Shown one piece after another: positions 1 to 64,000 of a stretch of 64,000 nt of DNA (the stretch's first letter is position 1; every line of letters begins with the position of its first letter). This DNA is from Chloroflexota bacterium. GTDB lineage: Bacteria; Chloroflexota; UBA11872; VXOZ01. The notes under the pieces were generated by a model. It was not told where the DNA came from and did no database searches. It saw nothing but the letters and a program-made list of their open reading frames with translations. The stretch spans positions 256,001-320,000 of the forward strand of contig CAXXVD010000003.1 of assembly GCA_963662335.2 (NCBI GenBank). The letters run 5' to 3'. The position numbers and the translations under genes were made by a program.

Positions 1-561
1 ATCGCGGCCTTGAACCGGCTCTGGGGGTTGCGGCTTTCCCTGGCGGAACAGCAGCGGCTGGCGGCCAGGCTGGGGTCGGACGTGCCCTTCTTCCTCACCG
101 GCGGCACGGCGCTCGCCACCGGCCGGGGCGAACGCATTACGCCCCTGCCGCCGCTGCCCCAACACTGGGCCGTCCTCGTCTTCCCGCCCGGCAGTCTCAG
201 CACGGCGGCGGTCTACAACGCCGTCATCCCCTCAGATTTCACTTCCGGCGTCGCCACCGCCGACACCGTCGCGGCCGCCCAACGCGGCGCGCTCTTGCCC
301 CAATCCCGCTGGCGCAACGCCCTGGCACGACCCGCCCGCGCGCTGGCGGCTCGCATTGCCGCCGCGCAAGACGCCTTGCGCCAAGCCGGCGCAGAGCACG
401 CCCACCTCTCCGGCAGCGGCCCGACAGTCTTTGCCGTGTGCCAGGAGGCGGCCGCCGCGCGCGCACTTAGCGCCCGCCTCCGCGGACGAGGCTACGCTAC
501 GGAAATCGCCTCGTTCGCGCGGGCCGGTTGGACGCGCGGGAACGTGCGCCAGGAAACGTGA
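1..561 (+). CDS. ispE: 4-diphosphocytidyl-2-C-methyl-D-erythritol kinase, 5'-truncated by the window edge
   Basis: GHMP kinase motifs LGSDVPFF..GG.A...GRGE, STA.VY and LSGSGPTVF. The frame is open from base 1 and ends at TGA 559-561. Confidence 0.92.
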   Translation: MAALNRLWGLRLSLAEQQRLAARLGSDVPFFLTGGTALATGRGERITPLPPLPQHWAVLVFPPGSLSTAAVYNAVIPSDFTSGVATADTVAAAQRGALLPQSRWRNALARPARALAARIAAAQDALRQAGAEHAHLSGSGPTVFAVCQEAAAARALSARLRGRGYATEIASFARAGWTRGNVRQET

Positions 562-563
562 AC

Positions 564-1220
564 ATGGAAACCGTTCGCCCCTTACGGGTCGCAGCCGCCG
601 CGTTCTTGGCTGGCCTTTGCTTCCTCTTGGCCGCGGGTCAAGCGCATGCTTGCGCCTGCGGCGATCTGCCCTCTCCAACCGAGGCGTTGGCGCAGAGCGC
701 CAAAGTGTTCTCCGGGAAGGTCGTGCACGTCAGCGACGGCGGCGGCACGGAGCGGGCGCCCGCTTTGTTGAGCGGGTACGTCTTGGTGGAATTCGAGGTC
801 TATGCCGTTTGGAAAGGCCCGGCCTTTGCCACCATGTTCATCGAAACGGCCTGGTGGAGCGGCAGTTGCGGCGTGGAGTTCTACGTGGGACAGGAGTGGT
901 TGGTCTACTCTTTCGACGGCGAAACCGCGCATCCCTGCGGCCGCACGCGGCACTTGGAGTTGGCGCAAGCGGACCTTGACGCGCTTGGGGAAGGCCAGGC
1001 GCCCGCCTTGGGCACGGTCGAGCCTCAGCGACAACCCGGCCCTCGAGTCGAGCGGTCGCGCGCGCAGGCCGCCGCAACCGACGCGCCTATGGACGTGGCT
1101 GCGGCACGCCCTGTGCGGGTCGCGATTCCGTCATGGCTGGGCCTTGTGTTCCTCATAGTTGTGGCGGTAGCGGTGCTGGGCTGGGTGCTGCGCGGGACTA
1201 CCGAGAATAGCAAGGGCTGA
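564..1220 (+). CDS. Secreted TIMP/NTR-like protein with C-terminal transmembrane anchor
   Basis: Signal peptide ending AHA, then CAC..P....A......VFSGKV, GSCGVEF..GQEWLVY and HPCGRT. Pro/Ala linker and a hydrophobic C-terminal helix follow. ATG 564 lies just after the ispE stop. Confidence 0.7.
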   Translation: METVRPLRVAAAAFLAGLCFLLAAGQAHACACGDLPSPTEALAQSAKVFSGKVVHVSDGGGTERAPALLSGYVLVEFEVYAVWKGPAFATMFIETAWWSGSCGVEFYVGQEWLVYSFDGETAHPCGRTRHLELAQADLDALGEGQAPALGTVEPQRQPGPRVERSRAQAAATDAPMDVAAARPVRVAIPSWLGLVFLIVVAVAVLGWVLRGTTENSKG

Positions 1221-1401
1221 TTTCGCGCGAAAAAGACCCTTGCTTGCGTAGAAGAAGGGCTAGAGGATTGCGCGTGTTGAGACCTAGCTTGGCATGCTAC
1301 TTGGTAGCCAATTGCAGGTTGGACATGGCCGCAGTTCCAAAGGGTGTCTCGCTGTGAAATGCAAATAGGGACTAGCGCGACCTGATGGAGGAAGTGTTGC
1401 T

Positions 1402-3789
1402 TTACTCTATGCCAAGAACAGGATAGAAGGCTGGATTGACTTTGTAGTTTTCGCTTCTGTCGTCCCTAGAAGCAATCACTCTTGCGAGATTCCTAAGTCT
1501 ATGCCGATCTTCTTCATGCTGTGCAAACCGGAATCCATCAACAGTTTCCACGCCGAGAAAACTGATATCGCATAGGAGGTCTAAGTAGTGCTCTACATCC
1601 TCAGACTTGACACCAGCCGATTCAATGCGAAGCTCGATCTCATGTTTGGTGCATATACTCGAAGGGCCAGCGAATTCGTAAAGCACTTCTTCAAGCTTCC
1701 CCTTGCTTGGATCATCTTCATTTACAATCGAATCAAATGCATTATAGGAGTATTGAGTGCGGGCCGACAAGAGATCGTCGGCCAAGACCGTGTCGTGACC
1801 ACGATTGACTGACACATTTACGGCGCGCTTTAGCAGATTAATGACATCCCGAGGTCGTGGGAGGACACTCTGTAGTATGTACTCTGTGCAACTTAAGCCG
1901 TCCACACTATCTGGGAAGAGCGCAGTCCAGATGTCCCTCGCCTTCACGTGGTGAGGCGCGCCATAAAGCAATCTTTCTTCCAATACCCTAATCAATTGAT
2001 GGCGGTCACTCCAAAATACTCTCTCAATAGGGAGCTTGTCTTGTTCAGGTAGCCTGTGCTTCAAGAATGCAAATATGTCACTCCGCAACAGTACTATTAC
2101 TTTCGCATTTACTGCCTTCAAACTGCTACTAGACTTCCCAAGTTCCTTCGGCAGAAGCTGGACTACTTCCAATAGCCCTCCGATCAACTCCGCTAAGGGA
2201 GCAATATGCTCCCCGGGTACCCAGGGTCCATCGAGCCCATCTATGAGAACCGTCAAATCCCGCTTTTCCGATAGGACAGTGCCGAGATAGTAACGAAGAC
2301 GTCCGATCACGTGGTTATGCAATTCTTCACTGATTCTTCGCCTTTGCGCGCCCGCATCAGTAAACTCTCCAATCCCTTCAAGCGATGACAGCGCTTGCCC
2401 TAGACGCTCCGAAAAAGGAGGACTTAAGATAGTCGACTGACTTTCGTAGTACTCTAGGAAAGCCTTCTCGTCCTTGCTTCTGTCAAGGTGCGCAGGCCGA
2501 TCTTCAATTTCGTGCTTCAAGCTTGAAGCGATTTCACTATATATCAAGAATTTCCAGAGGCTCTCAATTAGGAATCCTCTCTCAGATCGCTCACGGATAT
2601 CATTTAGGACGCGAATTAGACCATGGGTTTCGTAACCTACTGGTTTCAAGACAGTTATGTGATTTTCTGCGATCTTGCTCAATTGGTTCACAATTGCAAA
2701 GAGAATCGCTGTCTTGCCAGTACCCCTTCGACCCAAGAGTATTGTAGCTGGACTGTCAATCGCTCGATGATAGCTTGCAGTCTCAACGAAATACTCGTGT
2801 AGCTCATCAGATTCAAGTTCAGCTACAACGTCGCCAAGAAATAGGCTGCGGATGTCCAGTTTTTCTGAGATTCGCAGAGGGCCTTCTTCCCTGCGAGGTC
2901 TACGATGGGGTAGTCTATCGCTTTCTTGAATGAGCCACGAATTGACTTCCGAGACACAGTTATTGGCCGTATCGTGGATTTTCAACCAATCTCCGTAGTC
3001 AGCTGGTGCTTGATAAGGGGCATGAGCCAACATGATCATCGGCTTGCGAAAGCCAATTGCCAATCCAGCAATTAGAGATGCCTTTAGATTGTGGTGCTGA
3101 TTGTTGACATGTTCGCTGCTCAATAGATGTATGACAATGGCATCAGCGGTTAAGAATCTATCTGCATACCATTCCAAATTGTGAGTCGAGAACTCTGAAG
3201 GGTCGTCAACTATCAGTGAGCCACCAAACTCGGATGCTTCTAACGCTTGGTGAGTATAGAGTACGCTGTCGGAATGCAAAGGAGGCTTTACATAAACTAG
3301 CGTTGGAAGTTCGAGGCGAGTTTGCTGATTTCTGAAGCGATTGTGCAGATAGGTACTGTCAAGGCTGGTCCACGGACTTGCCTCGCGGATAGCCGTGCCC
3401 AGGCATTCGTGATTGTGGTATTCAAGATAGCCCATGTTTAGTAGGTTCTTGTAGATGCGACTGTAGCGGACCTGCGCATTCATAATCCCTGGATTGATAC
3501 AAGCCATAACTCTCTTGAACTTGGCGATGGCGTACCCAAGTTCAAAACTTACATTTAGATTTGGGTAGGTGAGGTCACAAGCAAATACGTCGTGCCTGTC
3601 AATTTGTCTCAGAATAGTTGTATCAAGACGCTTGCCTGATACAGAAGTCTGTGACCAGGGCTTTATCCGAACGTTGTTATCCTTGAGGACTCCCTGTTCA
3701 TCGAGTCTCCCTATGCTGGCCTTGATGGTCTCCCCTACGTTTGAGGGACTATCTGGATATGCAAAAAATACCCTCACTCTTTTAGGCAT
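1402..3789 (-). CDS. TIR/nucleoside deoxyribosyltransferase-like N-terminal domains fused to a P-loop ATPase (Sll1717-like); candidate defence protein
   Basis: 795 aa. VFFAYP...DLTYPNLNVSFELGYA motif, a second degenerate copy (NLKASLIAGLAIG), Walker A GRRGTGKT, Walker B VLIDGLD, LLRSDIF and RPRDVI. The DNA is visibly AT-richer than the flanks. Confidence 0.7.
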   Translation of the reverse strand: MPKRVRVFFAYPDSPSNVGETIKASIGRLDEQGVLKDNNVRIKPWSQTSVSGKRLDTTILRQIDRHDVFACDLTYPNLNVSFELGYAIAKFKRVMACINPGIMNAQVRYSRIYKNLLNMGYLEYHNHECLGTAIREASPWTSLDSTYLHNRFRNQQTRLELPTLVYVKPPLHSDSVLYTHQALEASEFGGSLIVDDPSEFSTHNLEWYADRFLTADAIVIHLLSSEHVNNQHHNLKASLIAGLAIGFRKPMIMLAHAPYQAPADYGDWLKIHDTANNCVSEVNSWLIQESDRLPHRRPRREEGPLRISEKLDIRSLFLGDVVAELESDELHEYFVETASYHRAIDSPATILLGRRGTGKTAILFAIVNQLSKIAENHITVLKPVGYETHGLIRVLNDIRERSERGFLIESLWKFLIYSEIASSLKHEIEDRPAHLDRSKDEKAFLEYYESQSTILSPPFSERLGQALSSLEGIGEFTDAGAQRRRISEELHNHVIGRLRYYLGTVLSEKRDLTVLIDGLDGPWVPGEHIAPLAELIGGLLEVVQLLPKELGKSSSSLKAVNAKVIVLLRSDIFAFLKHRLPEQDKLPIERVFWSDRHQLIRVLEERLLYGAPHHVKARDIWTALFPDSVDGLSCTEYILQSVLPRPRDVINLLKRAVNVSVNRGHDTVLADDLLSARTQYSYNAFDSIVNEDDPSKGKLEEVLYEFAGPSSICTKHEIELRIESAGVKSEDVEHYLDLLCDISFLGVETVDGFRFAQHEEDRHRLRNLARVIASRDDRSENYKVNPAFYPVLGIE

Positions 3790-4158
3790 TTTACCTGCTC
3801 CCTAGATTGGCAATCATCCCTACTAGAATCCAAAGTGCGCCATAACCAGCTAAGGATGCTACTTGAGGTCGAAGCACCAGAAGGTTGATTTCAGGCAATG
3901 GATCCTTTTCTAATCACCATACTACATGACGGCTATCGTCAACGCATTGAACCATGGTGCCAACTGATAGACAGTAATTCTGCACAATCTAGTTTAGCAG
4001 ACCAGATTGAGCATTTCCGTTGGGCGGAACTCTAAGTGATTGGATGGTCAGCGCGGGAATGTTTTGGGAAGAGCAATACACTCAGAGGTCAATTGGGCTA
4101 AACCACTAAGCCTCTGAGTGCAGTTTGCCAGTAGAGATCAGCAAAGTCGACTTGAAAA

Positions 4159-5091
4159 CTACGCCTTGAACGGCTTCCCTGTGCGGCGCAGTTCTTTCGT
4201 CACCGCGATTTGGCAGGTAACGTAGGCGCTTTCGGTGGGGCGGCCGCGGTGGTTCATGTTGCCGGCGGAGTAGCCGGGGCGGGCGTCGCCGATGGTGCCG
4301 ACGATCAGGTTGGCGTGTTCGGTGGTGGTATCGTAGCGGTCGGCGATGAGGCCCACCATATCGGCCCAGGCCGCGCGCACGGCGTCGGTCCAGGTGCGGC
4401 CCTGGCCGGCAGTAAGATATTCCTCGGCGCTCTCCACGACGTTGGTCGTTTCCACTACCGGGCTGGAGGTTGAGAAGCCCGGCGAGCGGTCCACGCGGAT
4501 GGTCACGGTGGTGTCGATCTCCACGCCGGTGCCGGTGAGTTCGCCGTCGGACATGCGCGCGTGGGCGTCGGCCAGCGTCAGCAGGCCGCCGGCTTTCTGG
4601 GCGCGCACGTGCACCGTGCTGCCGGGACGCACCGAATTGAAGTCCATGTTGCCGCCGTGGTCGATCTCATACGGGTCAACGGATTCCAGCATCACCACGC
4701 CGACCATGGGGCGCGCCGGCACGACGAAGTCCGGCGGAAAGTGCACCAGGCCGTCGCGCACCGGCGCGATGAGGCGCACGCTGCCCCAGATGGGCCCGCC
4801 GTTGCGGTAGAAGCCGTACGGCCCGCACTCCATCTCCAGTATTTCGATTGCCACCCAGTCGCCGGGCGCGATGCCCTCGATGGCGAACGGGCCGCCGGGG
4901 CGCGAGTAGCGCGGCGTGCCGACTTCCATGACCGCGCCGGGCTTCAGTTCGCCCTCGATCTTCAGGTCTTGGTCGTGGCCGCCGACGGTCTCGATGACGG
5001 CCGTTTCGCCGAGCCGCAACGTGCCTCTGACTTCTCCGCGCTCCGGGTCGTCGGGGCCGGTGTAGTAAGGGGTACGGGTGAAGCGCCGCAT
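4159..5091 (-). CDS. Acetamidase/formamidase family protein
   Basis: GPFAIEGIAPGDWVAIEI, PMVG, HGGNMD and DAHARMSDGELTGTGVE motifs. ATG 5091 has a GGGAGG RBS (the ORF track starts at 5124). Confidence 0.85.
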   Translation of the reverse strand: MRRFTRTPYYTGPDDPERGEVRGTLRLGETAVIETVGGHDQDLKIEGELKPGAVMEVGTPRYSRPGGPFAIEGIAPGDWVAIEILEMECGPYGFYRNGGPIWGSVRLIAPVRDGLVHFPPDFVVPARPMVGVVMLESVDPYEIDHGGNMDFNSVRPGSTVHVRAQKAGGLLTLADAHARMSDGELTGTGVEIDTTVTIRVDRSPGFSTSSPVVETTNVVESAEEYLTAGQGRTWTDAVRAAWADMVGLIADRYDTTTEHANLIVGTIGDARPGYSAGNMNHRGRPTESAYVTCQIAVTKELRRTGKPFKA

Positions 5092-5251
5092 GAGTGTCCT
5101 CCCGCATTTGTGGCGACCGGTCATTTGCCGGGGATATGTCCGCGAGGGCGGCCGGCCGGCGCGCGCCTGCTTTTGTCATATAGTATGCCGCCGCGCGGCC
5201 TGAGGCGAGTCCGCTTGCGGGACGATGCGTGTCCACAACCTCGCGTCGGCA

Positions 5252-5317
5252 GGGGACAAGCCCCCGCGCTACGTGGGGGAGGTCTGTGTGTCGGCGGGGG
5301 ACAAGCCCCCGCCCTAC
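5252..5317 (-). repeat. Two GTAG-type REP copies (GTAGCGCGGGGGCTTGTCCCCCGC family)
   Basis: Reverse-complement copies at 5252-5272 and 5293-5317. The same family occurs at 29976, 39749, 50164, 56629, 56768, 59943 and 60246. Confidence 0.8.
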
Positions 5318-5353
5318 AGGGTGCGAGACTTCGCGCAGAAGCCTCTGCTTGGC

Positions 5354-5383
5354 TTGACTGTAGCAAGATTCCTGCCCTATACT
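5354..5383 (+). promoter_or_regulatory. sigma70-type promoter upstream of tRNA-Val
   Basis: TTGACT (5354-5359), 18-nt spacer, TATACT (5378-5383). Confidence 0.65.
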
Positions 5384-5462
5384 AACCACGTTCTTGCCGC
5401 TTTGCGCCAGTGGCGCGGGACGGCCAGGGGCGCCGGCCGCGGCCGGCGCCTCATTGTGGCGC

Positions 5463-5539
<77 letters not shown>

Positions 5540-5581
5540 GCCCGGTATCGCGTAGCGCGGGCATTTCTCAAAAGGGAGCGC

Positions 5582-7324
5582 ATGGCTGCGGCAGTTAGCA
5601 ACGATAACGTCCGCTACGAACCGGACGAGAATCCGCCCCGGCTTGTGACCATTGGCGCGGGGACGCAGGCCGCCGCGATGACCGTCTCGTCGATCGTGCT
5701 GGGCGTCGTGATCGTCGCGCGAATTGCGGAGCAGCCGGAGAGTTACGTAACCTGGGCGGTCTTTGCGGCCCTGCTCGTCAGCGGCAGCGCGACCATACTC
5801 CAGGCGGTGCGCGTGGGCCGCGTCGGCGCCGGGCACGTGCTGATGATGGGCACGTCGGGCGCTTTCCTTGCCGTCTGCGTGGCGGCGCTGCAAATGGGCG
5901 GCCCGGCCACCTTGGCCAGTCTGGTGGTGGTGTCGTCGCTCTTCCAGTTTCTCCTGGCGTCGCGCCTCTCGCTGCTGCGGCGCATCTTTACGCCGGTGGC
6001 CACCGGCACCGTGATCATGTTGATCGCGGCCACGGTCATGCCGCTGTTGTTTGGCACGCTGACCCGGGTGCCGGCCGGCGTGCCCCAGTACGCCGCCCCG
6101 CTGGCGGCGGTGGCCACCGCGGCCACCGTGGCGGGGCTGGTGTTGCGCGGATCCCCCAGGTGGCGGCTGTGGTCGCCGCTCATTGGCATGGCCGTGGGCT
6201 GCGCGGTCTCGGCGCCGCTTGGCCTCTTCGACCTGCAGCCGGTGCGGGATGCGGCGTGGATAGCCATTCCGCTGACCTCGTGGCCGGGGTTCGACCTGCG
6301 CCCCGGCGTGGAGTTTTGGGGGCTGCTGCCGGCCTTCCTGGTGGTGACGCTGGTCGGCGCGGTCGAGACCATCGGCGACGGCGTGGCCATCCAGCAAGTC
6401 TCCCGGCGCAACCCGCAGGCCATTGACTTTCGCGCCGTGCAGGGCGCGCTGAACGCCGACGGCGTGGGCAATCTGCTCTCCGGCCTGCTGGGCACCGTGC
6501 CCAACACCACCTATTCGTCCAGCATCTCGCTGGTGGAGATAACGGGCGTGGCCGCGCGGCGGGTGGGAGTGGTGGCCGGCGCCGTCTTCATCGCCATGGC
6601 GTTCTTCCCCAAGGTCTTTGCCTTGTTGATCGCCATCCCCGGCCCCGTGGCCGCCGCCTACGTCGCTATCCTCATCGCGCTGCTCTTCGTGCAGGGGTTG
6701 CGTATCGTCACCCAGGACGGCATCGATCACCGCAAGGCCGCCATCATCGGCCTGTCGTTCTGGATTGGCGCGGGTTTTCAAGGCCAGTGGATCTTCCCCG
6801 ATTTGCTGGGAGGCGGCTTTGTCACCGTGCTGCTGACCAACGGCATGACGGCCGGCGCCATCGTGGCGATCGGGATGATGTTGTTCCTGGAGGCCACGCG
6901 CCCCCGCAGCCGGCGCTTGCGCGTGGCCCTGGATTCTAACGCCCTGCCCAAGCTGGAGCAGTTCCTGCTGGCCTTCGCCGCCAAGCACAAGTGGAGCGAC
7001 GCCGCCGGGCAGCGGCTGACCGCCGCCGGTGAGGAGACCCTGGCCATCTTGATGTACGCGGACGAGGATGGCGCTGACGCCGGCGCGGCACGGCGCTTGA
7101 CCGTCAATGCCCGCATGGAGGGAAAGGCCGCGGAATTGGAGTTCATCACCGCGCTGGAGGGCGACAACGTTGAGGACCACCTGGCCTACCTGAAAGACCT
7201 GCCGCCGGCGCCGGGGGAATGGGAAGTATCGTTCCGCCTGCTCCTGCACTACGCCGCGTCGGTCAGCCACCAGAAGTACCACGGCCTGGATATCCTTACG
7301 GTGACCGTGGCCGGCTCGCCGTAA
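5582..7324 (+). CDS. NCS2 (xanthine/uracil/vitamin C) family permease with ~140-aa C-terminal soluble domain, paralog 1
   Basis: RYEPDENPP N-terminus, FTPVATGTVIMLI, ETIGD, ADGVGNLLSGLLG.VPNTTYS and many TM helices. ATG 5582 follows GGGAG. Confidence 0.88.
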   Translation: MAAAVSNDNVRYEPDENPPRLVTIGAGTQAAAMTVSSIVLGVVIVARIAEQPESYVTWAVFAALLVSGSATILQAVRVGRVGAGHVLMMGTSGAFLAVCVAALQMGGPATLASLVVVSSLFQFLLASRLSLLRRIFTPVATGTVIMLIAATVMPLLFGTLTRVPAGVPQYAAPLAAVATAATVAGLVLRGSPRWRLWSPLIGMAVGCAVSAPLGLFDLQPVRDAAWIAIPLTSWPGFDLRPGVEFWGLLPAFLVVTLVGAVETIGDGVAIQQVSRRNPQAIDFRAVQGALNADGVGNLLSGLLGTVPNTTYSSSISLVEITGVAARRVGVVAGAVFIAMAFFPKVFALLIAIPGPVAAAYVAILIALLFVQGLRIVTQDGIDHRKAAIIGLSFWIGAGFQGQWIFPDLLGGGFVTVLLTNGMTAGAIVAIGMMLFLEATRPRSRRLRVALDSNALPKLEQFLLAFAAKHKWSDAAGQRLTAAGEETLAILMYADEDGADAGAARRLTVNARMEGKAAELEFITALEGDNVEDHLAYLKDLPPAPGEWEVSFRLLLHYAASVSHQKYHGLDILTVTVAGSP

Positions 7325-7583
7325 GGCTGTGCGCGATTGTTCCGCATGGCGCGACGGGACGGCCTTGCGGGAAACACGCGCGCCCCCGCGCGGGAACGGT
7401 CGCTCGCCGGAATCTAGGATTGCTTTACAGTGATAACGGCCTTCATGTCAATCGTTATAACCCCGCCCCCCATCCCAACCTGCCCTTAATAAGGAAGGGG
7501 GCTCCCTCAAGGGGAAGGGGTTTAGGCAATGGTCTTCACCGGCGGGGTAATTTGGAAAGCAGAGAGAGCGTGAGGCGTAGAGA

Positions 7584-9317
7584 ATGGCTGCGGTTGCCGG
7601 AAACGAAAACGTCCGCTACGAACCGGAAGAGAATCCTCCCCGGCTCTTGACCGTTGGCGCGGGCTTGCAGGCCGCCATGGTGACGGTGTCGTCGATCGTG
7701 CTGGCCGTAGTCATCGTGGCGCGGATTGCCGGGCAGCCGGAAAGCTACATCACCTGGGCGGTCTTTGCGGCCCTGCTCGTCAGCGGCACGGCCACGATTC
7801 TCCAGGCGGTGCGCGTGGGCCGGATTGGCGCCGGGCACGTGCTGATGATGGGCACGTCGGGCGCGTTCATTGCCGTTTGCGTGGCGGCGCTGCAAATGGC
7901 CGGGCCCGCCACCTTGGCCAGCCTGGTAGTGGTTTCCTCGCTCTTCCAGTTTCTCCTGGCGTCGCGCCTCTCTTGGCTGCGGCGCGTCTTCACGCCGGTG
8001 GTTACCGGCACCGTAATCATGCTGATCGCGGCCACGGTCATGCCCATCGTCTTCGGAACGCTGACCGAGGCGCCGGAGGACGTATCCCAGGCCGCCGCTC
8101 CGCTTGTGGCGCTGGCCACCACGGTGAGCGTCGCCGCGCTGGTGATGCGCGGCTCACCCACGTGGCGGCTCTGGTCGCCCCTCATCGGCATCGTCGTCGG
8201 CTGTCTGGTGGCCGTTCCCTTCGGCCTCTTCGACGTGCAGCCGGTGCTGGACGCGCCGTGGTTTGCCGTGCCTTTCACCTCGTGGCCGGGCTTCGACCTC
8301 AGCCCCGGCGTGGAGTTCTGGGCGCTGCTGCCGGCGTTCGTGGTGGTGACGCTGGTCGGCGCGGTCGAGACCATTGGCGACGGCGTCGCCATCCAACGAG
8401 TCTCCCGGCGCGCGCCGCAGTCAACCGACTTCCGCGTCGTGCAGGGCGCGTTGAACGCCGACGGCGTGGGCAACCTCTTGTCCGGCATTCTGGCAACCGT
8501 GCCCAACACCACCTACTCGTCCAGCATCGCGTTGGTGGAAGTCACCGGCATTGCCGCGCGGCGCGTGGGCGTGGTCATCGGCGCGGTATTCGTGGTGCTG
8601 GCCTTCTTGCCCAAAGCCGCGGCGCTGCTCATCGCCATTCCCGGCCCGGTGGCGGCTTCCTACATCACGGTGCTGGTGGTGCTGCTCTTCGTGCAGGGCA
8701 TGCGCATCGTCATCCAGGACGGCATTGACCATCGCAAGGCCGCCGTCGTCGGCCTGGCGTTCTGGATCGGCGCCGGCTTCCAGAACCAATGGATCTTCCC
8801 GGACCTCCTGGGCGAGGGCTTTCTGAGCGTGCTGCTGGGCAACGGCATGACGTCCGGCGCAATCGTCGCCATCATCGCGATGGTCTTCCTGGAGGCGACC
8901 CGCCCGCGCCGCCGGCGGCTGCACGTGGCGTTGGACGGCGACGCCCTGCCCAAGGTGGAACAGTTCCTGATGGCGTTCGCGGCAAAGATAAACTGGAACG
9001 ACGCCTCCACCGAAAGGCTCACCTCCGTGGGCGAAGAGACGCTGGCGGTCCTGCGCCAGGAGAGCGGCGCCGAAGCTGCCGGCCGGCGCTTGACCGTGAA
9101 CGCCCGCATGGAGAGCGGCACGGCGGAACTGGAATTCATCACCTTTCTGGAGGGCGAGAACCTGGAAGACCAGATGGCCAACCTGAATGAACTGCCGCCC
9201 GTGCCGGACGAACACGAGGTGTCGTTCCGCCTGCTCTGGCACTACGCCTCTTCCGTGCGCCACCAGAAGTACCACGGGCTGGACATCCTCACCGTGACCG
9301 TGGAGGGCGCGCGCTAA
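7584..9317 (+). CDS. NCS2 family permease with C-terminal soluble domain, paralog 2
   Basis: Colinear and highly similar to 5582-7324 over the whole length. Confidence 0.88.
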   Translation: MAAVAGNENVRYEPEENPPRLLTVGAGLQAAMVTVSSIVLAVVIVARIAGQPESYITWAVFAALLVSGTATILQAVRVGRIGAGHVLMMGTSGAFIAVCVAALQMAGPATLASLVVVSSLFQFLLASRLSWLRRVFTPVVTGTVIMLIAATVMPIVFGTLTEAPEDVSQAAAPLVALATTVSVAALVMRGSPTWRLWSPLIGIVVGCLVAVPFGLFDVQPVLDAPWFAVPFTSWPGFDLSPGVEFWALLPAFVVVTLVGAVETIGDGVAIQRVSRRAPQSTDFRVVQGALNADGVGNLLSGILATVPNTTYSSSIALVEVTGIAARRVGVVIGAVFVVLAFLPKAAALLIAIPGPVAASYITVLVVLLFVQGMRIVIQDGIDHRKAAVVGLAFWIGAGFQNQWIFPDLLGEGFLSVLLGNGMTSGAIVAIIAMVFLEATRPRRRRLHVALDGDALPKVEQFLMAFAAKINWNDASTERLTSVGEETLAVLRQESGAEAAGRRLTVNARMESGTAELEFITFLEGENLEDQMANLNELPPVPDEHEVSFRLLWHYASSVRHQKYHGLDILTVTVEGAR

Positions 9318-9454
9318 GGGAAATGCGGCTGCCTAAGCCGCCGATGGGCACTGAAAGGGCGCGAACCACTCAGACTACCCCGGTGCGCGCTAGATTCCTG
9401 GCTGCGCTCGGAATGACGGGCGCGGCCGCTTTGGAGCGACTGCGCACCGCTTGG

Positions 9455-11533
9455 TCATGGGCCTGTTTCCTCTTGGCTCTCAGGAGGGTTCTCAGGCTCC
9501 AGGATAAGTTCCTGAAGCGCGGCCTCTTTGACTTGCGTTTGCGACTCGGCAGGCAGGCTCTCGGCCGCCTGGATTGCCGCCTGGGCCGCAACTTTGGCCG
9601 CCTCTTGCTCCGATAGCCCAATCTGGGGGGCGGAGAGCCTGGCCGCCCGGATCGAATGGGTCACCACCGCGCCGACCCGCAGGCGTGTGTTGTCCGCGCC
9701 TTGCATCGCCCCCTGCACCGCGCCTTGCAAGGCCTCGATCGGGTCGGCGCCAACCTCAGTTACGGCTTCGATCGTGCCGCTCACGGTGGCCTGGATAACC
9801 CGGCCGGAACCGATTCCCGCCTCCGCGGCGGCGTCGATGGCCCCCTGGGCGGCGCCGACGGCAAGCGCGGTGCCCTGCCTGGCCGCATCGCGCGACCTGC
9901 TGCCCACGCGCGCAACGGCGCGGCCCACCCCCAGACGCACCTGCCTTGCCGTCGCCCGGCCGCGGGCAACGGCTTCGACCGCGTCTTTGGTTGACGATGC
10001 CAACTGGTACGCGGTAACGCTGGCGGCGACGTCAAGGCCGGGGAAGTGGGGGATGTAGCGCAGGCCGGCAATCGGGAATTGGGCAACGGCGCCGAGGCCG
10101 GGCACGACGTTCAGCGAGCGCAGGTTCTCCCGCGTTTGGTTCAGCAGCCGGTTCATCACCACTTCACTATCCACCTCGCCTTCCTCCTTGATCCTGGCAA
10201 GGAAGGCCTGCGTCAAGAGGCCAAGGAAGAAGGCAATCGCGAACAGGAAGTCATAGCCGGTCAGGAAGACCGCCGGAAAGCTGAACGCGCGCTCGGGATC
10301 GACCCACTCGATGAGGATCTCGAAGCGCCGCACGCTGAAGAAGTCAACGAACGCCCCGCCAATCAGCGGGCTGATGCCCGCGCCGAGATTGACCGCCAGG
10401 GAGGCGGCCGTGAGATAGGCCGTGGATTGGGCCTGCGGCGCCAGTTTCATGCGCAGCGTGGTGGTGGAGACGTTGATGCCGGCGCTGGCAATGCCTATGA
10501 GCGAGTGAAGCAGCACCAGGAGAGGAATCGTCAGGGCATGGGCGTCCGGCATGGTGGTAAAGGTCCACCCCAGGATGACGAGAAAGTAGAGCGACGAGCA
10601 GAGCGACAGGATGACCTTGCTGCCGAACCGGTCCGCAAAAGGCCCCCACACGCGCAGGAAGAGCACGTTTGCCAACTGGCTCCAAACCCCCATGCCAACC
10701 ACCACCAAGAGGGATAGCTCCAGCTTGGTCAGCATGTAGACCGCCAGGAACGGCACCGCCAGATAGACGACGAAGTTCCACAGGAACAGATACCGGATGA
10801 GGCTCGCGTAGTTGCTGTCGCGCAAGGGGGCCAGGAGTGTGCGAAAGACCGAGGGGCGCGGCCCTTCGCCCCGCGCCATGGCCGGCTCCGGAATCCGCGC
10901 CATCATGCCGACCGAACCGAAGCCGAGGAGGATGCTGCCCAGCAGGATGGCGTAGGAATAGCCGAAGATCACCTGGGATTCCGGCACGGCTCCCTTCCAC
11001 CAGTCGATGAAGAGCGCGGCCGCCAGGCCGGTAACGGCCGCGGTGATCGTGGCGGTGCGCAGCCTTTGGGCGAAGAAGCCGCCCAATGCACTGCCCGCCG
11101 CGACGTCGCGCAGCCAACTGGTCCAACTCGTGTTGACGAAGGCGGTGGCCGCGCCGCGCACCGCGATGAAGCAGAGCAGCAGCGTCACGGCCCCCGGATT
11201 GGGCACGTCTATCAGGAAGGGAATGAGCGCAATGGGCGTCCACGCCAGGTAGGCCGCAAAGTGCGACGGCACGGCGATTGCCTTGCGCCGGCGGAAGCGC
11301 TCGACCGCCACGACCGCCAGGAGTTGCACCGGCTGCATGATGAACGGAATGGCCGTCATGATGCCAATGTGCAGATTCGACGCGCCGAGGATGAGGGCAA
11401 AGGCGGCCAGAAATCCGCCGGAGGCCAGCCCGTCAGCCCCGGACGCGGCGATCGTCTGGAACTTGAGCGCCTTGAGCCCGCGCGCGCGTTCGCGCTCCGT
11501 CACAGTTTCGCTTGGCTGGAAGAGGGTTCGCAT
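9455..11533 (-). CDS. MFS transporter with long Ala-rich C-terminal extension
   Basis: About 12 TM helices, WGPFADRFGSK MFS loop motif and LGASNLHIG. The start is uncertain (11533 or 11602). Confidence 0.8.
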   Translation of the reverse strand: MRTLFQPSETVTERERARGLKALKFQTIAASGADGLASGGFLAAFALILGASNLHIGIMTAIPFIMQPVQLLAVVAVERFRRRKAIAVPSHFAAYLAWTPIALIPFLIDVPNPGAVTLLLCFIAVRGAATAFVNTSWTSWLRDVAAGSALGGFFAQRLRTATITAAVTGLAAALFIDWWKGAVPESQVIFGYSYAILLGSILLGFGSVGMMARIPEPAMARGEGPRPSVFRTLLAPLRDSNYASLIRYLFLWNFVVYLAVPFLAVYMLTKLELSLLVVVGMGVWSQLANVLFLRVWGPFADRFGSKVILSLCSSLYFLVILGWTFTTMPDAHALTIPLLVLLHSLIGIASAGINVSTTTLRMKLAPQAQSTAYLTAASLAVNLGAGISPLIGGAFVDFFSVRRFEILIEWVDPERAFSFPAVFLTGYDFLFAIAFFLGLLTQAFLARIKEEGEVDSEVVMNRLLNQTRENLRSLNVVPGLGAVAQFPIAGLRYIPHFPGLDVAASVTAYQLASSTKDAVEAVARGRATARQVRLGVGRAVARVGSRSRDAARQGTALAVGAAQGAIDAAAEAGIGSGRVIQATVSGTIEAVTEVGADPIEALQGAVQGAMQGADNTRLRVGAVVTHSIRAARLSAPQIGLSEQEAAKVAAQAAIQAAESLPAESQTQVKEAALQELILEPENPPESQEETGP

Positions 11534-11691
11534 TTGCAAGAGTTCGGGCTGCCTGCCGCCGCTGCTTCGCCGGCGCGCGGCACACGCTAGCGGTGACGCC
11601 ATGCGTAGAGCGCAGGCTCTATAATAGCACTGTCGACACCTTCTCCCACGCGCTTGGTAGGTTTAGCGAAGGCCGCGGGCGCAGCCAATAG

Positions 11692-12801
11692 GTGGAAACG
11701 ATGCCGTACACCGCCCATTACCTCGATCCCAAACTTGCGCTAGAACGGGTTGCGGACGATGAGCAACTTCTCGCGATCGTTGCCGGCGGCGAAGGCGTCT
11801 TGTGGCTCGACTTCGAAGCTCCGGACGCCGGGGACCGGGCGCTGCTCATCGACGGCATGGGATTCCACCCCCTGGCCGTGGAAGCGTGCATCGAGCGCGA
11901 GACGCACGGCGTGCGCATCGAGGATTTCGGCGATTACGTATTCCTGAACGCGCGCGGCATCGACTACACGGCGAACGAGGACGTGCTGCAGACGGTCGAT
12001 CTCAGCATGTTCGTCGGCCGCAACTACGTGGTGACCGCCCACGACCGCTACATGCCGAGCGTGGAGGCGGTGCAAAAGCTGGTGGAGAGCAACGTAAAGC
12101 ACCTGATGAGCAGCCCTTCGCTGCTGGCGCACGCCCATCTGGACGCCCTCATTCAGGTGTTCCGGCCCGCGCTGGAGCGAATGTCGGATCACGCGGACGC
12201 GATCGAAGAGCAGATAATCGAGAATCCCAGCGAGGCGGCGCTGGCGGGAATCATGACGCTCAAGCGGTCGTGCCTGAGCCTGAACCGCGCCCTCGCGCCG
12301 CAGCGCGACGTCTTGAGCCGCCTGGGCCGCCGGGAATTCAGCCTGGTCGCGAAAGAAGCGGACCTCTACTTCCGCGACTTGTTCGAGGACCTGGTGCGGG
12401 TGCAGGCGTCGAACGACGTGATCCGGGAGCGGGCCGACACGGCGCTGGCCACCTATCTCTCCGCGGTGTCCAACCGGCAGAACGAATTCATGAAAGTCCT
12501 CTCCATCGTGGCGACCATATTCATGCCGCTGGGCCTGGTGGCCGGCATCTTTGGCATGAACTTCCAGTACATGCCGGGGCTCGACTTCCGCTGGGGCTAC
12601 TACGCCATCTGGGGCTTGACGCTGCTTGCGATTGTGCTTACGCTCTGGCTGCTGTGGCTCAGGCGGTGGGTCGCGGTCAGAGTGCGGGCGCTGCGCAGCC
12701 AGCGCTTCGGCCGGTTCGTGCCCACGGCCGTTGACCCCATTCGCCTGACCGTCTTTGCCGGCCGCGCCGTAGCACGAAACTTGCGGCGCAGAACTCACTG
12801 A
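11692..12801 (+). CDS. corA: CorA family Mg2+/Co2+ transporter
   Basis: WLD, FHPLAVE, NEFMKVLSIVATIFMPL, signature GIFGMNF..MP and two C-terminal TM helices. Confidence 0.92.
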   Translation: METMPYTAHYLDPKLALERVADDEQLLAIVAGGEGVLWLDFEAPDAGDRALLIDGMGFHPLAVEACIERETHGVRIEDFGDYVFLNARGIDYTANEDVLQTVDLSMFVGRNYVVTAHDRYMPSVEAVQKLVESNVKHLMSSPSLLAHAHLDALIQVFRPALERMSDHADAIEEQIIENPSEAALAGIMTLKRSCLSLNRALAPQRDVLSRLGRREFSLVAKEADLYFRDLFEDLVRVQASNDVIRERADTALATYLSAVSNRQNEFMKVLSIVATIFMPLGLVAGIFGMNFQYMPGLDFRWGYYAIWGLTLLAIVLTLWLLWLRRWVAVRVRALRSQRFGRFVPTAVDPIRLTVFAGRAVARNLRRRTH

Positions 12802-12884
12802 GCGCGCCGGGCGCAGTCCCGCTTTGCGCCGCTCAGGGCGTGTAGAGGGTTTCGTGTGTCTCGCGCCTAGCCGGCGCAACCGCG

Positions 12885-14633
12885 TCACGCCGGCAGCGTG
12901 ATCTTCATTTCCATATACTCGCCTGCCACGGAATCGGGCGTAATCGCGCCGCCGTGTTCCCGGATGATGTCGCTGGAGATGCTCAATCCCAGGCCGGTGC
13001 CCTTGTCCGTCGGTTTCGTGGTGAAGAAGGGGTTGAACATCTTTGCCAGCGTCTCCGGCGAGACGCCGACGCCGTTGTCCCGAATGCGTATCTCCAGTTC
13101 GTCTTCTTTTCGTTCGGTGCGCAGCCAGACCGTCGGCAGATATTGCGCTTCTCCCTGCTCGCGCAGCGCGCGGTTCTTCTCAGCGGTGGCGTAGCAGGCG
13201 TTGCCGACCATGTTCAAGAAGACGCGGCCCAGGTTGTCCGGGGCGGCGAGGATCTTGCCGGCGTCCGGATCGAACTCTTCGCGGATTTCCAGGGTGAAGT
13301 CCGGGTCTTGCGCCCGGGTGCTGTGGTAGGCGAGTTTGGCGCGATCGCTGAGGAGTTCGTTGATGTCCACGGCCTGGGTGCTGCCGCCGCCGCGGCCCAG
13401 CATCAGCATATCGCGGACGATGCGGTTGGCGCGTTCGCCGTGAACTTTGATGCGGTCCAGGTTGTCGGCCAGGTCCTGGGAGATTTCGTCGATGAGGGCG
13501 CGCGTGTCGTCGTCCAGTTCGCCCGCGCTGTCCGCCAGCGACTCCTTCAATTCGGCCAGCAACTCTTCCGACGCTTCGGAGAAGTTCTGCATGAAATTCA
13601 GCGGGTTTCTGATTTCATGGGCAACGCCGGCGGTCAACTCGCCGAGTTCGGCCAGCTTCTGGCGCACCAGAATTTGATCCTGCGCCTGCCGGAGTTCCGC
13701 CAGGACGCGCTCCAATTCGTCGTTCTTGGCCTTCAGGTCGGCGGCGAGTTTTCTGGCGATGTCCAACTGCATGGCCTTGATGGAACGCAGGCGGAGTTCT
13801 TCCAGCGCGTACGCCAGTTCGGTGATTTCGTCCTGGCCCGTAGGCTCCACCTTGTAGTCCAGGTCGCCGGCCCCCATGCGGCGGATCCAAAACTCCAGCG
13901 CTACCGAGCGGATTCCGACGCGAATCAAGAGATACGTGACCAATAGCAACAGCGCGGTCGAGGCAATGCCGAGAACGAGCAGGCGAATGCGCCCGGCGGC
14001 AATCGCACCGGCCGCTTCGGTTAATCCGGCGGCGGCTGCGGCGTGGGCGTCCGCGCGCAGCGCAGCCGCGGCAAGGGTAAGCGCCTGCGCCCGCTCCCGG
14101 TTGACCGCCAAGAGGCGGCTGCGGTCGGCGAGAAGCTGGGTTTCGCGCGCGCTTGGCGCCGCCGGGCCGCCGCCCGCATCCGCCCGGCTCTGCGCAAGGC
14201 GGAGCAATTCCGCTTGCCGGGCGCGCAGTTCCGCCAGGTTGTCCAGCAGCGCGCCGGCGTGTTCCGCGATCGGCGGCGCGGCGGCGCTCTCCGCATCCAG
14301 CTTTTCCAGGGACGCCAGCAAGAGGCCGTGCTGCTCCGCCGCGCCGGCGTAGGCCCGTTCAAGCTCCGCCGCAGTCGCCGCGGCGGCAAGAGCCGGCCCC
14401 GCCCCGGCCAGCGCGGCGGCATGTTCGGCCAGCGCCGCCGCGTCCGCCGCCGCGGGCAGGCCGCGCTCGCTCACCCGGCGCACGGACGCATCGATCGCGT
14501 TGAACGAAACAACGGTCAGAATGACGCCCAGAAACCCCAGCAGAATGAGCAGCAGCATGCTCACGTTTATCTGGGTGGACTTGCGCTTGGGGCTTAAGCG
14601 CGATAGCTTGAAGTCTCTCTCTTCGATAGACAT
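12885..14633 (-). CDS. Membrane sensor histidine kinase (TM, sensor, TM, HAMP, HisKA, HATPase)
   Basis: H box GVAHEIRNPLNF, N box NMVGNACYA, DNGVG, FNPFFTTK and GTGLGLS, plus HAMP GQDEITELA. The start is uncertain (14633 to 14723). Confidence 0.9.
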   Translation of the reverse strand: MSIEERDFKLSRLSPKRKSTQINVSMLLLILLGFLGVILTVVSFNAIDASVRRVSERGLPAAADAAALAEHAAALAGAGPALAAAATAAELERAYAGAAEQHGLLLASLEKLDAESAAAPPIAEHAGALLDNLAELRARQAELLRLAQSRADAGGGPAAPSARETQLLADRSRLLAVNRERAQALTLAAAALRADAHAAAAAGLTEAAGAIAAGRIRLLVLGIASTALLLLVTYLLIRVGIRSVALEFWIRRMGAGDLDYKVEPTGQDEITELAYALEELRLRSIKAMQLDIARKLAADLKAKNDELERVLAELRQAQDQILVRQKLAELGELTAGVAHEIRNPLNFMQNFSEASEELLAELKESLADSAGELDDDTRALIDEISQDLADNLDRIKVHGERANRIVRDMLMLGRGGGSTQAVDINELLSDRAKLAYHSTRAQDPDFTLEIREEFDPDAGKILAAPDNLGRVFLNMVGNACYATAEKNRALREQGEAQYLPTVWLRTERKEDELEIRIRDNGVGVSPETLAKMFNPFFTTKPTDKGTGLGLSISSDIIREHGGAITPDSVAGEYMEMKITLPA

Positions 14634-14802
14634 GTGGAATTCAGCGAAGGAGTTGGATGTGCCGTGCGCGTCTCGCTCCGCCGATCCGCGCAGTGCGCAC
14701 ATTTTAGTACAGTTGGTGCGCACATTCCACGCCGTGGGTATAGTTCACGCTGCGGCGGCCCCGCGCGCGTCCGTTGCCGAGGCTCTGTGGCGCCAGTGTC
14801 TG

Positions 14803-17800
14803 TCACTCCGTCACGGTGAGCGCGCCGCCCAGGGTCTCGCCGCGCTGCTCGGGCCGGTAGTACGAGTACGCCTGGGAGACGACCGCTTTGGCCCGCACCG
14901 GGTACTTGGCGTGCGCCTGGAACGCAAACGTGAGCGTCTCGCCGGCGCGCATGTTGTCGATGTAGAGAATTGCCTTGCGCCCGGCAATCTCGAAGCGCTT
15001 GAAGATGGCGTATTCCTCGACCAGGGCCGCCACCGTCTCGCGCACCGGCTCGAAGCCGGTGGGCACGGCCACGTCCAGCACCACCATGCCCGCCTCGATT
15101 CCATCGGGAGGATTGAACGTGACGCTGGTGTGGACGGTGATGCGGTCGTCCACCGCGACGCGCTCCGTACCGTAGTCAACCGTAATCGCGAACACGTCCG
15201 GAATCTCAGTTTCCCGATCGGGGATGTTGTAGCGCAGCACCGTCTGCACGATGGCCGTGCCCCGGCCCATGGCGGTGACGGTAACCGGGTTGCCGAGCGG
15301 TACCTGCACGATCTGCATCACGTCGGCGTTCTCCGGCGTGAGCGCCACTTCCTTGCGCCAGTCGCCGCTCTGCAGCACAACGGTCATCTCCACGTTTGTG
15401 GCTACCCGTGCGGAATGGGCGGCCAGGGCTTGGAGGCTGACGACCGTATCTTGCGTGGAGCCGTAGCCTCCCAGCGCGTTGCGCTGGCCCACCAGCCACT
15501 TGGCGGCCTGGGAAGCGTTGAAGTCGTCGTTGTTCGCCAGCAGCGCCGGCAGGGCGTAGCCGGTAGTCTCGATCGCGGCGGTATGGGCCCCGTGCCCGCC
15601 GCCCCAGTAGAGCGCGCCGTCCGCGTCCTCATTGGCCATGGCCATCAGCCTGGCGTGGGCCTCCGCCGCCAGCGCGCTATCGGCAAGGGCCAGCGCGTAG
15701 GCCGCGATCGCCATGGTGTACGGGTCTTGGATGCCTTCCAGCCGGCTTACCAGGTACTGCATGGCGCGCGCGGCCCCGAAGTCGCGGCCGGCTTCAAGCA
15801 GCGCAATCGCCACGTACGCCGTGAGCGCGTCCCGCCCCTGCAAGCCGCCCAACAGTTCCTGGTGGTGCAGGAAGCCGACGTTCTCGAACGAGCCGTCCGC
15901 CAACTGATGCCGCTCGATCCAGGCGGCCGCGCGGTCGAGGACCTGTGGGTCGATGTAGATGATCTCCCGGGACTCCGCAAACGTCTTGAGGACGAACGCC
16001 GTGAGCCACAGGCTGCCCTCGGTGTCGCTGTTGCCAAAGGCGGAGAAGCTGCCGTCGTCCCGCATGTAGGTCAGTTCGCGCTGGTAGCCGACCAGCATCA
16101 GGTGTTCGGCCTTGGCCATGATTTCGGGCTTTAGCTGACCCGTTTCCCGCAGGTAGCGCGTCACGTACACGTTTGGCGCGAAGAGGATCATGTTCTGTTC
16201 GCCGCAGCCGAAGGGCATCTGCAGGAGTTGGTCGAGGCCGGCGATGCTCTGGGTCATGAGGTTGCCCGAGAGCGCAACGTAGGCGCGGCCGGAGCCGGCG
16301 ATGGCGTCCGGCGGCAGGTGGGGCAGGAACTCGTGGCGCTGGCCGCCGGACAGCAGGCGGTTGTCGACGTGCTCGACGCCGATGCCTTCCGGCTCCACCA
16401 GCAGTTCCTTTATGACGGCGTCGGCGGTTTCCGCGCTGCGCGCGGTAATCTTGATCGGATTGCGGCCCAGGCCGGTGGGGCGAATCATGAACTCGACGCC
16501 GCCGATGTCGTTGGCGCCAACCGTGACCGCCTTGAGCGGCTCATCGAGCAACGCGAACCACTCACTTTCCTCGATCTCCACGAAGAATTCCTGGGCGGTC
16601 TGCCGGTAGTTGAAGAGAGCGATCTTCACCGGCAACTCCTCGCCTCGGATGGCGGAAACCGGCAAGTCCACGGTCAGGAAGAAGGGCTGGAAGACGCGCA
16701 GTTCGCTCTCGCCGATGCCCAAGCCGTGTTCTTTGGAGATGCCCACGGCGCGCAGCGCCCAGGTGGTGATGCTGTCCGGCGCTTCCACGCTCAGCACGGC
16801 GCGGCCGTTGGCGTCCGTGTACACGTCCCGCCAAATCCAGGTTTCGGGGAAGAACTGGCGCACCCGCTGGACTTCCGCTAGGTCTTCCGTGGGGCCGGGG
16901 CCTGCCTTGGCTTCCGCCATTTCCGCCCGCGGCGCTTCCGCTTCTTCCGCTGCCGCCGCCGCTACTACAAAGGAACGTTCCTGCGGTCGCTGGAGGCTTC
17001 TGCCGGCCGGCACGTCCTTGTTCGTCAATACCACCGTCCCGGCGGCGGCGAAAGTCTCAGAAGCGCCCCGCGCCTCGATCGTGTAGGAAATGTTGATGTC
17101 GTGGAGTTCCGCCTGCGGCTGTTGGTAGAGCCGCTCCAACTCGGCGAAGATCTGCTGCAAGTTCAGCCGGTTCTCGGCCAGGATGAAGACCGAGCGGTCC
17201 ACGGCCACCAGGCCGACCCGCGCCTCTCCCTGCGTCTGGACGCGCACGTCAACCGCATCGCCCGGCCGCACTTCTTCCCGGCTAAAGCCCACGTCCACGT
17301 CGTGGCCATAGCCCCCGGCCACGCCAAACGGCACGTAATCGGCGGCAATCTCGTTATTCGGCAGTATCTGATAGACGAGCAGGCGCGCGGACGGCGCCAT
17401 GAGCGCGGTAGCCGTGAAGGCAATGTCCGGGCCGCGAGACACGTCAGAAAAAACGACCGCGCCTCTGGAGAGCACCTCATAGTAGAAGGTGCGCGCTTCC
17501 CGCGTTGCATGGACGCGGAATTGCGCCGTATCGCCCACCGCGATTTCGCCTTGGGTCACTTGCTCGACGTGGATGAAGTTGTCGGAAGGCGAATGGCCCG
17601 CCTGGAGATTCAGAGACGCGTACGCCCTTCCCATCTGGGCGTGCACGGTCACGGCCGCGGCATAGGCGGGCGCGGTGACCCGCGCGATGGCCGTGCCGTT
17701 CTCAAGCGCAACCTCGATCCTCTCGGTTGAAGCCGTTTGGAACGCCTGGTTCACGTATTCGAGCGTCATAGTAACCGTGCCGTCGACCGGCGTGCCGTCA

Positions 17801-18951
17801 GGCTCCTGGGCGATGATGAGATAGCTCAGGGGCAGGCAGGGCTTGAGGGTGCGGCTCTCCGGTATGAGCGTGAGCGTCGCCGCCGCTTCCGTGACGGTGA
17901 GCAGTTTCGAGGTCTTCTGCTCGTAGCCGGTGCTCTTCTCGCGGACAGTCACGTCGAGCGTCACGTTGCCCTGGCCGCCGGCCTGGGGCACGCCGGCCAC
18001 GTATTGCGCCGGCGGCAGTTCGAAGGCGGCCTCGCCGTCGATCGGCGCGCTAAAGCGGGCGAACTCCTCCCAGCGGCCCACGTAGCGGGACGCGACAATC
18101 TCCACTTCGCCCACCACCGGCTTGCCGAAGGCGTATTGACCGGCAACCGTCCCCATTATCGGGTCGCTGGCGAGAATCCAGTCCCGTGCGGTCGTAATGC
18201 TCACCTCGTACTTGGGCAGCGCGTAGCGTTCCACGCGCACGTCCAGTTGGGTTGTGCGGTCGCCCGCCAGCGCGGTGAGTTTCCACACACCGAGATTCGG
18301 CTCGGTGGAAAGCGGGACGTCGAGCGTCGCCATGCCGAATTCGCCGGTCTCGACCTCTTTCCGATAGACCTTGATGCCCTTGGCGTCTTGCAATTCGAGC
18401 GTAGCGGCGGACGGCCAGGGCTTGAGCGCGGCGTCCAGGGTCATCAGGCGGACGTGTATCGTCTGGCCGGGTTGGTAGAGCGGCTTGTCGGTCTCGACGA
18501 ACAGGAGCAGGCCGTCTTCGACCCGCACGTACGCTCGGCGCTCATCCGGCACGCCCGCCACCGCAACGGCGACTTCGTAGTGGTTGGGCCCGTCGCGCGG
18601 TACCGGCAGCAGGATATTGGCCGTGCCGGACACCGCGGCCGCTACGCTCTGGGCCACCCGGCCGCCGTCCAGCAGCGATACGCGCACGTTGCCGCTGGCA
18701 GGCCGGTCGCCGTTGAAGAGCGAGACGGAGACGTGCTCGGTGTACCCCCGGCGCAGCGCCTGGGGCACGACCGCCACGTAGCTGTCCGGCTTGAGCGCAG
18801 GGTCTAGCGTCCCGGCTTGCGCGGCGCCGCCCGGCGCGGCCTGCGCCGGACACTCCTTGTCGAGGTACAGGATCTCTTCCGGGCCGTCGCCGCAACCTGC
18901 CAGGACCAGGATGAGGACTGCCAGGAACGAGAACGTCAAGAGTCTTCTCAT
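14803..18951 (-). CDS. Alpha-2-macroglobulin/thioester-containing protein (CD109/TEP-like), predicted lipoprotein
   Basis: Lipobox LAGC. Motifs FVETDKPLYQPGQ, VGLVAVD, FPETWIW, PDSITTW, thioester PFGCGEQNM (CGEQ codons 16195-16206), DGSFSAFG, LWLTAFV, GGYGSTQDT and YSYY.P. Confidence 0.93.
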   Translation of the reverse strand: MRRLLTFSFLAVLILVLAGCGDGPEEILYLDKECPAQAAPGGAAQAGTLDPALKPDSYVAVVPQALRRGYTEHVSVSLFNGDRPASGNVRVSLLDGGRVAQSVAAAVSGTANILLPVPRDGPNHYEVAVAVAGVPDERRAYVRVEDGLLLFVETDKPLYQPGQTIHVRLMTLDAALKPWPSAATLELQDAKGIKVYRKEVETGEFGMATLDVPLSTEPNLGVWKLTALAGDRTTQLDVRVERYALPKYEVSITTARDWILASDPIMGTVAGQYAFGKPVVGEVEIVASRYVGRWEEFARFSAPIDGEAAFELPPAQYVAGVPQAGGQGNVTLDVTVREKSTGYEQKTSKLLTVTEAAATLTLIPESRTLKPCLPLSYLIIAQEPDGTPVDGTVTMTLEYVNQAFQTASTERIEVALENGTAIARVTAPAYAAAVTVHAQMGRAYASLNLQAGHSPSDNFIHVEQVTQGEIAVGDTAQFRVHATREARTFYYEVLSRGAVVFSDVSRGPDIAFTATALMAPSARLLVYQILPNNEIAADYVPFGVAGGYGHDVDVGFSREEVRPGDAVDVRVQTQGEARVGLVAVDRSVFILAENRLNLQQIFAELERLYQQPQAELHDINISYTIEARGASETFAAAGTVVLTNKDVPAGRSLQRPQERSFVVAAAAAEEAEAPRAEMAEAKAGPGPTEDLAEVQRVRQFFPETWIWRDVYTDANGRAVLSVEAPDSITTWALRAVGISKEHGLGIGESELRVFQPFFLTVDLPVSAIRGEELPVKIALFNYRQTAQEFFVEIEESEWFALLDEPLKAVTVGANDIGGVEFMIRPTGLGRNPIKITARSAETADAVIKELLVEPEGIGVEHVDNRLLSGGQRHEFLPHLPPDAIAGSGRAYVALSGNLMTQSIAGLDQLLQMPFGCGEQNMILFAPNVYVTRYLRETGQLKPEIMAKAEHLMLVGYQRELTYMRDDGSFSAFGNSDTEGSLWLTAFVLKTFAESREIIYIDPQVLDRAAAWIERHQLADGSFENVGFLHHQELLGGLQGRDALTAYVAIALLEAGRDFGAARAMQYLVSRLEGIQDPYTMAIAAYALALADSALAAEAHARLMAMANEDADGALYWGGGHGAHTAAIETTGYALPALLANNDDFNASQAAKWLVGQRNALGGYGSTQDTVVSLQALAAHSARVATNVEMTVVLQSGDWRKEVALTPENADVMQIVQVPLGNPVTVTAMGRGTAIVQTVLRYNIPDRETEIPDVFAITVDYGTERVAVDDRITVHTSVTFNPPDGIEAGMVVLDVAVPTGFEPVRETVAALVEEYAIFKRFEIAGRKAILYIDNMRAGETLTFAFQAHAKYPVRAKAVVSQAYSYYRPEQRGETLGGALTVTE

Positions 18952-19016
18952 GGCGTGACAAATCCTTATTGGCAGCATTGCTGGGAAGCGCGCTTTGGCG
19001 GGGCCACGCCGGCGCG

Positions 19017-20633
19017 CTACCGCTCCAGCAGTCTTTGCGCAAGCTCCTTGGCTTCGTCCAGATCCTTGGCAAATCGGTCGGCGGGAACGCGCTGCAAGAC
19101 GTTGAGCGCGCGCAGGGCCAGCGCCGGCGCGCCGGTGAGGCCCATGATGATGCAGGCGGTCTCCTCGGCGGCCGCGATGTCCACCATCTGTTCCACCACC
19201 AGCGCCGCGCTATCGTCGATATACACGGTCTCGGAGAAGTCCAGGATTACCACCTCGTGGTCGCGGATGTCCACGCTGATCGTGTTGATCAGCTTGTTGG
19301 CGGAGGCCACGGAGAAACTCCCGCGCAGCGCCACCAGGCCCACCCGGGCCGAGAAGGCGTCCGCTGCCGCCGCTCTCTCTTCATCCCCAAGGAAGCTCTG
19401 GTCCAGCAGGGGCACGGAGACTACCCGGTCCAGTTCCAGGCGCTCGAACTGGCGCGCGCTCGCCATGCCGGCGGCAATCAGGCCGATGGCGACGGCGGTC
19501 ACCAGGTCCACGGCTACGGTGAGGCCCATAGTGATGAGCATCACCAGCAGGTGCTCGCGCTGCACGCGGTGGATGCGCAGGATGAAGCGCCAATCGATGA
19601 TGTCCCAGCCGACCTTCATCAGGATACCGGCCAGCACCGCGTGGGGAATCGCCTCCACGTATCTGCCGAGTCCCAGCACCAGCGCCAGCAGAATCGCCGC
19701 GCGCAACGCGCCGGAGACCTGCGTCTGGCCGCCGGCGCGGATGTTCACCACCGTCCCCAGGGTAGCGCCGGCGCCCGGCAGGCCGCCGATGAAGCCGGCC
19801 AGCATGTTGCCGATGCCCTGGCCGACCAGTTCCCGGTTCGGATTGTGGCGCGTGCGCGTCATGGCGTCGGCGATCAGCGAGGTGAGCAGGCTGTCGATCG
19901 AGCCGAGCAGCGCCAGGATCAAGGCCGGCTGGATGGCCGTGACCAGGATGCCCACTGAGAGCGCCGGCATGGCGATCTCCGGCAGGCCGGTCGGCACGTC
20001 GCCAATCACCGGCACGTCGGTCAGCAAGAACACGCCCAGCAGCGTGCCCACCGCCAGCGCCGCCAGCGTGGGCGGGAAGTAGCGCCGCAATCGCTGCGGC
20101 CAGAGCACGCCCACCGCCAGGGTCGCGGCGGCGATTGCCAGCGCGCTGAGGTTGATGTTGCCCAGCGCCTGCGGCCAGGCGCGCACCACGCCCACCGGCC
20201 CGCCGCTCGCTCCCGCCGCGCCCAGGAACGGCAGCGTTTGCAGCAGCATGATGATGATGCCGATGCCGGTCATGAAGCCGGAAATCACCGAATACGGCGT
20301 GAAAGCCACGAAACGGCCGATGCGCAGCGCGCCCAGCAGGATTTGGATGAGGCCGGCCATGATGACGATGGTAAAGGCCTCGGCCAGGCTGTCGGCGTGG
20401 GTGGTGAGGATGACCGCCATGGCCACGGCCATGGGGCCGGTGGGACCGGAGATTTGCGACTTGGTGCCGCCAAAGACCGCCGCGAAGAAGCCGACCGCGA
20501 TCGCGCCGTAGATGCCGGCCAGCGCCCCCAGGCCGGAGGCCACGCCAAAGGCCAACGCCACCGGCAAGCCCACCACGGCCGCCGTGACGCCGCCAAAGAT
20601 GTCCCCGCGGAGTGTCTGCAAGTTGTAGGTCAC
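19017..20633 (-). CDS. SulP/SLC26 family anion (probably bicarbonate, BicA-like) transporter with STAS domain
   Basis: GDIFGGVTAAVVGLPVALAFGVASG, QISGPTGPM, SIDSLLTS, PNRELVGQGIGN and a C-terminal STAS (ILDFSETVYIDDSA). GTG 20633 is preferred over ATG 20720. Confidence 0.9.
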   Translation of the reverse strand: MTYNLQTLRGDIFGGVTAAVVGLPVALAFGVASGLGALAGIYGAIAVGFFAAVFGGTKSQISGPTGPMAVAMAVILTTHADSLAEAFTIVIMAGLIQILLGALRIGRFVAFTPYSVISGFMTGIGIIIMLLQTLPFLGAAGASGGPVGVVRAWPQALGNINLSALAIAAATLAVGVLWPQRLRRYFPPTLAALAVGTLLGVFLLTDVPVIGDVPTGLPEIAMPALSVGILVTAIQPALILALLGSIDSLLTSLIADAMTRTRHNPNRELVGQGIGNMLAGFIGGLPGAGATLGTVVNIRAGGQTQVSGALRAAILLALVLGLGRYVEAIPHAVLAGILMKVGWDIIDWRFILRIHRVQREHLLVMLITMGLTVAVDLVTAVAIGLIAAGMASARQFERLELDRVVSVPLLDQSFLGDEERAAAADAFSARVGLVALRGSFSVASANKLINTISVDIRDHEVVILDFSETVYIDDSAALVVEQMVDIAAAEETACIIMGLTGAPALALRALNVLQRVPADRFAKDLDEAKELAQRLLER

Positions 20634-21017
20634 GTCATCGCATCCGGCAGTGCGGCCCGGCGCGGAGGGGCTGCGCCCGTTGGCAACGCTTCTCGCCGGC
20701 GGCGCGCTGCGCGTAGCCATGCTATCACAATGGAACCGGCGCGTCAGACTGGGCGCGAATCACCCCGCGCCTTGCGCCCGCCTCTCTTTAATTAAGGAAA
20801 GGGGCAGGAATCCGCGCGGCGCGCCGGCGCCCGGCGCCGGGCAATTGGGGGCCGCGGCAAGCCCGCGGCCGGGACTCCTCTTCCAGGCGCTCCAGGCGGT
20901 CATCTGCCCTCATTTGCCCCCGGAAGAGGCTTGGAGCGGGGTCCAGTCCTGATTCTGAGGCGGATGGGCGGGCAGGTTACGTCACTTAAGTGGCGCTGTT
21001 CAGCGGTTTATGACAGG

Positions 21018-21075
21018 GAATCCGGCGATTCCGGGCTTTTTCGGCATTTTCTCGGATTTTCCGGGACTCTTTGCT
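21018..21075 (+). repeat. Phased ~10-bp (G/C)ATTTTCCNN repeats upstream of promoter 1
   Basis: GAATCCGGC GATTCCGGG CTTTTTCGG CATTTTCTCG GATTTTCCGG GACTCTTTGC. Equivalent arrays precede promoters 2 and 3. Confidence 0.6.
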
Positions 21076-21084
21076 CAAAACCCC

Positions 21085-21144
21085 TTGCACTGTTTATTCG
21101 CGCATGATATTGTCTTTTGTGGAAATAGTTTATGAGCGAAACTA
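21085..21144 (+). promoter_or_regulatory. sigma70 promoter plus downstream palindromic operator, cassette 1
   Basis: TTGCAC, 17 nt, TATTGT with TGn extension (21085-21113). TAGTTT-N7-AAACTA at 21126-21144. Confidence 0.7.
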
Positions 21145-21256
21145 ATTCAGGATGATAGTACAGTACATGGGCCGGGAAAGTATCGCTTTCCTGGATAGTG
21201 CGCGGAGGACACCCCATGGGCAATCGGAATTCTGGCGCACGGCTAAGAGGAAACGT

Positions 21257-21330
21257 GGACACTGTCCTGCCTCCGGCCCTGCCGTCCTCCATCCCCGCGC
21301 AGGCTGCTCCGTCTCTGGCCGGACGGAGCA
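21257..21330 (+). ncRNA. Leader element A (C-rich loop plus hairpin), shared with cassette 3
   Basis: GGAC/GTCC, CCTG-[CCGTCCTCCATCCCCGCG]-CAGG and TGCTCCGTC/GACGGAGCA. Homologue at 40071-40146. Confidence 0.45.
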
Positions 21331-21593
21331 GACCAGCGTACCGCCCGGCTGATTGGCGGGAACGCGGCGGGCGAGCAAGCCAGCGGCCACGACCGGAGTG
21401 AGCGGATTGCCGGCGGGAGCCGGCCGCGGCAGAGCAAGAGAAGAGCGGTAACAGCAGGCGGCAAGAGCCGCCACAGAGACGAAGAAGCGGACAGCCGGCA
21501 GCGGCCGCCCGTTTTGCCACAGAGACGGCCAAGAGCCACACGGCAGCGGGATACGAGCAACGGGAGGCGCGGCGGAGGCTAATCGGAAGCAGC

Positions 21594-21719
21594 GTTTGGT
21601 TGGTACCTGAGCGGGGCCGTCGGAGGAGCGTCGGCGCGCTCGCAGGTAGCGCCGCCAGCGCGCGCTCGCCGAAGAGCGCGGCAAGCCACAGTTTTGCGGT
21701 TGGAGTGAAAGGGCTTGCC
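21594..21719 (+). ncRNA. Conserved structured 5' leader motif B, cassette 1
   Basis: TTGGTTG..ACCTGAGCG..GCCG..CGGC.CGCT..AGGTAGCGCCGCCAGCGCGCGC, a small hairpin, then a GGCAAGCC/GGCTTGCC stem. Present in all three cassettes. Confidence 0.55.
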
Positions 21720-21795
21720 GGACGAATTCGGCGACAACGGCGCGCGGCGGTCGGGGAGAGAGTTCGGCAGCGGTTGGAAAGCTATGGAGCGTGTC

Positions 21796-24700
21796 ATGGG
21801 TAGCACAGCGTCTCGCGGTAGGTTGAGCGCACGGAACCGGTGGCTTGGATGGTCGGCCCTCGCGCTGGCCGTCATTGCGGTAAGTTTTCTGGCATTCTCG
21901 CATACCGCGCGCGCGGACAGCGCAAGCGGCCCGCTGGACCCCGCGTTTGGCGCGGCGGGCGTCTTAAGCGATACGAATACCCCGAAGTCCGAACCCACGC
22001 CGACCCCTACGCCCGAGCCCACGCCGACGCCTGAACCGACGGCTACGCCCACGCCTACGCCTGAACCCACGCCAACACCGACCCCTACGCCTGAACCCAC
22101 GCCTACGCCTGAACCGACGGCTACGCCGACGGCTACGCCTGAGCCTACGCCGACGCCTACGCCTGAACCGACACCTACGCCTACGCCTGAGCCTACGCCG
22201 ACGCCGACGCCTGAACCCACGCCAACACCGACGTCTACGCCTACACCGACCCCTACGCCAACACCGACACCTGAGCCAACGCCGACGCCTAAACCCACGG
22301 CCACCCCGACACCCGAGCCGACGCCTGAGCCGTTAGTCGACGGCAAGGTGGATCTGTACGCGGAGCGGGACGCCGGCGGCGCGTCCGCCTCGATATCGTG
22401 GAGCCGCTATACGGAAGCCGGTTTCGACTACTATCGCCTGGTGGTCTGCGACGAGACGCAGTACGACGGCTATTCGTGCAGCGGCACGGTCTACCAGAGC
22501 GAGGCGCACTACAACGTAAACGAAACCGGTCCGGAGACCGTGACCGGTCTTGACCCCTACACCAAGTACGGGATCATCTTGCAGGTGTGGCGCAAGGCCG
22601 TAAGCGGGGCGCTGAAGTTCCGCGCCGTGTTGCCGGCCCTGCCGGAGCCCACGCCGACGCCAACGCCTGAGCCGAAGCCAACCCCGACGCCGACGCCTGA
22701 GCCAACGGCCACGCCGACACCGACGCCTGAGCCGACGGCCACGCCGACACCGACGCCAACGCCGACCCCAACGCCGACGCCGCAGGCGCTGGCGGAGCCG
22801 CCGGCCGGCGTCAGCGCGTCGCGGGGCGACGGCACGTTGACGGTATCGTGGAACGCGGTGGCAGGCGCCAGCGGCTACAACGTCAACTGGACCAGCGACC
22901 ACAAGGCAAGCTGGAGCCGGGGCGCCAGCAGCGTGAGCGGGACGAGCGTCACGCTGACCGGCATCGACGATAGCAAAGAATACTACGTGGCGGTGCAGGC
23001 GGAGAACGCCAACGGCGTGAGCGGTTGGACGGAATCAAGCCTGATCGGCGCCGTTGAAGCGAAGCCGACCCCAACGCCGACCCCGACGCCCACGCCGGCG
23101 CCTGAGCTTGCCCCCTCCTTTGGCGACGCGGCCGTCGCGGACCAGAGCTACCAAGTCAACACGGCCATCACCACGCTGACCCTGCCGGCGGCCACCGGCG
23201 GTGGCGAGACGCTCACCTATGCCTTGACTCCCGCTCTGCCCGCGGGGCTGACCTTCGACGCTGCGGCGCGGACGCTCAGCGGCACGGCCACGGCAGCGGC
23301 GGCCAGCGCAATCTACTACTACACCGCCACCGACGGCACGGACTCCGCCATGCTGTCGTTCAGCATCGAAGTTACGGCGGCGGAAGAGCAGGCGCAGGCT
23401 GCGGCAGGCCTCACCTGGGTCACCACGCCGCCCACCAAGCTGGAGTGGACGCAGGGCACGGCCGTCAACGTGACGCTGCCCGCGGCCACCGGCGACCCCA
23501 ACATCAGTTACCACCTGAGAGATGGCTGCGGCTCTACAAATGCGAAATTGCCTCAAGGGATAACCTGGAACGCCTCCACCCGCACCCTCAGCGGCACGCC
23601 CACCAAGTGGTTCGCCACCCGGGTAGGCTGTTACCAGGCCTCCGCCTCCAACAAGGGCGCGCCGAACGCAATCATCCACATCCGGGCGGCGGACACGGCG
23701 GGCAACCACGCGCCCTACGCCAGCATCAAGAGCAGTGGAGCCCAGTTGGTCGCGCAGCTCTGGTCGAAATACGGGCACTGCTACAGCGGCTCCATCACCT
23801 TTGCCCCCAGCAGCGGCCACACCAAGCACTTCTACGACCCGGAAGACGACACGCTGACCTACACGGCAGGCTCGGACAAGATTGTCAGCACCACCATCAA
23901 TTCCAGCGGCTACGCCGTGGCGACCCTCAGGCATCCCACCCTGAACTGGCATTCCTTCCACTACACGGCGACGGACCCCGACGGGCTCTACGACTCGATT
24001 AGCCTGCAGGTGAAGCATTTCGACTGCAAGGAGACCATGAGCGTCCAGGAGAACAAGCCCAAGGACACCGTGGTGGGGAGCGTGGGCGGGGGGAACGCCG
24101 CCGACGGCAGCAGCTTCTCCATCAGCGGCGACGCCGCCACCTACTTCGACATGAATTCCAGCACCGGCCAGATTACAGTGAAGGACGGGACGACGCTGGA
24201 CTACGAGACCACCAAGAGCTACTCCGGCAAATTCCGGTACACCGTCGAAAACAAGTCGATGGGGGGCGACCTCGCAATCAACGTGAACGACGTCCGGGCG
24301 CCGAACATGGGCCGGCCGACGCTGGCGCAGAACGCGACCAACCCGACGACGTCGCTGGACGTTTCGTGGGTGGCGCCGACGCCGATGGCCGGCACCACGC
24401 TAAACGACTACGACGTGCAGTACCGCGAGCGGGGCACGAGCACGTGGTCGGCTATACCCGACACCACCAACAGCACGACCACCAGCGCCACCATCACCGG
24501 CCTGACGGCGGGCAAGGAATACGAGGTGCAGGTGCGCTCCCAGATCGCCGACGAAGGCCCCGGCCACTGGTCCGTTTCGTCCATGATCCTCTACGTGGCC
24601 GAGAACACGGCGGCCAACGGCAACGTGGGCGGGATATTCAATGTCAAGGCCACCGACTTCTATCCGATGGGCTTCACCCTGGGCGGCACCGACGGCTCCA

Positions 24701-27700
24701 AGTTCAAGATGAGCACCAACACCGGCTACAAGACGGACCAGTCCGGCCAGATACAGGTCAAGTCGGGAACCACCCTGGACTACGAAACCAAGTCGGTCTA
24801 CACCGCTACCCTCCGTATCAACGAGTGGAATCAGGCCAACAGGAACCTCCAAGACTACACCCACAGCCTGTTCATCTACGTAACCGACGTGAATGAGCCG
24901 CCGGCCAAGCCGGCCGCGCCGACGGTGGCGGCGAATTCTACCACGCCGACGACCAAGTTGGACGTGAGTTGGACGGCGCCAACGATGACGGGCAAGCCGG
25001 CGATCACGGACTACGACGTGCAGTACCGCAAGGTTGGGGATTCCACGTGGAGTTCCCACAGCCACACGGGCACGGCAACCACCGCGGCGCTGACGGGCCT
25101 GACGGCGGGCAAGACGTACGAGGTGCAGGTGCGGGCCACCAACGCCGAGGGCACGAGCAGTTGGTCGGACAGCGGCACGGCGATCACCGAGGCCGGCGGC
25201 GTGACCCGCAGCGTAGACGAGAACACGGCGGCCGGCGAGAACGTGGGCGCGGCGGTGACGGCGAAGGCCAACAGCAAGTACACCTACACCCACAGCCTGA
25301 GCGGCACGGACGCGAGCAGTTTCACCATCGAGAGCGGCACCGGTCAGATCAAGGTCAAGACCGGCACCAGCCTGGACTACGAAACCACAACGTCGTACAG
25401 CGTCACGGTGACGGTGGCGGTGAGCGCGGTCACGGTGACCTCGTCGTCCCAGAGCGTCGACCCGAACGCGCCGGGCAACTACGTGATACCGGTGACGATC
25501 AACGTGACGGACGTGAACGAGCCGCCGCCAAAACCGGCCGCGCCCACGGTAGCGAAGCATGCGAGCAGTCCCAAGGCGAAGCTGGACGTGAGTTGGACGG
25601 CGCTTACCACCACGCAGATGAACGGCAAGCCGGCGGTGAGCGACTACGACGTGCAGTACCGCAAGATTGGGGATTCCACCTGGAGTGCGCACAGCCACAC
25701 GGGCACGGGCACCAGCGCGACGCTGACGGGATTGACGGCCGGCAAGGCGTACGACGTGCAGGTGCGCGCGGTGAACGCGGAAGGGAACGGCGCGTGGTCG
25801 GATTCGGGCCGGGCGGTGACGGAGAGCGGCGACGTGACCCGGAGCGTGGCGGAGAACTCGGCCGCCGGGACGAACGTGGGGAGCGCGGTGACGATGACGG
25901 GCGGCGGCTATAAGTTCGTGCATACGCTGAGCGGGACGGACGCGGGCAAGTTCGAAATCAGTAGCAGCACGGGCCAGATTACGGTCAAGAGCGGCACGAG
26001 CCTGGACTACGATACGAAGACGTCGTACAGCGTGACGGTGGGCATCGCGGTGACGGGCACGGGGAACGGGCAGAGCGAGGCCAACGCGCCGGGCAACTAC
26101 GTGATACCGGTGACCATCAACGTGACGGACGTGAACGAGAAGCCGACGTTCAGCGCCACGCCGACGCGGAGCATCGCGGAGAACTCTACTGCCGGGACGA
26201 ACGTGGGAACGGCATTCACGGCGACGGACCCGGAGAGCGACACGCTGACGTACACGCTGACGGGCACGGACGCGGCGAAATTCAACATTGGCAGCGCCAC
26301 CGGCCAGATAACGGTCAAGACGGGGAACGTCCCGAACTACGAAGCGAAGACGAGCTACAGCGTGACCGTTAACGTGACGGACGGCAAGAAGGCGGACGGC
26401 ACGGCGGACGCGACGATCGACGACACCGTCAACGTGACCATCAACGTGACGGACGTGAACGAGCCGCCGGCGAAGCCGGCCGCGCCGTCGGTGGCGCAGA
26501 ACGCCACCACGCCCAAGACTAAGCTGGACGTAAGCTGGACGGCGCCGGACATGACCGGCAAGCCGGCCATCACCGGCTACGACGTGCAGTACAAGCAGAG
26601 CAGCGATTCGAACTGGACGGCGCACAGTTTCACGGGCACGGGCACGAGCACGACCCTGACCGGGCTGACCGGCGGGACGTCGTACGACGTGCAGGTGAAG
26701 GCGATCAACGACGAGGGCAACAGCGGCTGGTCGGACAGCGGCACGGGCACGACGCAGGCCACCAACCTGAACCCGACGCTGCCGGCTCCGCCGCACGGTC
26801 AGACGAGCCTGAGCCGGAGCATTGCCGAGAACTCGCCGGCGGGCACGAACGTGGGCGCGGCGGTAACGGCCAGCGACACCGAGGGCGACACGCTGACCTA
26901 CACGCTGAGCGGCACGGACGCGGCCAAGTTCGACATTGGCGCAAACACCGGCCAGATTACCGTGAAGGCGGGCAATGTCCCGGACTACGAGAGCAAGTCC
27001 TCGTACAGCGTGACCGTGGAGGTCAGCGACAAGAAGGACGGCAACGGCAACGCCGACACGAAGATCGACGACACGATCGACGTGACGATCGACGTTACCG
27101 ACGTGAACGAGCCGCCGGGCAAACCGGAGAACCTGACGGTGACGCCGAACTCAAGCACGCCGGAGAGCAAGCTGGAGTTGAGTTGGGACGCGCCGGACAT
27201 GACGGGCAAACCGGCCCTTGCCGGCTACGACGTGCAGTACCGGCTGGCCGGGGCGAGCAACTGGACCGCCAAGAGCCACAGCGGCACGGGCACGAGCGCG
27301 ACGTTGAGCGGCCTGACGGCCGGCAAGACGTACGAGGCGCGGGTGCGGGCCAAGAACGACGAGGGCGAAAGCGGCTGGGCGTCGGGCCAGAGCATCACGG
27401 ACGGGAGCGCGGTGACGCGCAGCGTGGCCGAGAATGCGGCGGCCGGCACGAACGTGGGCGCGGCGGTGACGGCCGCCTCCAATCCGAACAACTATACGCT
27501 GACGCACAGCTTGAGCGGGACGGACGCCGGTTCGTTCACCATCGAGAGCGGCAGCGGCCAGCTCAAGGTGAAGAGCGGCGCGAATCTGGACTACGAGACC
27601 AAGAGCGCGTACAGCGTGATCGTGACGGTGAAAGCGGCCGAGGCGCAGACCCAGGGCGCGCAGAAACAGTCGCTCGAGCCGAACGCGCCGGGGAATTACG

Positions 27701-29691
27701 TGATACCGGTGACGATCAACGTGACGGACGTGAATGAAGCGCCCGAGTTCGACGACGGCGCCTCCACCAGCCGCGGCATTGCCGAGAATTCTGCCGCCGG
27801 CGCAAACGTGGGCAAGGCGGTGACGGCAACGGATCCCGAGGGCGACACATTGACGTATAGCCTCGGCGGGACAGACGCGGCCAAGTTCAACATCGGCAGT
27901 TCCACCGGCCAGATAACGGTGAAGGCCGGCAACATCCCGGACTATGAAGCCAAGACGTCGTACCGCGTTACGGTGAACGTGACGGACGGGAAGAACGGCA
28001 GCGGCGGCAGCGACACGACGATCGACGACACGATCGACGTAACCATCAACGTGACGGACGTGAACGAGCCGCCGCCGGCGCCGGCCGCGCCGGCGGTGGC
28101 GCAGAATGCCGCCACGCCCAAGACCAAGCTGGACGTGAGTTGGACGGCGCCCGACGTGACCGGCAAGCCGGCCATCACGGACTACGACGTGCAGTACAAG
28201 AAGAAGAGCGAGTCCACCTGGACGGCGCACAGCTTCACGGGCACGGGCACGAGCACGACGCTGACGGGCTTGAGCGAGGGCACGACCTACGAGGTGCAGG
28301 TGAAGGCCGGCAACGACGAGGGGAACAGCGGCTGGTCGGACAGCGGCACGGGCACGACCCAGGGCAAGAACCTGCCGCCGGGATTCCCGGACATTCCCAA
28401 CGGCGGGACGAGCCTGAACCGCAGCATCGCGGAAAACTCGCCGGTGGGAACGAACGTGGGCACGCCCGTGAAGGCCGCGGACACGGAAAGCGACACCCTG
28501 TACTACGAGCTGGATGGGATGGACAGCGCCAAGTTCGACATCGGCGAGACCACCGGACAGATTACGGTGAAGGCGGGGAACATCCCCGACTATGAAGCCA
28601 GGAGTTCGTACAGCGTGAAGGTGAGCGTAAGCGACCGGAAGGACGCCGACGGCAACCCGGATACGGCGATCGACGACTCGATCGCGGTGACGGTCACGGT
28701 GACGGACGTAGCGGAGCCGCCGGCGACGCCGGACGCGCCGACGGTGAAGGTGAATGCGTACTCGCCGACGAGCAAACTGGACGTGAGTTGGGATGCGCCG
28801 GACATGACGGGCAAGCCGGCCATTACGGACTACGACGTGCGGTTCCGCTACGTAGGCGGGACGAACTGGCAGAGCCGCGATCACACCGGCACGGGCACGG
28901 GCACGAGCATCGACAGATTGCTCCACGACACGACGTATGAAGTGCAGGTGAAGGCGAAGAACGACGAGGGCGAGAGCGGCTGGTCGGCGTCGGGCACGGC
29001 CACGACGGATTCGCCGAGCGCGGATTTCAATGACCCGGCGCCGCCGCTGGCGCTAGATCCAAATCCCTCGCCGCCGCTGATACCGATACCGGGGCCGCCG
29101 AACGTGATTGGCACGAGCGCCTGCGCGACGACCCATGACCTGGGGAGGACGATCCGGTTGATACGGAAGGACGGCGGCGCGGATCTGAACATCGAGATTG
29201 GGTCGATCTCGGCCGACGGCAGCCGCGTGGTGGTGGCTGGCTTCATCCGCGATGACGACCAGGGGCAGACCTATAGCATCGTGCGCTACGAGGCCGACGG
29301 CCGCGTGGTGCGGCTGTGGGTGGATCCGGACGATCCGTTGATCCAACAGATACCGTGGGACGTGGTGAACTCGCAGTACACGGTGCCGGTGTGCGTGGTG
29401 GTGGCGATCCCGTTGGACGATCAGTTTCCGGCTCAGGGGCAACTGGTGCGGCGGTTCGACGGGGCCGACGACCGGATCTTCCGGCACGTGGGCAACCTGG
29501 AGTGGCGGCAGATACCGGACTTAGGGACGTTCCAGGGCATGGGACTGTACTGGTGCAACGTGACGGCGGCGGACTCGGAGTTTTTCAAGCGGATCAACAT
29601 TGGCGCGCCGCTGCCCAGCGGCGGCATGGATCCCCAGGTGGGCTATCCTTCGTGTTGGAAGTGGGAGCAGAAGGGTCCCCGCTCCCGCTGA
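21796..29691 (+). CDS. Giant secreted surface protein 1: PT linkers, FN3, Ig-like (He_PIG) and cadherin repeats, conserved C-terminal domain
   Basis: Sec signal peptide ending ARA. FN3 ([23 protein letters not shown]...WS), cadherin motifs (EN, A.D.E.D, LDYE, DVNE.P) and LPAGLTFD...RTLSGT. GGAG RBS lies 6 nt before ATG 21796 (the ORF track starts at 21715). Confidence 0.9.
21991..22330 (+). repeat. Coding Pro/Thr/Glu linker repeat (PEPTPT)n
   Basis: Degenerate ACNCCN/GARCCN tandem repeats. Confidence 0.85.
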
Positions 29692-29756
29692 CCCCAAGGC
29701 CCCGCAAACGCGCGACAGAGAACCGGGCGAGTGCTCAGAGCAGGCGTCTGGGAGAG

Positions 29757-29797
29757 ACCGCCCCGCAGGCAGGAACTGCCGCGGGGCGGTTTACTTT
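29757..29797 (+). terminator. Intrinsic terminator of giant gene 1
   Basis: ACCGCCCCGC(A)GGCAG-GAA-CTGCCGCGGGGCGGT followed by TTACTTT. Confidence 0.75.
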
Positions 29798-29825
29798 AGT
29801 TGGGTTATCTTGGTGGTGCGTGATT

Positions 29826-30000
29826 GTCGCTCCGAGCGCAGGGTCGAACAGAGATTGCGGAATCTGGTGTTCTCACCGCATGCGGTCTCGCAACCTGACA
29901 TCCGAGATTCCTCACACCGATTGGAATGACGGCAAGGAGAGCAATCAACGTAGCGCGGGGGAGGAGAGGGATAACGTAGCGCGGGGGCTTGTCCCCCGCC
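29826..30000. repeat. MITE-like element (GTC..TCCGAGCGCAG...GGAATCT...AGATTCC...GGAATGAC) plus GTAG REP
   Basis: Homologous copies at about 39560-39773 and 50487-50632, with a half copy at 9391-9418. Confidence 0.6.
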
Positions 30001-30077
30001 TGAGGCGAGCGCCGCAATCGCTACCCCTCTTCCAAGATATGAGGGCGAACGGACTTGTGGTTGGTTCAGCGCGGCGG

Positions 30078-30200
30078 ATTCCCTCAGCGCCCCTGACATT
30101 TCCTCAGATTCCCTGATATCCCCCCCCCAGATTTTCCGGGAATTCCTGAGATTCCCCGAAATTTCCGCGGACTTTCTCCGATTTTCTCGCATTTTCCGGC
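30078..30200 (+). repeat. Phased ~10-bp repeats upstream of promoter 2
   Basis: GATTTTCCGG GAATTCCTGA GATTCCCCGA AATTTCCGCG GACTTTCTCC GATTTTCTCG CATTTTCCGG. Confidence 0.7.
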
Positions 30201-30209
30201 TGAAACCCC

Positions 30210-30265
30210 TTGCGCTATCTGTTCGCGTACGATATTATCTTTGCAATAGTTGTTGGACGAAACGA
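30210..30265 (+). promoter_or_regulatory. sigma70 promoter plus degenerate operator, cassette 2
   Basis: TTGCGC, 17 nt, TATTAT (30210-30238). TAGTTG-N7-AAACGA at 30247-30265. Confidence 0.65.
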
Positions 30266-30444
30266 ATGCAGAATGCTGTTAAAGCACATGCAAGAAGACA
30301 GTGATGACTTGCCGCAGAGTACATTGAGAGCGCGCGCGGGTAGTTTGCATACAGCGCGTAGTGGCAACGAGGAAGTGGCGCAGCCGGTGTAGCCAATCGG
30401 CTGCGAAAGACGCAGCAGAGCAGAGGAAGGAACGGAACGAGACA

Positions 30445-30572
30445 GTTGGTTGACCTGAACTTGAGCGTGGCCGCCGCGAGCGGATGGCACGCTCGCAGGT
30501 AGCGCCGCCAGCGCGCGCTCGCCGAAGAGCGCGGCAAGCCACAGTTTTGCGGTTGGAGTGAAAGGGCTTGCC
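30445..30572 (+). ncRNA. Conserved structured leader motif B, cassette 2
   Basis: GTTGGTTGACCTG..GAGCGT/ACGCTC..CAGGTAGCGCCGCCAGC and GGCAAGCC/GGCTTGCC. Confidence 0.55.
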
Positions 30573-30648
30573 GGACGAATTCGGCGACAACGGCGCGCGG
30601 CGGTCGGGGAGAGAGTTCGGCAGCGGTTGGAAAGCTATGGAGCGTGTC

Positions 30649-33600
30649 ATGGGTAGCACAGCGTCTCGCGGTAGATTGAGCGCACGGAACCGGTGGATTG
30701 GATGGTCGGCCCTCGCGCTGGCCGTCATTGTGGTGAGTCTCCTGGCATTCTCGCATACCGCGCGCGCGGACAGCGCGAGCGGCCCGCTGGACCCCGCGTT
30801 TGGCGCGGCGGGCGTCTTAAGCGATACGAATACCCCGAAGTCCGAACCCACGCCGACCCCTACGCCCGAACCCACGCCAACGCCTGAACCGACGGCTACG
30901 CCTGAGCCTACGCCAACACCTACGCCTGAGCCTACGCCAACGCCGACACCTACGCCTGAGCCTACGCCGACGCCTACGCCTGAGCCTACGCCGACGCCTA
31001 CGCCTGAACCGACACCTACGCCTACGCCTGAACCGACACCTACGCCTACGCCTGAACCGACACCTACGCCTACGCCTGAGCCTACGCCGACGCCTACGCC
31101 TGAACCCACGCCAACACCGACGCCTACGCCAACACCGACACCTGAGCCAACGCCGACGCCTAAACCCACGGCCACCCCGACGCCGGAACCGACGCCTGAG
31201 CCGTTAGTCGACGGCAAGGTGGATCTCTACGCGGAGCGGGACGCCGGCGGCGCGTCCGCCTCGATATCGTGGAGCCGCTATACGGAAGCCGGTTTCGACT
31301 ACTATCGCCTGGTGGTCTGCGACGAGACGCAGTACGACGGCTATTCGTGCAGCGGCACGGTCTACCAGAGCGAGGCGCACTACGACGTGAACGAAACCGG
31401 TCCGGAGACCGTGACCGGCCTGGACCCCTACACCAAGTACGGGATCATCTTGCAGGTGTGGCGCAAGGCCGTAAGCGGGGCGCTGAAGTTCCGCGCCGTG
31501 TTGCCGGCCCTGCCGGAGCCCACGCCGACGCCGACGCCTGAGCCGACGGCCACGCCAACGCCTGAGCCAACGGCCACGCCGACGCCAACGCCTGAGCCGA
31601 CGGCCACGCCGACGCCAACGCCTGAGCCGACGGCCACGCCGACGCCAACGCCTGAGCCGACGGCCACGCCGACGCCAACGCCTGAGCCGACGGCCACGCC
31701 GACGCCGACGCCTGAGCCGACGGCCACGCCGACGCCGACGCCTGAGCCGACGGCCACGCCGACACCGACGCCAACGCCGACCCCAACGCCGACGCCGCAG
31801 GCGCTGGCGGGGCCGCCGGCCGGCGTCAGCGCGTCGCGGGGCGACGGCACGTTGACGGTATCGTGGAACGCGGTGGCAGGCGCGAGCGGCTACAACGTCA
31901 ACTGGACCAGCGACCACAAGGCAAGCTGGACTCGGGGCGCCAGCAGCGTGAGCGGGACGAGCGTCACGCTGACCGGCATCGACGATAGCAAAGAATACTA
32001 CGTGGCGGTGCAGGCGGAGAACGCCAACGGCGTGAGCGGTTGGACGGAATCAAGCCTGATCGGCGCCGTTGAAGCGAAGCCGACCCCAACGCCGACCCCG
32101 ACCCCGACGCCTACGCCGCAGCCCGGCCTTTCCTTTAATGACGCGGCGATTGCCAACCAGTCCTACACCGCGGGCACGGCCATCGACACGCTGACGCTGC
32201 CGGCGGCCGCCGGCGGCAGCGGCGACCTTACCTATTCCCTGTCGCCGTCCCTGCCCAGCGGCCTCACGTTCGACGCCGCGGCGCGGACGATTAGCGGCAC
32301 GCCCGGCGCGGCCGCGGCCAGCGCCCGCTACACCTACAGCGCCACGGACGGCACGGACACCGTTGCGCTCTCGTTCAGCATCGAAGTAACGGCGGCGCAG
32401 CGGCAGGTCTCCGCCCAGGATGGGGCGTCCGCTCAGGATATCGAGGTGGGCGACGTCAGCAACATGGACTTCACCAAGGGCACGGCCATCGCGCCCATCA
32501 CCCTGCCCGCCACCACCAAGAACGACACGGGCCGGGGCGTATCCTACTCCATCAGCCCGGGCCTTCCCGCCGGCCTGAGTTTTGACAGCAGCACGCGCAT
32601 CCTCAGCGGCACGCCCACCGAGTACTTCGGGGGCCAGGTGTTCACCTACAAGGCCGACGCCGGCCAGAATGAATTCGCTGAGGACAGATTCGTCATCAGG
32701 ATCGCGAATACCGACGGCAACCATCCGCCGGAGCGCACCATCAGCAGCAACTACCAGCAGTTAGCCGCTAGCCAGTCGTCAACTCACCTTGTGTTGATCT
32801 GCACGAACGCCACTTCCAACCACAACAAGTGGGCATTGGGCAATTCGGTGGGCAACAATTACTTTAGCGACCCGGACAGCGGCGACAGCGTGACCCTCAC
32901 GCAATCATCCGCCAATTCGGACGCGGTGTCCGTGGACCAATACACCGACTCCGGCAAGCTGTTGGTGCGCGCGCACATCAGGCATCCCATGAAGAGCGCG
33001 GTCACCGTTACCATCACGGGCACCGACCCGTCCGGTCTCACGGAGACGATGACGTGGGCGGTACAGGCGTCAGGCTGCGCGTATACCCAGAGCGTTGCTG
33101 AAAATTCGCCGGCCGGCACGGTGGTGGGCACGGCCACCATGGGCCACAGCGGCGGCAGCAAGTTCGCGCTGACCGGCACGGTCGCAACCTACTTCGACAT
33201 CAACTCCAGCACGGGCCAGGTTACGGTGAAGTCCGGGACGACCCTGGACTACGAGACCACCACGTCCTACACCGGCAAGGTGACCTCCGAGGTTGGCGGC
33301 GCCGACGCCGAGGCGGACATCACCATCAACGTGAACAACGAAGACGGGCCGGTGATGAGCGTGCCCACGCTGGCGCAGAACGCCACCAACCCGACCACGT
33401 CCCTGGACGTCTCGTGGACGGCCCCGACCACCAACGCGGCGGTTACCGACTACGACGTGCAGTACCGGGCGAGCGGCACGAGTTCCTGGACCGACGCCAA
33501 CTTCACCGGCACGGGCACGAGCACGACGCTGAGCGGCCTTACCGCCGGCACGGAGTACGAGGTGCAGGTGCGCGGAACCAACTCGGAAGGCACCGGCGCG

Positions 33601-36600
33601 TGGTCACTCTCGGCTTTCACGCGCTACGTGGCGGAGAATTCAGCCGCCAACGCGAACGTGGGCGGGGAGTTCGACGTGAACGCCACGGACTTCTGGCCGC
33701 TGAGCTTCAGCACCGGCGGGACCGACGGCTCCAAGTTCAAGGGCGTTGGCAGCGATACCGGCTACAAGACGGCCCAGAAAGGGCGGATTCAGGTAAACAC
33801 GGGGACCACTCTGGACTACGAGAGCACGTCCACGTACGACATTACCTTCCGCGTCCAGGAGAAAGACGCTGGCAATAAGGTTCTCCTGGATATCTCCTAC
33901 AACGTCCTCGTCATCGTGACGGACGTGAATGAGCCGCCGGGCAAGCCGGCCGCGCCGACGGTGAGCGCGAACAGCACCACGCCGACGACCAAGCTGGACG
34001 TGAGTTGGACCGCGCCGACGATGACGGGCAAGCCGGCGATCAGCGACTACGACGTGCAGTACCGCAAGAGCGGGGACACGACCTGGACGGACGCGTCCTT
34101 TACCGGAACCACCACGAGCACGACGCTGAGCAGCCTGGATTCCGGCAAGACGTACGAGGTGCAGGTGCGGGCCACGAACGCCGAGGGCACGGGCAGTTGG
34201 TCGGACAGCGGCACGGCCATCACCCAGGCCGGCGGCGTGACGCGCAGCATTGCCGAGAACTCGGCGGCGGGGACGAACGTGGGCACGGCGGTGACGGCCA
34301 CGGCCAACAGCAGTTACACGTACACCTACAGCCTGGGCGGCACGGACGCGAGCAAGTTCAGCATCGGCAGCAGCACCGGGCAGATCACGGTAGGCACGGG
34401 GACGAGCCTGGACTACGAGACCACAACCTCGTACAGCGTCACGGTGACCGTCGCGGTGGCCAACAAGGCGCAGGGCAACGCGCAAACGCAGTCCGTGGAC
34501 CCGAACGCGCCGGGCAACTACACCATTCCGGTGACGATCAACGTAACGGACCAGAACGAAACGCCGGCGTTTAGCGCCACGCCGACGCGGAGCATCGCGG
34601 AGAATTCCGCCGCCGGCACGAACGTGGGCGCGGCAGTGACGGCGACGGACCCGGAGAGCGACACGCTGACCTACAGCCTGACCGGGACCGACGCGGCGAA
34701 GTTCACCATCGGCAGTTCCACCGGCCAGATAACGGTGAAGACGGGGAACATCCCGGATTACGAGAGCAAGACGTCGTACAGCGTGACCGTGAACGTGAGC
34801 GACGGCAAGAAGGCCGACGGCACGGCGGACACGACGGTGGACGCCACGGTGGCGATCACCATCAACGTCACGGACGTAAACGAGCCGCCGGTGAAGCTGA
34901 GCGCGCCGACGGTGAGCGCGAACAGCACGACGCCGACGACCAAGTTGGACGTGAGTTGGACGGCGCCGACGACGACGGATATGGCCGGCAAGCCGGCGGT
35001 GGACGACTACGACGTGCAGTACCGCCAGGCCGGGACGACGGATTGGACGGACGCATCCTTTACCGGCACTACCACGAGCACGACGTTGAGCGGTCTGACG
35101 GCGGGCAAGACGTACGAGGTGCAGGTGCGGGCGGGGAATGACGAGGGCGACGGGCCGTGGTCGAATTCCGGCACGGCGATCACCCAGGCCGGCGGCGTGA
35201 CGCGCAGCATTGCCGAGAATTCCGCGGCCGGCACGAACGTGGGCGCGGCGGTGTCCGCGACCGCGGTGGAAGGCTACACGTATACCTACGCGCTGAGCGG
35301 CACGGACAGCGCCAGCTTCAGCATTGGCAGTTCCACCGGCCAGATTACGGTGGGCACGGGCACGGATTTGGACTACGAGACCAAGACGTCGTACAGCGTG
35401 ATCGTGACGGTGACGGTGGCGGCGAATGCGCAGTCGGAGGGCGCTAACACGCAGTCGCTAGACCCGAACGCGCCGGGCAACTACACGATACCGGTGACGA
35501 TCAACGTAGCGGACGTGAACGAGAAGCCGGCACTGCCGACCCTGCCGAAAGACGCCACGAGCCTGAGCCGGAGCGTGGCGGAAAATTCGGCGGTCGGGAC
35601 GAACGTCGGCGCGGCGGTGACGGCCAGCGACGTGGAGGGCGACACCCTGACCTACGGCCTGAGCGGCACGGACGCGGCGAGCTTCAGCATCGTTTCGACC
35701 AGCGGGCAGATCCAGGTGAAAACCGATAACGTTCCCGACTACGAGGCGAAGAGTTCGTACAGCCTGAACGTGACCGTGAGCGACGGCAAGGACGGCCAGG
35801 GCAACGACGATACGAGCGTGGACGCGACGGTGGCGGTGACGATTACGATTACCGACGTGGACGAGCCGCCGGTGAAGATGACGCCGCCGACGGTGAGCGC
35901 CAACAGCACGACGCCGGCGAGCAAGCTGGACGTCTCGTGGACGGCGTTGACGAATACCCAGATGGCCGGCAAACCGGCGGTGAGCGACTACGACGTGCAG
36001 TACCGGCTGGCCGGGACGACGGATTGGACGGACGCAGCCTTTACCGGAACCACCACCAGCACGACCCTGAGCGGCCTGACGGCCGGCAAGACGTACCAGG
36101 TGCAGGTGCGGGGCGTGAACGCCGAGGGCAACGGCCCCTGGTCGGACGCGGGCACCGGGATTACCGGCGCGACCGGCGTGACGCGCAGCGTGGCCGAGAA
36201 CTCGGCGGCGGAGACGAACGTGGGCGCGGCGGTGACCACGACGGCGAATCCGAACGGCTACTCGCTGAAGCATGAACTGAGCGGCACGGACGCCGGCAAG
36301 TTCACCATCGATGAGCCCAGCGGGCAGATCAAGGTGAAGACGGGCACGAGCCTGGACTACGAGACGAAGAGTTCCTACAGCGTCACGGTGACGGTGAAGG
36401 CGACGGCGGCGCAGGTGCAAGGGGCCGGCAAACAGAGCCTGAGCCCCAACGCGCCCGGCGACTACGTGGTGCCAGTGACGATCAACGTGACCGACGTGAA
36501 CGAGAAGCCGGCGTTTACGGCGACGCCGACGCGGAGCATCGACGAGAATTCCGCCGCCGGCACGAACATCGGCGCGGCGGTGGCGGCGGCGGACCAGGAC

Positions 36601-39426
36601 GGCGATACGCTGACGTACAGCCTGACGGGGACCGACGCGGACAAGTTTACGATTGTGTCGAGCAGCGGGCAGATACAGGTGAAGGCGGGGAACATCCCCA
36701 ACTACGAGGCCAAGACGAGCTACAGCGTGACCGTGAACGTGACCGACGGCAAGCAGGCGGACGGCACGGCGGACACGAGCATCGACGCGACGCTGGCGGT
36801 GACCATCAACATAAACGACGTGAACGAGCCGCCGCCCAAGCCGGCCGCGCCGACGGTGGCGCAGAATTCTACCACGCCCAAGACCAAGTTGGACGTGAGT
36901 TGGACCGCGCCCGACGTGACCGGCAAGCCGGCGATTACGGACTACGACGTGCAGTACAAGAAGGCCAGCGAGAGCACGTGGACGAGCCACAGCTTTACGG
37001 GCACGGGCACGAGCACGACGCTCACGGGCTTGAGCGAGGGCACGACGTACCACGTGCAGGTGAAGGCGATCAACGACGAGGGCGGCAGCGCCTGGTCGGA
37101 CAGCGGCAGCGCGCATACGCAGGCCAAGAACGTGAACCCGTCGTTCACGGACGACACGGCCACGCGCAGCATTGCCGAGAACTCGGTGGTGGGCACGAAC
37201 GTGGGCGCGGCGGTAACGGCCAGCGACGTGGAAGGCGATACCCTGACGTACACGCTGACCGGCACGGACGCGGCCAAGTTCGACATTGGCGCGAACAGCG
37301 GGCAGATCAAAGTGAAGGCCGGGCACGTTCCCGACTACGAGGCCAAGACGAGCTACAGCGTGACCGTAAACGTGAGCGACAAGAAGGACTCAGACGGCAA
37401 AGCCGACAGCAAGGTCGACGACACGATTGCGGTGACGATCAACGTGACCGACGTGAACGAGCCGCCGGCCGCGCCGAGCGCGCCGACGGTGAGCAAGCAC
37501 GCGGACACGCCGGCGAGCAAGCTGAACGTCTCGTGGACGGCGCCGGACATGACCGGCAAGCCGGCGTTGAGCGGCTACGACGTGCAGTACCGGCAGGTTG
37601 GGGCTGCCAAGTGGACGGCGCACAGCTTTAGCGGCACGGGCACGAGCACGACGCTGACGGGCCTGGCCGCGGGCAAGGCGTACGAGGTGCAGGTGCGCGG
37701 CACGAATGACGAAGGGGACGGCGCGTGGTCGGCCTCGGGCGGCGCGGTGACGGACGCGAACGCGGTGAGGCGGAGCGTGGCGGAGAATTCTCCCGCTGGG
37801 ACGAACGTGGGCGCGGCGGTGACGGCGACGTCGAACCCGAACAACCTGACGTTGACGCATGAACTGAGCGGGACGGACGCCGGCAGTTTCACCATCGAGA
37901 GGGGCACGGGGCAGATTAAGGTGAAGTCCGGCACGAAGCTGGACTACGAGAGGAAGACGATGTACAACGTGATCGTGACGGTGAAGGCGGAGGAGGGCGC
38001 ATCGAAGACCAGCCTGAGCCCGAACGCCCCCGGCGACTACGTGGCGCCGGTGACGATCAACGTGACGGACGTGAACGAGGCGCCGCAGTTCCCGGACATT
38101 CCCAACGGCGGGACGAGCCTGAGCCGCAGCGTGGCGGAGAACTCGGCGGCTGGGACGAACGTCGGCGCGGTGGTGACCGCGGCGGACGTGGAGGGCGATA
38201 CGCTGACGTACAGCCTGAGCGGGACGGACGCGGATAAGTTCGAGATTGGCGCCGGCACCGGGCAGATAACGGTGAAGGCGGGGAACATTCCCGATTACGA
38301 GGCGAAGAAGTCGTACAGCGTCACGGTTGACGTGAGCGACGGCAACGACGGCAGCGGGAACGACGATCCGAGCGTGGACGACAGCATCGACGTGACGATA
38401 ACGGTGACGGACGTAGCGGAGCCGCCGGCCACGCCGGACGCGCCGACGGTGAAGGTGAATGCGTACTCGCCGACGAGCAAGCTGGACGTGAGTTGGGATG
38501 CGCCGGACATGACGGGCAAGCCGGCCATTTCAGATTATGACGTGCGGTACCGCTACGTAGGCGGGACGAACTGGCAGAGCCGCGATCACACCGGCACGGG
38601 CACGGGCACGAGCATCGACAGATTGCTCCACGACACGACGTATGAAGTGCAGGTGAAGGCGAAGAACGACGAGGGCGAGAGCGGCTGGTCGGCGTCGGGC
38701 ACGGCCACGACGGATTCGCAGAGCTCGGAGTACAATGACCCGGCGCCGCCGCTGGCGCTAGATCCAAATCCCTCGCCGGCGCTGGCGCTAGATCCAAATC
38801 CCGCGCCGCCGCTGATACCGATACCGGGGCCGCCGAACGTGATTGGCACGAGCGCCTGCGCGACGACCCATGACCTGGGTAAGACGATCCGGTTGATACG
38901 GAAGGACGGCGGCGCGGATCTGAACATCGAGATTGGGTCGATCTCGGCCGACGGCAGCCGCGTGGTGGTGGCTGGCTTCATCCGCGATGACGACCAGGGG
39001 CAGACCTATAGCATCGTGCGCTACGAGGCCGACGGCCGCGTGGTGCGGCTGTGGGTGGATCCGGATGATCCGTTGATCCAACAGATACCGTGGGACGTGG
39101 TGAATTCGCAGTACACGGTGCCGGTGTGCGTGGTGGTGGCGATCCCGTTGGACGATCAGTTTCCGGCTCAGGGGCAACTGGTGCGGCGGTTCGACGGGGC
39201 CGACGACCGGATCTTCCGGCACGTGGGCAACCTGGAGTGGCGGCAGATACCGGACTTAGGGACGTTCCAGGGCATGGGACTGTACTGGTGCAACGTGACG
39301 GCGGCGGACTCGGAGTTTTTCAAGCGGATCAACATTGGCGCGCCGCTGCCCAGCGGCGGCATGGATCCCCAGGTGGGCTATCCTTCGTGTTGGAAGTGGG
39401 AGCAGAAGGGTCCCCGCTCCCGCTGA
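30649..39426 (+). CDS. Giant secreted surface protein 2 (FN3, cadherin, Ig-like), paralog of protein 1
   Basis: N- and C-terminal parts nearly identical to gene 1 and the same repeat motifs. GGAG-N6-ATG at 30649 (the ORF track starts at 30568). Confidence 0.9.
31561..31770 (+). repeat. 30-bp tandem coding repeat ([10 protein letters not shown]) x about 7
   Basis: CCTGAGCCGACGGCCACGCCGACGCC(A/G)ACG repeated head to tail. The same linker is much shorter in gene 1. Confidence 0.85.
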
Positions 39427-39491
39427 CCCCAAGGCCCCGCAAACGCGCGACAGAGAACCGGGCGAGTGCTCAGAGCAGGCGTCTGGGAGAG

Positions 39492-39532
39492 ACCGCCCCG
39501 CAGGCAGGAACTGCCGCGGGGCGGTTTACTTT
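39492..39532 (+). terminator. Intrinsic terminator of giant gene 2
   Basis: Identical to 29757-29797. Confidence 0.75.
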
Positions 39533-39865
39533 AGTTGGGTTATCTTGGTGGTGCGTGAGTGTCACTCCGAGCGCAGCGTGTCATTGCGGGTGCAGCGTGT
39601 CATTGCGAGCGCAGGGTCGAACAGAGATTGCGGAATCTGGTGTTCTCACCGCATGCGGTCTCGCAACCTGACATCCGAGATTCCTCACACCGATTGGAAT
39701 GACGGCAAGGAGAGCAATCAACGTAGCGCGGGGGAGGAGAGGGATAACGTAGCGCGGGGGCTTGTCCCCCGCCCGAGGAGGGGGCTACGAGCGGTACTTC
39801 GTTTCCCCCGCGGTTCACCCTGCGACGGCGCTCAGGGCGAACGGGGAGCGCGGCGGATGTCCGCA

Positions 39866-39945
39866 GATTCCCCGACATTTCCTCAGAGTTCTTGCACCTC
39901 CTGAGATTTTCCAAAGTTTTCTCGATTTCCTCGCATGTTCTCGCT
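39866..39945 (+). repeat. Phased ~10-bp repeats upstream of promoter 3
   Basis: GATTCCCCGA CATTTCCTCA GAGTTCTTG ... GATTTTCCAA AGTTTTCTC GATTTCCTCG CATGTTCTCG. Confidence 0.6.
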
Positions 39946-39953
39946 GAAAGCCC

Positions 39954-40013
39954 TTGCATTACCTAATACTATATGATAGTTTGTTAGCGAGACATAGTTT
40001 ACTGAAGAAACTA
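39954..40013 (+). promoter_or_regulatory. sigma70 promoter plus palindromic operator, cassette 3
   Basis: TTGCAT, 17 nt, TAGTTT with TGn extension (39954-39982). TAGTTT-N7-AAACTA at 39995-40013. Confidence 0.7.
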
Positions 40014-40070
40014 ATTCATGATAGTAGTAAATCACATCTTGTATTCAACGCGCTTGGCGAGGGATTCGCG

Positions 40071-40146
40071 GGACACCGTCCCGCCTCTCGTCCTGCCGTC
40101 CTCCATCCCCGCACAGGCTGCTCCGTCCTTTGGCCGGGGCGGAGCA
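40071..40146 (+). ncRNA. Leader element A, cassette 3
   Basis: Homologue of 21257-21330 with pairing retained (TGCTCCGTCC/GGGCGGAGCA). Confidence 0.45.
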
Positions 40147-40242
40147 CGCCGGTGCTTGCGCGGCCCGCGGCAGTGGAACGCGGAGACTGGCGCCGGGAGG
40201 ATTGGCCGGTTGCACAGGAATGAGGAGGAAAGAGAACGCGCG

Positions 40243-40373
40243 GTTGGTTGACTGAACCTGAGCGAGGCCGTCGCGGAACGACGGCACGCTTATAGGTAGC
40301 GCCGCCAGCGCGCGCCCGCTGAAGAACGTGGCAAGCCGGAGACCGAGTTGGGTGTTTAGCGATAGCGCTTGCC
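40243..40373 (+). ncRNA. Conserved structured leader motif B, cassette 3
   Basis: ACCT/AGGT, AGCG/CGCT and GCCGTCG/CGACGGC stems. GGCAAGC/GCTTGCC encloses an unrelated loop sequence. Confidence 0.55.
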
Positions 40374-40449
40374 AATGGGTTTCAGCGTGGAGCGTGCGCA
40401 GCGGTTGGGACGTGGGCTCGGTTTTTCTAGCAATGCTATGGAGCGTGTC

Positions 40450-41418
40450 ATGAGCGGGACGGTTTCTCCTGGTTGGTGTGGTGCGCGCAAGCGCTGGCTC
40501 AGGCGGTGGACGGCCTTCGTGCAGGCCCTCCTGATCGTTAGTTTGTTGAATGTCCCTTTGCCGGTTGGCGCGGACAACTCTCCATCCTCATCTCCACCCG
40601 CGGGGCCGCCGTCCAGCGTGAAAGCCGCGCGCGGCAGCGGCACGCTCACCGTGACCTGGGACGCGGTAGCGGGGGCTACCGCGTATAACGTCAATTGGAC
40701 CAACGATCACAAGGCTAGCTGGCAGCGCGGGGCCAGCGACGTGAGCGCCACGAGCGTGACGCTCCAGAATATAGATGATAGCAAAGAATACTACGTGGCC
40801 GTGCAGGCGCTGAACGCCAACGGCGCCAGTGGCTGGCAGGATTCCGATCTCATTCCGGCCGTCGAGCCAACGCCAACGCCGGAACCCACGCCTGAGCCGA
40901 CACCGGAACCTACGCCAGAGCCTACTCCAACACCAAAACCGGAACCCTCGCCGACACCGACACCGGCGCTCGTAGACGGCTCGGTGACGCTTTCCGCGAG
41001 CCGCGACGCCGGCGGCGACTCCGCCACGGTATCCTGGAGCGCCTACGACCAGGCCGGCTTCGAATACTATCGCCTGGTGGCGTGCAGCGACGCGCAGTAC
41101 GACGGCCATTCGTGCAGCGGCACGGTCTTCCAGAGCGACGCCATCTACGACGTCAACGCCACCGGCCCGTTGGCCGTCACCGGCTTGGACGCCCACACCG
41201 GCTACGGCCTGATCTTGCAGGTCTGGCGCACGGGAGTGGCGGGAGCGCTGAAGTTCCACGCCACGCTGGCGGCGCTGCCGACGCCGACGCCTGAGCCCAC
41301 ACCTGAGCCGACCGCGACACCGGAACCCACGCCGGAGCCGACACCGACACCGGAACCCACGCCGGAGCCGACGGCGACACCGGAACCCACGCCCGGCGAC
41401 ACCGGAACCCACGCCTGA
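40450..41418 (+). CDS. Giant surface protein 3, N-terminal fragment (signal peptide, FN3, second FN3-like domain); frameshifted
   Basis: Same GCTATGGAGCGTGTCATG start context and domains homologous to the N-termini of genes 1 and 2. The frame breaks at 41393/41394 in the PT linker. Confidence 0.8.
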
Positions 41419-41428
41419 ACCGACGCCG

Positions 41429-44400
41429 GTGCCCACGCCCGAGCCGACGGCGACACCGGAACCCACGCCTGAGCCGACGGCGACGCCGGAACCCACGCCT
41501 GAGCCGACGGCGACACCGGAATCCACGCCTGAGCCGACGGCGACACCGGAACCCACGCCTGAGCCGACACCGACACCGGAATCCACGCCTGAGCCGACGG
41601 CGACGCCGGAACCCACGCCGGAGCCGACGGCGACACCGGAATCCACGCTTGAGCCGACTGCGACACCGGAGTCCACGCTTGAGCCGACACCAACACCGGA
41701 ACCCACGCTTGAGCTGACACCGACACCAACACCCACGCCCACGCCAGACCCGGGCGAGGCGAAACCGGCCAAGAAAGACGAAGTGTCGGCCCTTAACGGC
41801 AACCAACTGCCGGTCATCACCAACCCGGGCAACCAGAGCTACTATCAAGGCGCCAGCGTAACCCTGCCCATCACCGTGACCGACGCGGACGGCGACACGC
41901 TCACCATTACGGTGACGGGTCTGCCCGATGACCTGTCCTACGCCAGCGGGAACGTCACCGGCACGATTTCGGGAACAACCACGACGGGCAGCCATACGGT
42001 GACGATCACCGCCAGCGACGGCGTGAACAGGGCGGTCACCGCATCCTTTACCATCACGGTCAATGCCAACGTGCCGCCGGTCATAGGCGCGCACGGCGAC
42101 AAGACGTATCACCGGGGCCAGACCATTACGGCCTTCGACATCAACGCTGCCGACTCGGACGGCGAAGCCCTCATCATCACCGTGACCAATCTTCCCGACG
42201 ACTTGAATCTCTCCAATCGCGGCAGTTTGGGCGGCAAGCGGGTGAGCGGAACGATAGCCGCCGACGCCGATCTGGGAATCTACATCGTAAGCATCACGGC
42301 GAGTGACAATAAAGCGGCGGCGGCAACCGGCTCTTTCACCATTACCGTCACCGGCGCCAATGCCCAACCCAGTTTCGCGTTGAGTAGCGTCAAGCGCGCC
42401 ATCGACGAGAATTCGCCGGCCAACACCGCGGTCGGCGCCGCCGTTACCGCTACGGACGCCAACGGGGACACCCTGGAGTATTCGCTCAGCGGCGCCGACG
42501 CCGGCAAGTTCACCATTGACTCGGCCACCGGCCAGATCAGGGTGAATGCCGGCACCACCCTGGACAAGGAGAGCCTGACCGGGCACTACAGCGTGACGGT
42601 GGGCGTGAGCGATAAGAAGAACGCCAGCGGCAGCGCCGATACCGTGGTTGACGATACCATTGCGGTGGAAGTGCACGTAGACGACGTGAATGAGCCGCCG
42701 CCCGCGCCGGCCGCGCCGACGGTGGCCGCGGACACAACCAATCCGCAGACCAGCCTGGCCGTTTCATGGCGAGCGCCGACGTCGACCATTATGGTCGGCA
42801 AGCCGGCGGTGAGCGACTATGACGTGCAGTACCGCATCAAAGGCGCGGTCTCCTATACCAACCACGTCTTCGACGGCACGGGAACCAGCGCCACTATCAC
42901 CGGCTTGAACGCCAATACAACCTACCAGGTGCAGGTGCGTGCCTCCAACGACGAAGGCACGGGCGCCTGGTCGGATGCGGGGGAAGGCAAGACGGACGCG
43001 GCTGCCGGCGCCAATCTCAATCCCGCCTTTGCGGCGAGTTCCACCACCCGCGCGGTGGCGGAGAGTTCCCCGGCCAACACGAACGTGGGCGCCGCCGTCA
43101 CCGCTACGGACCCCAACGGGGATACTCTGGAATATAGCCTGAGCGGCACGGACGCCGGCAGTTTCACCATCGGCGCGGCCACCGGCCAGATCACGGTGAA
43201 GTCCGGCACCACCCTAGACTACGACACCAAGAGTTCCTATAGCGTGACCGTGGGCGTCTCCGACAAGAAGGACACGTCGGGCAACGCCGACGCCGTGGTT
43301 GACGACACGATCGCGGTGACCATCAACGTAACCACGACAACGAACACCCCGCCGGTCATCACCGACCCCGGCACGCTCTATGTCTATCAGCACGGCGTCT
43401 ACGGCGGCAGTGGGCACCATGAAGGTCTTGCCATTACGGTATCCGATGCCGAGGGTACCCCCACCGTGACGCTTTCCGGCCTGCCCTCCTATTTGTCCTA
43501 CGCCAACGGCAAGATCACCGGCTCTGTTCCCGGCAACGCCGCGACGGGCAACCATACGGTGACCATCACCGCCAGCGACGGCCAGAACCGGGCGGTCACC
43601 GCAACGTTCACGCTCAGCGTCCAAGCCAACGAGAAGCCGGTCTTGAGCGCGCCCGCGAACACGACCGCCTATCAGGGCCAACCCATTGCTACCCTGGCCA
43701 TCGGCGTCGCCGACAATGACAAGAACGGCTTCACGATCCACGTGCTCAATCTCCCCAAGGGCTTGACCCAGGAATACTTCAACAGCGGCGGCAAGACGGT
43801 CGGCAAGCATGTGAAGGGCACGATCGCCACCGACGCCGGCACGGGCAACTATACCGTCACGATCAACGTGAACGAAACCAGCGGAGCGAAGGTGACCGAG
43901 ACGTTCACGATCTACGTCCATACCGGCGCGCCGGATGCAACGGGCGCTCCCACCGTGGCCCAGAATTCCGGCGAGCCGAGCACCAAGCTGGACGTCTCGT
44001 GGACGGCCCCCAGCGTAACGGGCCGCACGGCCATCACCGATTACGACGTGCAGTACCGCGTCAACGGCGCGTCCTCATGGACTTCCCACGCCTTCACCGG
44101 CACGGGGACCAGCACGACTCTGAGTGGCCTGACCCAGGCCACCAACTACCAGGTGCAGGTGCGCGCCACCAACGGCTTCGGCAGCGGCAGGTGGTCGCCC
44201 GTCACGCTCCGCAGGACCGCCGGCAGTAACGTCAATCCTCAATTTGCGTCGGCAAGCGCCAGCCGCGCCGTGGCTGAGAATTCTGCCGCCAGCGCCAGCG
44301 TGGGCGACGCCGTCGCCGCCACGGACAGCAACGCCGATACCCTGGAATACACCCTGAGCGGCACTGACGCCGGCAAGTTCACCATCGGCTTGAACACGGG

Positions 44401-47400
44401 CCAGATCAAGGTGAAGAGCGGCACGACCCTGAACTACGAATCCAGCGCCAAGTCCTACAGCGTGACCGTGGGCGTCAGCGACAAGAAAGACACCAGCGAC
44501 AACGCCGACGCGGTGGTGGACGACACTATCGCCGTTACCATCAACGTGTCCAACGTGAACGAGCCGCCGGACGCCCCCAGCCTTTCCGTCTCCCAGAACA
44601 CCACAAATCCGCATAACAGCCTGGATCTCTCGTGGACGGCGACCAACGCGAGCGGCCGCCCGACGATCAACAAGTACCACTACTACTACCGGAAGAAGGG
44701 GGAGAGCGCCTATCCCCCGGCGAACAAGAAGACCTTGAACTCGACGCTGACCGCAGTCACGCAGACCATCAGCGGTCTGGAGGCAAGCACCACCTACCAG
44801 GTGCGGGTGCGCGCCTGGAACGACGATGGCAAGAGCGAGTGGTCGACCACAGTCGAGGCCAAGACGGCCGCGACGGCGCAGCAGGCAACGCCGACACCAA
44901 CACCAACACCGACGGCAACGCCTACGCCTACGCCTACACCAACACCGACGCCGACGCCGACGCCAACGCCAACGCCAACACCGACGCCGACGCCGACGCC
45001 GACGCCAACGCCAACGCCAACACCGACGCCAACGCCAACACCAACGCCGACGCCGGTTTCCAACGCGCCGCCGAGTTTCGGCGCCAATACCGCTAGCCGC
45101 AGCATCGCCGAGAATGCTGCCGCCGGCACGAACGTGGGGACGGCGGTGGCGGCGACGGACGCGGACGGCGATACGTTGACCTATAGCCTGACTGGGACCG
45201 ACGCGGCAAAGTTCACCATCGGCAGTTCAACCGGTCAGATAGCGGTCAAGGCCGGGAATATCCCCGACTATGAAGCGAAAACGTCGTATAGCGTCACGGT
45301 GAACGTGACGGACGGGAAGAACGGCAGCGGCGGCAGCGACAATACGATCGACGACACGATTGCGGTGACGATCAACGTCACGGACGTGAACGAGCCGCCG
45401 GTGAAGGTGAGCGCGCCGACGGTGAGCGCCAACAGCACGACGCCCACGACCAAGCTGGACGTGAGTTGGACCGCGCCGACGACGACCGAGATGGCCGGCA
45501 AACCGGCGGTAACCGACTACGACGTGCGGTACCGCCAAGCCGGGGCGAGGGATTGGACGGACGCCTCCTTTACCGGCACCACCACGAGCACGACCTTGAG
45601 CGGGCTGACGGCCGGCAAGACGTACCAGGTGCAGGTGCGCGCGGTGAACGCCGAGGGCAACGGGCCGTGGTCGTTCAGCGGCACGGCGATTACCCAGGCA
45701 AGCGGCGTGACGCGCAGCGTGGCCGAGAATTCCGCGGCCGGGACGAACGTGGGCGCGGCGGTGTCCGCGACCGCGGAGGAGCGCTACACGTATACGTACG
45801 CGCTGAGCGGCACGGACAGCGCCAGCTTCAGCATTGGCAGCAGCACCGGCCAGATTACGGTGGGCACGGGGACGGACCTGGACTACGAGACCAAGACGTC
45901 GTACAGCGTCATCGTGACGGTCACGGTGGCGGCGAATGCGCAGTCGGATGGCGCTAACACGCAGTCGCTAGACCCGAACGCCCCGGGCAACTACACGATA
46001 CCGGTGACGATCAACGTGACGGACGTGAACGAGAAGCCGACACTGCCGACCCTGCCGGAAGGCGCCACGAGCCTGAGCCGGAGCGTGGCGGAAAATTCCG
46101 CGGTCGGGACCAACGTCGGCGCGGCGGTGACGGCCAGCGACGTGGAAGGCGATACCCTGACCTACGGCCTGAGCGGCACGGACGCGGCGAGCTTCACCAT
46201 CGTATCGACCAGCGGGCAGATCCAGGTGAAAACCGGGAACATTCCCGACTACGAGGCGAAGAGTTCGTACAGCCTGAACGTGACGGTGAGCGACGGCAAG
46301 GACGGCCAGGGCAACGACGATACGAGCGTGGACGCCACGGTGGCGGTGACGATTACGATTACCGACGTGGACGAGCCGCCGGTGAAGCTGAGCGCGCCGT
46401 CGGTGTCGGCCCACGCCACCACGCCGGCGAGCAAGCTGGACGTCTCGTGGACGGCGTTGACGAATACCCAGATGGCCGGCAAGCCGGCGGTGAGCGACTA
46501 CGACGTGCAGTACCGCTTGGCCGGGGCGAGCGACTGGACCAGCCACAGCTTTAGCGGCACGGGCACGAGCACGACGCTGGCGAGTCTGACGGCGGGCAAG
46601 AGCTATGAAGTGCAGGTGCGCCCGGTGAACGCCGAGGGGAATGGGCCGTGGTCGGACGCGGGTGCGGCGATTACGACGGCCGGCAGCGTGAGCCGGTCGG
46701 TGGCGGAGAATGCTGCCGCCGGCGCGAACGTGGGCGCGGCGGTGACCGCGGCGAGCAATCCCAATGACTACACACTGACGCATTCGTTGGGCGGCACGGA
46801 CGCGGGTTCGTTCACCATCGAGAGCGGCACGGGCCAGATCAAGGTGAAGAGCGGCGCAAGCCTGGACTACGAGACGAAGAAGTCCTACAGCGTGACGGTG
46901 ACAGTGAAGGCGGCCGCGGCCGGCGTGCAGTCGTCTGGCCTGAGCCCGAACGCGCCGGGCGACTACGCGATACCGGTGACGATCAACGTCACGGACGTGA
47001 ACGAGGAGCCGGCGCTGCCGAGCCTGCCTAAGGACAAGACGAGTCTGAGCCGCAGCATCGCCGAGAATTCTGCCGCCGGCACGAACGTGGGCGCGGCGGT
47101 AACGGCGACGGATCCGGAGGGCGATACGTTGACGTATAGCCTGACCGGAACGGACGCGGCCAAGTTCAACATTGGCAGTTCCACCGGCCAGATCACGGTC
47201 AAGTCGGGGAACATACCGGACTATGAGGCCAAGACGTCGTACAGCGTCACGGTGAACGTGACGGATGGCAAGAAGGCCGACGGCACGGCGGACACGACGA
47301 TCGACGCTACGGTCGTGGTGACGATCAACGTGACCGACGTGAACGAGCCGCCGCCCAAGCCGGCCGCGCCGACGGTGGCGCAGAACAGCGCCTCGTCCAA

Positions 47401-50026
47401 GACCAAGTTGGACGTGAGTTGGACAGCGCCGGACGTGACCGGCAAGCCGGCGATTACGGACTACGACGTGCAATACAAGAAGGCCAGTGAGAATTCGTGG
47501 ACGAGCCACAGCTTCAGCGGCACGGGCACGAGCACGACGCTCACGGGCTTGAGCGAGGGCACGACGTACCACGTGCAGGTGAAAGCGATCAATGATGAGG
47601 GGAACAGCGGCTGGTCGGACAGCGGCAGCGCGCACACGCAGGCCAAGAACGTGAACCCGTCGTTCGCGGATGACACGGCTACCCGCAGCATCGTCGAGAA
47701 CTCGGCGGGCGGCACGAACGTGGGGGCGGCGGTGGCGGCCAGCGACGCGGAAGGCGACACGCTGACGTATACGCTGACCGGAACCGGCACGGCTGTGTTC
47801 ACCATCGTCGCGTCCAGCGGCCAGATACAGGTGAAGGCGGGCGCCGACCTGAACTATGAGGGCAAGAAAGTGTTCACCATGACGGTGACGGTGTCCGACG
47901 GGAAAGACACCGACGGCAAGGCGGACACGGCGATCGACGACACGATCGCGGTAACGGTCAACATTACCGACGTGAACGAGAAGCCGTCGTTCAGCAAAGA
48001 CACGGTTACGCGCAGCATACCCGAGAACTCGCCGGCGGGCACGGGCGGGACGTTCACGGCCACGGACCCGGACGGCGATACGCTGACCTATTCTCTGAGC
48101 GGAGACGACGCGGACAAGTTCGCGTTCGATACTTCCACTGGGAAGGTCACGGTCAAGGCGAGCCACATTCCCGACTATGAGACCAAGAATTCGTACAGCT
48201 TCACGGTTGGCGTCAGCGACGGAAAGGATAGTGACGGCAACACCGACACGAAGGTCGATGACACGCTCGCGGTGACGATCAACGTGACGGACGTGACCGG
48301 CCCGGCGCAGCCGGCCGCGCCAACGGTGGCGCAGAACACGACTAGTCCCGCTACCCGTTTGAAGGTTTCGTGGACGGCGCCCAGTTCCACCCATTCCGGC
48401 GGGCTCACGGACTACGACGTGCAGTACCGGATCAAGAACACCACGAACCCGAATACATGGACTGCCCACGGTTTCACGGGCACGGGGACGCAGACCGTCC
48501 TGGCGGGCCTGACGGCGGACACCACCTATGAGGTGCAGGTGCGGGCCGCCGACGCCGAGGGCGAAAGCGCCTGGTCGGCCGCGGGCGAGGGCACGACGGC
48601 CAACGCGCAGCCGACGCCGACGCCCACGCCGGTTCCCAACCTAAAACCGGAGTTCCCAAGCGATTCGACCACCCGCAGCATTGCCGAGAACTCTGCGGCG
48701 GGATCGAATGTCGGCGCGCCGGTGAAGGCCACGGACGCGGACGGGGACACCCTGACGTACGGCCTGGGCGGGAGCGGCGCCGCCGCGTTCAAGATCGACG
48801 CGGCCTCCGGCCAAATCAAGCTGAAGACGGGCGCGGCGCTGGACTATGAGTCCAAGTCCTCCTACACCGTCATCGTGTCTGTCGACGAGCAGTGTGAAGG
48901 CGTCTGTCCCCAGGTGGTGGACGACACCATTACCGTTACCATCAAGGTGACGGACGTGAACGAGCCGCCGGCCGCGCCGGCCGCGCCCACGGTGACCGCC
49001 AGCGCCGACACGCCGCTCAGCCAGTTGGACGTCTCGTGGACGGCCCCGAATATGAGCGGCGAGCCGGCCATCAGCGGCTACGCCGTCCGGTATCGCGAGA
49101 AAGGCGCGACCGGCTGGACTTCCCAGAACTTCATGGGCGCGGGCACGGCTACCGTCATCACCGGCCTGCAAGGGAGCACGAGGTATGAGGTGCAGGTGAA
49201 GGCGCGCAACGACGAGGGCGCGAGCGCCTGGTCGGCCAGCGGCGAGGGCGCGACGGCCGCGGCCCTGGTGGAGCCGACGGCAACGCCGATACCGACCGCG
49301 ACGCCAACGCCAACGCCGATACCGACCGCGACGCCAACGCCAACGCCGCCGCGGCAGTCGCCGCAGAACTCGCCGCCGACGTACTCGCCGATTTCCCTGA
49401 ATCCCTCGCCGCCACGGCTGCCATTGCCGGTGCCGCCAACCGCCATCGGCGATACGGTCTGCGCCACGGCGCATGACTATGGGAACCGGATGCGCATATA
49501 CCGCAAGGACGGCGGGGCGGATCTGAGTATCCAGATCGGCTCGCTCTCCGTCGGCGGCAGCCTGCTGACGGTGGCCGGCTTCATCCGCGACGGCACGCTG
49601 GGTCAGACCTATAGCATCGTGCGCTACCAGGCCGACGGCCGCGTGGCGCGGATGTGGGTGGATCCGGACGACCCGCTCGTCGAGGAGATCGATTGGGAAG
49701 AGGTGAACACGAAGTATACGGTGCCCGTCTGCGTGGTGGCGGCCATCCCGCTGGACGATCGCTACCCGGCCATTGGCCAACTGGCGCGCCGCTTCGACGG
49801 CACGGACGACCGCATCTTCCGGCACGTGGGCAACCAGGTGTGGCGGCACGTGCCGGACCCCGCCACCTTCCAGGCGATGGGACTCTTCTGGTGCAACGTG
49901 ACGGCGGCGGACGCGAGCTTCTTCCGGCGGATCGTCACCGCCGACCCGCTGCCCAGCGCCGACGCGGAGCCGCGAAGCGACTACCCAAGCTGCTGGTCGT
50001 GGGAGGATACGGAACGCTCCCGCTGA
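41429..50026 (+). CDS. Giant surface protein 3, main part (Ig-like, cadherin, FN3 repeats, conserved C-terminal domain); continuation of 40450-41418 after a frameshift
   Basis: The 2865-aa ORF begins inside a PT linker with no signal peptide or RBS. Repeat motifs and the C-terminal domain match genes 1 and 2. Confidence 0.88.
44888..45054 (+). repeat. (ACNCCN)n coding repeat, near-pure Thr-Pro run
   Basis: About 28 consecutive TP dipeptides. Confidence 0.85.
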
Positions 50027-50086
50027 TAACAAGACCGCATATGCGCGATACCAAACCGGGCGCCCGCTCCAGGCAGGCGCCCTGGA

Positions 50087-50130
50087 GAAGGCCGCCCCGC
50101 GACAGCGCCTGCCGCGGGGCGGCCTTCTTC
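50087..50130 (+). terminator. Intrinsic terminator of giant gene 3
   Basis: GAAGGCCGCCCCGCG...CGCGGGGCGGCCTTC followed by TTC; related to terminators 1 and 2. Confidence 0.7.
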
Positions 50131-50176
50131 GTTGGGTTTACTTTGTCGTCTGCCCTTGCTCCCGGCGGGGGACAAG

Positions 50177-50436
50177 CCCCCGCGCTACGTTGCTGCGACG
50201 GCATTGGCCCCTGCGCTACGTTACTGCGGCGACATTGACCCCTGCGCTACGTTACTGCGGCGACATTGACCCCTGCGCTACGTTACTGCGGCGACATTGA
50301 CCCCCGCGCTGCGCTACAGCGGCGACATTGACCCCCGCGCTACGTTGCCGCGGCGACATTGACCCCTGCGCTACGTTGCTGCGGCGACATTGACCCCTGC
50401 GCTACGTTACTGCGGCGACATTGACCCCCGCGCTGC
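50177..50436. repeat. 31-bp tandem repeat, about 8 copies, growing out of a REP end
   Basis: Unit CCCC(T/C)GCGCTACGTT(A/G)CTGCGGCGACATTGA with no spacers. The first unit overlaps the REP at 50164-50188. Confidence 0.9.
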
Positions 50437-50830
50437 GCTCATGCGAGAACATCTAGTGAGAAGGTGGCGCGAGGAGCGCGACGATTGTCATTCCGAGCGC
50501 AGTGCGTTATTCCGAGTTGCGGCGTGTCATTCCGAGTGCAGCGTCGAACTGTGTTCGCGGAATCTAGGGGCCCTTAGCGCATACGGTCTCGCAGTCCAGC
50601 ATCCGAGATTCCGAACGGAGTGAGGAATGACGGGGGGTCGCGGCCGTTGGCCGTCGTTCCGGCGGAATCCATGTGTGTGGCTCCTTGACGGTCATTCCGG
50701 CGAAAGCCGGAATGACAGCAAGCGTGGGGAATGACGAACGGTGTGGGGGAGTGACGGACAGCGCGCGCCTGGGGCGGCGCCGGCCCTTTCGCGCCAAGGC
50801 GGCGCCGGCCCTTTCGCGCCAAGGCGGCGC

Positions 50831-51667
50831 TTACGGAGACGGCAGCGGCGTGGCGTTGACGGTGATGACCACCTCGCCTTCGCCCTGGTCGACCGCCTCG
50901 AGGACCACCGGGTCTTGGCTTGCGGCCAAGGGGCCAATGGCGCGCTCGTTCACGGTAATCTCGATACCGCCGGTGCGTCCTAACGTAATGGTGACACTCT
51001 CCGCGCCGGACCACGTGCGCGGCTCTGTGCCCTGCGCGGTATCCGGGCCGATGGTGCCGCCAAAGGCGCTGGCGCCGTCGACCGCTACGCCGATCCAGAC
51101 CTGCTGGGTGGCCGCGCGCAGGGTGACGTTAACGCCGGTGACCGCGGTAGGAGTCGGCGTCGGCGCCGTCGTGGGCGTGGGAATGGGAGTTGGCGTCCGG
51201 ACAGGCGGCAATTCAACCAAGGGCGTGGGTTCGCTGGTGGGAGTGGCTGTTCTCTCAGGCGTCGCCGCCGGGGCCGGCCCGGCCGACAGGAACTCCTGGT
51301 AGAGAAAGTTCAAGAGCACGCCAATCGCCGCCAGGAGCAGGAGCGCTACCAGAAGTTTGGGTCCCCGCCGTGAATTCGGCCGCCCGCGCTCGCCGTTGGA
51401 CGGCGGCAGCGGCGGCTGGGCGCGCGTGCGTTGCTGACGGTCATACTCTTCGACGATCTCCGCCGCGATCAAGCCAAGATAGCGGGCGTAGTTGAGGAGG
51501 AAGCCGCGCGTGTAGACCGGCGCGGGCAGCGCGTCGAAGTCCTCCGCTTCCAGCGCGTGCAACGCAGAGCGGCGGATGCGCGTGGCGGACGCGGCCTGGT
51601 CGAGCGAGACACCTTTCGCTAACCGCGCCGCGCGCAGCGTTTCGCCTATGTGCAGCGGCTCATCCAT
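50831..51667 (-). CDS. rodZ: RodZ-like protein (HTH, TM, DUF4115-like domain)
   Basis: IGETLRAARLAKGVSL...TRIR...L.ALE.EDFDALP.PVYTRGFL.NYARYLGL, a single TM, a PT linker and a C-terminal WI.V.VDG domain. Confidence 0.82.
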   Translation of the reverse strand: MDEPLHIGETLRAARLAKGVSLDQAASATRIRRSALHALEAEDFDALPAPVYTRGFLLNYARYLGLIAAEIVEEYDRQQRTRAQPPLPPSNGERGRPNSRRGPKLLVALLLLAAIGVLLNFLYQEFLSAGPAPAATPERTATPTSEPTPLVELPPVRTPTPIPTPTTAPTPTPTAVTGVNVTLRAATQQVWIGVAVDGASAFGGTIGPDTAQGTEPRTWSGAESVTITLGRTGGIEITVNERAIGPLAASQDPVVLEAVDQGEGEVVITVNATPLPSP

Positions 51668-52347
51668 GTGCCTACTCCACGGCGGGCGGCAACGACGGCA
51701 AGCGGACGCCGCCTACGCCGTCCAGCAGCGCCTGCCTTGCCTAACCGGCTGGCCGCCAACCGATTGTTGAGGAAAAGGGAAGATTCCCACACTTTGGATA
51801 ATTAATATCTATCTTGATAAAGTGTCAGCAACACGTCCCGAATGTATGAAACCTATCGTACTAAAGTGCGGTATTCTGTGCACGTACCGTCAGCCGTACC
51901 CACGGAGCGTGACTACCCAAATCACATTAGACGAGGGAAGAGCCGCACAGGGCGGTTGCCGTTTTCCAAACGAGGCGCATGGCCGCGCAACGAAAGACGG
52001 CGCGCCTTCATGCGGTAATTGCTCCCAAACACCGCAATCGGCCCGGGCGGGTATAATCTCAAGGAGATAGGGAAAGCGCGGAAACAAGGCGTTTCCCCCG
52101 TTCGGGCCGCAGCGCGCGTCTTCTCCGCGCCGGGACGCGCATACGCGCATCGGCTCGCGCTACCCTGTCCTCAGAATAACAGAATCGAAAGATGGTTGCG
52201 TGCGGAAAACGCGCCGTGCCGGTGATGTGGCGCAAGTCCCGGCGCGACGGCAGCCGGCCGGAAGAGCGCCGGGCAACCCCGGGTGGGCGCATTCCGCAAG
52301 AGGGCGGCGCGCGCATGCACAGACCGCGAAAGGAGCGCGGCCACACG

Positions 52348-53196
52348 ATGGTCCCCAGCGTAGACGCCTGGATGCGGCTCTCCACTGAGCAACTGCAACG
52401 AGCGGCCAAGACGCCGCTGCGCATCGCGCCGGACCGCGCGGCGCTCCATGCGGCCTTTGCCCGCGAGATTGCCGACGAGATCAAGGCCCGCAACGCCGCC
52501 GGCGAACCCACGCGGCTCATCCTGCCGGTGGGCCCAATCGGGCACTACCCGCTGCTGGCGGAAATCTGCAACCGCGAGCGCATCTCGTGGCGGAACGTGT
52601 GGACGTTCAACATGGATGAGTACTGCGATTGGGAAGGGCGCTCCATTCCGCTGGACCATCCGCTGAGCTTCGAGGGGTACATGCGCGGGGAGTTCTTCGC
52701 GCGGCTCGACGCCGACCTGCGCATGCCGGCGGACCGGGTCTGCTTTCCGCGCATCGAGCGCATCGACGAGGTGAGCGAGCAGATCGCGGCGCTCGGCGGC
52801 ATCGACACCTGCTACGGCGGCATCGGCGTCCACGGCCACGTGGCGTTCAACGAGCCGCCAATCAGCCGCTTCCATCAGGTGACGCTGGCGGACTTCCGCA
52901 ATTCGCGCACCCGCGTGCTGCCCCTGGCCCCGGAAACCATGGTGATGAACTCCATTAGGCGCGCGGGCGGCAACTTCTACACGTTCCCGCCCATGGCGAT
53001 CACTATCGGCATGAAGGACATCCTGGCGTCCCGCCGCGTCCGCCTCTACTGCGACGGCGGCGATTGGCAAAAAGCCATCCTGCGCATCTCCCTGCTGGGC
53101 GAGGTCAGCGCCGACTACCCGGCCACGCTGCTGCAAGAGCACGCGGACGCGGTGATTACCGCCGACGCCGAAACCGCCGCGCCGCTAGCGCTCTAG
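52348..53196 (+). CDS. Glucosamine-6-phosphate deaminase/isomerase (NagB-like) family protein
   Basis: ILPVGP, FNMDEY, HPLSF, GGIG.HGHVAFNEP, AITIGMKDIL and YPATLLQEH. The start is uncertain (52192 to 52348). Confidence 0.88.
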   Translation: MVPSVDAWMRLSTEQLQRAAKTPLRIAPDRAALHAAFAREIADEIKARNAAGEPTRLILPVGPIGHYPLLAEICNRERISWRNVWTFNMDEYCDWEGRSIPLDHPLSFEGYMRGEFFARLDADLRMPADRVCFPRIERIDEVSEQIAALGGIDTCYGGIGVHGHVAFNEPPISRFHQVTLADFRNSRTRVLPLAPETMVMNSIRRAGGNFYTFPPMAITIGMKDILASRRVRLYCDGGDWQKAILRISLLGEVSADYPATLLQEHADAVITADAETAAPLAL

Positions 53197-53236
53197 TGCC
53201 AGTCTGCGCATAGAGTAAACTGGGTATGGTAGTCGG

Positions 53237-53863
53237 CTACTCCTGGCTTCTGCGCTCAAGCTCGCTGAGAAAGCGATTGGCGTAGGGCGACTTTTGCCGG
53301 ACCTTGACCGGGTCCAGTATCGCCAGAATCTCGAAGCTGTGTCTCCCCTTGTCGTACGCTCCCTTACTCGTACTGCGCGTAGCCTGTCGCAGTCCGCTCT
53401 CGACGTCTTGTTTGGAGATTTCCTCTACTCGTGGATTCTGCGGTAGCGACGACTCTTGGAAATTCCGGCCGTAGAAGGACGTGAGAGTGTCCGCGTCGGC
53501 AAGGAACCAGGACTCCATGATCTGCACCATCAGATGGCATTGATCGTCAGTCGCGGCGGCGGGTCGGCTCCAATTCTCATGAACCTTTAGGTGTTGCCAA
53601 GGTCCACCTGCCGCAACCGGGTGCTCCGCATCCACAAGCAGCAGGGCGGCTTCACCATTCGCGACCGCCTTCTTGAAGTCATTGAAAGCCCTCTGCCGAC
53701 TGCCGCAAGGAAGAAAACGGGGCATGTTTCCGGTGAACCCCGTCTTCCTGACAAACCTGATAAATCCTTCGCGGAACTTGCTGGTCTGTTCTGAGCGGCC
53801 CCCTCTTCGCCCCCTTCGATCTGAGCCACTGCCGCCGCCTTCCACATAGACTTTGACGCTCAC
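53237..53863 (-). CDS. DUF4276-like (TOPRIM-like) protein, partner of the AAA ATPase
   Basis: KVYVEGGG, CGSR..A, LLVDAE, MVQIMESWFLAD and Y.KG.HS. The GTG start overlaps the ATPase stop (GTGA). Confidence 0.8.
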   Translation of the reverse strand: MSVKVYVEGGGSGSDRRGRRGGRSEQTSKFREGFIRFVRKTGFTGNMPRFLPCGSRQRAFNDFKKAVANGEAALLLVDAEHPVAAGGPWQHLKVHENWSRPAAATDDQCHLMVQIMESWFLADADTLTSFYGRNFQESSLPQNPRVEEISKQDVESGLRQATRSTSKGAYDKGRHSFEILAILDPVKVRQKSPYANRFLSELERRSQE

Positions 53864-55056
53864 CAGACGTTCCCTCCCAGGTCGCCGCGTGTCCAGAGTT
53901 CGCCCAGGCGGTAGTCTTCCAGCCAGACTTTGAGTTCCGCGGGATCGAGCCGCTGAAGTTGCGTCGCGCCGTTGACTTTCTCACAGACAACCACTGCCTC
54001 CGGCACGTCCGATAGCGCGTCCACCAGGATGTCGGAGTGCGTCGTAACGATGATTTGGCTGCGCTGAGACGCTTCCACCAGGAGGTTTGCCAACTTTGGG
54101 ATGACGTCGGGGTGCAGGCCCATTTCCGGCTCTTCGATGCAGATGACCGGCGGAGACTCGCGACTGTAGAGAGCTGCAAGCAGGCAGAGGTAGCGCAAGC
54201 TGCCATCAGAGAGCCGTGTCGCCGGCACGTTCGATTCCAGTCCTTCTTCTTGGAAGAAGACTTGTACGGTGCCGCCGAGCACTACTGCGAGAATGTCTTG
54301 AAGCGACGGATAGAAGTCACGTTGAATGTCTATGAGTTTTTTCTTATATGGAGGTTTGTTGAGCAGTAGGCTTAAGACTACGGCGAGATTGGAGCCGTTT
54401 TCCAACAGATAGTCTTGGCCAAGATCGGCCGGTTGCGGAAGACGTACCGGCGTTTCGTGTCCGACTTGAAATTCTCTATAGAAGCGCAGCTTGTCAAATT
54501 GTTCGGACACATAGGATAGACCGTCAACTGGCAATGGTTCCGGTAATTGGCTAAGGATAGACTGGTCCGTTCTAAACTCATTAGACTTCAATACTTGCTG
54601 GGATGTTCTCTTGGCATTGGGTCGAATCACTGATCTGTGCTTGTCGTAGCGATAATAGAAACTCGGCCCATCTTCCTCCGTCTGTGAGGCCGCTTCTTCC
54701 AGTAGTTCCTCTCTGAGCGTAAAGTCCGCGTAGAACTGGGTGAATGAAAGCCGATATCGTAGCGGGATGGGAATCCAAGGCAAGTTCTCTACTGTCACTT
54801 CTATTGTCGCCTGGATTCTACGGTCGTGGGGCCCTTTCCAAAGCCACTCGCCTACGCCGCCTCCTTCAGCAAAAGGCACCTGAATGTCCCTGGGCGCTGC
54901 AGCAAGAATCGACAACGCCTCGATCAGGTTGGATTTACCGGAAGCGTTCGGGCCGATGAGGACATTGAGCGGTTCCAGTTCAAAGGGAGGCGTTTCCGGG
55001 CCATAGGAGAGGATGTTTTGCAGACGGATCGTTTGAATGAATCTCTTGCCATCCAT
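53860..55056 (-). CDS. AAA_21/AbiEii-like (SMC/ABC-type) ATPase
   Basis: LNVLIGPNASGKSN, signature LSDGSLR, Walker B IEEPEMGLHP, TTHS and C-terminal LGELW..G.LGG. Confidence 0.88.
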   Translation of the reverse strand: MDGKRFIQTIRLQNILSYGPETPPFELEPLNVLIGPNASGKSNLIEALSILAAAPRDIQVPFAEGGGVGEWLWKGPHDRRIQATIEVTVENLPWIPIPLRYRLSFTQFYADFTLREELLEEAASQTEEDGPSFYYRYDKHRSVIRPNAKRTSQQVLKSNEFRTDQSILSQLPEPLPVDGLSYVSEQFDKLRFYREFQVGHETPVRLPQPADLGQDYLLENGSNLAVVLSLLLNKPPYKKKLIDIQRDFYPSLQDILAVVLGGTVQVFFQEEGLESNVPATRLSDGSLRYLCLLAALYSRESPPVICIEEPEMGLHPDVIPKLANLLVEASQRSQIIVTTHSDILVDALSDVPEAVVVCEKVNGATQLQRLDPAELKVWLEDYRLGELWTRGDLGGNVW

Positions 55057-55449
55057 AGGAACTGTCCTTGCCTTTTCACGTTCCGTGTTGGGCGGAAGTC
55101 ACACTTCCCACTGGAGTAGGGTTTGAGCATGCGATGCGCCCACCCATCCTATGGAACAGTGCCCTAGTGTCGGTGTCAAGCAACGGCGCTCACTTGGGAG
55201 AAGCGGACAGTCAAATGCTCGCGCAATTGGCCATGCTTTCACGTCCATCGGACGGCTTTGCGATCGCTCTTGACACGTGGCTTCCCGGCGTTGCCGTGCC
55301 GCACTGGAGCCACAGACAGCGAGACCAGCCAACGCCGCTGGGTGGTATCATCTCTGTGTGTCACGGCGTGCAGTCTAGGGGTGTTGCTCAAGCGAGCGTA
55401 TCACAATACATAGCGTACGGTTTGCACTCCAGAGGAGGTAAGTTTTCCA

Positions 55450-56457
55450 ATGGCAGCGCAGCAGGATCCGGTTCGGTTTGGCATTATCGGCCTTGGTGTC
55501 GGCAAGTCGCGGGTGAAGCAGGCGGCGACGACGGCGGGGGCGCGGTTGGTGGCGGTCTGCGACTTGCAGGAGGAGTTGGCGGCGGCGCAGGCGGGGGAAT
55601 ACGGGTGCGACTGGCACACCGACCACCGCGCCTTGTTGGAGCGGCAGGACATCGACGCGGTGGGCATCTTCACCCCCAGCGGCACCCACGGCGATCTGGC
55701 CATCGAGAGCCTGCAGGCCGGCAAGCACACCTTCACGACCAAGCCGATGGACGTCTCCACGGCCAAGATCGACCAGGTAATCGCGGCCGGGGACAAGAGC
55801 GGCAAGATCCTGGCCGTGGACTTCCAGCGCCGCTACGAGCCCGGCACGCGCCTGATCAAGCAGGCGCTGGACGCGGGACGCATCGGGCGGCCGATCTTTG
55901 GCGACTTCCGGCTGAAGTGGTACCGCGCCGACAGCTACTTTGCCGGCGGCAATCCGCCCGGCTGGCGCGGCACCTGGCAGTACGACGGTGGCGGTTCGGC
56001 GGCCAACCAGGGCATCCACGGCATCGATCAGACCCTCTGGTTCATGGGGCCGGTGGCGCGCGTGCGGGCGCGCATCAACGTCTTCAACCACGACATCGAG
56101 ACCGAAGACGCCTGCGAGGCGCTGGTGACCTACGCTTCCGGCGCGTGGGGCGTCATCCAGACCACGACCACGGTCTACGGCGGCCTGGGCCACGAACATG
56201 AAATTCACGGCACCGGCGGCACCATCCAGATGCGGCAAGAGGACATCATGACGTGGGCGTTTGCCGATGACCCCGACGGCGGTATGCCCGATCCGGCAGA
56301 ACTCCCGCCCGGTCCGCAAAACATCGTCGAGGATATGCTCGGCGCGATACGGGACGGCAAACCGGTGGCGTGCAGCGGGCCGGAAGGGCGGCGGTCCGTG
56401 GAGTTGCTGGAGGCTATGTATACGTCGGCGCGGGAGGACCGGGAGGTGACGCTCTAG
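55450..56457 (+). CDS. Gfo/Idh/MocA family oxidoreductase
   Basis: GIIGLG, AVCD, TPSGTH, AGKH...TKPM, GGG...NQGIHGID and ETED. GGAGG RBS. Confidence 0.92.
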   Translation: MAAQQDPVRFGIIGLGVGKSRVKQAATTAGARLVAVCDLQEELAAAQAGEYGCDWHTDHRALLERQDIDAVGIFTPSGTHGDLAIESLQAGKHTFTTKPMDVSTAKIDQVIAAGDKSGKILAVDFQRRYEPGTRLIKQALDAGRIGRPIFGDFRLKWYRADSYFAGGNPPGWRGTWQYDGGGSAANQGIHGIDQTLWFMGPVARVRARINVFNHDIETEDACEALVTYASGAWGVIQTTTTVYGGLGHEHEIHGTGGTIQMRQEDIMTWAFADDPDGGMPDPAELPPGPQNIVEDMLGAIRDGKPVACSGPEGRRSVELLEAMYTSAREDREVTL

Positions 56458-56480
56458 CGGGCGCGCGGCAGGGCCGGCAG

Positions 56481-56792
56481 CCGTTCATCCTTCGACAGGC
56501 TCAGGACGAACGGAATGCGGGCCTTGCCGGTTGGTTTTCGCTTCTTTACCTCAATCAATTGGCAAACTCAGGACGAACGGATAGCGGTCTTGCCGGTTGG
56601 TTTTGAATTTCCCGTGCTTGGTTCCGGCGTAGCGCGGGGGCTTGTCCCTAATGCTGTCGCACTAAACAGAGAGGCAGCAAAACTCGCGTCCGAAGTCTCC
56701 GGTAGCGCAGGTTTGTAACCTGCGTAGCTGCCAGGTCAATCCTTTGCATGTCTGCCTTAATGGCTCAGGCGGGGGGCAAGCCCCCGCGCTAC
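56481..56792. repeat. Composite intergenic repeats: CTTCGACAGGCTCAGG.CGAACGG family and an inverted REP pair
   Basis: CCGTTCATCCTTCGACAGGCTCAGGACGAACGG at 56481-56513. REPs at 56629-56649 (+) and 56768-56792 (-). Confidence 0.7.
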
Positions 56793-56885
56793 GGCGTTGA
56801 ATCGCACGCAGCCCTGCGGTAGGGCGCGCAACGTGGTACCATTGCCGCCAGTACGCACGAATTGGCACGCAAGGATGGGTAGGCT

Positions 56886-57722
56886 ATGGCATTCCGGTAC
56901 GCGTTCTGCAACGAGGCGTTCGAGGATTGGGAATTTGGGCGGATCTGCGACTATCTGGCGGAGCACGGGTACGCGGCCGTCGAGGCCGCGCCGTTCACCT
57001 TCGAGCAGTCGGTTTTTGACATAACCCCCGAGCAGCGGGCCGGCGCCCGGCAGGCCGCGGCCAACGCCGGCATCGAGATCATCGGTCTCCATTGGCTCCT
57101 GGTCGGGCCGGACGGGTTGCATCTCACGCATCCCGACGCGGCGGTGCGGCAGCGCACGGCAGACTACCTGCGGGGTCTCATTGCCCTCGGCCACGACGTG
57201 GGCGCGCCTTATCTCATCTTCGGCTCGCCCAACCAGCGCAACCTGCCGGAAGGCGTGGACTACGAGCAGGGCATGGCGTACGCGGCGGAGGTCTTCCAAA
57301 GCGTCTGCGACGAGGCGCAGCAGGCCGGTACCATGATTGCCATCGAGCCGCTCGCGCCGCCCCTTTGTAAGTTCATCACCACCGCGGCAGAGGGCGCGGA
57401 CCTGGTGCGGCGGGTGAATCATCCCGCTTTCACGCTGCACCTGGACGTGAAGGCCATGGAAAGCGGCGAAGCCGAGCCGCCGGCCGACATCATTCGCGCG
57501 CACGCCGGCCAATTCCCCCACTTCCACGCCAACGACGAGAACATGAAAGGCCCGGGTTTCGGCGACACCGATTTCGTGCCTATCATGCAGGCACTGCACG
57601 ACACCGGCTACGACGGCTACGTCTCAATCGAAATCTTCGAGTTCGAGCCGCACGCCGAAGTCCAGGCGCGGGAGGGCATCCGCTACCTGCGGGAGTGCGT
57701 CGACCGCATCGAAGGCGCGTGA
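56886..57722 (+). CDS. Sugar phosphate isomerase/epimerase (xylose isomerase-like TIM barrel; ketose 3-epimerase-like)
   Basis: GY.AVE.APF, FGSP.QR, IEPL, LHLDVK, HFHAND, GPG.G..DF and YDGYVSIEIF. Confidence 0.88.
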   Translation: MAFRYAFCNEAFEDWEFGRICDYLAEHGYAAVEAAPFTFEQSVFDITPEQRAGARQAAANAGIEIIGLHWLLVGPDGLHLTHPDAAVRQRTADYLRGLIALGHDVGAPYLIFGSPNQRNLPEGVDYEQGMAYAAEVFQSVCDEAQQAGTMIAIEPLAPPLCKFITTAAEGADLVRRVNHPAFTLHLDVKAMESGEAEPPADIIRAHAGQFPHFHANDENMKGPGFGDTDFVPIMQALHDTGYDGYVSIEIFEFEPHAEVQAREGIRYLRECVDRIEGA

Positions 57723-57731
57723 CCGCTGAGG

Positions 57732-58544
57732 TTACGCGGCAAGGGCGCCCTCCAGGTAACGGCGGAAAGCGTCCGGCGCGAAGATCAGCGCATTGATCTC
57801 CATGGACGGCAGGCGGTAGGGGTCCGATTCCCGGGTGATGTAGCGCGCGGCGTGCGGCGGGCCGCCGTCGGTTTCGTCCGGTCCGGGCACGCCGACCAGT
57901 TCCGCATAGCGGGTCGTCTTGCCGTCCACCTGGTACTCCGCGCCGACGATCCACAAGCGCCCAAAGCGGTAGCGCGCCTTCACTTCACGCTCTGCGCTCG
58001 TGCTCCAACTCGTGCCGGTAAAGGCGAAGTCCCGCGGCGTGACGCCAAGGTGTTTCTGGATGGCAGCGTCGCATTGCGCGAGTTCGGCCCGCAGCGTTGC
58101 GCCGGTAGGGTCTGCCCGGCTCAATTCCGAAAGATTGGGATGGGTGACCGTGTGCGCGCCAATCTGCCAGCCGGCCGCGGCCAGTTCGGCGGCTTCTTCC
58201 CAAAGCAGCAGTTCGCGCTCGGCAAAGCCCGGCACGCCCTCCTGGTACATGGCGTCCAGCAAGCCCGTGTTGATGAACAGGTTTGCCGTGTAGCCGTATC
58301 GCGCCAGCACCGGATAGACCTCGTGGCGCATTGACTTCATGGGGTGGTCGAAGTCGAACATGATCGGGCGCTCAGGCAACGCGCCGCCATGCCAGAACCA
58401 AGCCGCCAATTCGTCGTAGCTGATTGACTGGAATCCCAATTCGCTGGCGATGGCGACAAGCCGTGCGAAGTGCTCCCGCGTCAGCGGATTGCGCCTGCCC
58501 GGAAATTGGTCGGTGCCGTGAGACATCGTTATGGGTATCTTCAC
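57732..58544 (-). CDS. Polysaccharide deacetylase (NodB/CE4) family protein
   Basis: LPERPIMFDFDH, ANLFINTG, GWQIGAHTVTHPNL and FAF. GTG 58544 has an AAGGAG RBS (the ORF track starts at 58886). Confidence 0.82.
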   Translation of the reverse strand: MKIPITMSHGTDQFPGRRNPLTREHFARLVAIASELGFQSISYDELAAWFWHGGALPERPIMFDFDHPMKSMRHEVYPVLARYGYTANLFINTGLLDAMYQEGVPGFAERELLLWEEAAELAAAGWQIGAHTVTHPNLSELSRADPTGATLRAELAQCDAAIQKHLGVTPRDFAFTGTSWSTSAEREVKARYRFGRLWIVGAEYQVDGKTTRYAELVGVPGPDETDGGPPHAARYITRESDPYRLPSMEINALIFAPDAFRRYLEGALAA

Positions 58545-58660
58545 GGGCGCGGCTCCTTTCGCTGGGAAAGGCGAGTTTGCATCCAGTGTACCGGACGGCG
58601 TCTCTGCGCGTGCTGCGCTTGGGTCAGCGCGCGGGCAAGCGCCCGTGTGCCCTACTCCGC

Positions 58661-58678
58661 ACAGTGTATAATCACTGT
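58661..58678 (+). promoter_or_regulatory. -10 box TATAAT embedded in an inverted repeat (candidate operator)
   Basis: ACAGTG-TATAAT-CACTGT between two divergent genes. Confidence 0.45.
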
Positions 58679-58718
58679 AGATCGACGATGGATACGCGCA
58701 ACAAGAAGGACTGCATCT

Positions 58719-59879
58719 ATGGCAAATATGCAACTCACCGTTCACGCGGGCAATCACGACCGCAATGAATGCCCGGTATGGGCGCCCGCCGGCGGCCTGG
58801 ACGCCGGGGCGAGTTACGTGGTGCGCGACGAGGAGTCCGGCGCGCAACTGCCCGCGCAGGTTGTGCCGGGCGGCGACGGCGCGCATCTCGTCTGGATAGT
58901 GCCGGCTTTGGCGGCCGGCGCGTCACGCGCGTACACGGTGCATGAAGGCTCCACGCCGGGAGGCGTGACGGTGGCCGCGGGCGAGCACGGCGTGGACGTC
59001 CACGTGGACGGCGCGCTCTTCACCACCTACCGCTATGCCGAGCCGGTCGTAAAGCCCTATCTCTATCCCGTCATCGGCCCTACCGGCGAGGGCATGACGC
59101 GCAACTACCCCATGATTCCCGACGTGCCGGGCGAGAAGCACGACCATCCCCACCATAAGTCCATCTACGTCTCGCATGGCGACGTGAGCGGCGCGGACGT
59201 CTGGAGCGAGGTGGAAGGCCACGGCTACCAGCGGCACGTCGAGTTCCTGCCGGCCTATGGCGACTGTGGCGGCCACGCCAGCGGCCCGGTGCTGGGCGCG
59301 CTGCGCTCGACCAACAATTGGGTGGGGTCTGATGAGCAGAAGGTGGTTGAGGACGAGCGGCGCTTCACGTTCTACCCCTTGCCGTCCGGCGCGCGGCTGA
59401 TCGACGTGGAGATCACGTTCCGCGCTACGGCGGGGCCGGCGCGCTTTGGCGATACCAAAGAGGGCGGCATCATTGCGCTGCGGGTCGCCACCAGCATGGA
59501 CGCATCGGACGATGGCCGCATGGAGAATGCCATCGGCGGCATTGGCGAGGCGGAGTGCTGGGGCAAGCGGGCGCAATGGCTGGACTATACCGGCCCGGTG
59601 GCCGGGCAGACGCTGGGTTTCGCGGTCTACGACCATCCCTCCAGTTTCCGCCACCCGACGTATTGGCACGCGCGCAACTACGGCCTGTTTACGGCCAATC
59701 CCTTCGGCCTGCACGACTTCTATGCCAACCCCGGCGTGGACGGCAGCCACGTGCTACCGGAAGGCGGCAAGTTGCGCTTCAAGTACCGCATTTACGTCCA
59801 CGCCGGTGACACGGCAACGGCGCAGGTGGCGCAACGGTACCACGACTACATCACGCCGCCGGAGGTTACGGCGGAGTAG
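58719..59879 (+). CDS. DUF6807 / PF14100 'PmoA-like' family protein (probably carbohydrate-related; not particulate methane monooxygenase)
   Basis: KPYLYPV.GP.G..MTR, DHPHH.S, FGDTKEGG...RV, W.DYTG and DHPSSFRHPTYWHARNYGLF.ANPFG. Confidence 0.75.
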   Translation: MANMQLTVHAGNHDRNECPVWAPAGGLDAGASYVVRDEESGAQLPAQVVPGGDGAHLVWIVPALAAGASRAYTVHEGSTPGGVTVAAGEHGVDVHVDGALFTTYRYAEPVVKPYLYPVIGPTGEGMTRNYPMIPDVPGEKHDHPHHKSIYVSHGDVSGADVWSEVEGHGYQRHVEFLPAYGDCGGHASGPVLGALRSTNNWVGSDEQKVVEDERRFTFYPLPSGARLIDVEITFRATAGPARFGDTKEGGIIALRVATSMDASDDGRMENAIGGIGEAECWGKRAQWLDYTGPVAGQTLGFAVYDHPSSFRHPTYWHARNYGLFTANPFGLHDFYANPGVDGSHVLPEGGKLRFKYRIYVHAGDTATAQVAQRYHDYITPPEVTAE

Positions 59880-59942
59880 GCTGGGCGCGGCCTACTTGCC
59901 GCCCGGCGCGATGCGGGCGCTCTTGCATGGAGTCCTCCCACC

Positions 59943-60462
59943 GTAGCGCGGGGGCTTGTCCCCCGCCTGGGGCTGCGCGGGCGGAGAAGATGGATTCCCG
60001 CATTTGCGGGAATCACCATGGCTGTGCACCGGCCACACAAGGGAATGAAAACGTACGCACATCTCTCCGTTCGTGCTGAGGGCTGCGCGAAGCCCCTGTC
60101 GAAGTATGAACGGAGATATGCGCGTTCGTTGTTGCTACCCGCTTTCTCCGCCGTTCACCCTTCGACAGGCTCAGGGCGAACGGTTTGGTTGCGCAATTTT
60201 CCAGAGTAATGTGAGGACTACTCGCGTAGTGAAGGCCCTCCTACCGTAGCGCGGGGGCTTGTCCCCCGCATTGGGCTGTGCGGATCGGGAATCACCATGA
60301 CCGGGCACCGGTCACACAAGGGGATGAAAACGCCCGCACATCTTACCGTTCATACTTCGACAAGGGCTTCGTGCTGCCCTCAGCACGAACGGTAAGATGT
60401 GCGGGCGGATTTGCTACACGCTTTCTCCGCCGTCCACCCTTCGACAGGCTCAGGGCGAACGG
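59943..60462. repeat. Directly duplicated composite repeat (REP plus two other palindromic families)
   Basis: Copy A 59943-60183 and copy B 60246-60462 share REP, GGGAATCACCATG, CACCGG.CACACAAGGG.ATGAAAACG and CCCTTCGACAGGCTCAGGGCGAACGG. Confidence 0.8.
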
Positions 60463-60524
60463 CTGGGTCACGCTACTTCTATAGAATTGACGCTACTTGG
60501 GCCCTACCCAAGTAGCGCGCAGCC

Positions 60525-61730
60525 CTATGCCGGCGCGGTGAACCACACCGGGCTCGACCAGGCGGTGCGTTCATCGGCCTGCACCACGCGCACGTAGTAG
60601 TAGACCGCCGTGCCGTTCCCGCCGTCGGGCACCGGCGGCGAGACGTTCAGGATGTCTTCCAGCGGATCATCGTCAACCAGGTCTACGGTCACGTCTGCCG
60701 TAGTCTCCGGCGGATGGAAGCGGCGCACGTCCACGTTATTGCGCACCAGGGTGATATGGGCGATCGGCGCCGTGCCGTGCACGTCCACGTGGATTGTGCG
60801 CGGGCCGTCCGGCAGCGCGCCGCCGTCCGCGCCCATGATGTGGCCGTTCGTCTCGGTCCAGAGGCGGATTTTCCTGCCGGTGGCCGCATAGCAACGGCGG
60901 GCGTGCAGGGCGGCAAAGATGCCCTCGCGGGTGAATTCCTCCGCATAGACGCCGGCGAGGCCGGCTCCCAGAATGTTGCGGCGATACGAATTGCGCGCGG
61001 CGCTTATCGGGTTGGCCGGACGGCCCGGGATCTTGGGATCGAACGGTGGGTGATGCCCGCCGGAGTGGCCGGAGTGACTGTCGCTGCTGCCGATCACGCC
61101 CACGCGGTAGCCCCGCGCCAGGCCGTCCTGCAGGAACGAACCGGGCACGCCGGGCGACCAGTTGGGATCGCAGGCCTGCGGGTTGCCTTTGTATTCGTAG
61201 TTCCCCCAATTGGACGTTATTTCCACCACCGGCTCGTAGCGCGGATTGAGCGTGGACCAGTCGTAGGGCGTCTGGTCCCGTGCCAGGTGGTGCGGAATCA
61301 TCAGCGCTTCATACGGCAACTCGTCGAAGGCCGCCCACATCTCGTTGATGGAGTTGATGTCGTGGCCGCTGGGCAGCAACGGCGGTTCATCGTCGCAGAA
61401 ATACGCGTTGTGGTGGCCGTAGGTGCGATCGAGCGGCGAGTTCCACTCGTAGGCCGGAATAGTCACGAACCGGCCGGGGTCATGATAGGCGCGGTTCGCC
61501 TCCAGGATCACCCCGAACTGGTCTTCGGTGAGCACAATGGGCTCCTTCTTGCCCAAGCCGGAAAAGGTGTGATCGGTGACGGCGGCAAAGTCAATCTCCG
61601 CCACGTCGCGCGCGTAGCGGTAGCAGTCCGCCGGCGAGCCGTCAAAGCCGTCCGGGATCGACTCCGGCTTGAAGCACACCGAGTACTCGGCGTGGACGTG
61701 GGTATCGCCCCAGAGCAAGGTGTATTTCAT
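60525..61730 (-). CDS. PHP-like metallohydrolase (DUF3604 / CehA-McbA-like)
   Basis: WGDTHVHAEYS, DFAAVTDH, AYEW, GHHN, IPHH, VEI.S.WG, GSSDSH, ALHARRCYAATG and YYYVRV.Q.D...AWSSPVW. Confidence 0.82.
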   Translation of the reverse strand: MKYTLLWGDTHVHAEYSVCFKPESIPDGFDGSPADCYRYARDVAEIDFAAVTDHTFSGLGKKEPIVLTEDQFGVILEANRAYHDPGRFVTIPAYEWNSPLDRTYGHHNAYFCDDEPPLLPSGHDINSINEMWAAFDELPYEALMIPHHLARDQTPYDWSTLNPRYEPVVEITSNWGNYEYKGNPQACDPNWSPGVPGSFLQDGLARGYRVGVIGSSDSHSGHSGGHHPPFDPKIPGRPANPISAARNSYRRNILGAGLAGVYAEEFTREGIFAALHARRCYAATGRKIRLWTETNGHIMGADGGALPDGPRTIHVDVHGTAPIAHITLVRNNVDVRRFHPPETTADVTVDLVDDDPLEDILNVSPPVPDGGNGTAVYYYVRVVQADERTAWSSPVWFTAPA

Positions 61731-61757
61731 GCGTTGCCTTTCCCGGCGCAAGTGCGG

Positions 61758-62582
61758 CTAGCCTGCCGTCGCCTCTACGTGCTTGCCCAATTCAAGCGGC
61801 GTCCTGAATACCTCGAGAATGTCGTTGCCGGTCACGCGGGCCTGCCGGCTGGGCGCGCCGTTGTCGGGGCGGGTGGTGTGCACGAGCGTGTAGGGCGGTT
61901 CCAGCCAGAAGCGGCCGATTTCGTCACGGCGCTCGATGCCGCGCTTCACGCCCGCGTAGATGAGCGCGCGCGCCTTGGTGGGATGCAGGTGTATAGCAGC
62001 GCCGTTGAACGCGCGGTTGTCGTCCATGCCCAGGCCGGTGGCCGACCCCCGGTCGAGGCCTTCCTTCACCACGGCCGTCTCGATGCCCGGCGCCAGCGCC
62101 TCCGCCTCTTGCGCCGCCGCCAGATCGCCGCTCAGGAAGACGTACGGCACGCCAAAGTACGCCGCGCAAAGAAAACTTCGGCCACTTTCGCCAATGGAGA
62201 CGCCGTTGATGGTCAGGTCTTCCACGCCAAACGAGCCGGAATGGGCCAGATGGCCGCCGGGGGCGTTCGACTTGGCGTGCTGGCCGATGCTAATGGCAAC
62301 GTCGAACGACGCGTCGATAACGGCGCCCATAGGGCGGGGGCGTCCCTTGAGCAGGCGCGCCGCCGGATGCAGCAGCAGGGGCGTGATGGCCCCGTGGCCG
62401 TGGCCGTCGATCACGACAATGTCTGTCGCGCCGGCCGCAAGCGCCCCCTCGACGGCGGCGTTGACTTCCAGCGTGGTGAGTTCGCAGCCGCGCTCGTAGT
62501 AGCGGGAATCCGGAAAGCAGTAGTTCGGCGAGTCGACGACCCCCGCCACGCCCTCCATGTCGGTCATGACGTAGACTTTCAT
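61758..62582 (-). CDS. D-aminopeptidase, peptidase M55 (DppA-like)
   Basis: MKVYVMTDMEGVAGV, EVNAAVEGA..AGA, DGHG, IGQHA, LAHS, INGV.IGE and SGD. Confidence 0.92.
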   Translation of the reverse strand: MKVYVMTDMEGVAGVVDSPNYCFPDSRYYERGCELTTLEVNAAVEGALAAGATDIVVIDGHGHGAITPLLLHPAARLLKGRPRPMGAVIDASFDVAISIGQHAKSNAPGGHLAHSGSFGVEDLTINGVSIGESGRSFLCAAYFGVPYVFLSGDLAAAQEAEALAPGIETAVVKEGLDRGSATGLGMDDNRAFNGAAIHLHPTKARALIYAGVKRGIERRDEIGRFWLEPPYTLVHTTRPDNGAPSRQARVTGNDILEVFRTPLELGKHVEATAG

Positions 62583-62676
62583 AGCTCGAACTCACTTCGG
62601 TATAGGCCAACTATCGAGCGCCGAGAGTTCTCGCCACCAACGTATATGCATATTCTATTCATCTCAATACCTTAAT

Positions 62677-62704
62677 AAAAAGCGGCGAACACGCAGTTCG
62701 CCGC
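62677..62704 (-). terminator. Intrinsic terminator
   Basis: Perfect 9-bp stem followed by TTTTT on the minus strand. Confidence 0.75.
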
Positions 62705-62745
62705 AAGTGGACTCCCTGCTCGGGACGCACCCAAGCAATAATTCC
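62677..62745 (-). ncRNA. Candidate ~70-nt small RNA with two UGCGU-loop hairpins
   Basis: Promoter TTGACT-18-TATCAT (62780-62751). Hairpin UGCUUGGG-UGCGU-CCCGAGCA, then terminator GCGGCGAAC-UGCGU-GUUCGCCGC-UUUUU. Confidence 0.5.
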
Positions 62746-62881
62746 CCTGCATGATAGACTGGCGCATTGCTGTGAGTCAAGGGTTTATCGGTCGCACTAT
62801 CGGTTGTGAATTGCTTGACAATCCATCGAAACCGGACAGCAAGAATGCATTTGCAGCCTCTTCCTATGCGCCCACAGTGCG

Positions 62882-62913
62882 ACGTAGGGGCACGGCATGC
62901 CGTGCCCCTACGT
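62882..62913. repeat. Perfect 32-bp palindrome (second GTAG-type REP family)
   Basis: ACGTAGGGGCACGGCA/TGCCGTGCCCCTACGT. Confidence 0.8.
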
Positions 62914-62972
62914 GAATTGGCAGGCCAACCAACCGCCACTCTCACAGCGGGATGATTGGTCGAAGCCGCGCC

Positions 62973-64000
62973 CTATTCCTTCGGAATGAGGAGTTCGTTG
63001 ATGATGTCAGTCGCAACGCGGCCGTATTCCGCGGGGGTCAGTTCGCCGACGTCGTACGCTTGAAAGTGCGGACGCAGCGCGGCGCCGACCTCGCCCCAGG
63101 TGGGGTAGGCGTTCATGCCGTAGCTTGACGGCGGGCTGAATTTAACCTGCTCCGCGTGGGCGACGGCGTCGAACCCAATGGTCGCCTTGAGTTGCTCCGC
63201 CGGCATGTTCACCGCGGACTGCACCGCAGAAATGGTGTGGCCCATGGCCAGGGTGAACTCCGTGTTCGGCTCCGGCTCCATCATCCAGCGGTTCACCGTC
63301 CAGGTCTCATCCGGGAAGCGGCTAAAGCCGATGAGGATTGCCGGGAACCAGGAGCGGCCGGAGATGTTCTTCTCCGCGCTGAACGGCAGGGTGGCGCCGA
63401 TGGCTTCAAATTCCACCTGCCGGTAGCCGTTGGTAATAGTCATGCCCACTTTGCCGGATTCCCACAAGGCGCGCCGGCCGGTACCGGCCGCGCCCAGACC
63501 TTCGGCGTCCTCCGGCAGCGGCACCACGCGGTGCTTGAGCTTGAGGTCCACCCAATAGGCCAGCCCCTCGACGAACTTCGGATGGTCCATCACGGCAACG
63601 TTGCGCTCGTAGTCCCAGGCAATCTGGCCGAAGTACGCGCCGCGCTGGTGGCCGCGCGTGCCGTCGGAAGCCGAGACGCCGCCGTTATGCCCAAACTGCT
63701 CAGTGCCGTTTGTCATGGCCTTGGCGTATTCGAGGAACTTGTCCATACTCCAAGACGCGTCCGTGGGATCGATGGGCGGCGGCTCAAGCCCGGCATTGTC
63801 CAGCAGCGCCTTATTGAGGATCACGGCGTCGCAATTGCCGGAGCCGGGCCACCCGTACAACATTCCGCCGACGGTCCAGTGCGTCAGAGCGTTTGGCAAA
63901 AAGTGTTCCGACGGTACCAGGCCGTCGGCCTTGAAAAAGTCGTCCAAGGGCGAGAGAATCTCGCCTTCGATCAGGTCGGCAAACGAACCCCAACTGGTGC
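62973..64000 (-). CDS. ABC transporter extracellular solute-binding protein (sugar-binding family 1), 5'-truncated by the window edge
   Basis: The frame is open to the window end. Motifs GEILSPLDDF, G.LYGWP, LNKALL..AGL..P, WSMD.FLE.AK and WESGKVGM. Confidence 0.8.
   Translation of the reverse strand, partial: TSWGSFADLIEGEILSPLDDFFKADGLVPSEHFLPNALTHWTVGGMLYGWPGSGNCDAVILNKALLDNAGLEPPPIDPTDASWSMDKFLEYAKAMTNGTEQFGHNGGVSASDGTRGHQRGAYFGQIAWDYERNVAVMDHPKFVEGLAYWVDLKLKHRVVPLPEDAEGLGAAGTGRRALWESGKVGMTITNGYRQVEFEAIGATLPFSAEKNISGRSWFPAILIGFSRFPDETWTVNRWMMEPEPNTEFTLAMGHTISAVQSAVNMPAEQLKATIGFDAVAHAEQVKFSPPSSYGMNAYPTWGEVGAALRPHFQAYDVGELTPAEYGRVATDIINELLIPKE

Follow-up and report, generated by a model that had tools for sequence, protein, structure and literature searches.

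A putatively lipid-anchored thioester protein of Chloroflexota, probably a protease trap of the CD109/A2ML1/A2M-like subfamily

Introduction

A gene in the window (the whole 64,000-nucleotide stretch of DNA that was analysed) encodes what its sequence identifies as a full-length member of the alpha-macroglobulin/TEP family, of the eukaryote type. We propose that the product is probably a lipid-anchored protease trap of the alpha-macroglobulin type, likely monomeric and belonging to the CD109/A2ML1/A2M-like subfamily, a reading that draws on sequence, a structural model and analogy with characterized inhibitors. It is carried by the sequence features and domain order, by the native-like packing of the predicted structure, and by family-wide conservation of the anchor Cys, the CGEQ motif and a catalytic-position His.

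To our knowledge, the bacterial alpha-2-macroglobulins of the literature are almost only of the YfhM/ECAM type of Gram-negative bacteria. The protein described here belongs to a second large prokaryotic family, which has the body plan of the eukaryotic proteins, the GCGEQNM motif of animals and the catalytic-position His together with a predicted bacterial lipid anchor, and whose hosts are Chloroflexota, Actinomycetota, Acidobacteriota and methanogens. Its members, poor in cysteine and non-glycosylated, offer tractable models of how CD109 and A2ML1 work. They also supply prokaryotic sequences for testing whether animal thioester proteins and the complement core originated in bacteria or were passed to them.

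The Gene and Its Start

The open reading frame extends over window positions 14803..18978 on the minus strand and has 1391 aa counted from the first ATG. This in-frame ATG, at 18978, gives nine more residues than the start at 18951. The latter start (M10, 1382 aa) is favoured by homologue lengths and by where close relatives have their lipobox Cys: the homologue P0002, 98% identical, is 1382 aa long, and residue 20 is the lipobox Cys in P0002 to P0016. The compact 1382-aa length of the original prediction is thereby upheld. Residue numbers for motifs and parts are those of the 1391-aa frame.

The same-strand flanking genes encode a SulP/STAS permease (19017-20720) and a HAMP-HisKA-HATPase kinase (12885-14723). 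As the original prediction had it, there is no pbpC among the flanking genes; the two Transgly-domain PBPs of the genome are on contigs C1 and C2, and the window belongs to C3. Genes for three giant fn3/cadherin surface proteins are located 3-31 kb from the thioester gene.

The layout of the gene and its product is as follows.

14803..18951, minus strand: CDS of the thioester-containing alpha-macroglobulin-family lipoprotein, 1382 aa, stop at 14803-14805 (coordinates re-translated)
18892..18951, minus strand: type II signal peptide and lipobox, MRRLLTFSFLAVLILVLAGC, with Cys29 (motif; Cys column conserved)
18784..18891, minus strand: variable low-complexity tether from the lipid anchor to the first MG domain, residues 30-65 (alignment variability)
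16999..18783, minus strand: MG1-MG6 ring and bait-region domain, with MG2 at 159-249, MG3 at 252-300 and A2M_BRD at 473-600 (Pfam; collinear CD109/C3 matches)
16879..16998, minus strand: bait-like hypervariable segment, residues 661-700, SLQRPQERSFVVAAAAAEEAEAPRAEMAEAKAGPGPTEDL (variability; sequence re-translated)
16576..16842, minus strand: MG7 (Pfam A2M, residues 713-801), directly after FPETW (E 3.4e-26)
15418..16266, minus strand: thioester domain (TED_complement, residues 905-1187), inserted in the CUB domain (E 5.7e-82)
16195..16206, minus strand: CGEQ thioester motif, Cys925 and Gln928 (motif; conservation)
15862..15867, minus strand: His1038-His1039, His1039 lying where CD109, A2ML1 and C3 have the acyl-imidazole-forming His (alignment)
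14836..15096, minus strand: C-terminal MG8, a receptor-binding-type domain (A2M_recep, residues 1295-1381; E 3.4e-16; AF2 native packing)

Domain Architecture and Predicted Fold

The Pfam domains MG2, MG3, A2M_BRD, A2M, TED_complement and A2M_recep are all above cut-off and in canonical order. The A2M-family assignment is not due to chance, since the TED_complement E-value is accompanied by five further Pfam domains and by a match to CD109 with E 1.8e-135.

An AF2 model of residues 700-1391 has a pLDDT of 85.7 and a pTM of 0.78, with pLDDT below 50 in both functional loops (922-924 and 1038-1045). The modelled thioester domain is all-helical, with strands on its flanks. Comparison with native forms gives TMq values of 0.88 for A2ML1, 0.87 for CD109, 0.86 for A2M, 0.83 for TEP1 of Anopheles and 0.77-0.79 for C3, whereas the values for activated forms are poor: 0.36-0.37 for C3b, 0.43 for induced A2M and 0.39 for active CD109. 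The predicted packing of the thioester protein is native-like and shielded.

A2M is a disulfide-linked tetramer. The whole 1382 aa of the Chloroflexota protein contain four Cys, and therefore disulfide-linked oligomers like that of A2M are not expected.

Lipoprotein Signal and Tether

The N-terminus had been read as a bacterial lipoprotein signal, and this is confirmed by a lipobox, LAGC, whose Cys is conserved in 101 of the 114 full-length relatives aligned. The following tether is highly variable; for residues 31-60 the entropy is 2.52 and the gap fraction 0.37, with 24.6 inserted residues per sequence. LspA is found in the window's genome. A search for Lgt (PF01790, TIGR00544) gave no match in this assembly, which is 96% complete and has 5 contigs; Lgt is present in all five relatives searched, two of them of the same genus.

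Thioester Motif, Histidine and Predicted Bait

The GCGEQNM sequence at 924, with Cys925, was recognized as a thioester motif at the outset, and CGEQ is present in every one of the 114 aligned full-length relatives. The segment FENVGFLHHQELLGG starts at 1031, and its second His, at 1039, is at Cys+114, the spacing first proposed. The column is His in 112 of the 114 relatives and Asn in two. In the alignment, the corresponding segments are vIHSELQGG in CD109, lLHTAMKGG in A2ML1 and lLNNAIKGG in A2M, and His is the majority state at the catalytic column among the CGEQ proteins examined. The human C3 motif that the original prediction gave, VIHQEMIGG, is correct according to the C3 peptide ...APVIHQEMIGGLR, printed in PMC4989008; the R1134 of this peptide places the C3 His at 1126.

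FPETW, at 710, is preceded by an Ala/Glu-rich segment, ...VVAAAAAEEAEAPRAEMAEAKAGPGPTEDL..., that had been taken for a low-complexity, bait-like region. Its position and variability bear this out. For residues 661-690 the entropy is 2.55, the query identity 0.21 and the gap fraction 0.26, with 12.6 inserted residues per sequence; the N-terminal tether (31-60) aside, no other stretch of the mature protein varies as much or carries as many indels.

Proposed Mechanism and Alternatives

For thioester formation, bait cleavage, conjugation, the monomeric state and a protective role, we argue from homology, as follows. The protein would be exported and acylated at Cys29, so that a flexible linker of ~35 residues tethers it to the outer surface of the cytoplasmic membrane. 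At rest, the Cys925-Gln928 thioester would be buried between the TED and MG8. A foreign endopeptidase would cleave the exposed, fast-evolving bait at about residues 661-700, and the resulting conformational change would expose the thioester to attack by His1039, forming a short-lived acyl-imidazole. This intermediate could react with whatever amines or hydroxyls are within reach, which in practice would be those of the cutting protease. The protease, covalently tied to the cell-bound trap, would then be hindered from reaching envelope proteins.

The His at 1039 is equally compatible with surface tagging of the complement/TEP kind. A tagger of this sort, activated by a protease of the cell itself or a foreign one, would use its His-assisted thioester to fix itself to hydroxyls on a competitor cell, predator or virus, and its role would be marking or agglutination, not protease inhibition. 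The parts of PMC9156758 used here link a catalytic-position His to hydroxyl reactivity in C3, C4B and A2ML1, and archaeal A2M homologues are proposed to act in immunity or conflict in the parts of PMC8416519 used (Makarova et al. 2021). The TEP1-like fold, the giant fn3/cadherin proteins in the neighbourhood and a cadherin domain in the relatives P0017 and P0083 also point in this direction. Nonetheless, we consider tagging unlikely. The N-terminal lipid anchor would confine the protein to the cell that makes it, a hypervariable bait typifies broad protease trapping, and the nearest solved relatives with the His, CD109 and A2ML1, are inhibitors. Anaphylatoxin and C345C domains are absent, no convertase-like partner is seen for the Chloroflexota protein, and PADLOC gives no match. 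Nor was a conserved partner gene found, or a protease neighbour that would name the target.

The original prediction suggested, from the His, that the protein may attach covalently to glycans or host surfaces. As a covalent adhesin, the surface-tethered protein would fasten the bacterium to such targets, for which it has the surface anchor and, in His1039, a residue that allows reaction with hydroxyls. His1039 is, however, no argument for glycan or host tagging because CD109 and A2ML1, both monomeric inhibitors, have a His at the aligned position, and most of the CGEQ proteins examined have it too. Moreover, an A2M-type thioester stays buried until proteolytic activation, and the model has the native, shielded packing. 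Neither the window nor the relatives, which by record title are nearly all from metagenome-assembled genomes and are patchily spread in the phylum, contain a pointer to any host. The adhesin is thus a very improbable alternative to the protease trap.

Family, Distribution and Origin

The Chloroflexota thioester protein is no oddity; it comes from a large family in prokaryotes. No fewer than 1599 related proteins are in the databases, most of them from Chloroflexota, Actinomycetota, Acidobacteriota and Methanosarcinaceae, and we rejected the idea that the protein is rare. Within the phylum, the family gene occurs in nine of 151 genomes, the window's own included, and within the genus in one of three other genomes. 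This patchy occurrence fits an accessory defensive gene. Proteins of Methanolobus and Methanococcoides have 40-41% identity to the Chloroflexota protein.

Since the best solved matches are all animal proteins, and the animal representatives have 33-42% identity over the C-terminal 692 aa, it may be asked whether a bacterium recently captured an animal CD109/TEP gene, or whether eukaryotic DNA contaminates the assembly. Either is extremely improbable and already contradicted. The G+C of the gene, 0.65-0.68, equals that of its flanks; the lipobox and the neighbours are bacterial; and synteny is shared with 76-82%-identical orthologues in related Chloroflexota. In addition, both trees, read as unrooted, place the query within a Chloroflexota/Actinomycetota clan, outside the eukaryote clan (animals, prasinophytes and dinoflagellates) with support 100, and not inside the animal CD109 clade. 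The suggested bearing on TEP origins is thus borne out, with the query outside the eukaryote clan.

It is tempting to propose, tentatively and at somewhat less than even odds, that the lipoprotein CGEQ/His proteins of Chloroflexota, Actinomycetota and related prokaryotes are the stock of the whole eukaryotic thioester family, A2M, CD109, insect TEPs, complement C3/C4/C5 and the prasinophyte and dinoflagellate copies, and are not borrowed animal genes. If so, the acyl-imidazole His and bait-triggered covalent capture would already have been present in bacteria, and complement chemistry would have started as bacterial envelope defence.

Comparison with Known Systems

Human CD109 (PDB 8S3O native, 9FX3 active) is the best match among solved structures (457 bits), collinear over ~1190 residues, with query 157-1347 corresponding to chain 150-1379; the query thioester domain alone scores 205 bits against it. 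The two proteins share an identical GCGEQNM, the His position (lHHQELLGG in the query), a similar length and a lipid anchor at the cell surface, that of the query being predicted. The anchors differ in kind. In CD109 the anchor is a GPI at the C-terminus, on MG8, and the protein is shed once activated, as described in part of PMC12927315, whereas the query has its N-terminal lipobox; it also differs in having four Cys only. The anchor, together with the position outside the animal CD109 clade, led us to reject orthology.

A2M (7VON, 6TAV) and A2ML1 (7Q1Y, 7Q5Z) match with E 1.4e-133 and 1.8e-125. A2ML1 shares the His, unlike A2M with its Asn at this column. Both human proteins are secreted without a lipid anchor, unlike the query. 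According to the parts of PMC9156758 and PMC12927315 used here, CD109 and A2ML1 are monomeric protease inhibitors that require thioester conjugation, and in the former source the A2ML1 acyl-imidazole reacts with amines and hydroxyls.

Complement C3 has GCGEQNM and a His-Gln-Glu at the catalytic position, as does the query, and the C3 beta chain match is collinear (query 130-615, chain 79-599). The emphasis on a C3-like protein nevertheless finds no support. C3 and C4B score 279-307 bits (C3 279), below the 424-457 bits of CD109, A2M and A2ML1, and the query shows no Pfam match at E <= 0.01 to an anaphylatoxin or C345C/NTR domain, ending with MG8/RBD. Membership in the C3/C4/C5 group was rejected on the absence of these domains.

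In archaea, CxEQ-bearing A2M homologues are reported by Makarova et al. 2021. Those of Methanomicrobia (e.g., Methanolobus) are near the bacterial ones and were probably gained by transfer. The portion of that paper (PMC8416519) drawn on here does not set the CGEQ/His eukaryote-like type apart from the YfhM type and does not treat Chloroflexota.

The original prediction of a CD109/A2M/TEP-like protein, not one of the YfhM type, agrees with the 46 bits that E. coli YfhM scores in BLASTP, against 457 for CD109; the query thioester domain alone scores 22-24 bits against YfhM. YfhM has CLEQ and a Tyr at the His column, where the query has CGEQ and His. It is 1653 aa long, with two extra N-terminal domains (MG0/NIE) described in parts of PMC9156758 and PMC12939704, compared with 1382 aa, and yfhM adjoins pbpC, whereas the query gene has no PBP nearby. 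Among bMG-type Pfam domains, the query matches only bMG10, at 20.6 bits, under the cut-off of 26.2. Given the weak kinship and the lack of bMG domains and pbpC linkage, we rejected a classical bacterial alpha-2-macroglobulin of the YfhM/ECAM type. The query and YfhM, which starts MKKLRVAACMLMLALAGC, both have an N-terminal lipobox, and the query, YfhM and the Salmonella A2M belong to one superfamily with a CxEQ thioester motif and, presumably, a common role in protecting the envelope from proteases.

The thioester protein and its motifs

The thioester protein is encoded on the minus strand by a single open frame of 1391 codons (window 14803..18978), in which a second in-frame ATG at 18951 gives a product of 1382 amino acid residues. 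The start at 18951 is preferred, since P0002, a 98%-identical relative, is 1382 residues long and the lipobox Cys is at residue 20 in the closest relatives. The motifs read from the translation are as follows, in the numbering of the 1391-residue frame; the coordinates of every part were checked by re-translation.

Cys29 (-), lipobox Cys of the signal peptide and lipobox MRRLLTFSFLAVLILVLAGC
Residue 710 (-), FPETW, with an Ala/Glu-rich stretch just before it
Residue 924 (-), thioester motif GCGEQNM, with the thioester Cys at 925
Residue 1031 (-), start of the His motif FENVGFLHHQELLGG, whose second His, His1039, lies exactly 114 residues after Cys925

The protein has four Cys residues in total. 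The original prediction named the 1382-residue length, the lipobox, GCGEQNM, the His at Cys + 114 and a low-complexity stretch before FPETW, and all of these are found in the translated frame. It also stated that there is no pbpC neighbour. Indeed, the flanking genes encode a permease (SulP/STAS) and a histidine kinase with a HAMP domain, and both Transgly-domain PBPs of the genome are on other contigs.

Domain order and predicted fold

The Pfam matches are MG2, MG3, A2M_BRD, A2M (MG7), TED_complement (E 5.7e-82) and A2M_recep, in canonical order and each above its cut-off. The match to the bacterial model bMG10 is under its cut-off. NCBIfam gives only a sub-threshold match to squalene cyclase, explained by the alpha/alpha-toroid fold shared with the thioester domain (TED). 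The best matches among solved structures are eukaryotic without exception. The TED alone scores 205 bits against CD109 but merely 22-24 bits against YfhM, the classical alpha-2-macroglobulin (A2M) of E. coli, and a direct BLASTP of E. coli K-12 YfhM against the whole protein yields no more than 46 bits.

Residues 700-1391 were modelled with AF2 from a 39-row alignment (pLDDT 85.7, pTM 0.78), and the model was compared with solved structures by Foldseek, where it resembles native forms far more closely than activated ones.

Table. Matches of the thioester protein to solved structures, and Foldseek scores (TMq) of the AF2 model of residues 700-1391
Protein; solved-structure search; TMq, native form; TMq, activated form
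Human CD109; E 1.8e-135, 457 bits (query 157-1347, chain 150-1379); 0.87; 0.39 (active)
A2M; E 1.4e-133, 450 bits; 0.86; 0.43 (induced)
A2ML1; E 1.8e-125, 424 bits; 0.88
Anopheles TEP1; E 1.3e-96, 328 bits; 0.83
C4; E 2.2e-90, 307 bits
C3; E 6.7e-82, 279 bits; 0.77-0.79; 0.36-0.37 (C3b)

The Pfam order, the solved-structure matches, the TED scores and the Foldseek matches together identify a complete eukaryote-type alpha-macroglobulin/TEP protein, and a resting state with a shielded thioester is predicted for it. Grouping with the classical bacterial A2Ms was not found; sequence and fold both point to the eukaryote type.

A YfhM-type bacterial A2M was ruled out as a candidate by the 46-bit BLASTP score, the 22-24 bits of the TED and the sub-cut-off bMG10 match.

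The histidine at the catalytic position

HMMER aligns His1039 with the His of CD109 (vIHSELQGG) and that of A2ML1 (lLHTAMKGG), and A2M has Asn at this position (lLNNAIKGG). The human C3 motif given in the original prediction is right: the C3 peptide ...APVIHQEMIGGLR, with R1134, in the available text of PMC4989008 puts the His of C3 at residue 1126. The full-length relatives number 114, after 7 of the 121 proteins P0001-P0121, of 1300 residues or fewer, were left out; the column holds His in 112 of them and Asn in two, P0007 and P0014 (FVHNQGLLGG). In the wider set of 130 rows used for the tree, 23 of 25 low-Cys CGEQ rows have His, as do 66 of the 87 rows whose Cys content is 0.5% or more (most of them, though not all, from the eukaryote clan) and 8 of the 17 rows of a separate, presumably prokaryotic CFEQ/CMEQ group; YfhM has Tyr. 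Thus, His is the common state among CGEQ proteins and no hallmark of C3. In the AF2 model, the loops 922-924 and 1038-1045 have pLDDT below 50.

A complement- or TEP-like role, in which the protein would tag targets, is a real rival to a protease trap; an adhesin role is unlikely. The His had been read as a sign of glycan or host tagging; shared as it is by CD109, A2ML1 and most CGEQ rows, it indicates neither when taken alone. According to the available text of PMC9156758, A2ML1 inhibits proteases as a monomer and needs conjugation to do so. CD109 works in this way too (PMC12927315).

P0007 and P0014, both 76% identical relatives, represent a natural His-to-Asn switch inside the family, to the state of human A2M.

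Bait segment and lipid anchor

Across residues 661-690, the 114-row alignment shows an entropy of 2.55, a query identity of 0.21 and a gap fraction of 0.26, with 12.6 inserted residues per sequence. Apart from the tether, residues 31-60 (entropy 2.52, 24.6 inserted residues per sequence), no stretch of the mature protein varies more. The segment falls exactly between the bait-region domain (BRD) and MG7, the bait position of the family.

The lipobox column holds Cys in 101 of the 114 rows; a stricter regular expression finds a lipobox in just 48 of 121 proteins. The window's own genome, a 96%-complete assembly of five contigs, encodes LspA and has no match to the Lgt models PF01790 or TIGR00544. 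Since Lgt is present in all five relatives searched, two of them from the same genus, the most likely explanation is an assembly gap.

Distribution and gene neighbourhood

A word-indexed search, in which 8000 candidates were scored, found at least 1599 proteins at E <= 0.001. The same Pfam set occurs in all 120 matches listed; few of these are named, as 'alpha-2-macroglobulin' (SAR202, Chloroflexi, Anaerolineae, Dehalococcoidia) or, by JGI, 'CD109 antigen'. Two relatives (P0017 and P0083) carry a cadherin domain. With residues 700-1391 as query, an exhaustive search gave 11357 representatives at E <= 0.001, of which 2680 also pass E <= 1e-30.

In species-representative genomes, relatives are encoded in 102 of 149 candidate stretches, of which 80 were kept. 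Identity is 63-77% in Chloroflexota and Dehalococcoidia; about 50-54% in Anaerolineae, Thermomicrobiales and Actinomycetota (Gaiellales, Thermoleophilia); 40-42% in Methanosarcinaceae and one Halobacteriota MAG; and 40% in one Sedimentisphaerales. One further relative-bearing MAG carries the label Sphingomonadaceae. Within the phylum the distribution is patchy: at E <= 1e-50 the gene is found in 9 of 151 genomes, its own included, and in only one of three other genomes of the genus. It is present in a single copy in its own genome. A Dehalococcoidia MAG contig, CBDFGS010000008.1, carries two copies (L005 and L045) about 45 kb apart in opposite orientation.

The neighbours in the window (SulP, kinase, MFS and xanthine permease) recur only in 76-77%-identical relatives (five loci). 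Synteny is confined to the closest relatives. An all-against-all comparison of 386 flanking ORFs, taking up to three genes per side from retrieved loci where the thioester gene was recognisable, gave no conserved partner, no cluster being present in more than six loci. PADLOC gave no match. A scan of 12500-21500 found no promoter-like sites and nine terminator-like sites, against 6.3 expected; it is uninformative, as none of the latter lies between minus-strand genes.

Phylogeny

A FastTree tree was built from 130 rows, namely the query, YfhM and those 128 of the best 150 representatives in which 600 or more of the 692 query residues are covered, the 22 fragments being dropped. C3, C4 and C5 fall outside the best 150 and are thus absent. 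A quick IQ-TREE tree (LG+G4) used 55 hand-chosen rows, 46 from the FastTree set and nine named locus translations. The row names come from looking up clusters and from a further homologue search with P0189.

A eukaryote clan has support 100 in both trees, with 84 rows in FastTree and 20 in IQ-TREE. Its members are animals (Oscarella, Trichoplax, Hydractinia, Branchiostoma, Ptychodera, a bivalve, a chiton, fish CD109, bird A2ML1, mantis shrimp and Ciona) and rows belonging to prasinophyte and dinoflagellate groups; P0147, P0155 and P0172 are without a name. The query belongs to another clan, together with rows from Dehalococcoidia, Anaerolineae, Thermomicrobiales and Actinomycetota (10 rows, SH-aLRT 97). 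A second prokaryotic clan (17 rows, 99) comprises Methanosarcinaceae, Sedimentisphaerales, Acidobacteriota and the CFEQ group; Undinarchaeales/Methanopyri are also among the named prokaryotic rows. Both trees place the query in a prokaryotic clan apart from the eukaryote clan. A recent capture of the gene from a particular animal lineage is excluded, and a recent animal origin is unlikely. The backbone between the clans is without resolution.

E. coli YfhM was rejected as a root. Its branch, at 3.9-4.2 changes per column, is very long and attaches at different points in the FastTree and IQ-TREE trees, so the trees give neither a root nor a direction of transfer.

The basal Cys-rich rows of the eukaryote clan are protists, namely dinoflagellates (Polarella, Symbiodinium, MMETSP) and prasinophytes (Micromonas commoda, Cymbomonas, Pyramimonas). 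Their CGEQ/His proteins (P0189, P0194, P0157, P0193, P0308 and relatives) form one clan with those of animals; the type is thus not limited to animals among eukaryotes.

Seventeen of the 130 rows (P0201, P0212, P0249 and others) are a separate, Cys-poor and presumably prokaryotic group of about 1550-2080 residues, in which GCFEQT(S) or GCMEQ replaces CGEQ. Identity to the C-terminal half of the query is 34-36%, and some of these proteins have N-termini resembling anti-sigma or transmembrane segments.

Other regions of the window

Three tandem giant ORFs, with a small one between the second and third, start 3 kb from the thioester protein. Two further ORFs lie in regions of lower G+C.

21715-29691 (+), giant ORF, 2658 aa
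30568-39426 (+), giant ORF, 2952 aa
40369-41418 (+), small fn3 ORF
41429-50026 (+), giant ORF, 2865 aa
1402-3789 (-), ORF of 795 aa
53860-55056 (-), AAA_21 / AbiEii-like ATPase, 398 aa, E 1.9e-42

The giant ORFs contain fn3, cadherin and He_PIG repeats, have a coding strand strongly skewed to A over T, and look like huge surface or adhesion proteins. The ORF at 1402-3789 is associated with a low-G+C block (2001-4000, G+C 0.47 against about 0.65 elsewhere) and is probably a recently acquired gene; its sole match is a sub-threshold ORC-CDC6-like one, with none in PADLOC. G+C is 0.58 at 54001-56000, around the ATPase, for which an association with defence or toxin-antitoxin systems is possible.

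Proposed mechanism and comparison with known systems

The thioester protein is best read as a covalent protease trap that is monomeric, tethered by a lipid and triggered through its bait. The analysis itself shows the sequence features, the order of the domains, the predicted native packing and the conservation, and every chemical step is one that we infer from homology, as follows. The protein would be exported and then acylated at Cys29. A thioester between Cys925 and Gln928 would be buried between the TED and MG8. An attacking endopeptidase would then cut the bait, and a conformational change exposing the thioester would follow. His1039 may then form an acyl-imidazole, with conjugation to the nearest amine or hydroxyl, and thus to the cleaving protease.

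The superfamily, thioester chemistry and bacterial A2Ms are already known, and databases automatically annotate the prokaryotic CGEQ family. A metazoan-to-bacterium transfer was reportedly proposed by Budd et al. in 2004 for the YfhM and YfaS types. In the literature searched, no paper was found that describes the Chloroflexota-type CGEQ/His family, a mention by Makarova et al. 2021 aside. The available text of the latter (PMC8416519) places Methanomicrobia homologues close to bacterial A2Ms, and its supplements may list more. Aravind et al. 2012 do not mention macroglobulins. In the available text of a 2026 review (PMC12939704), A2M is given solely for metazoans and Gram-negative bacteria, and the terms 'prokaryot', 'archaea' and 'horizontal' are absent.

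The interest of the protein lies mainly in the evolutionary question and in its value as a simple model for the CD109/A2ML1 mechanism. It combines a body and chemistry of the CD109/A2ML1 type with an N-terminal anchor of the YfhM type.
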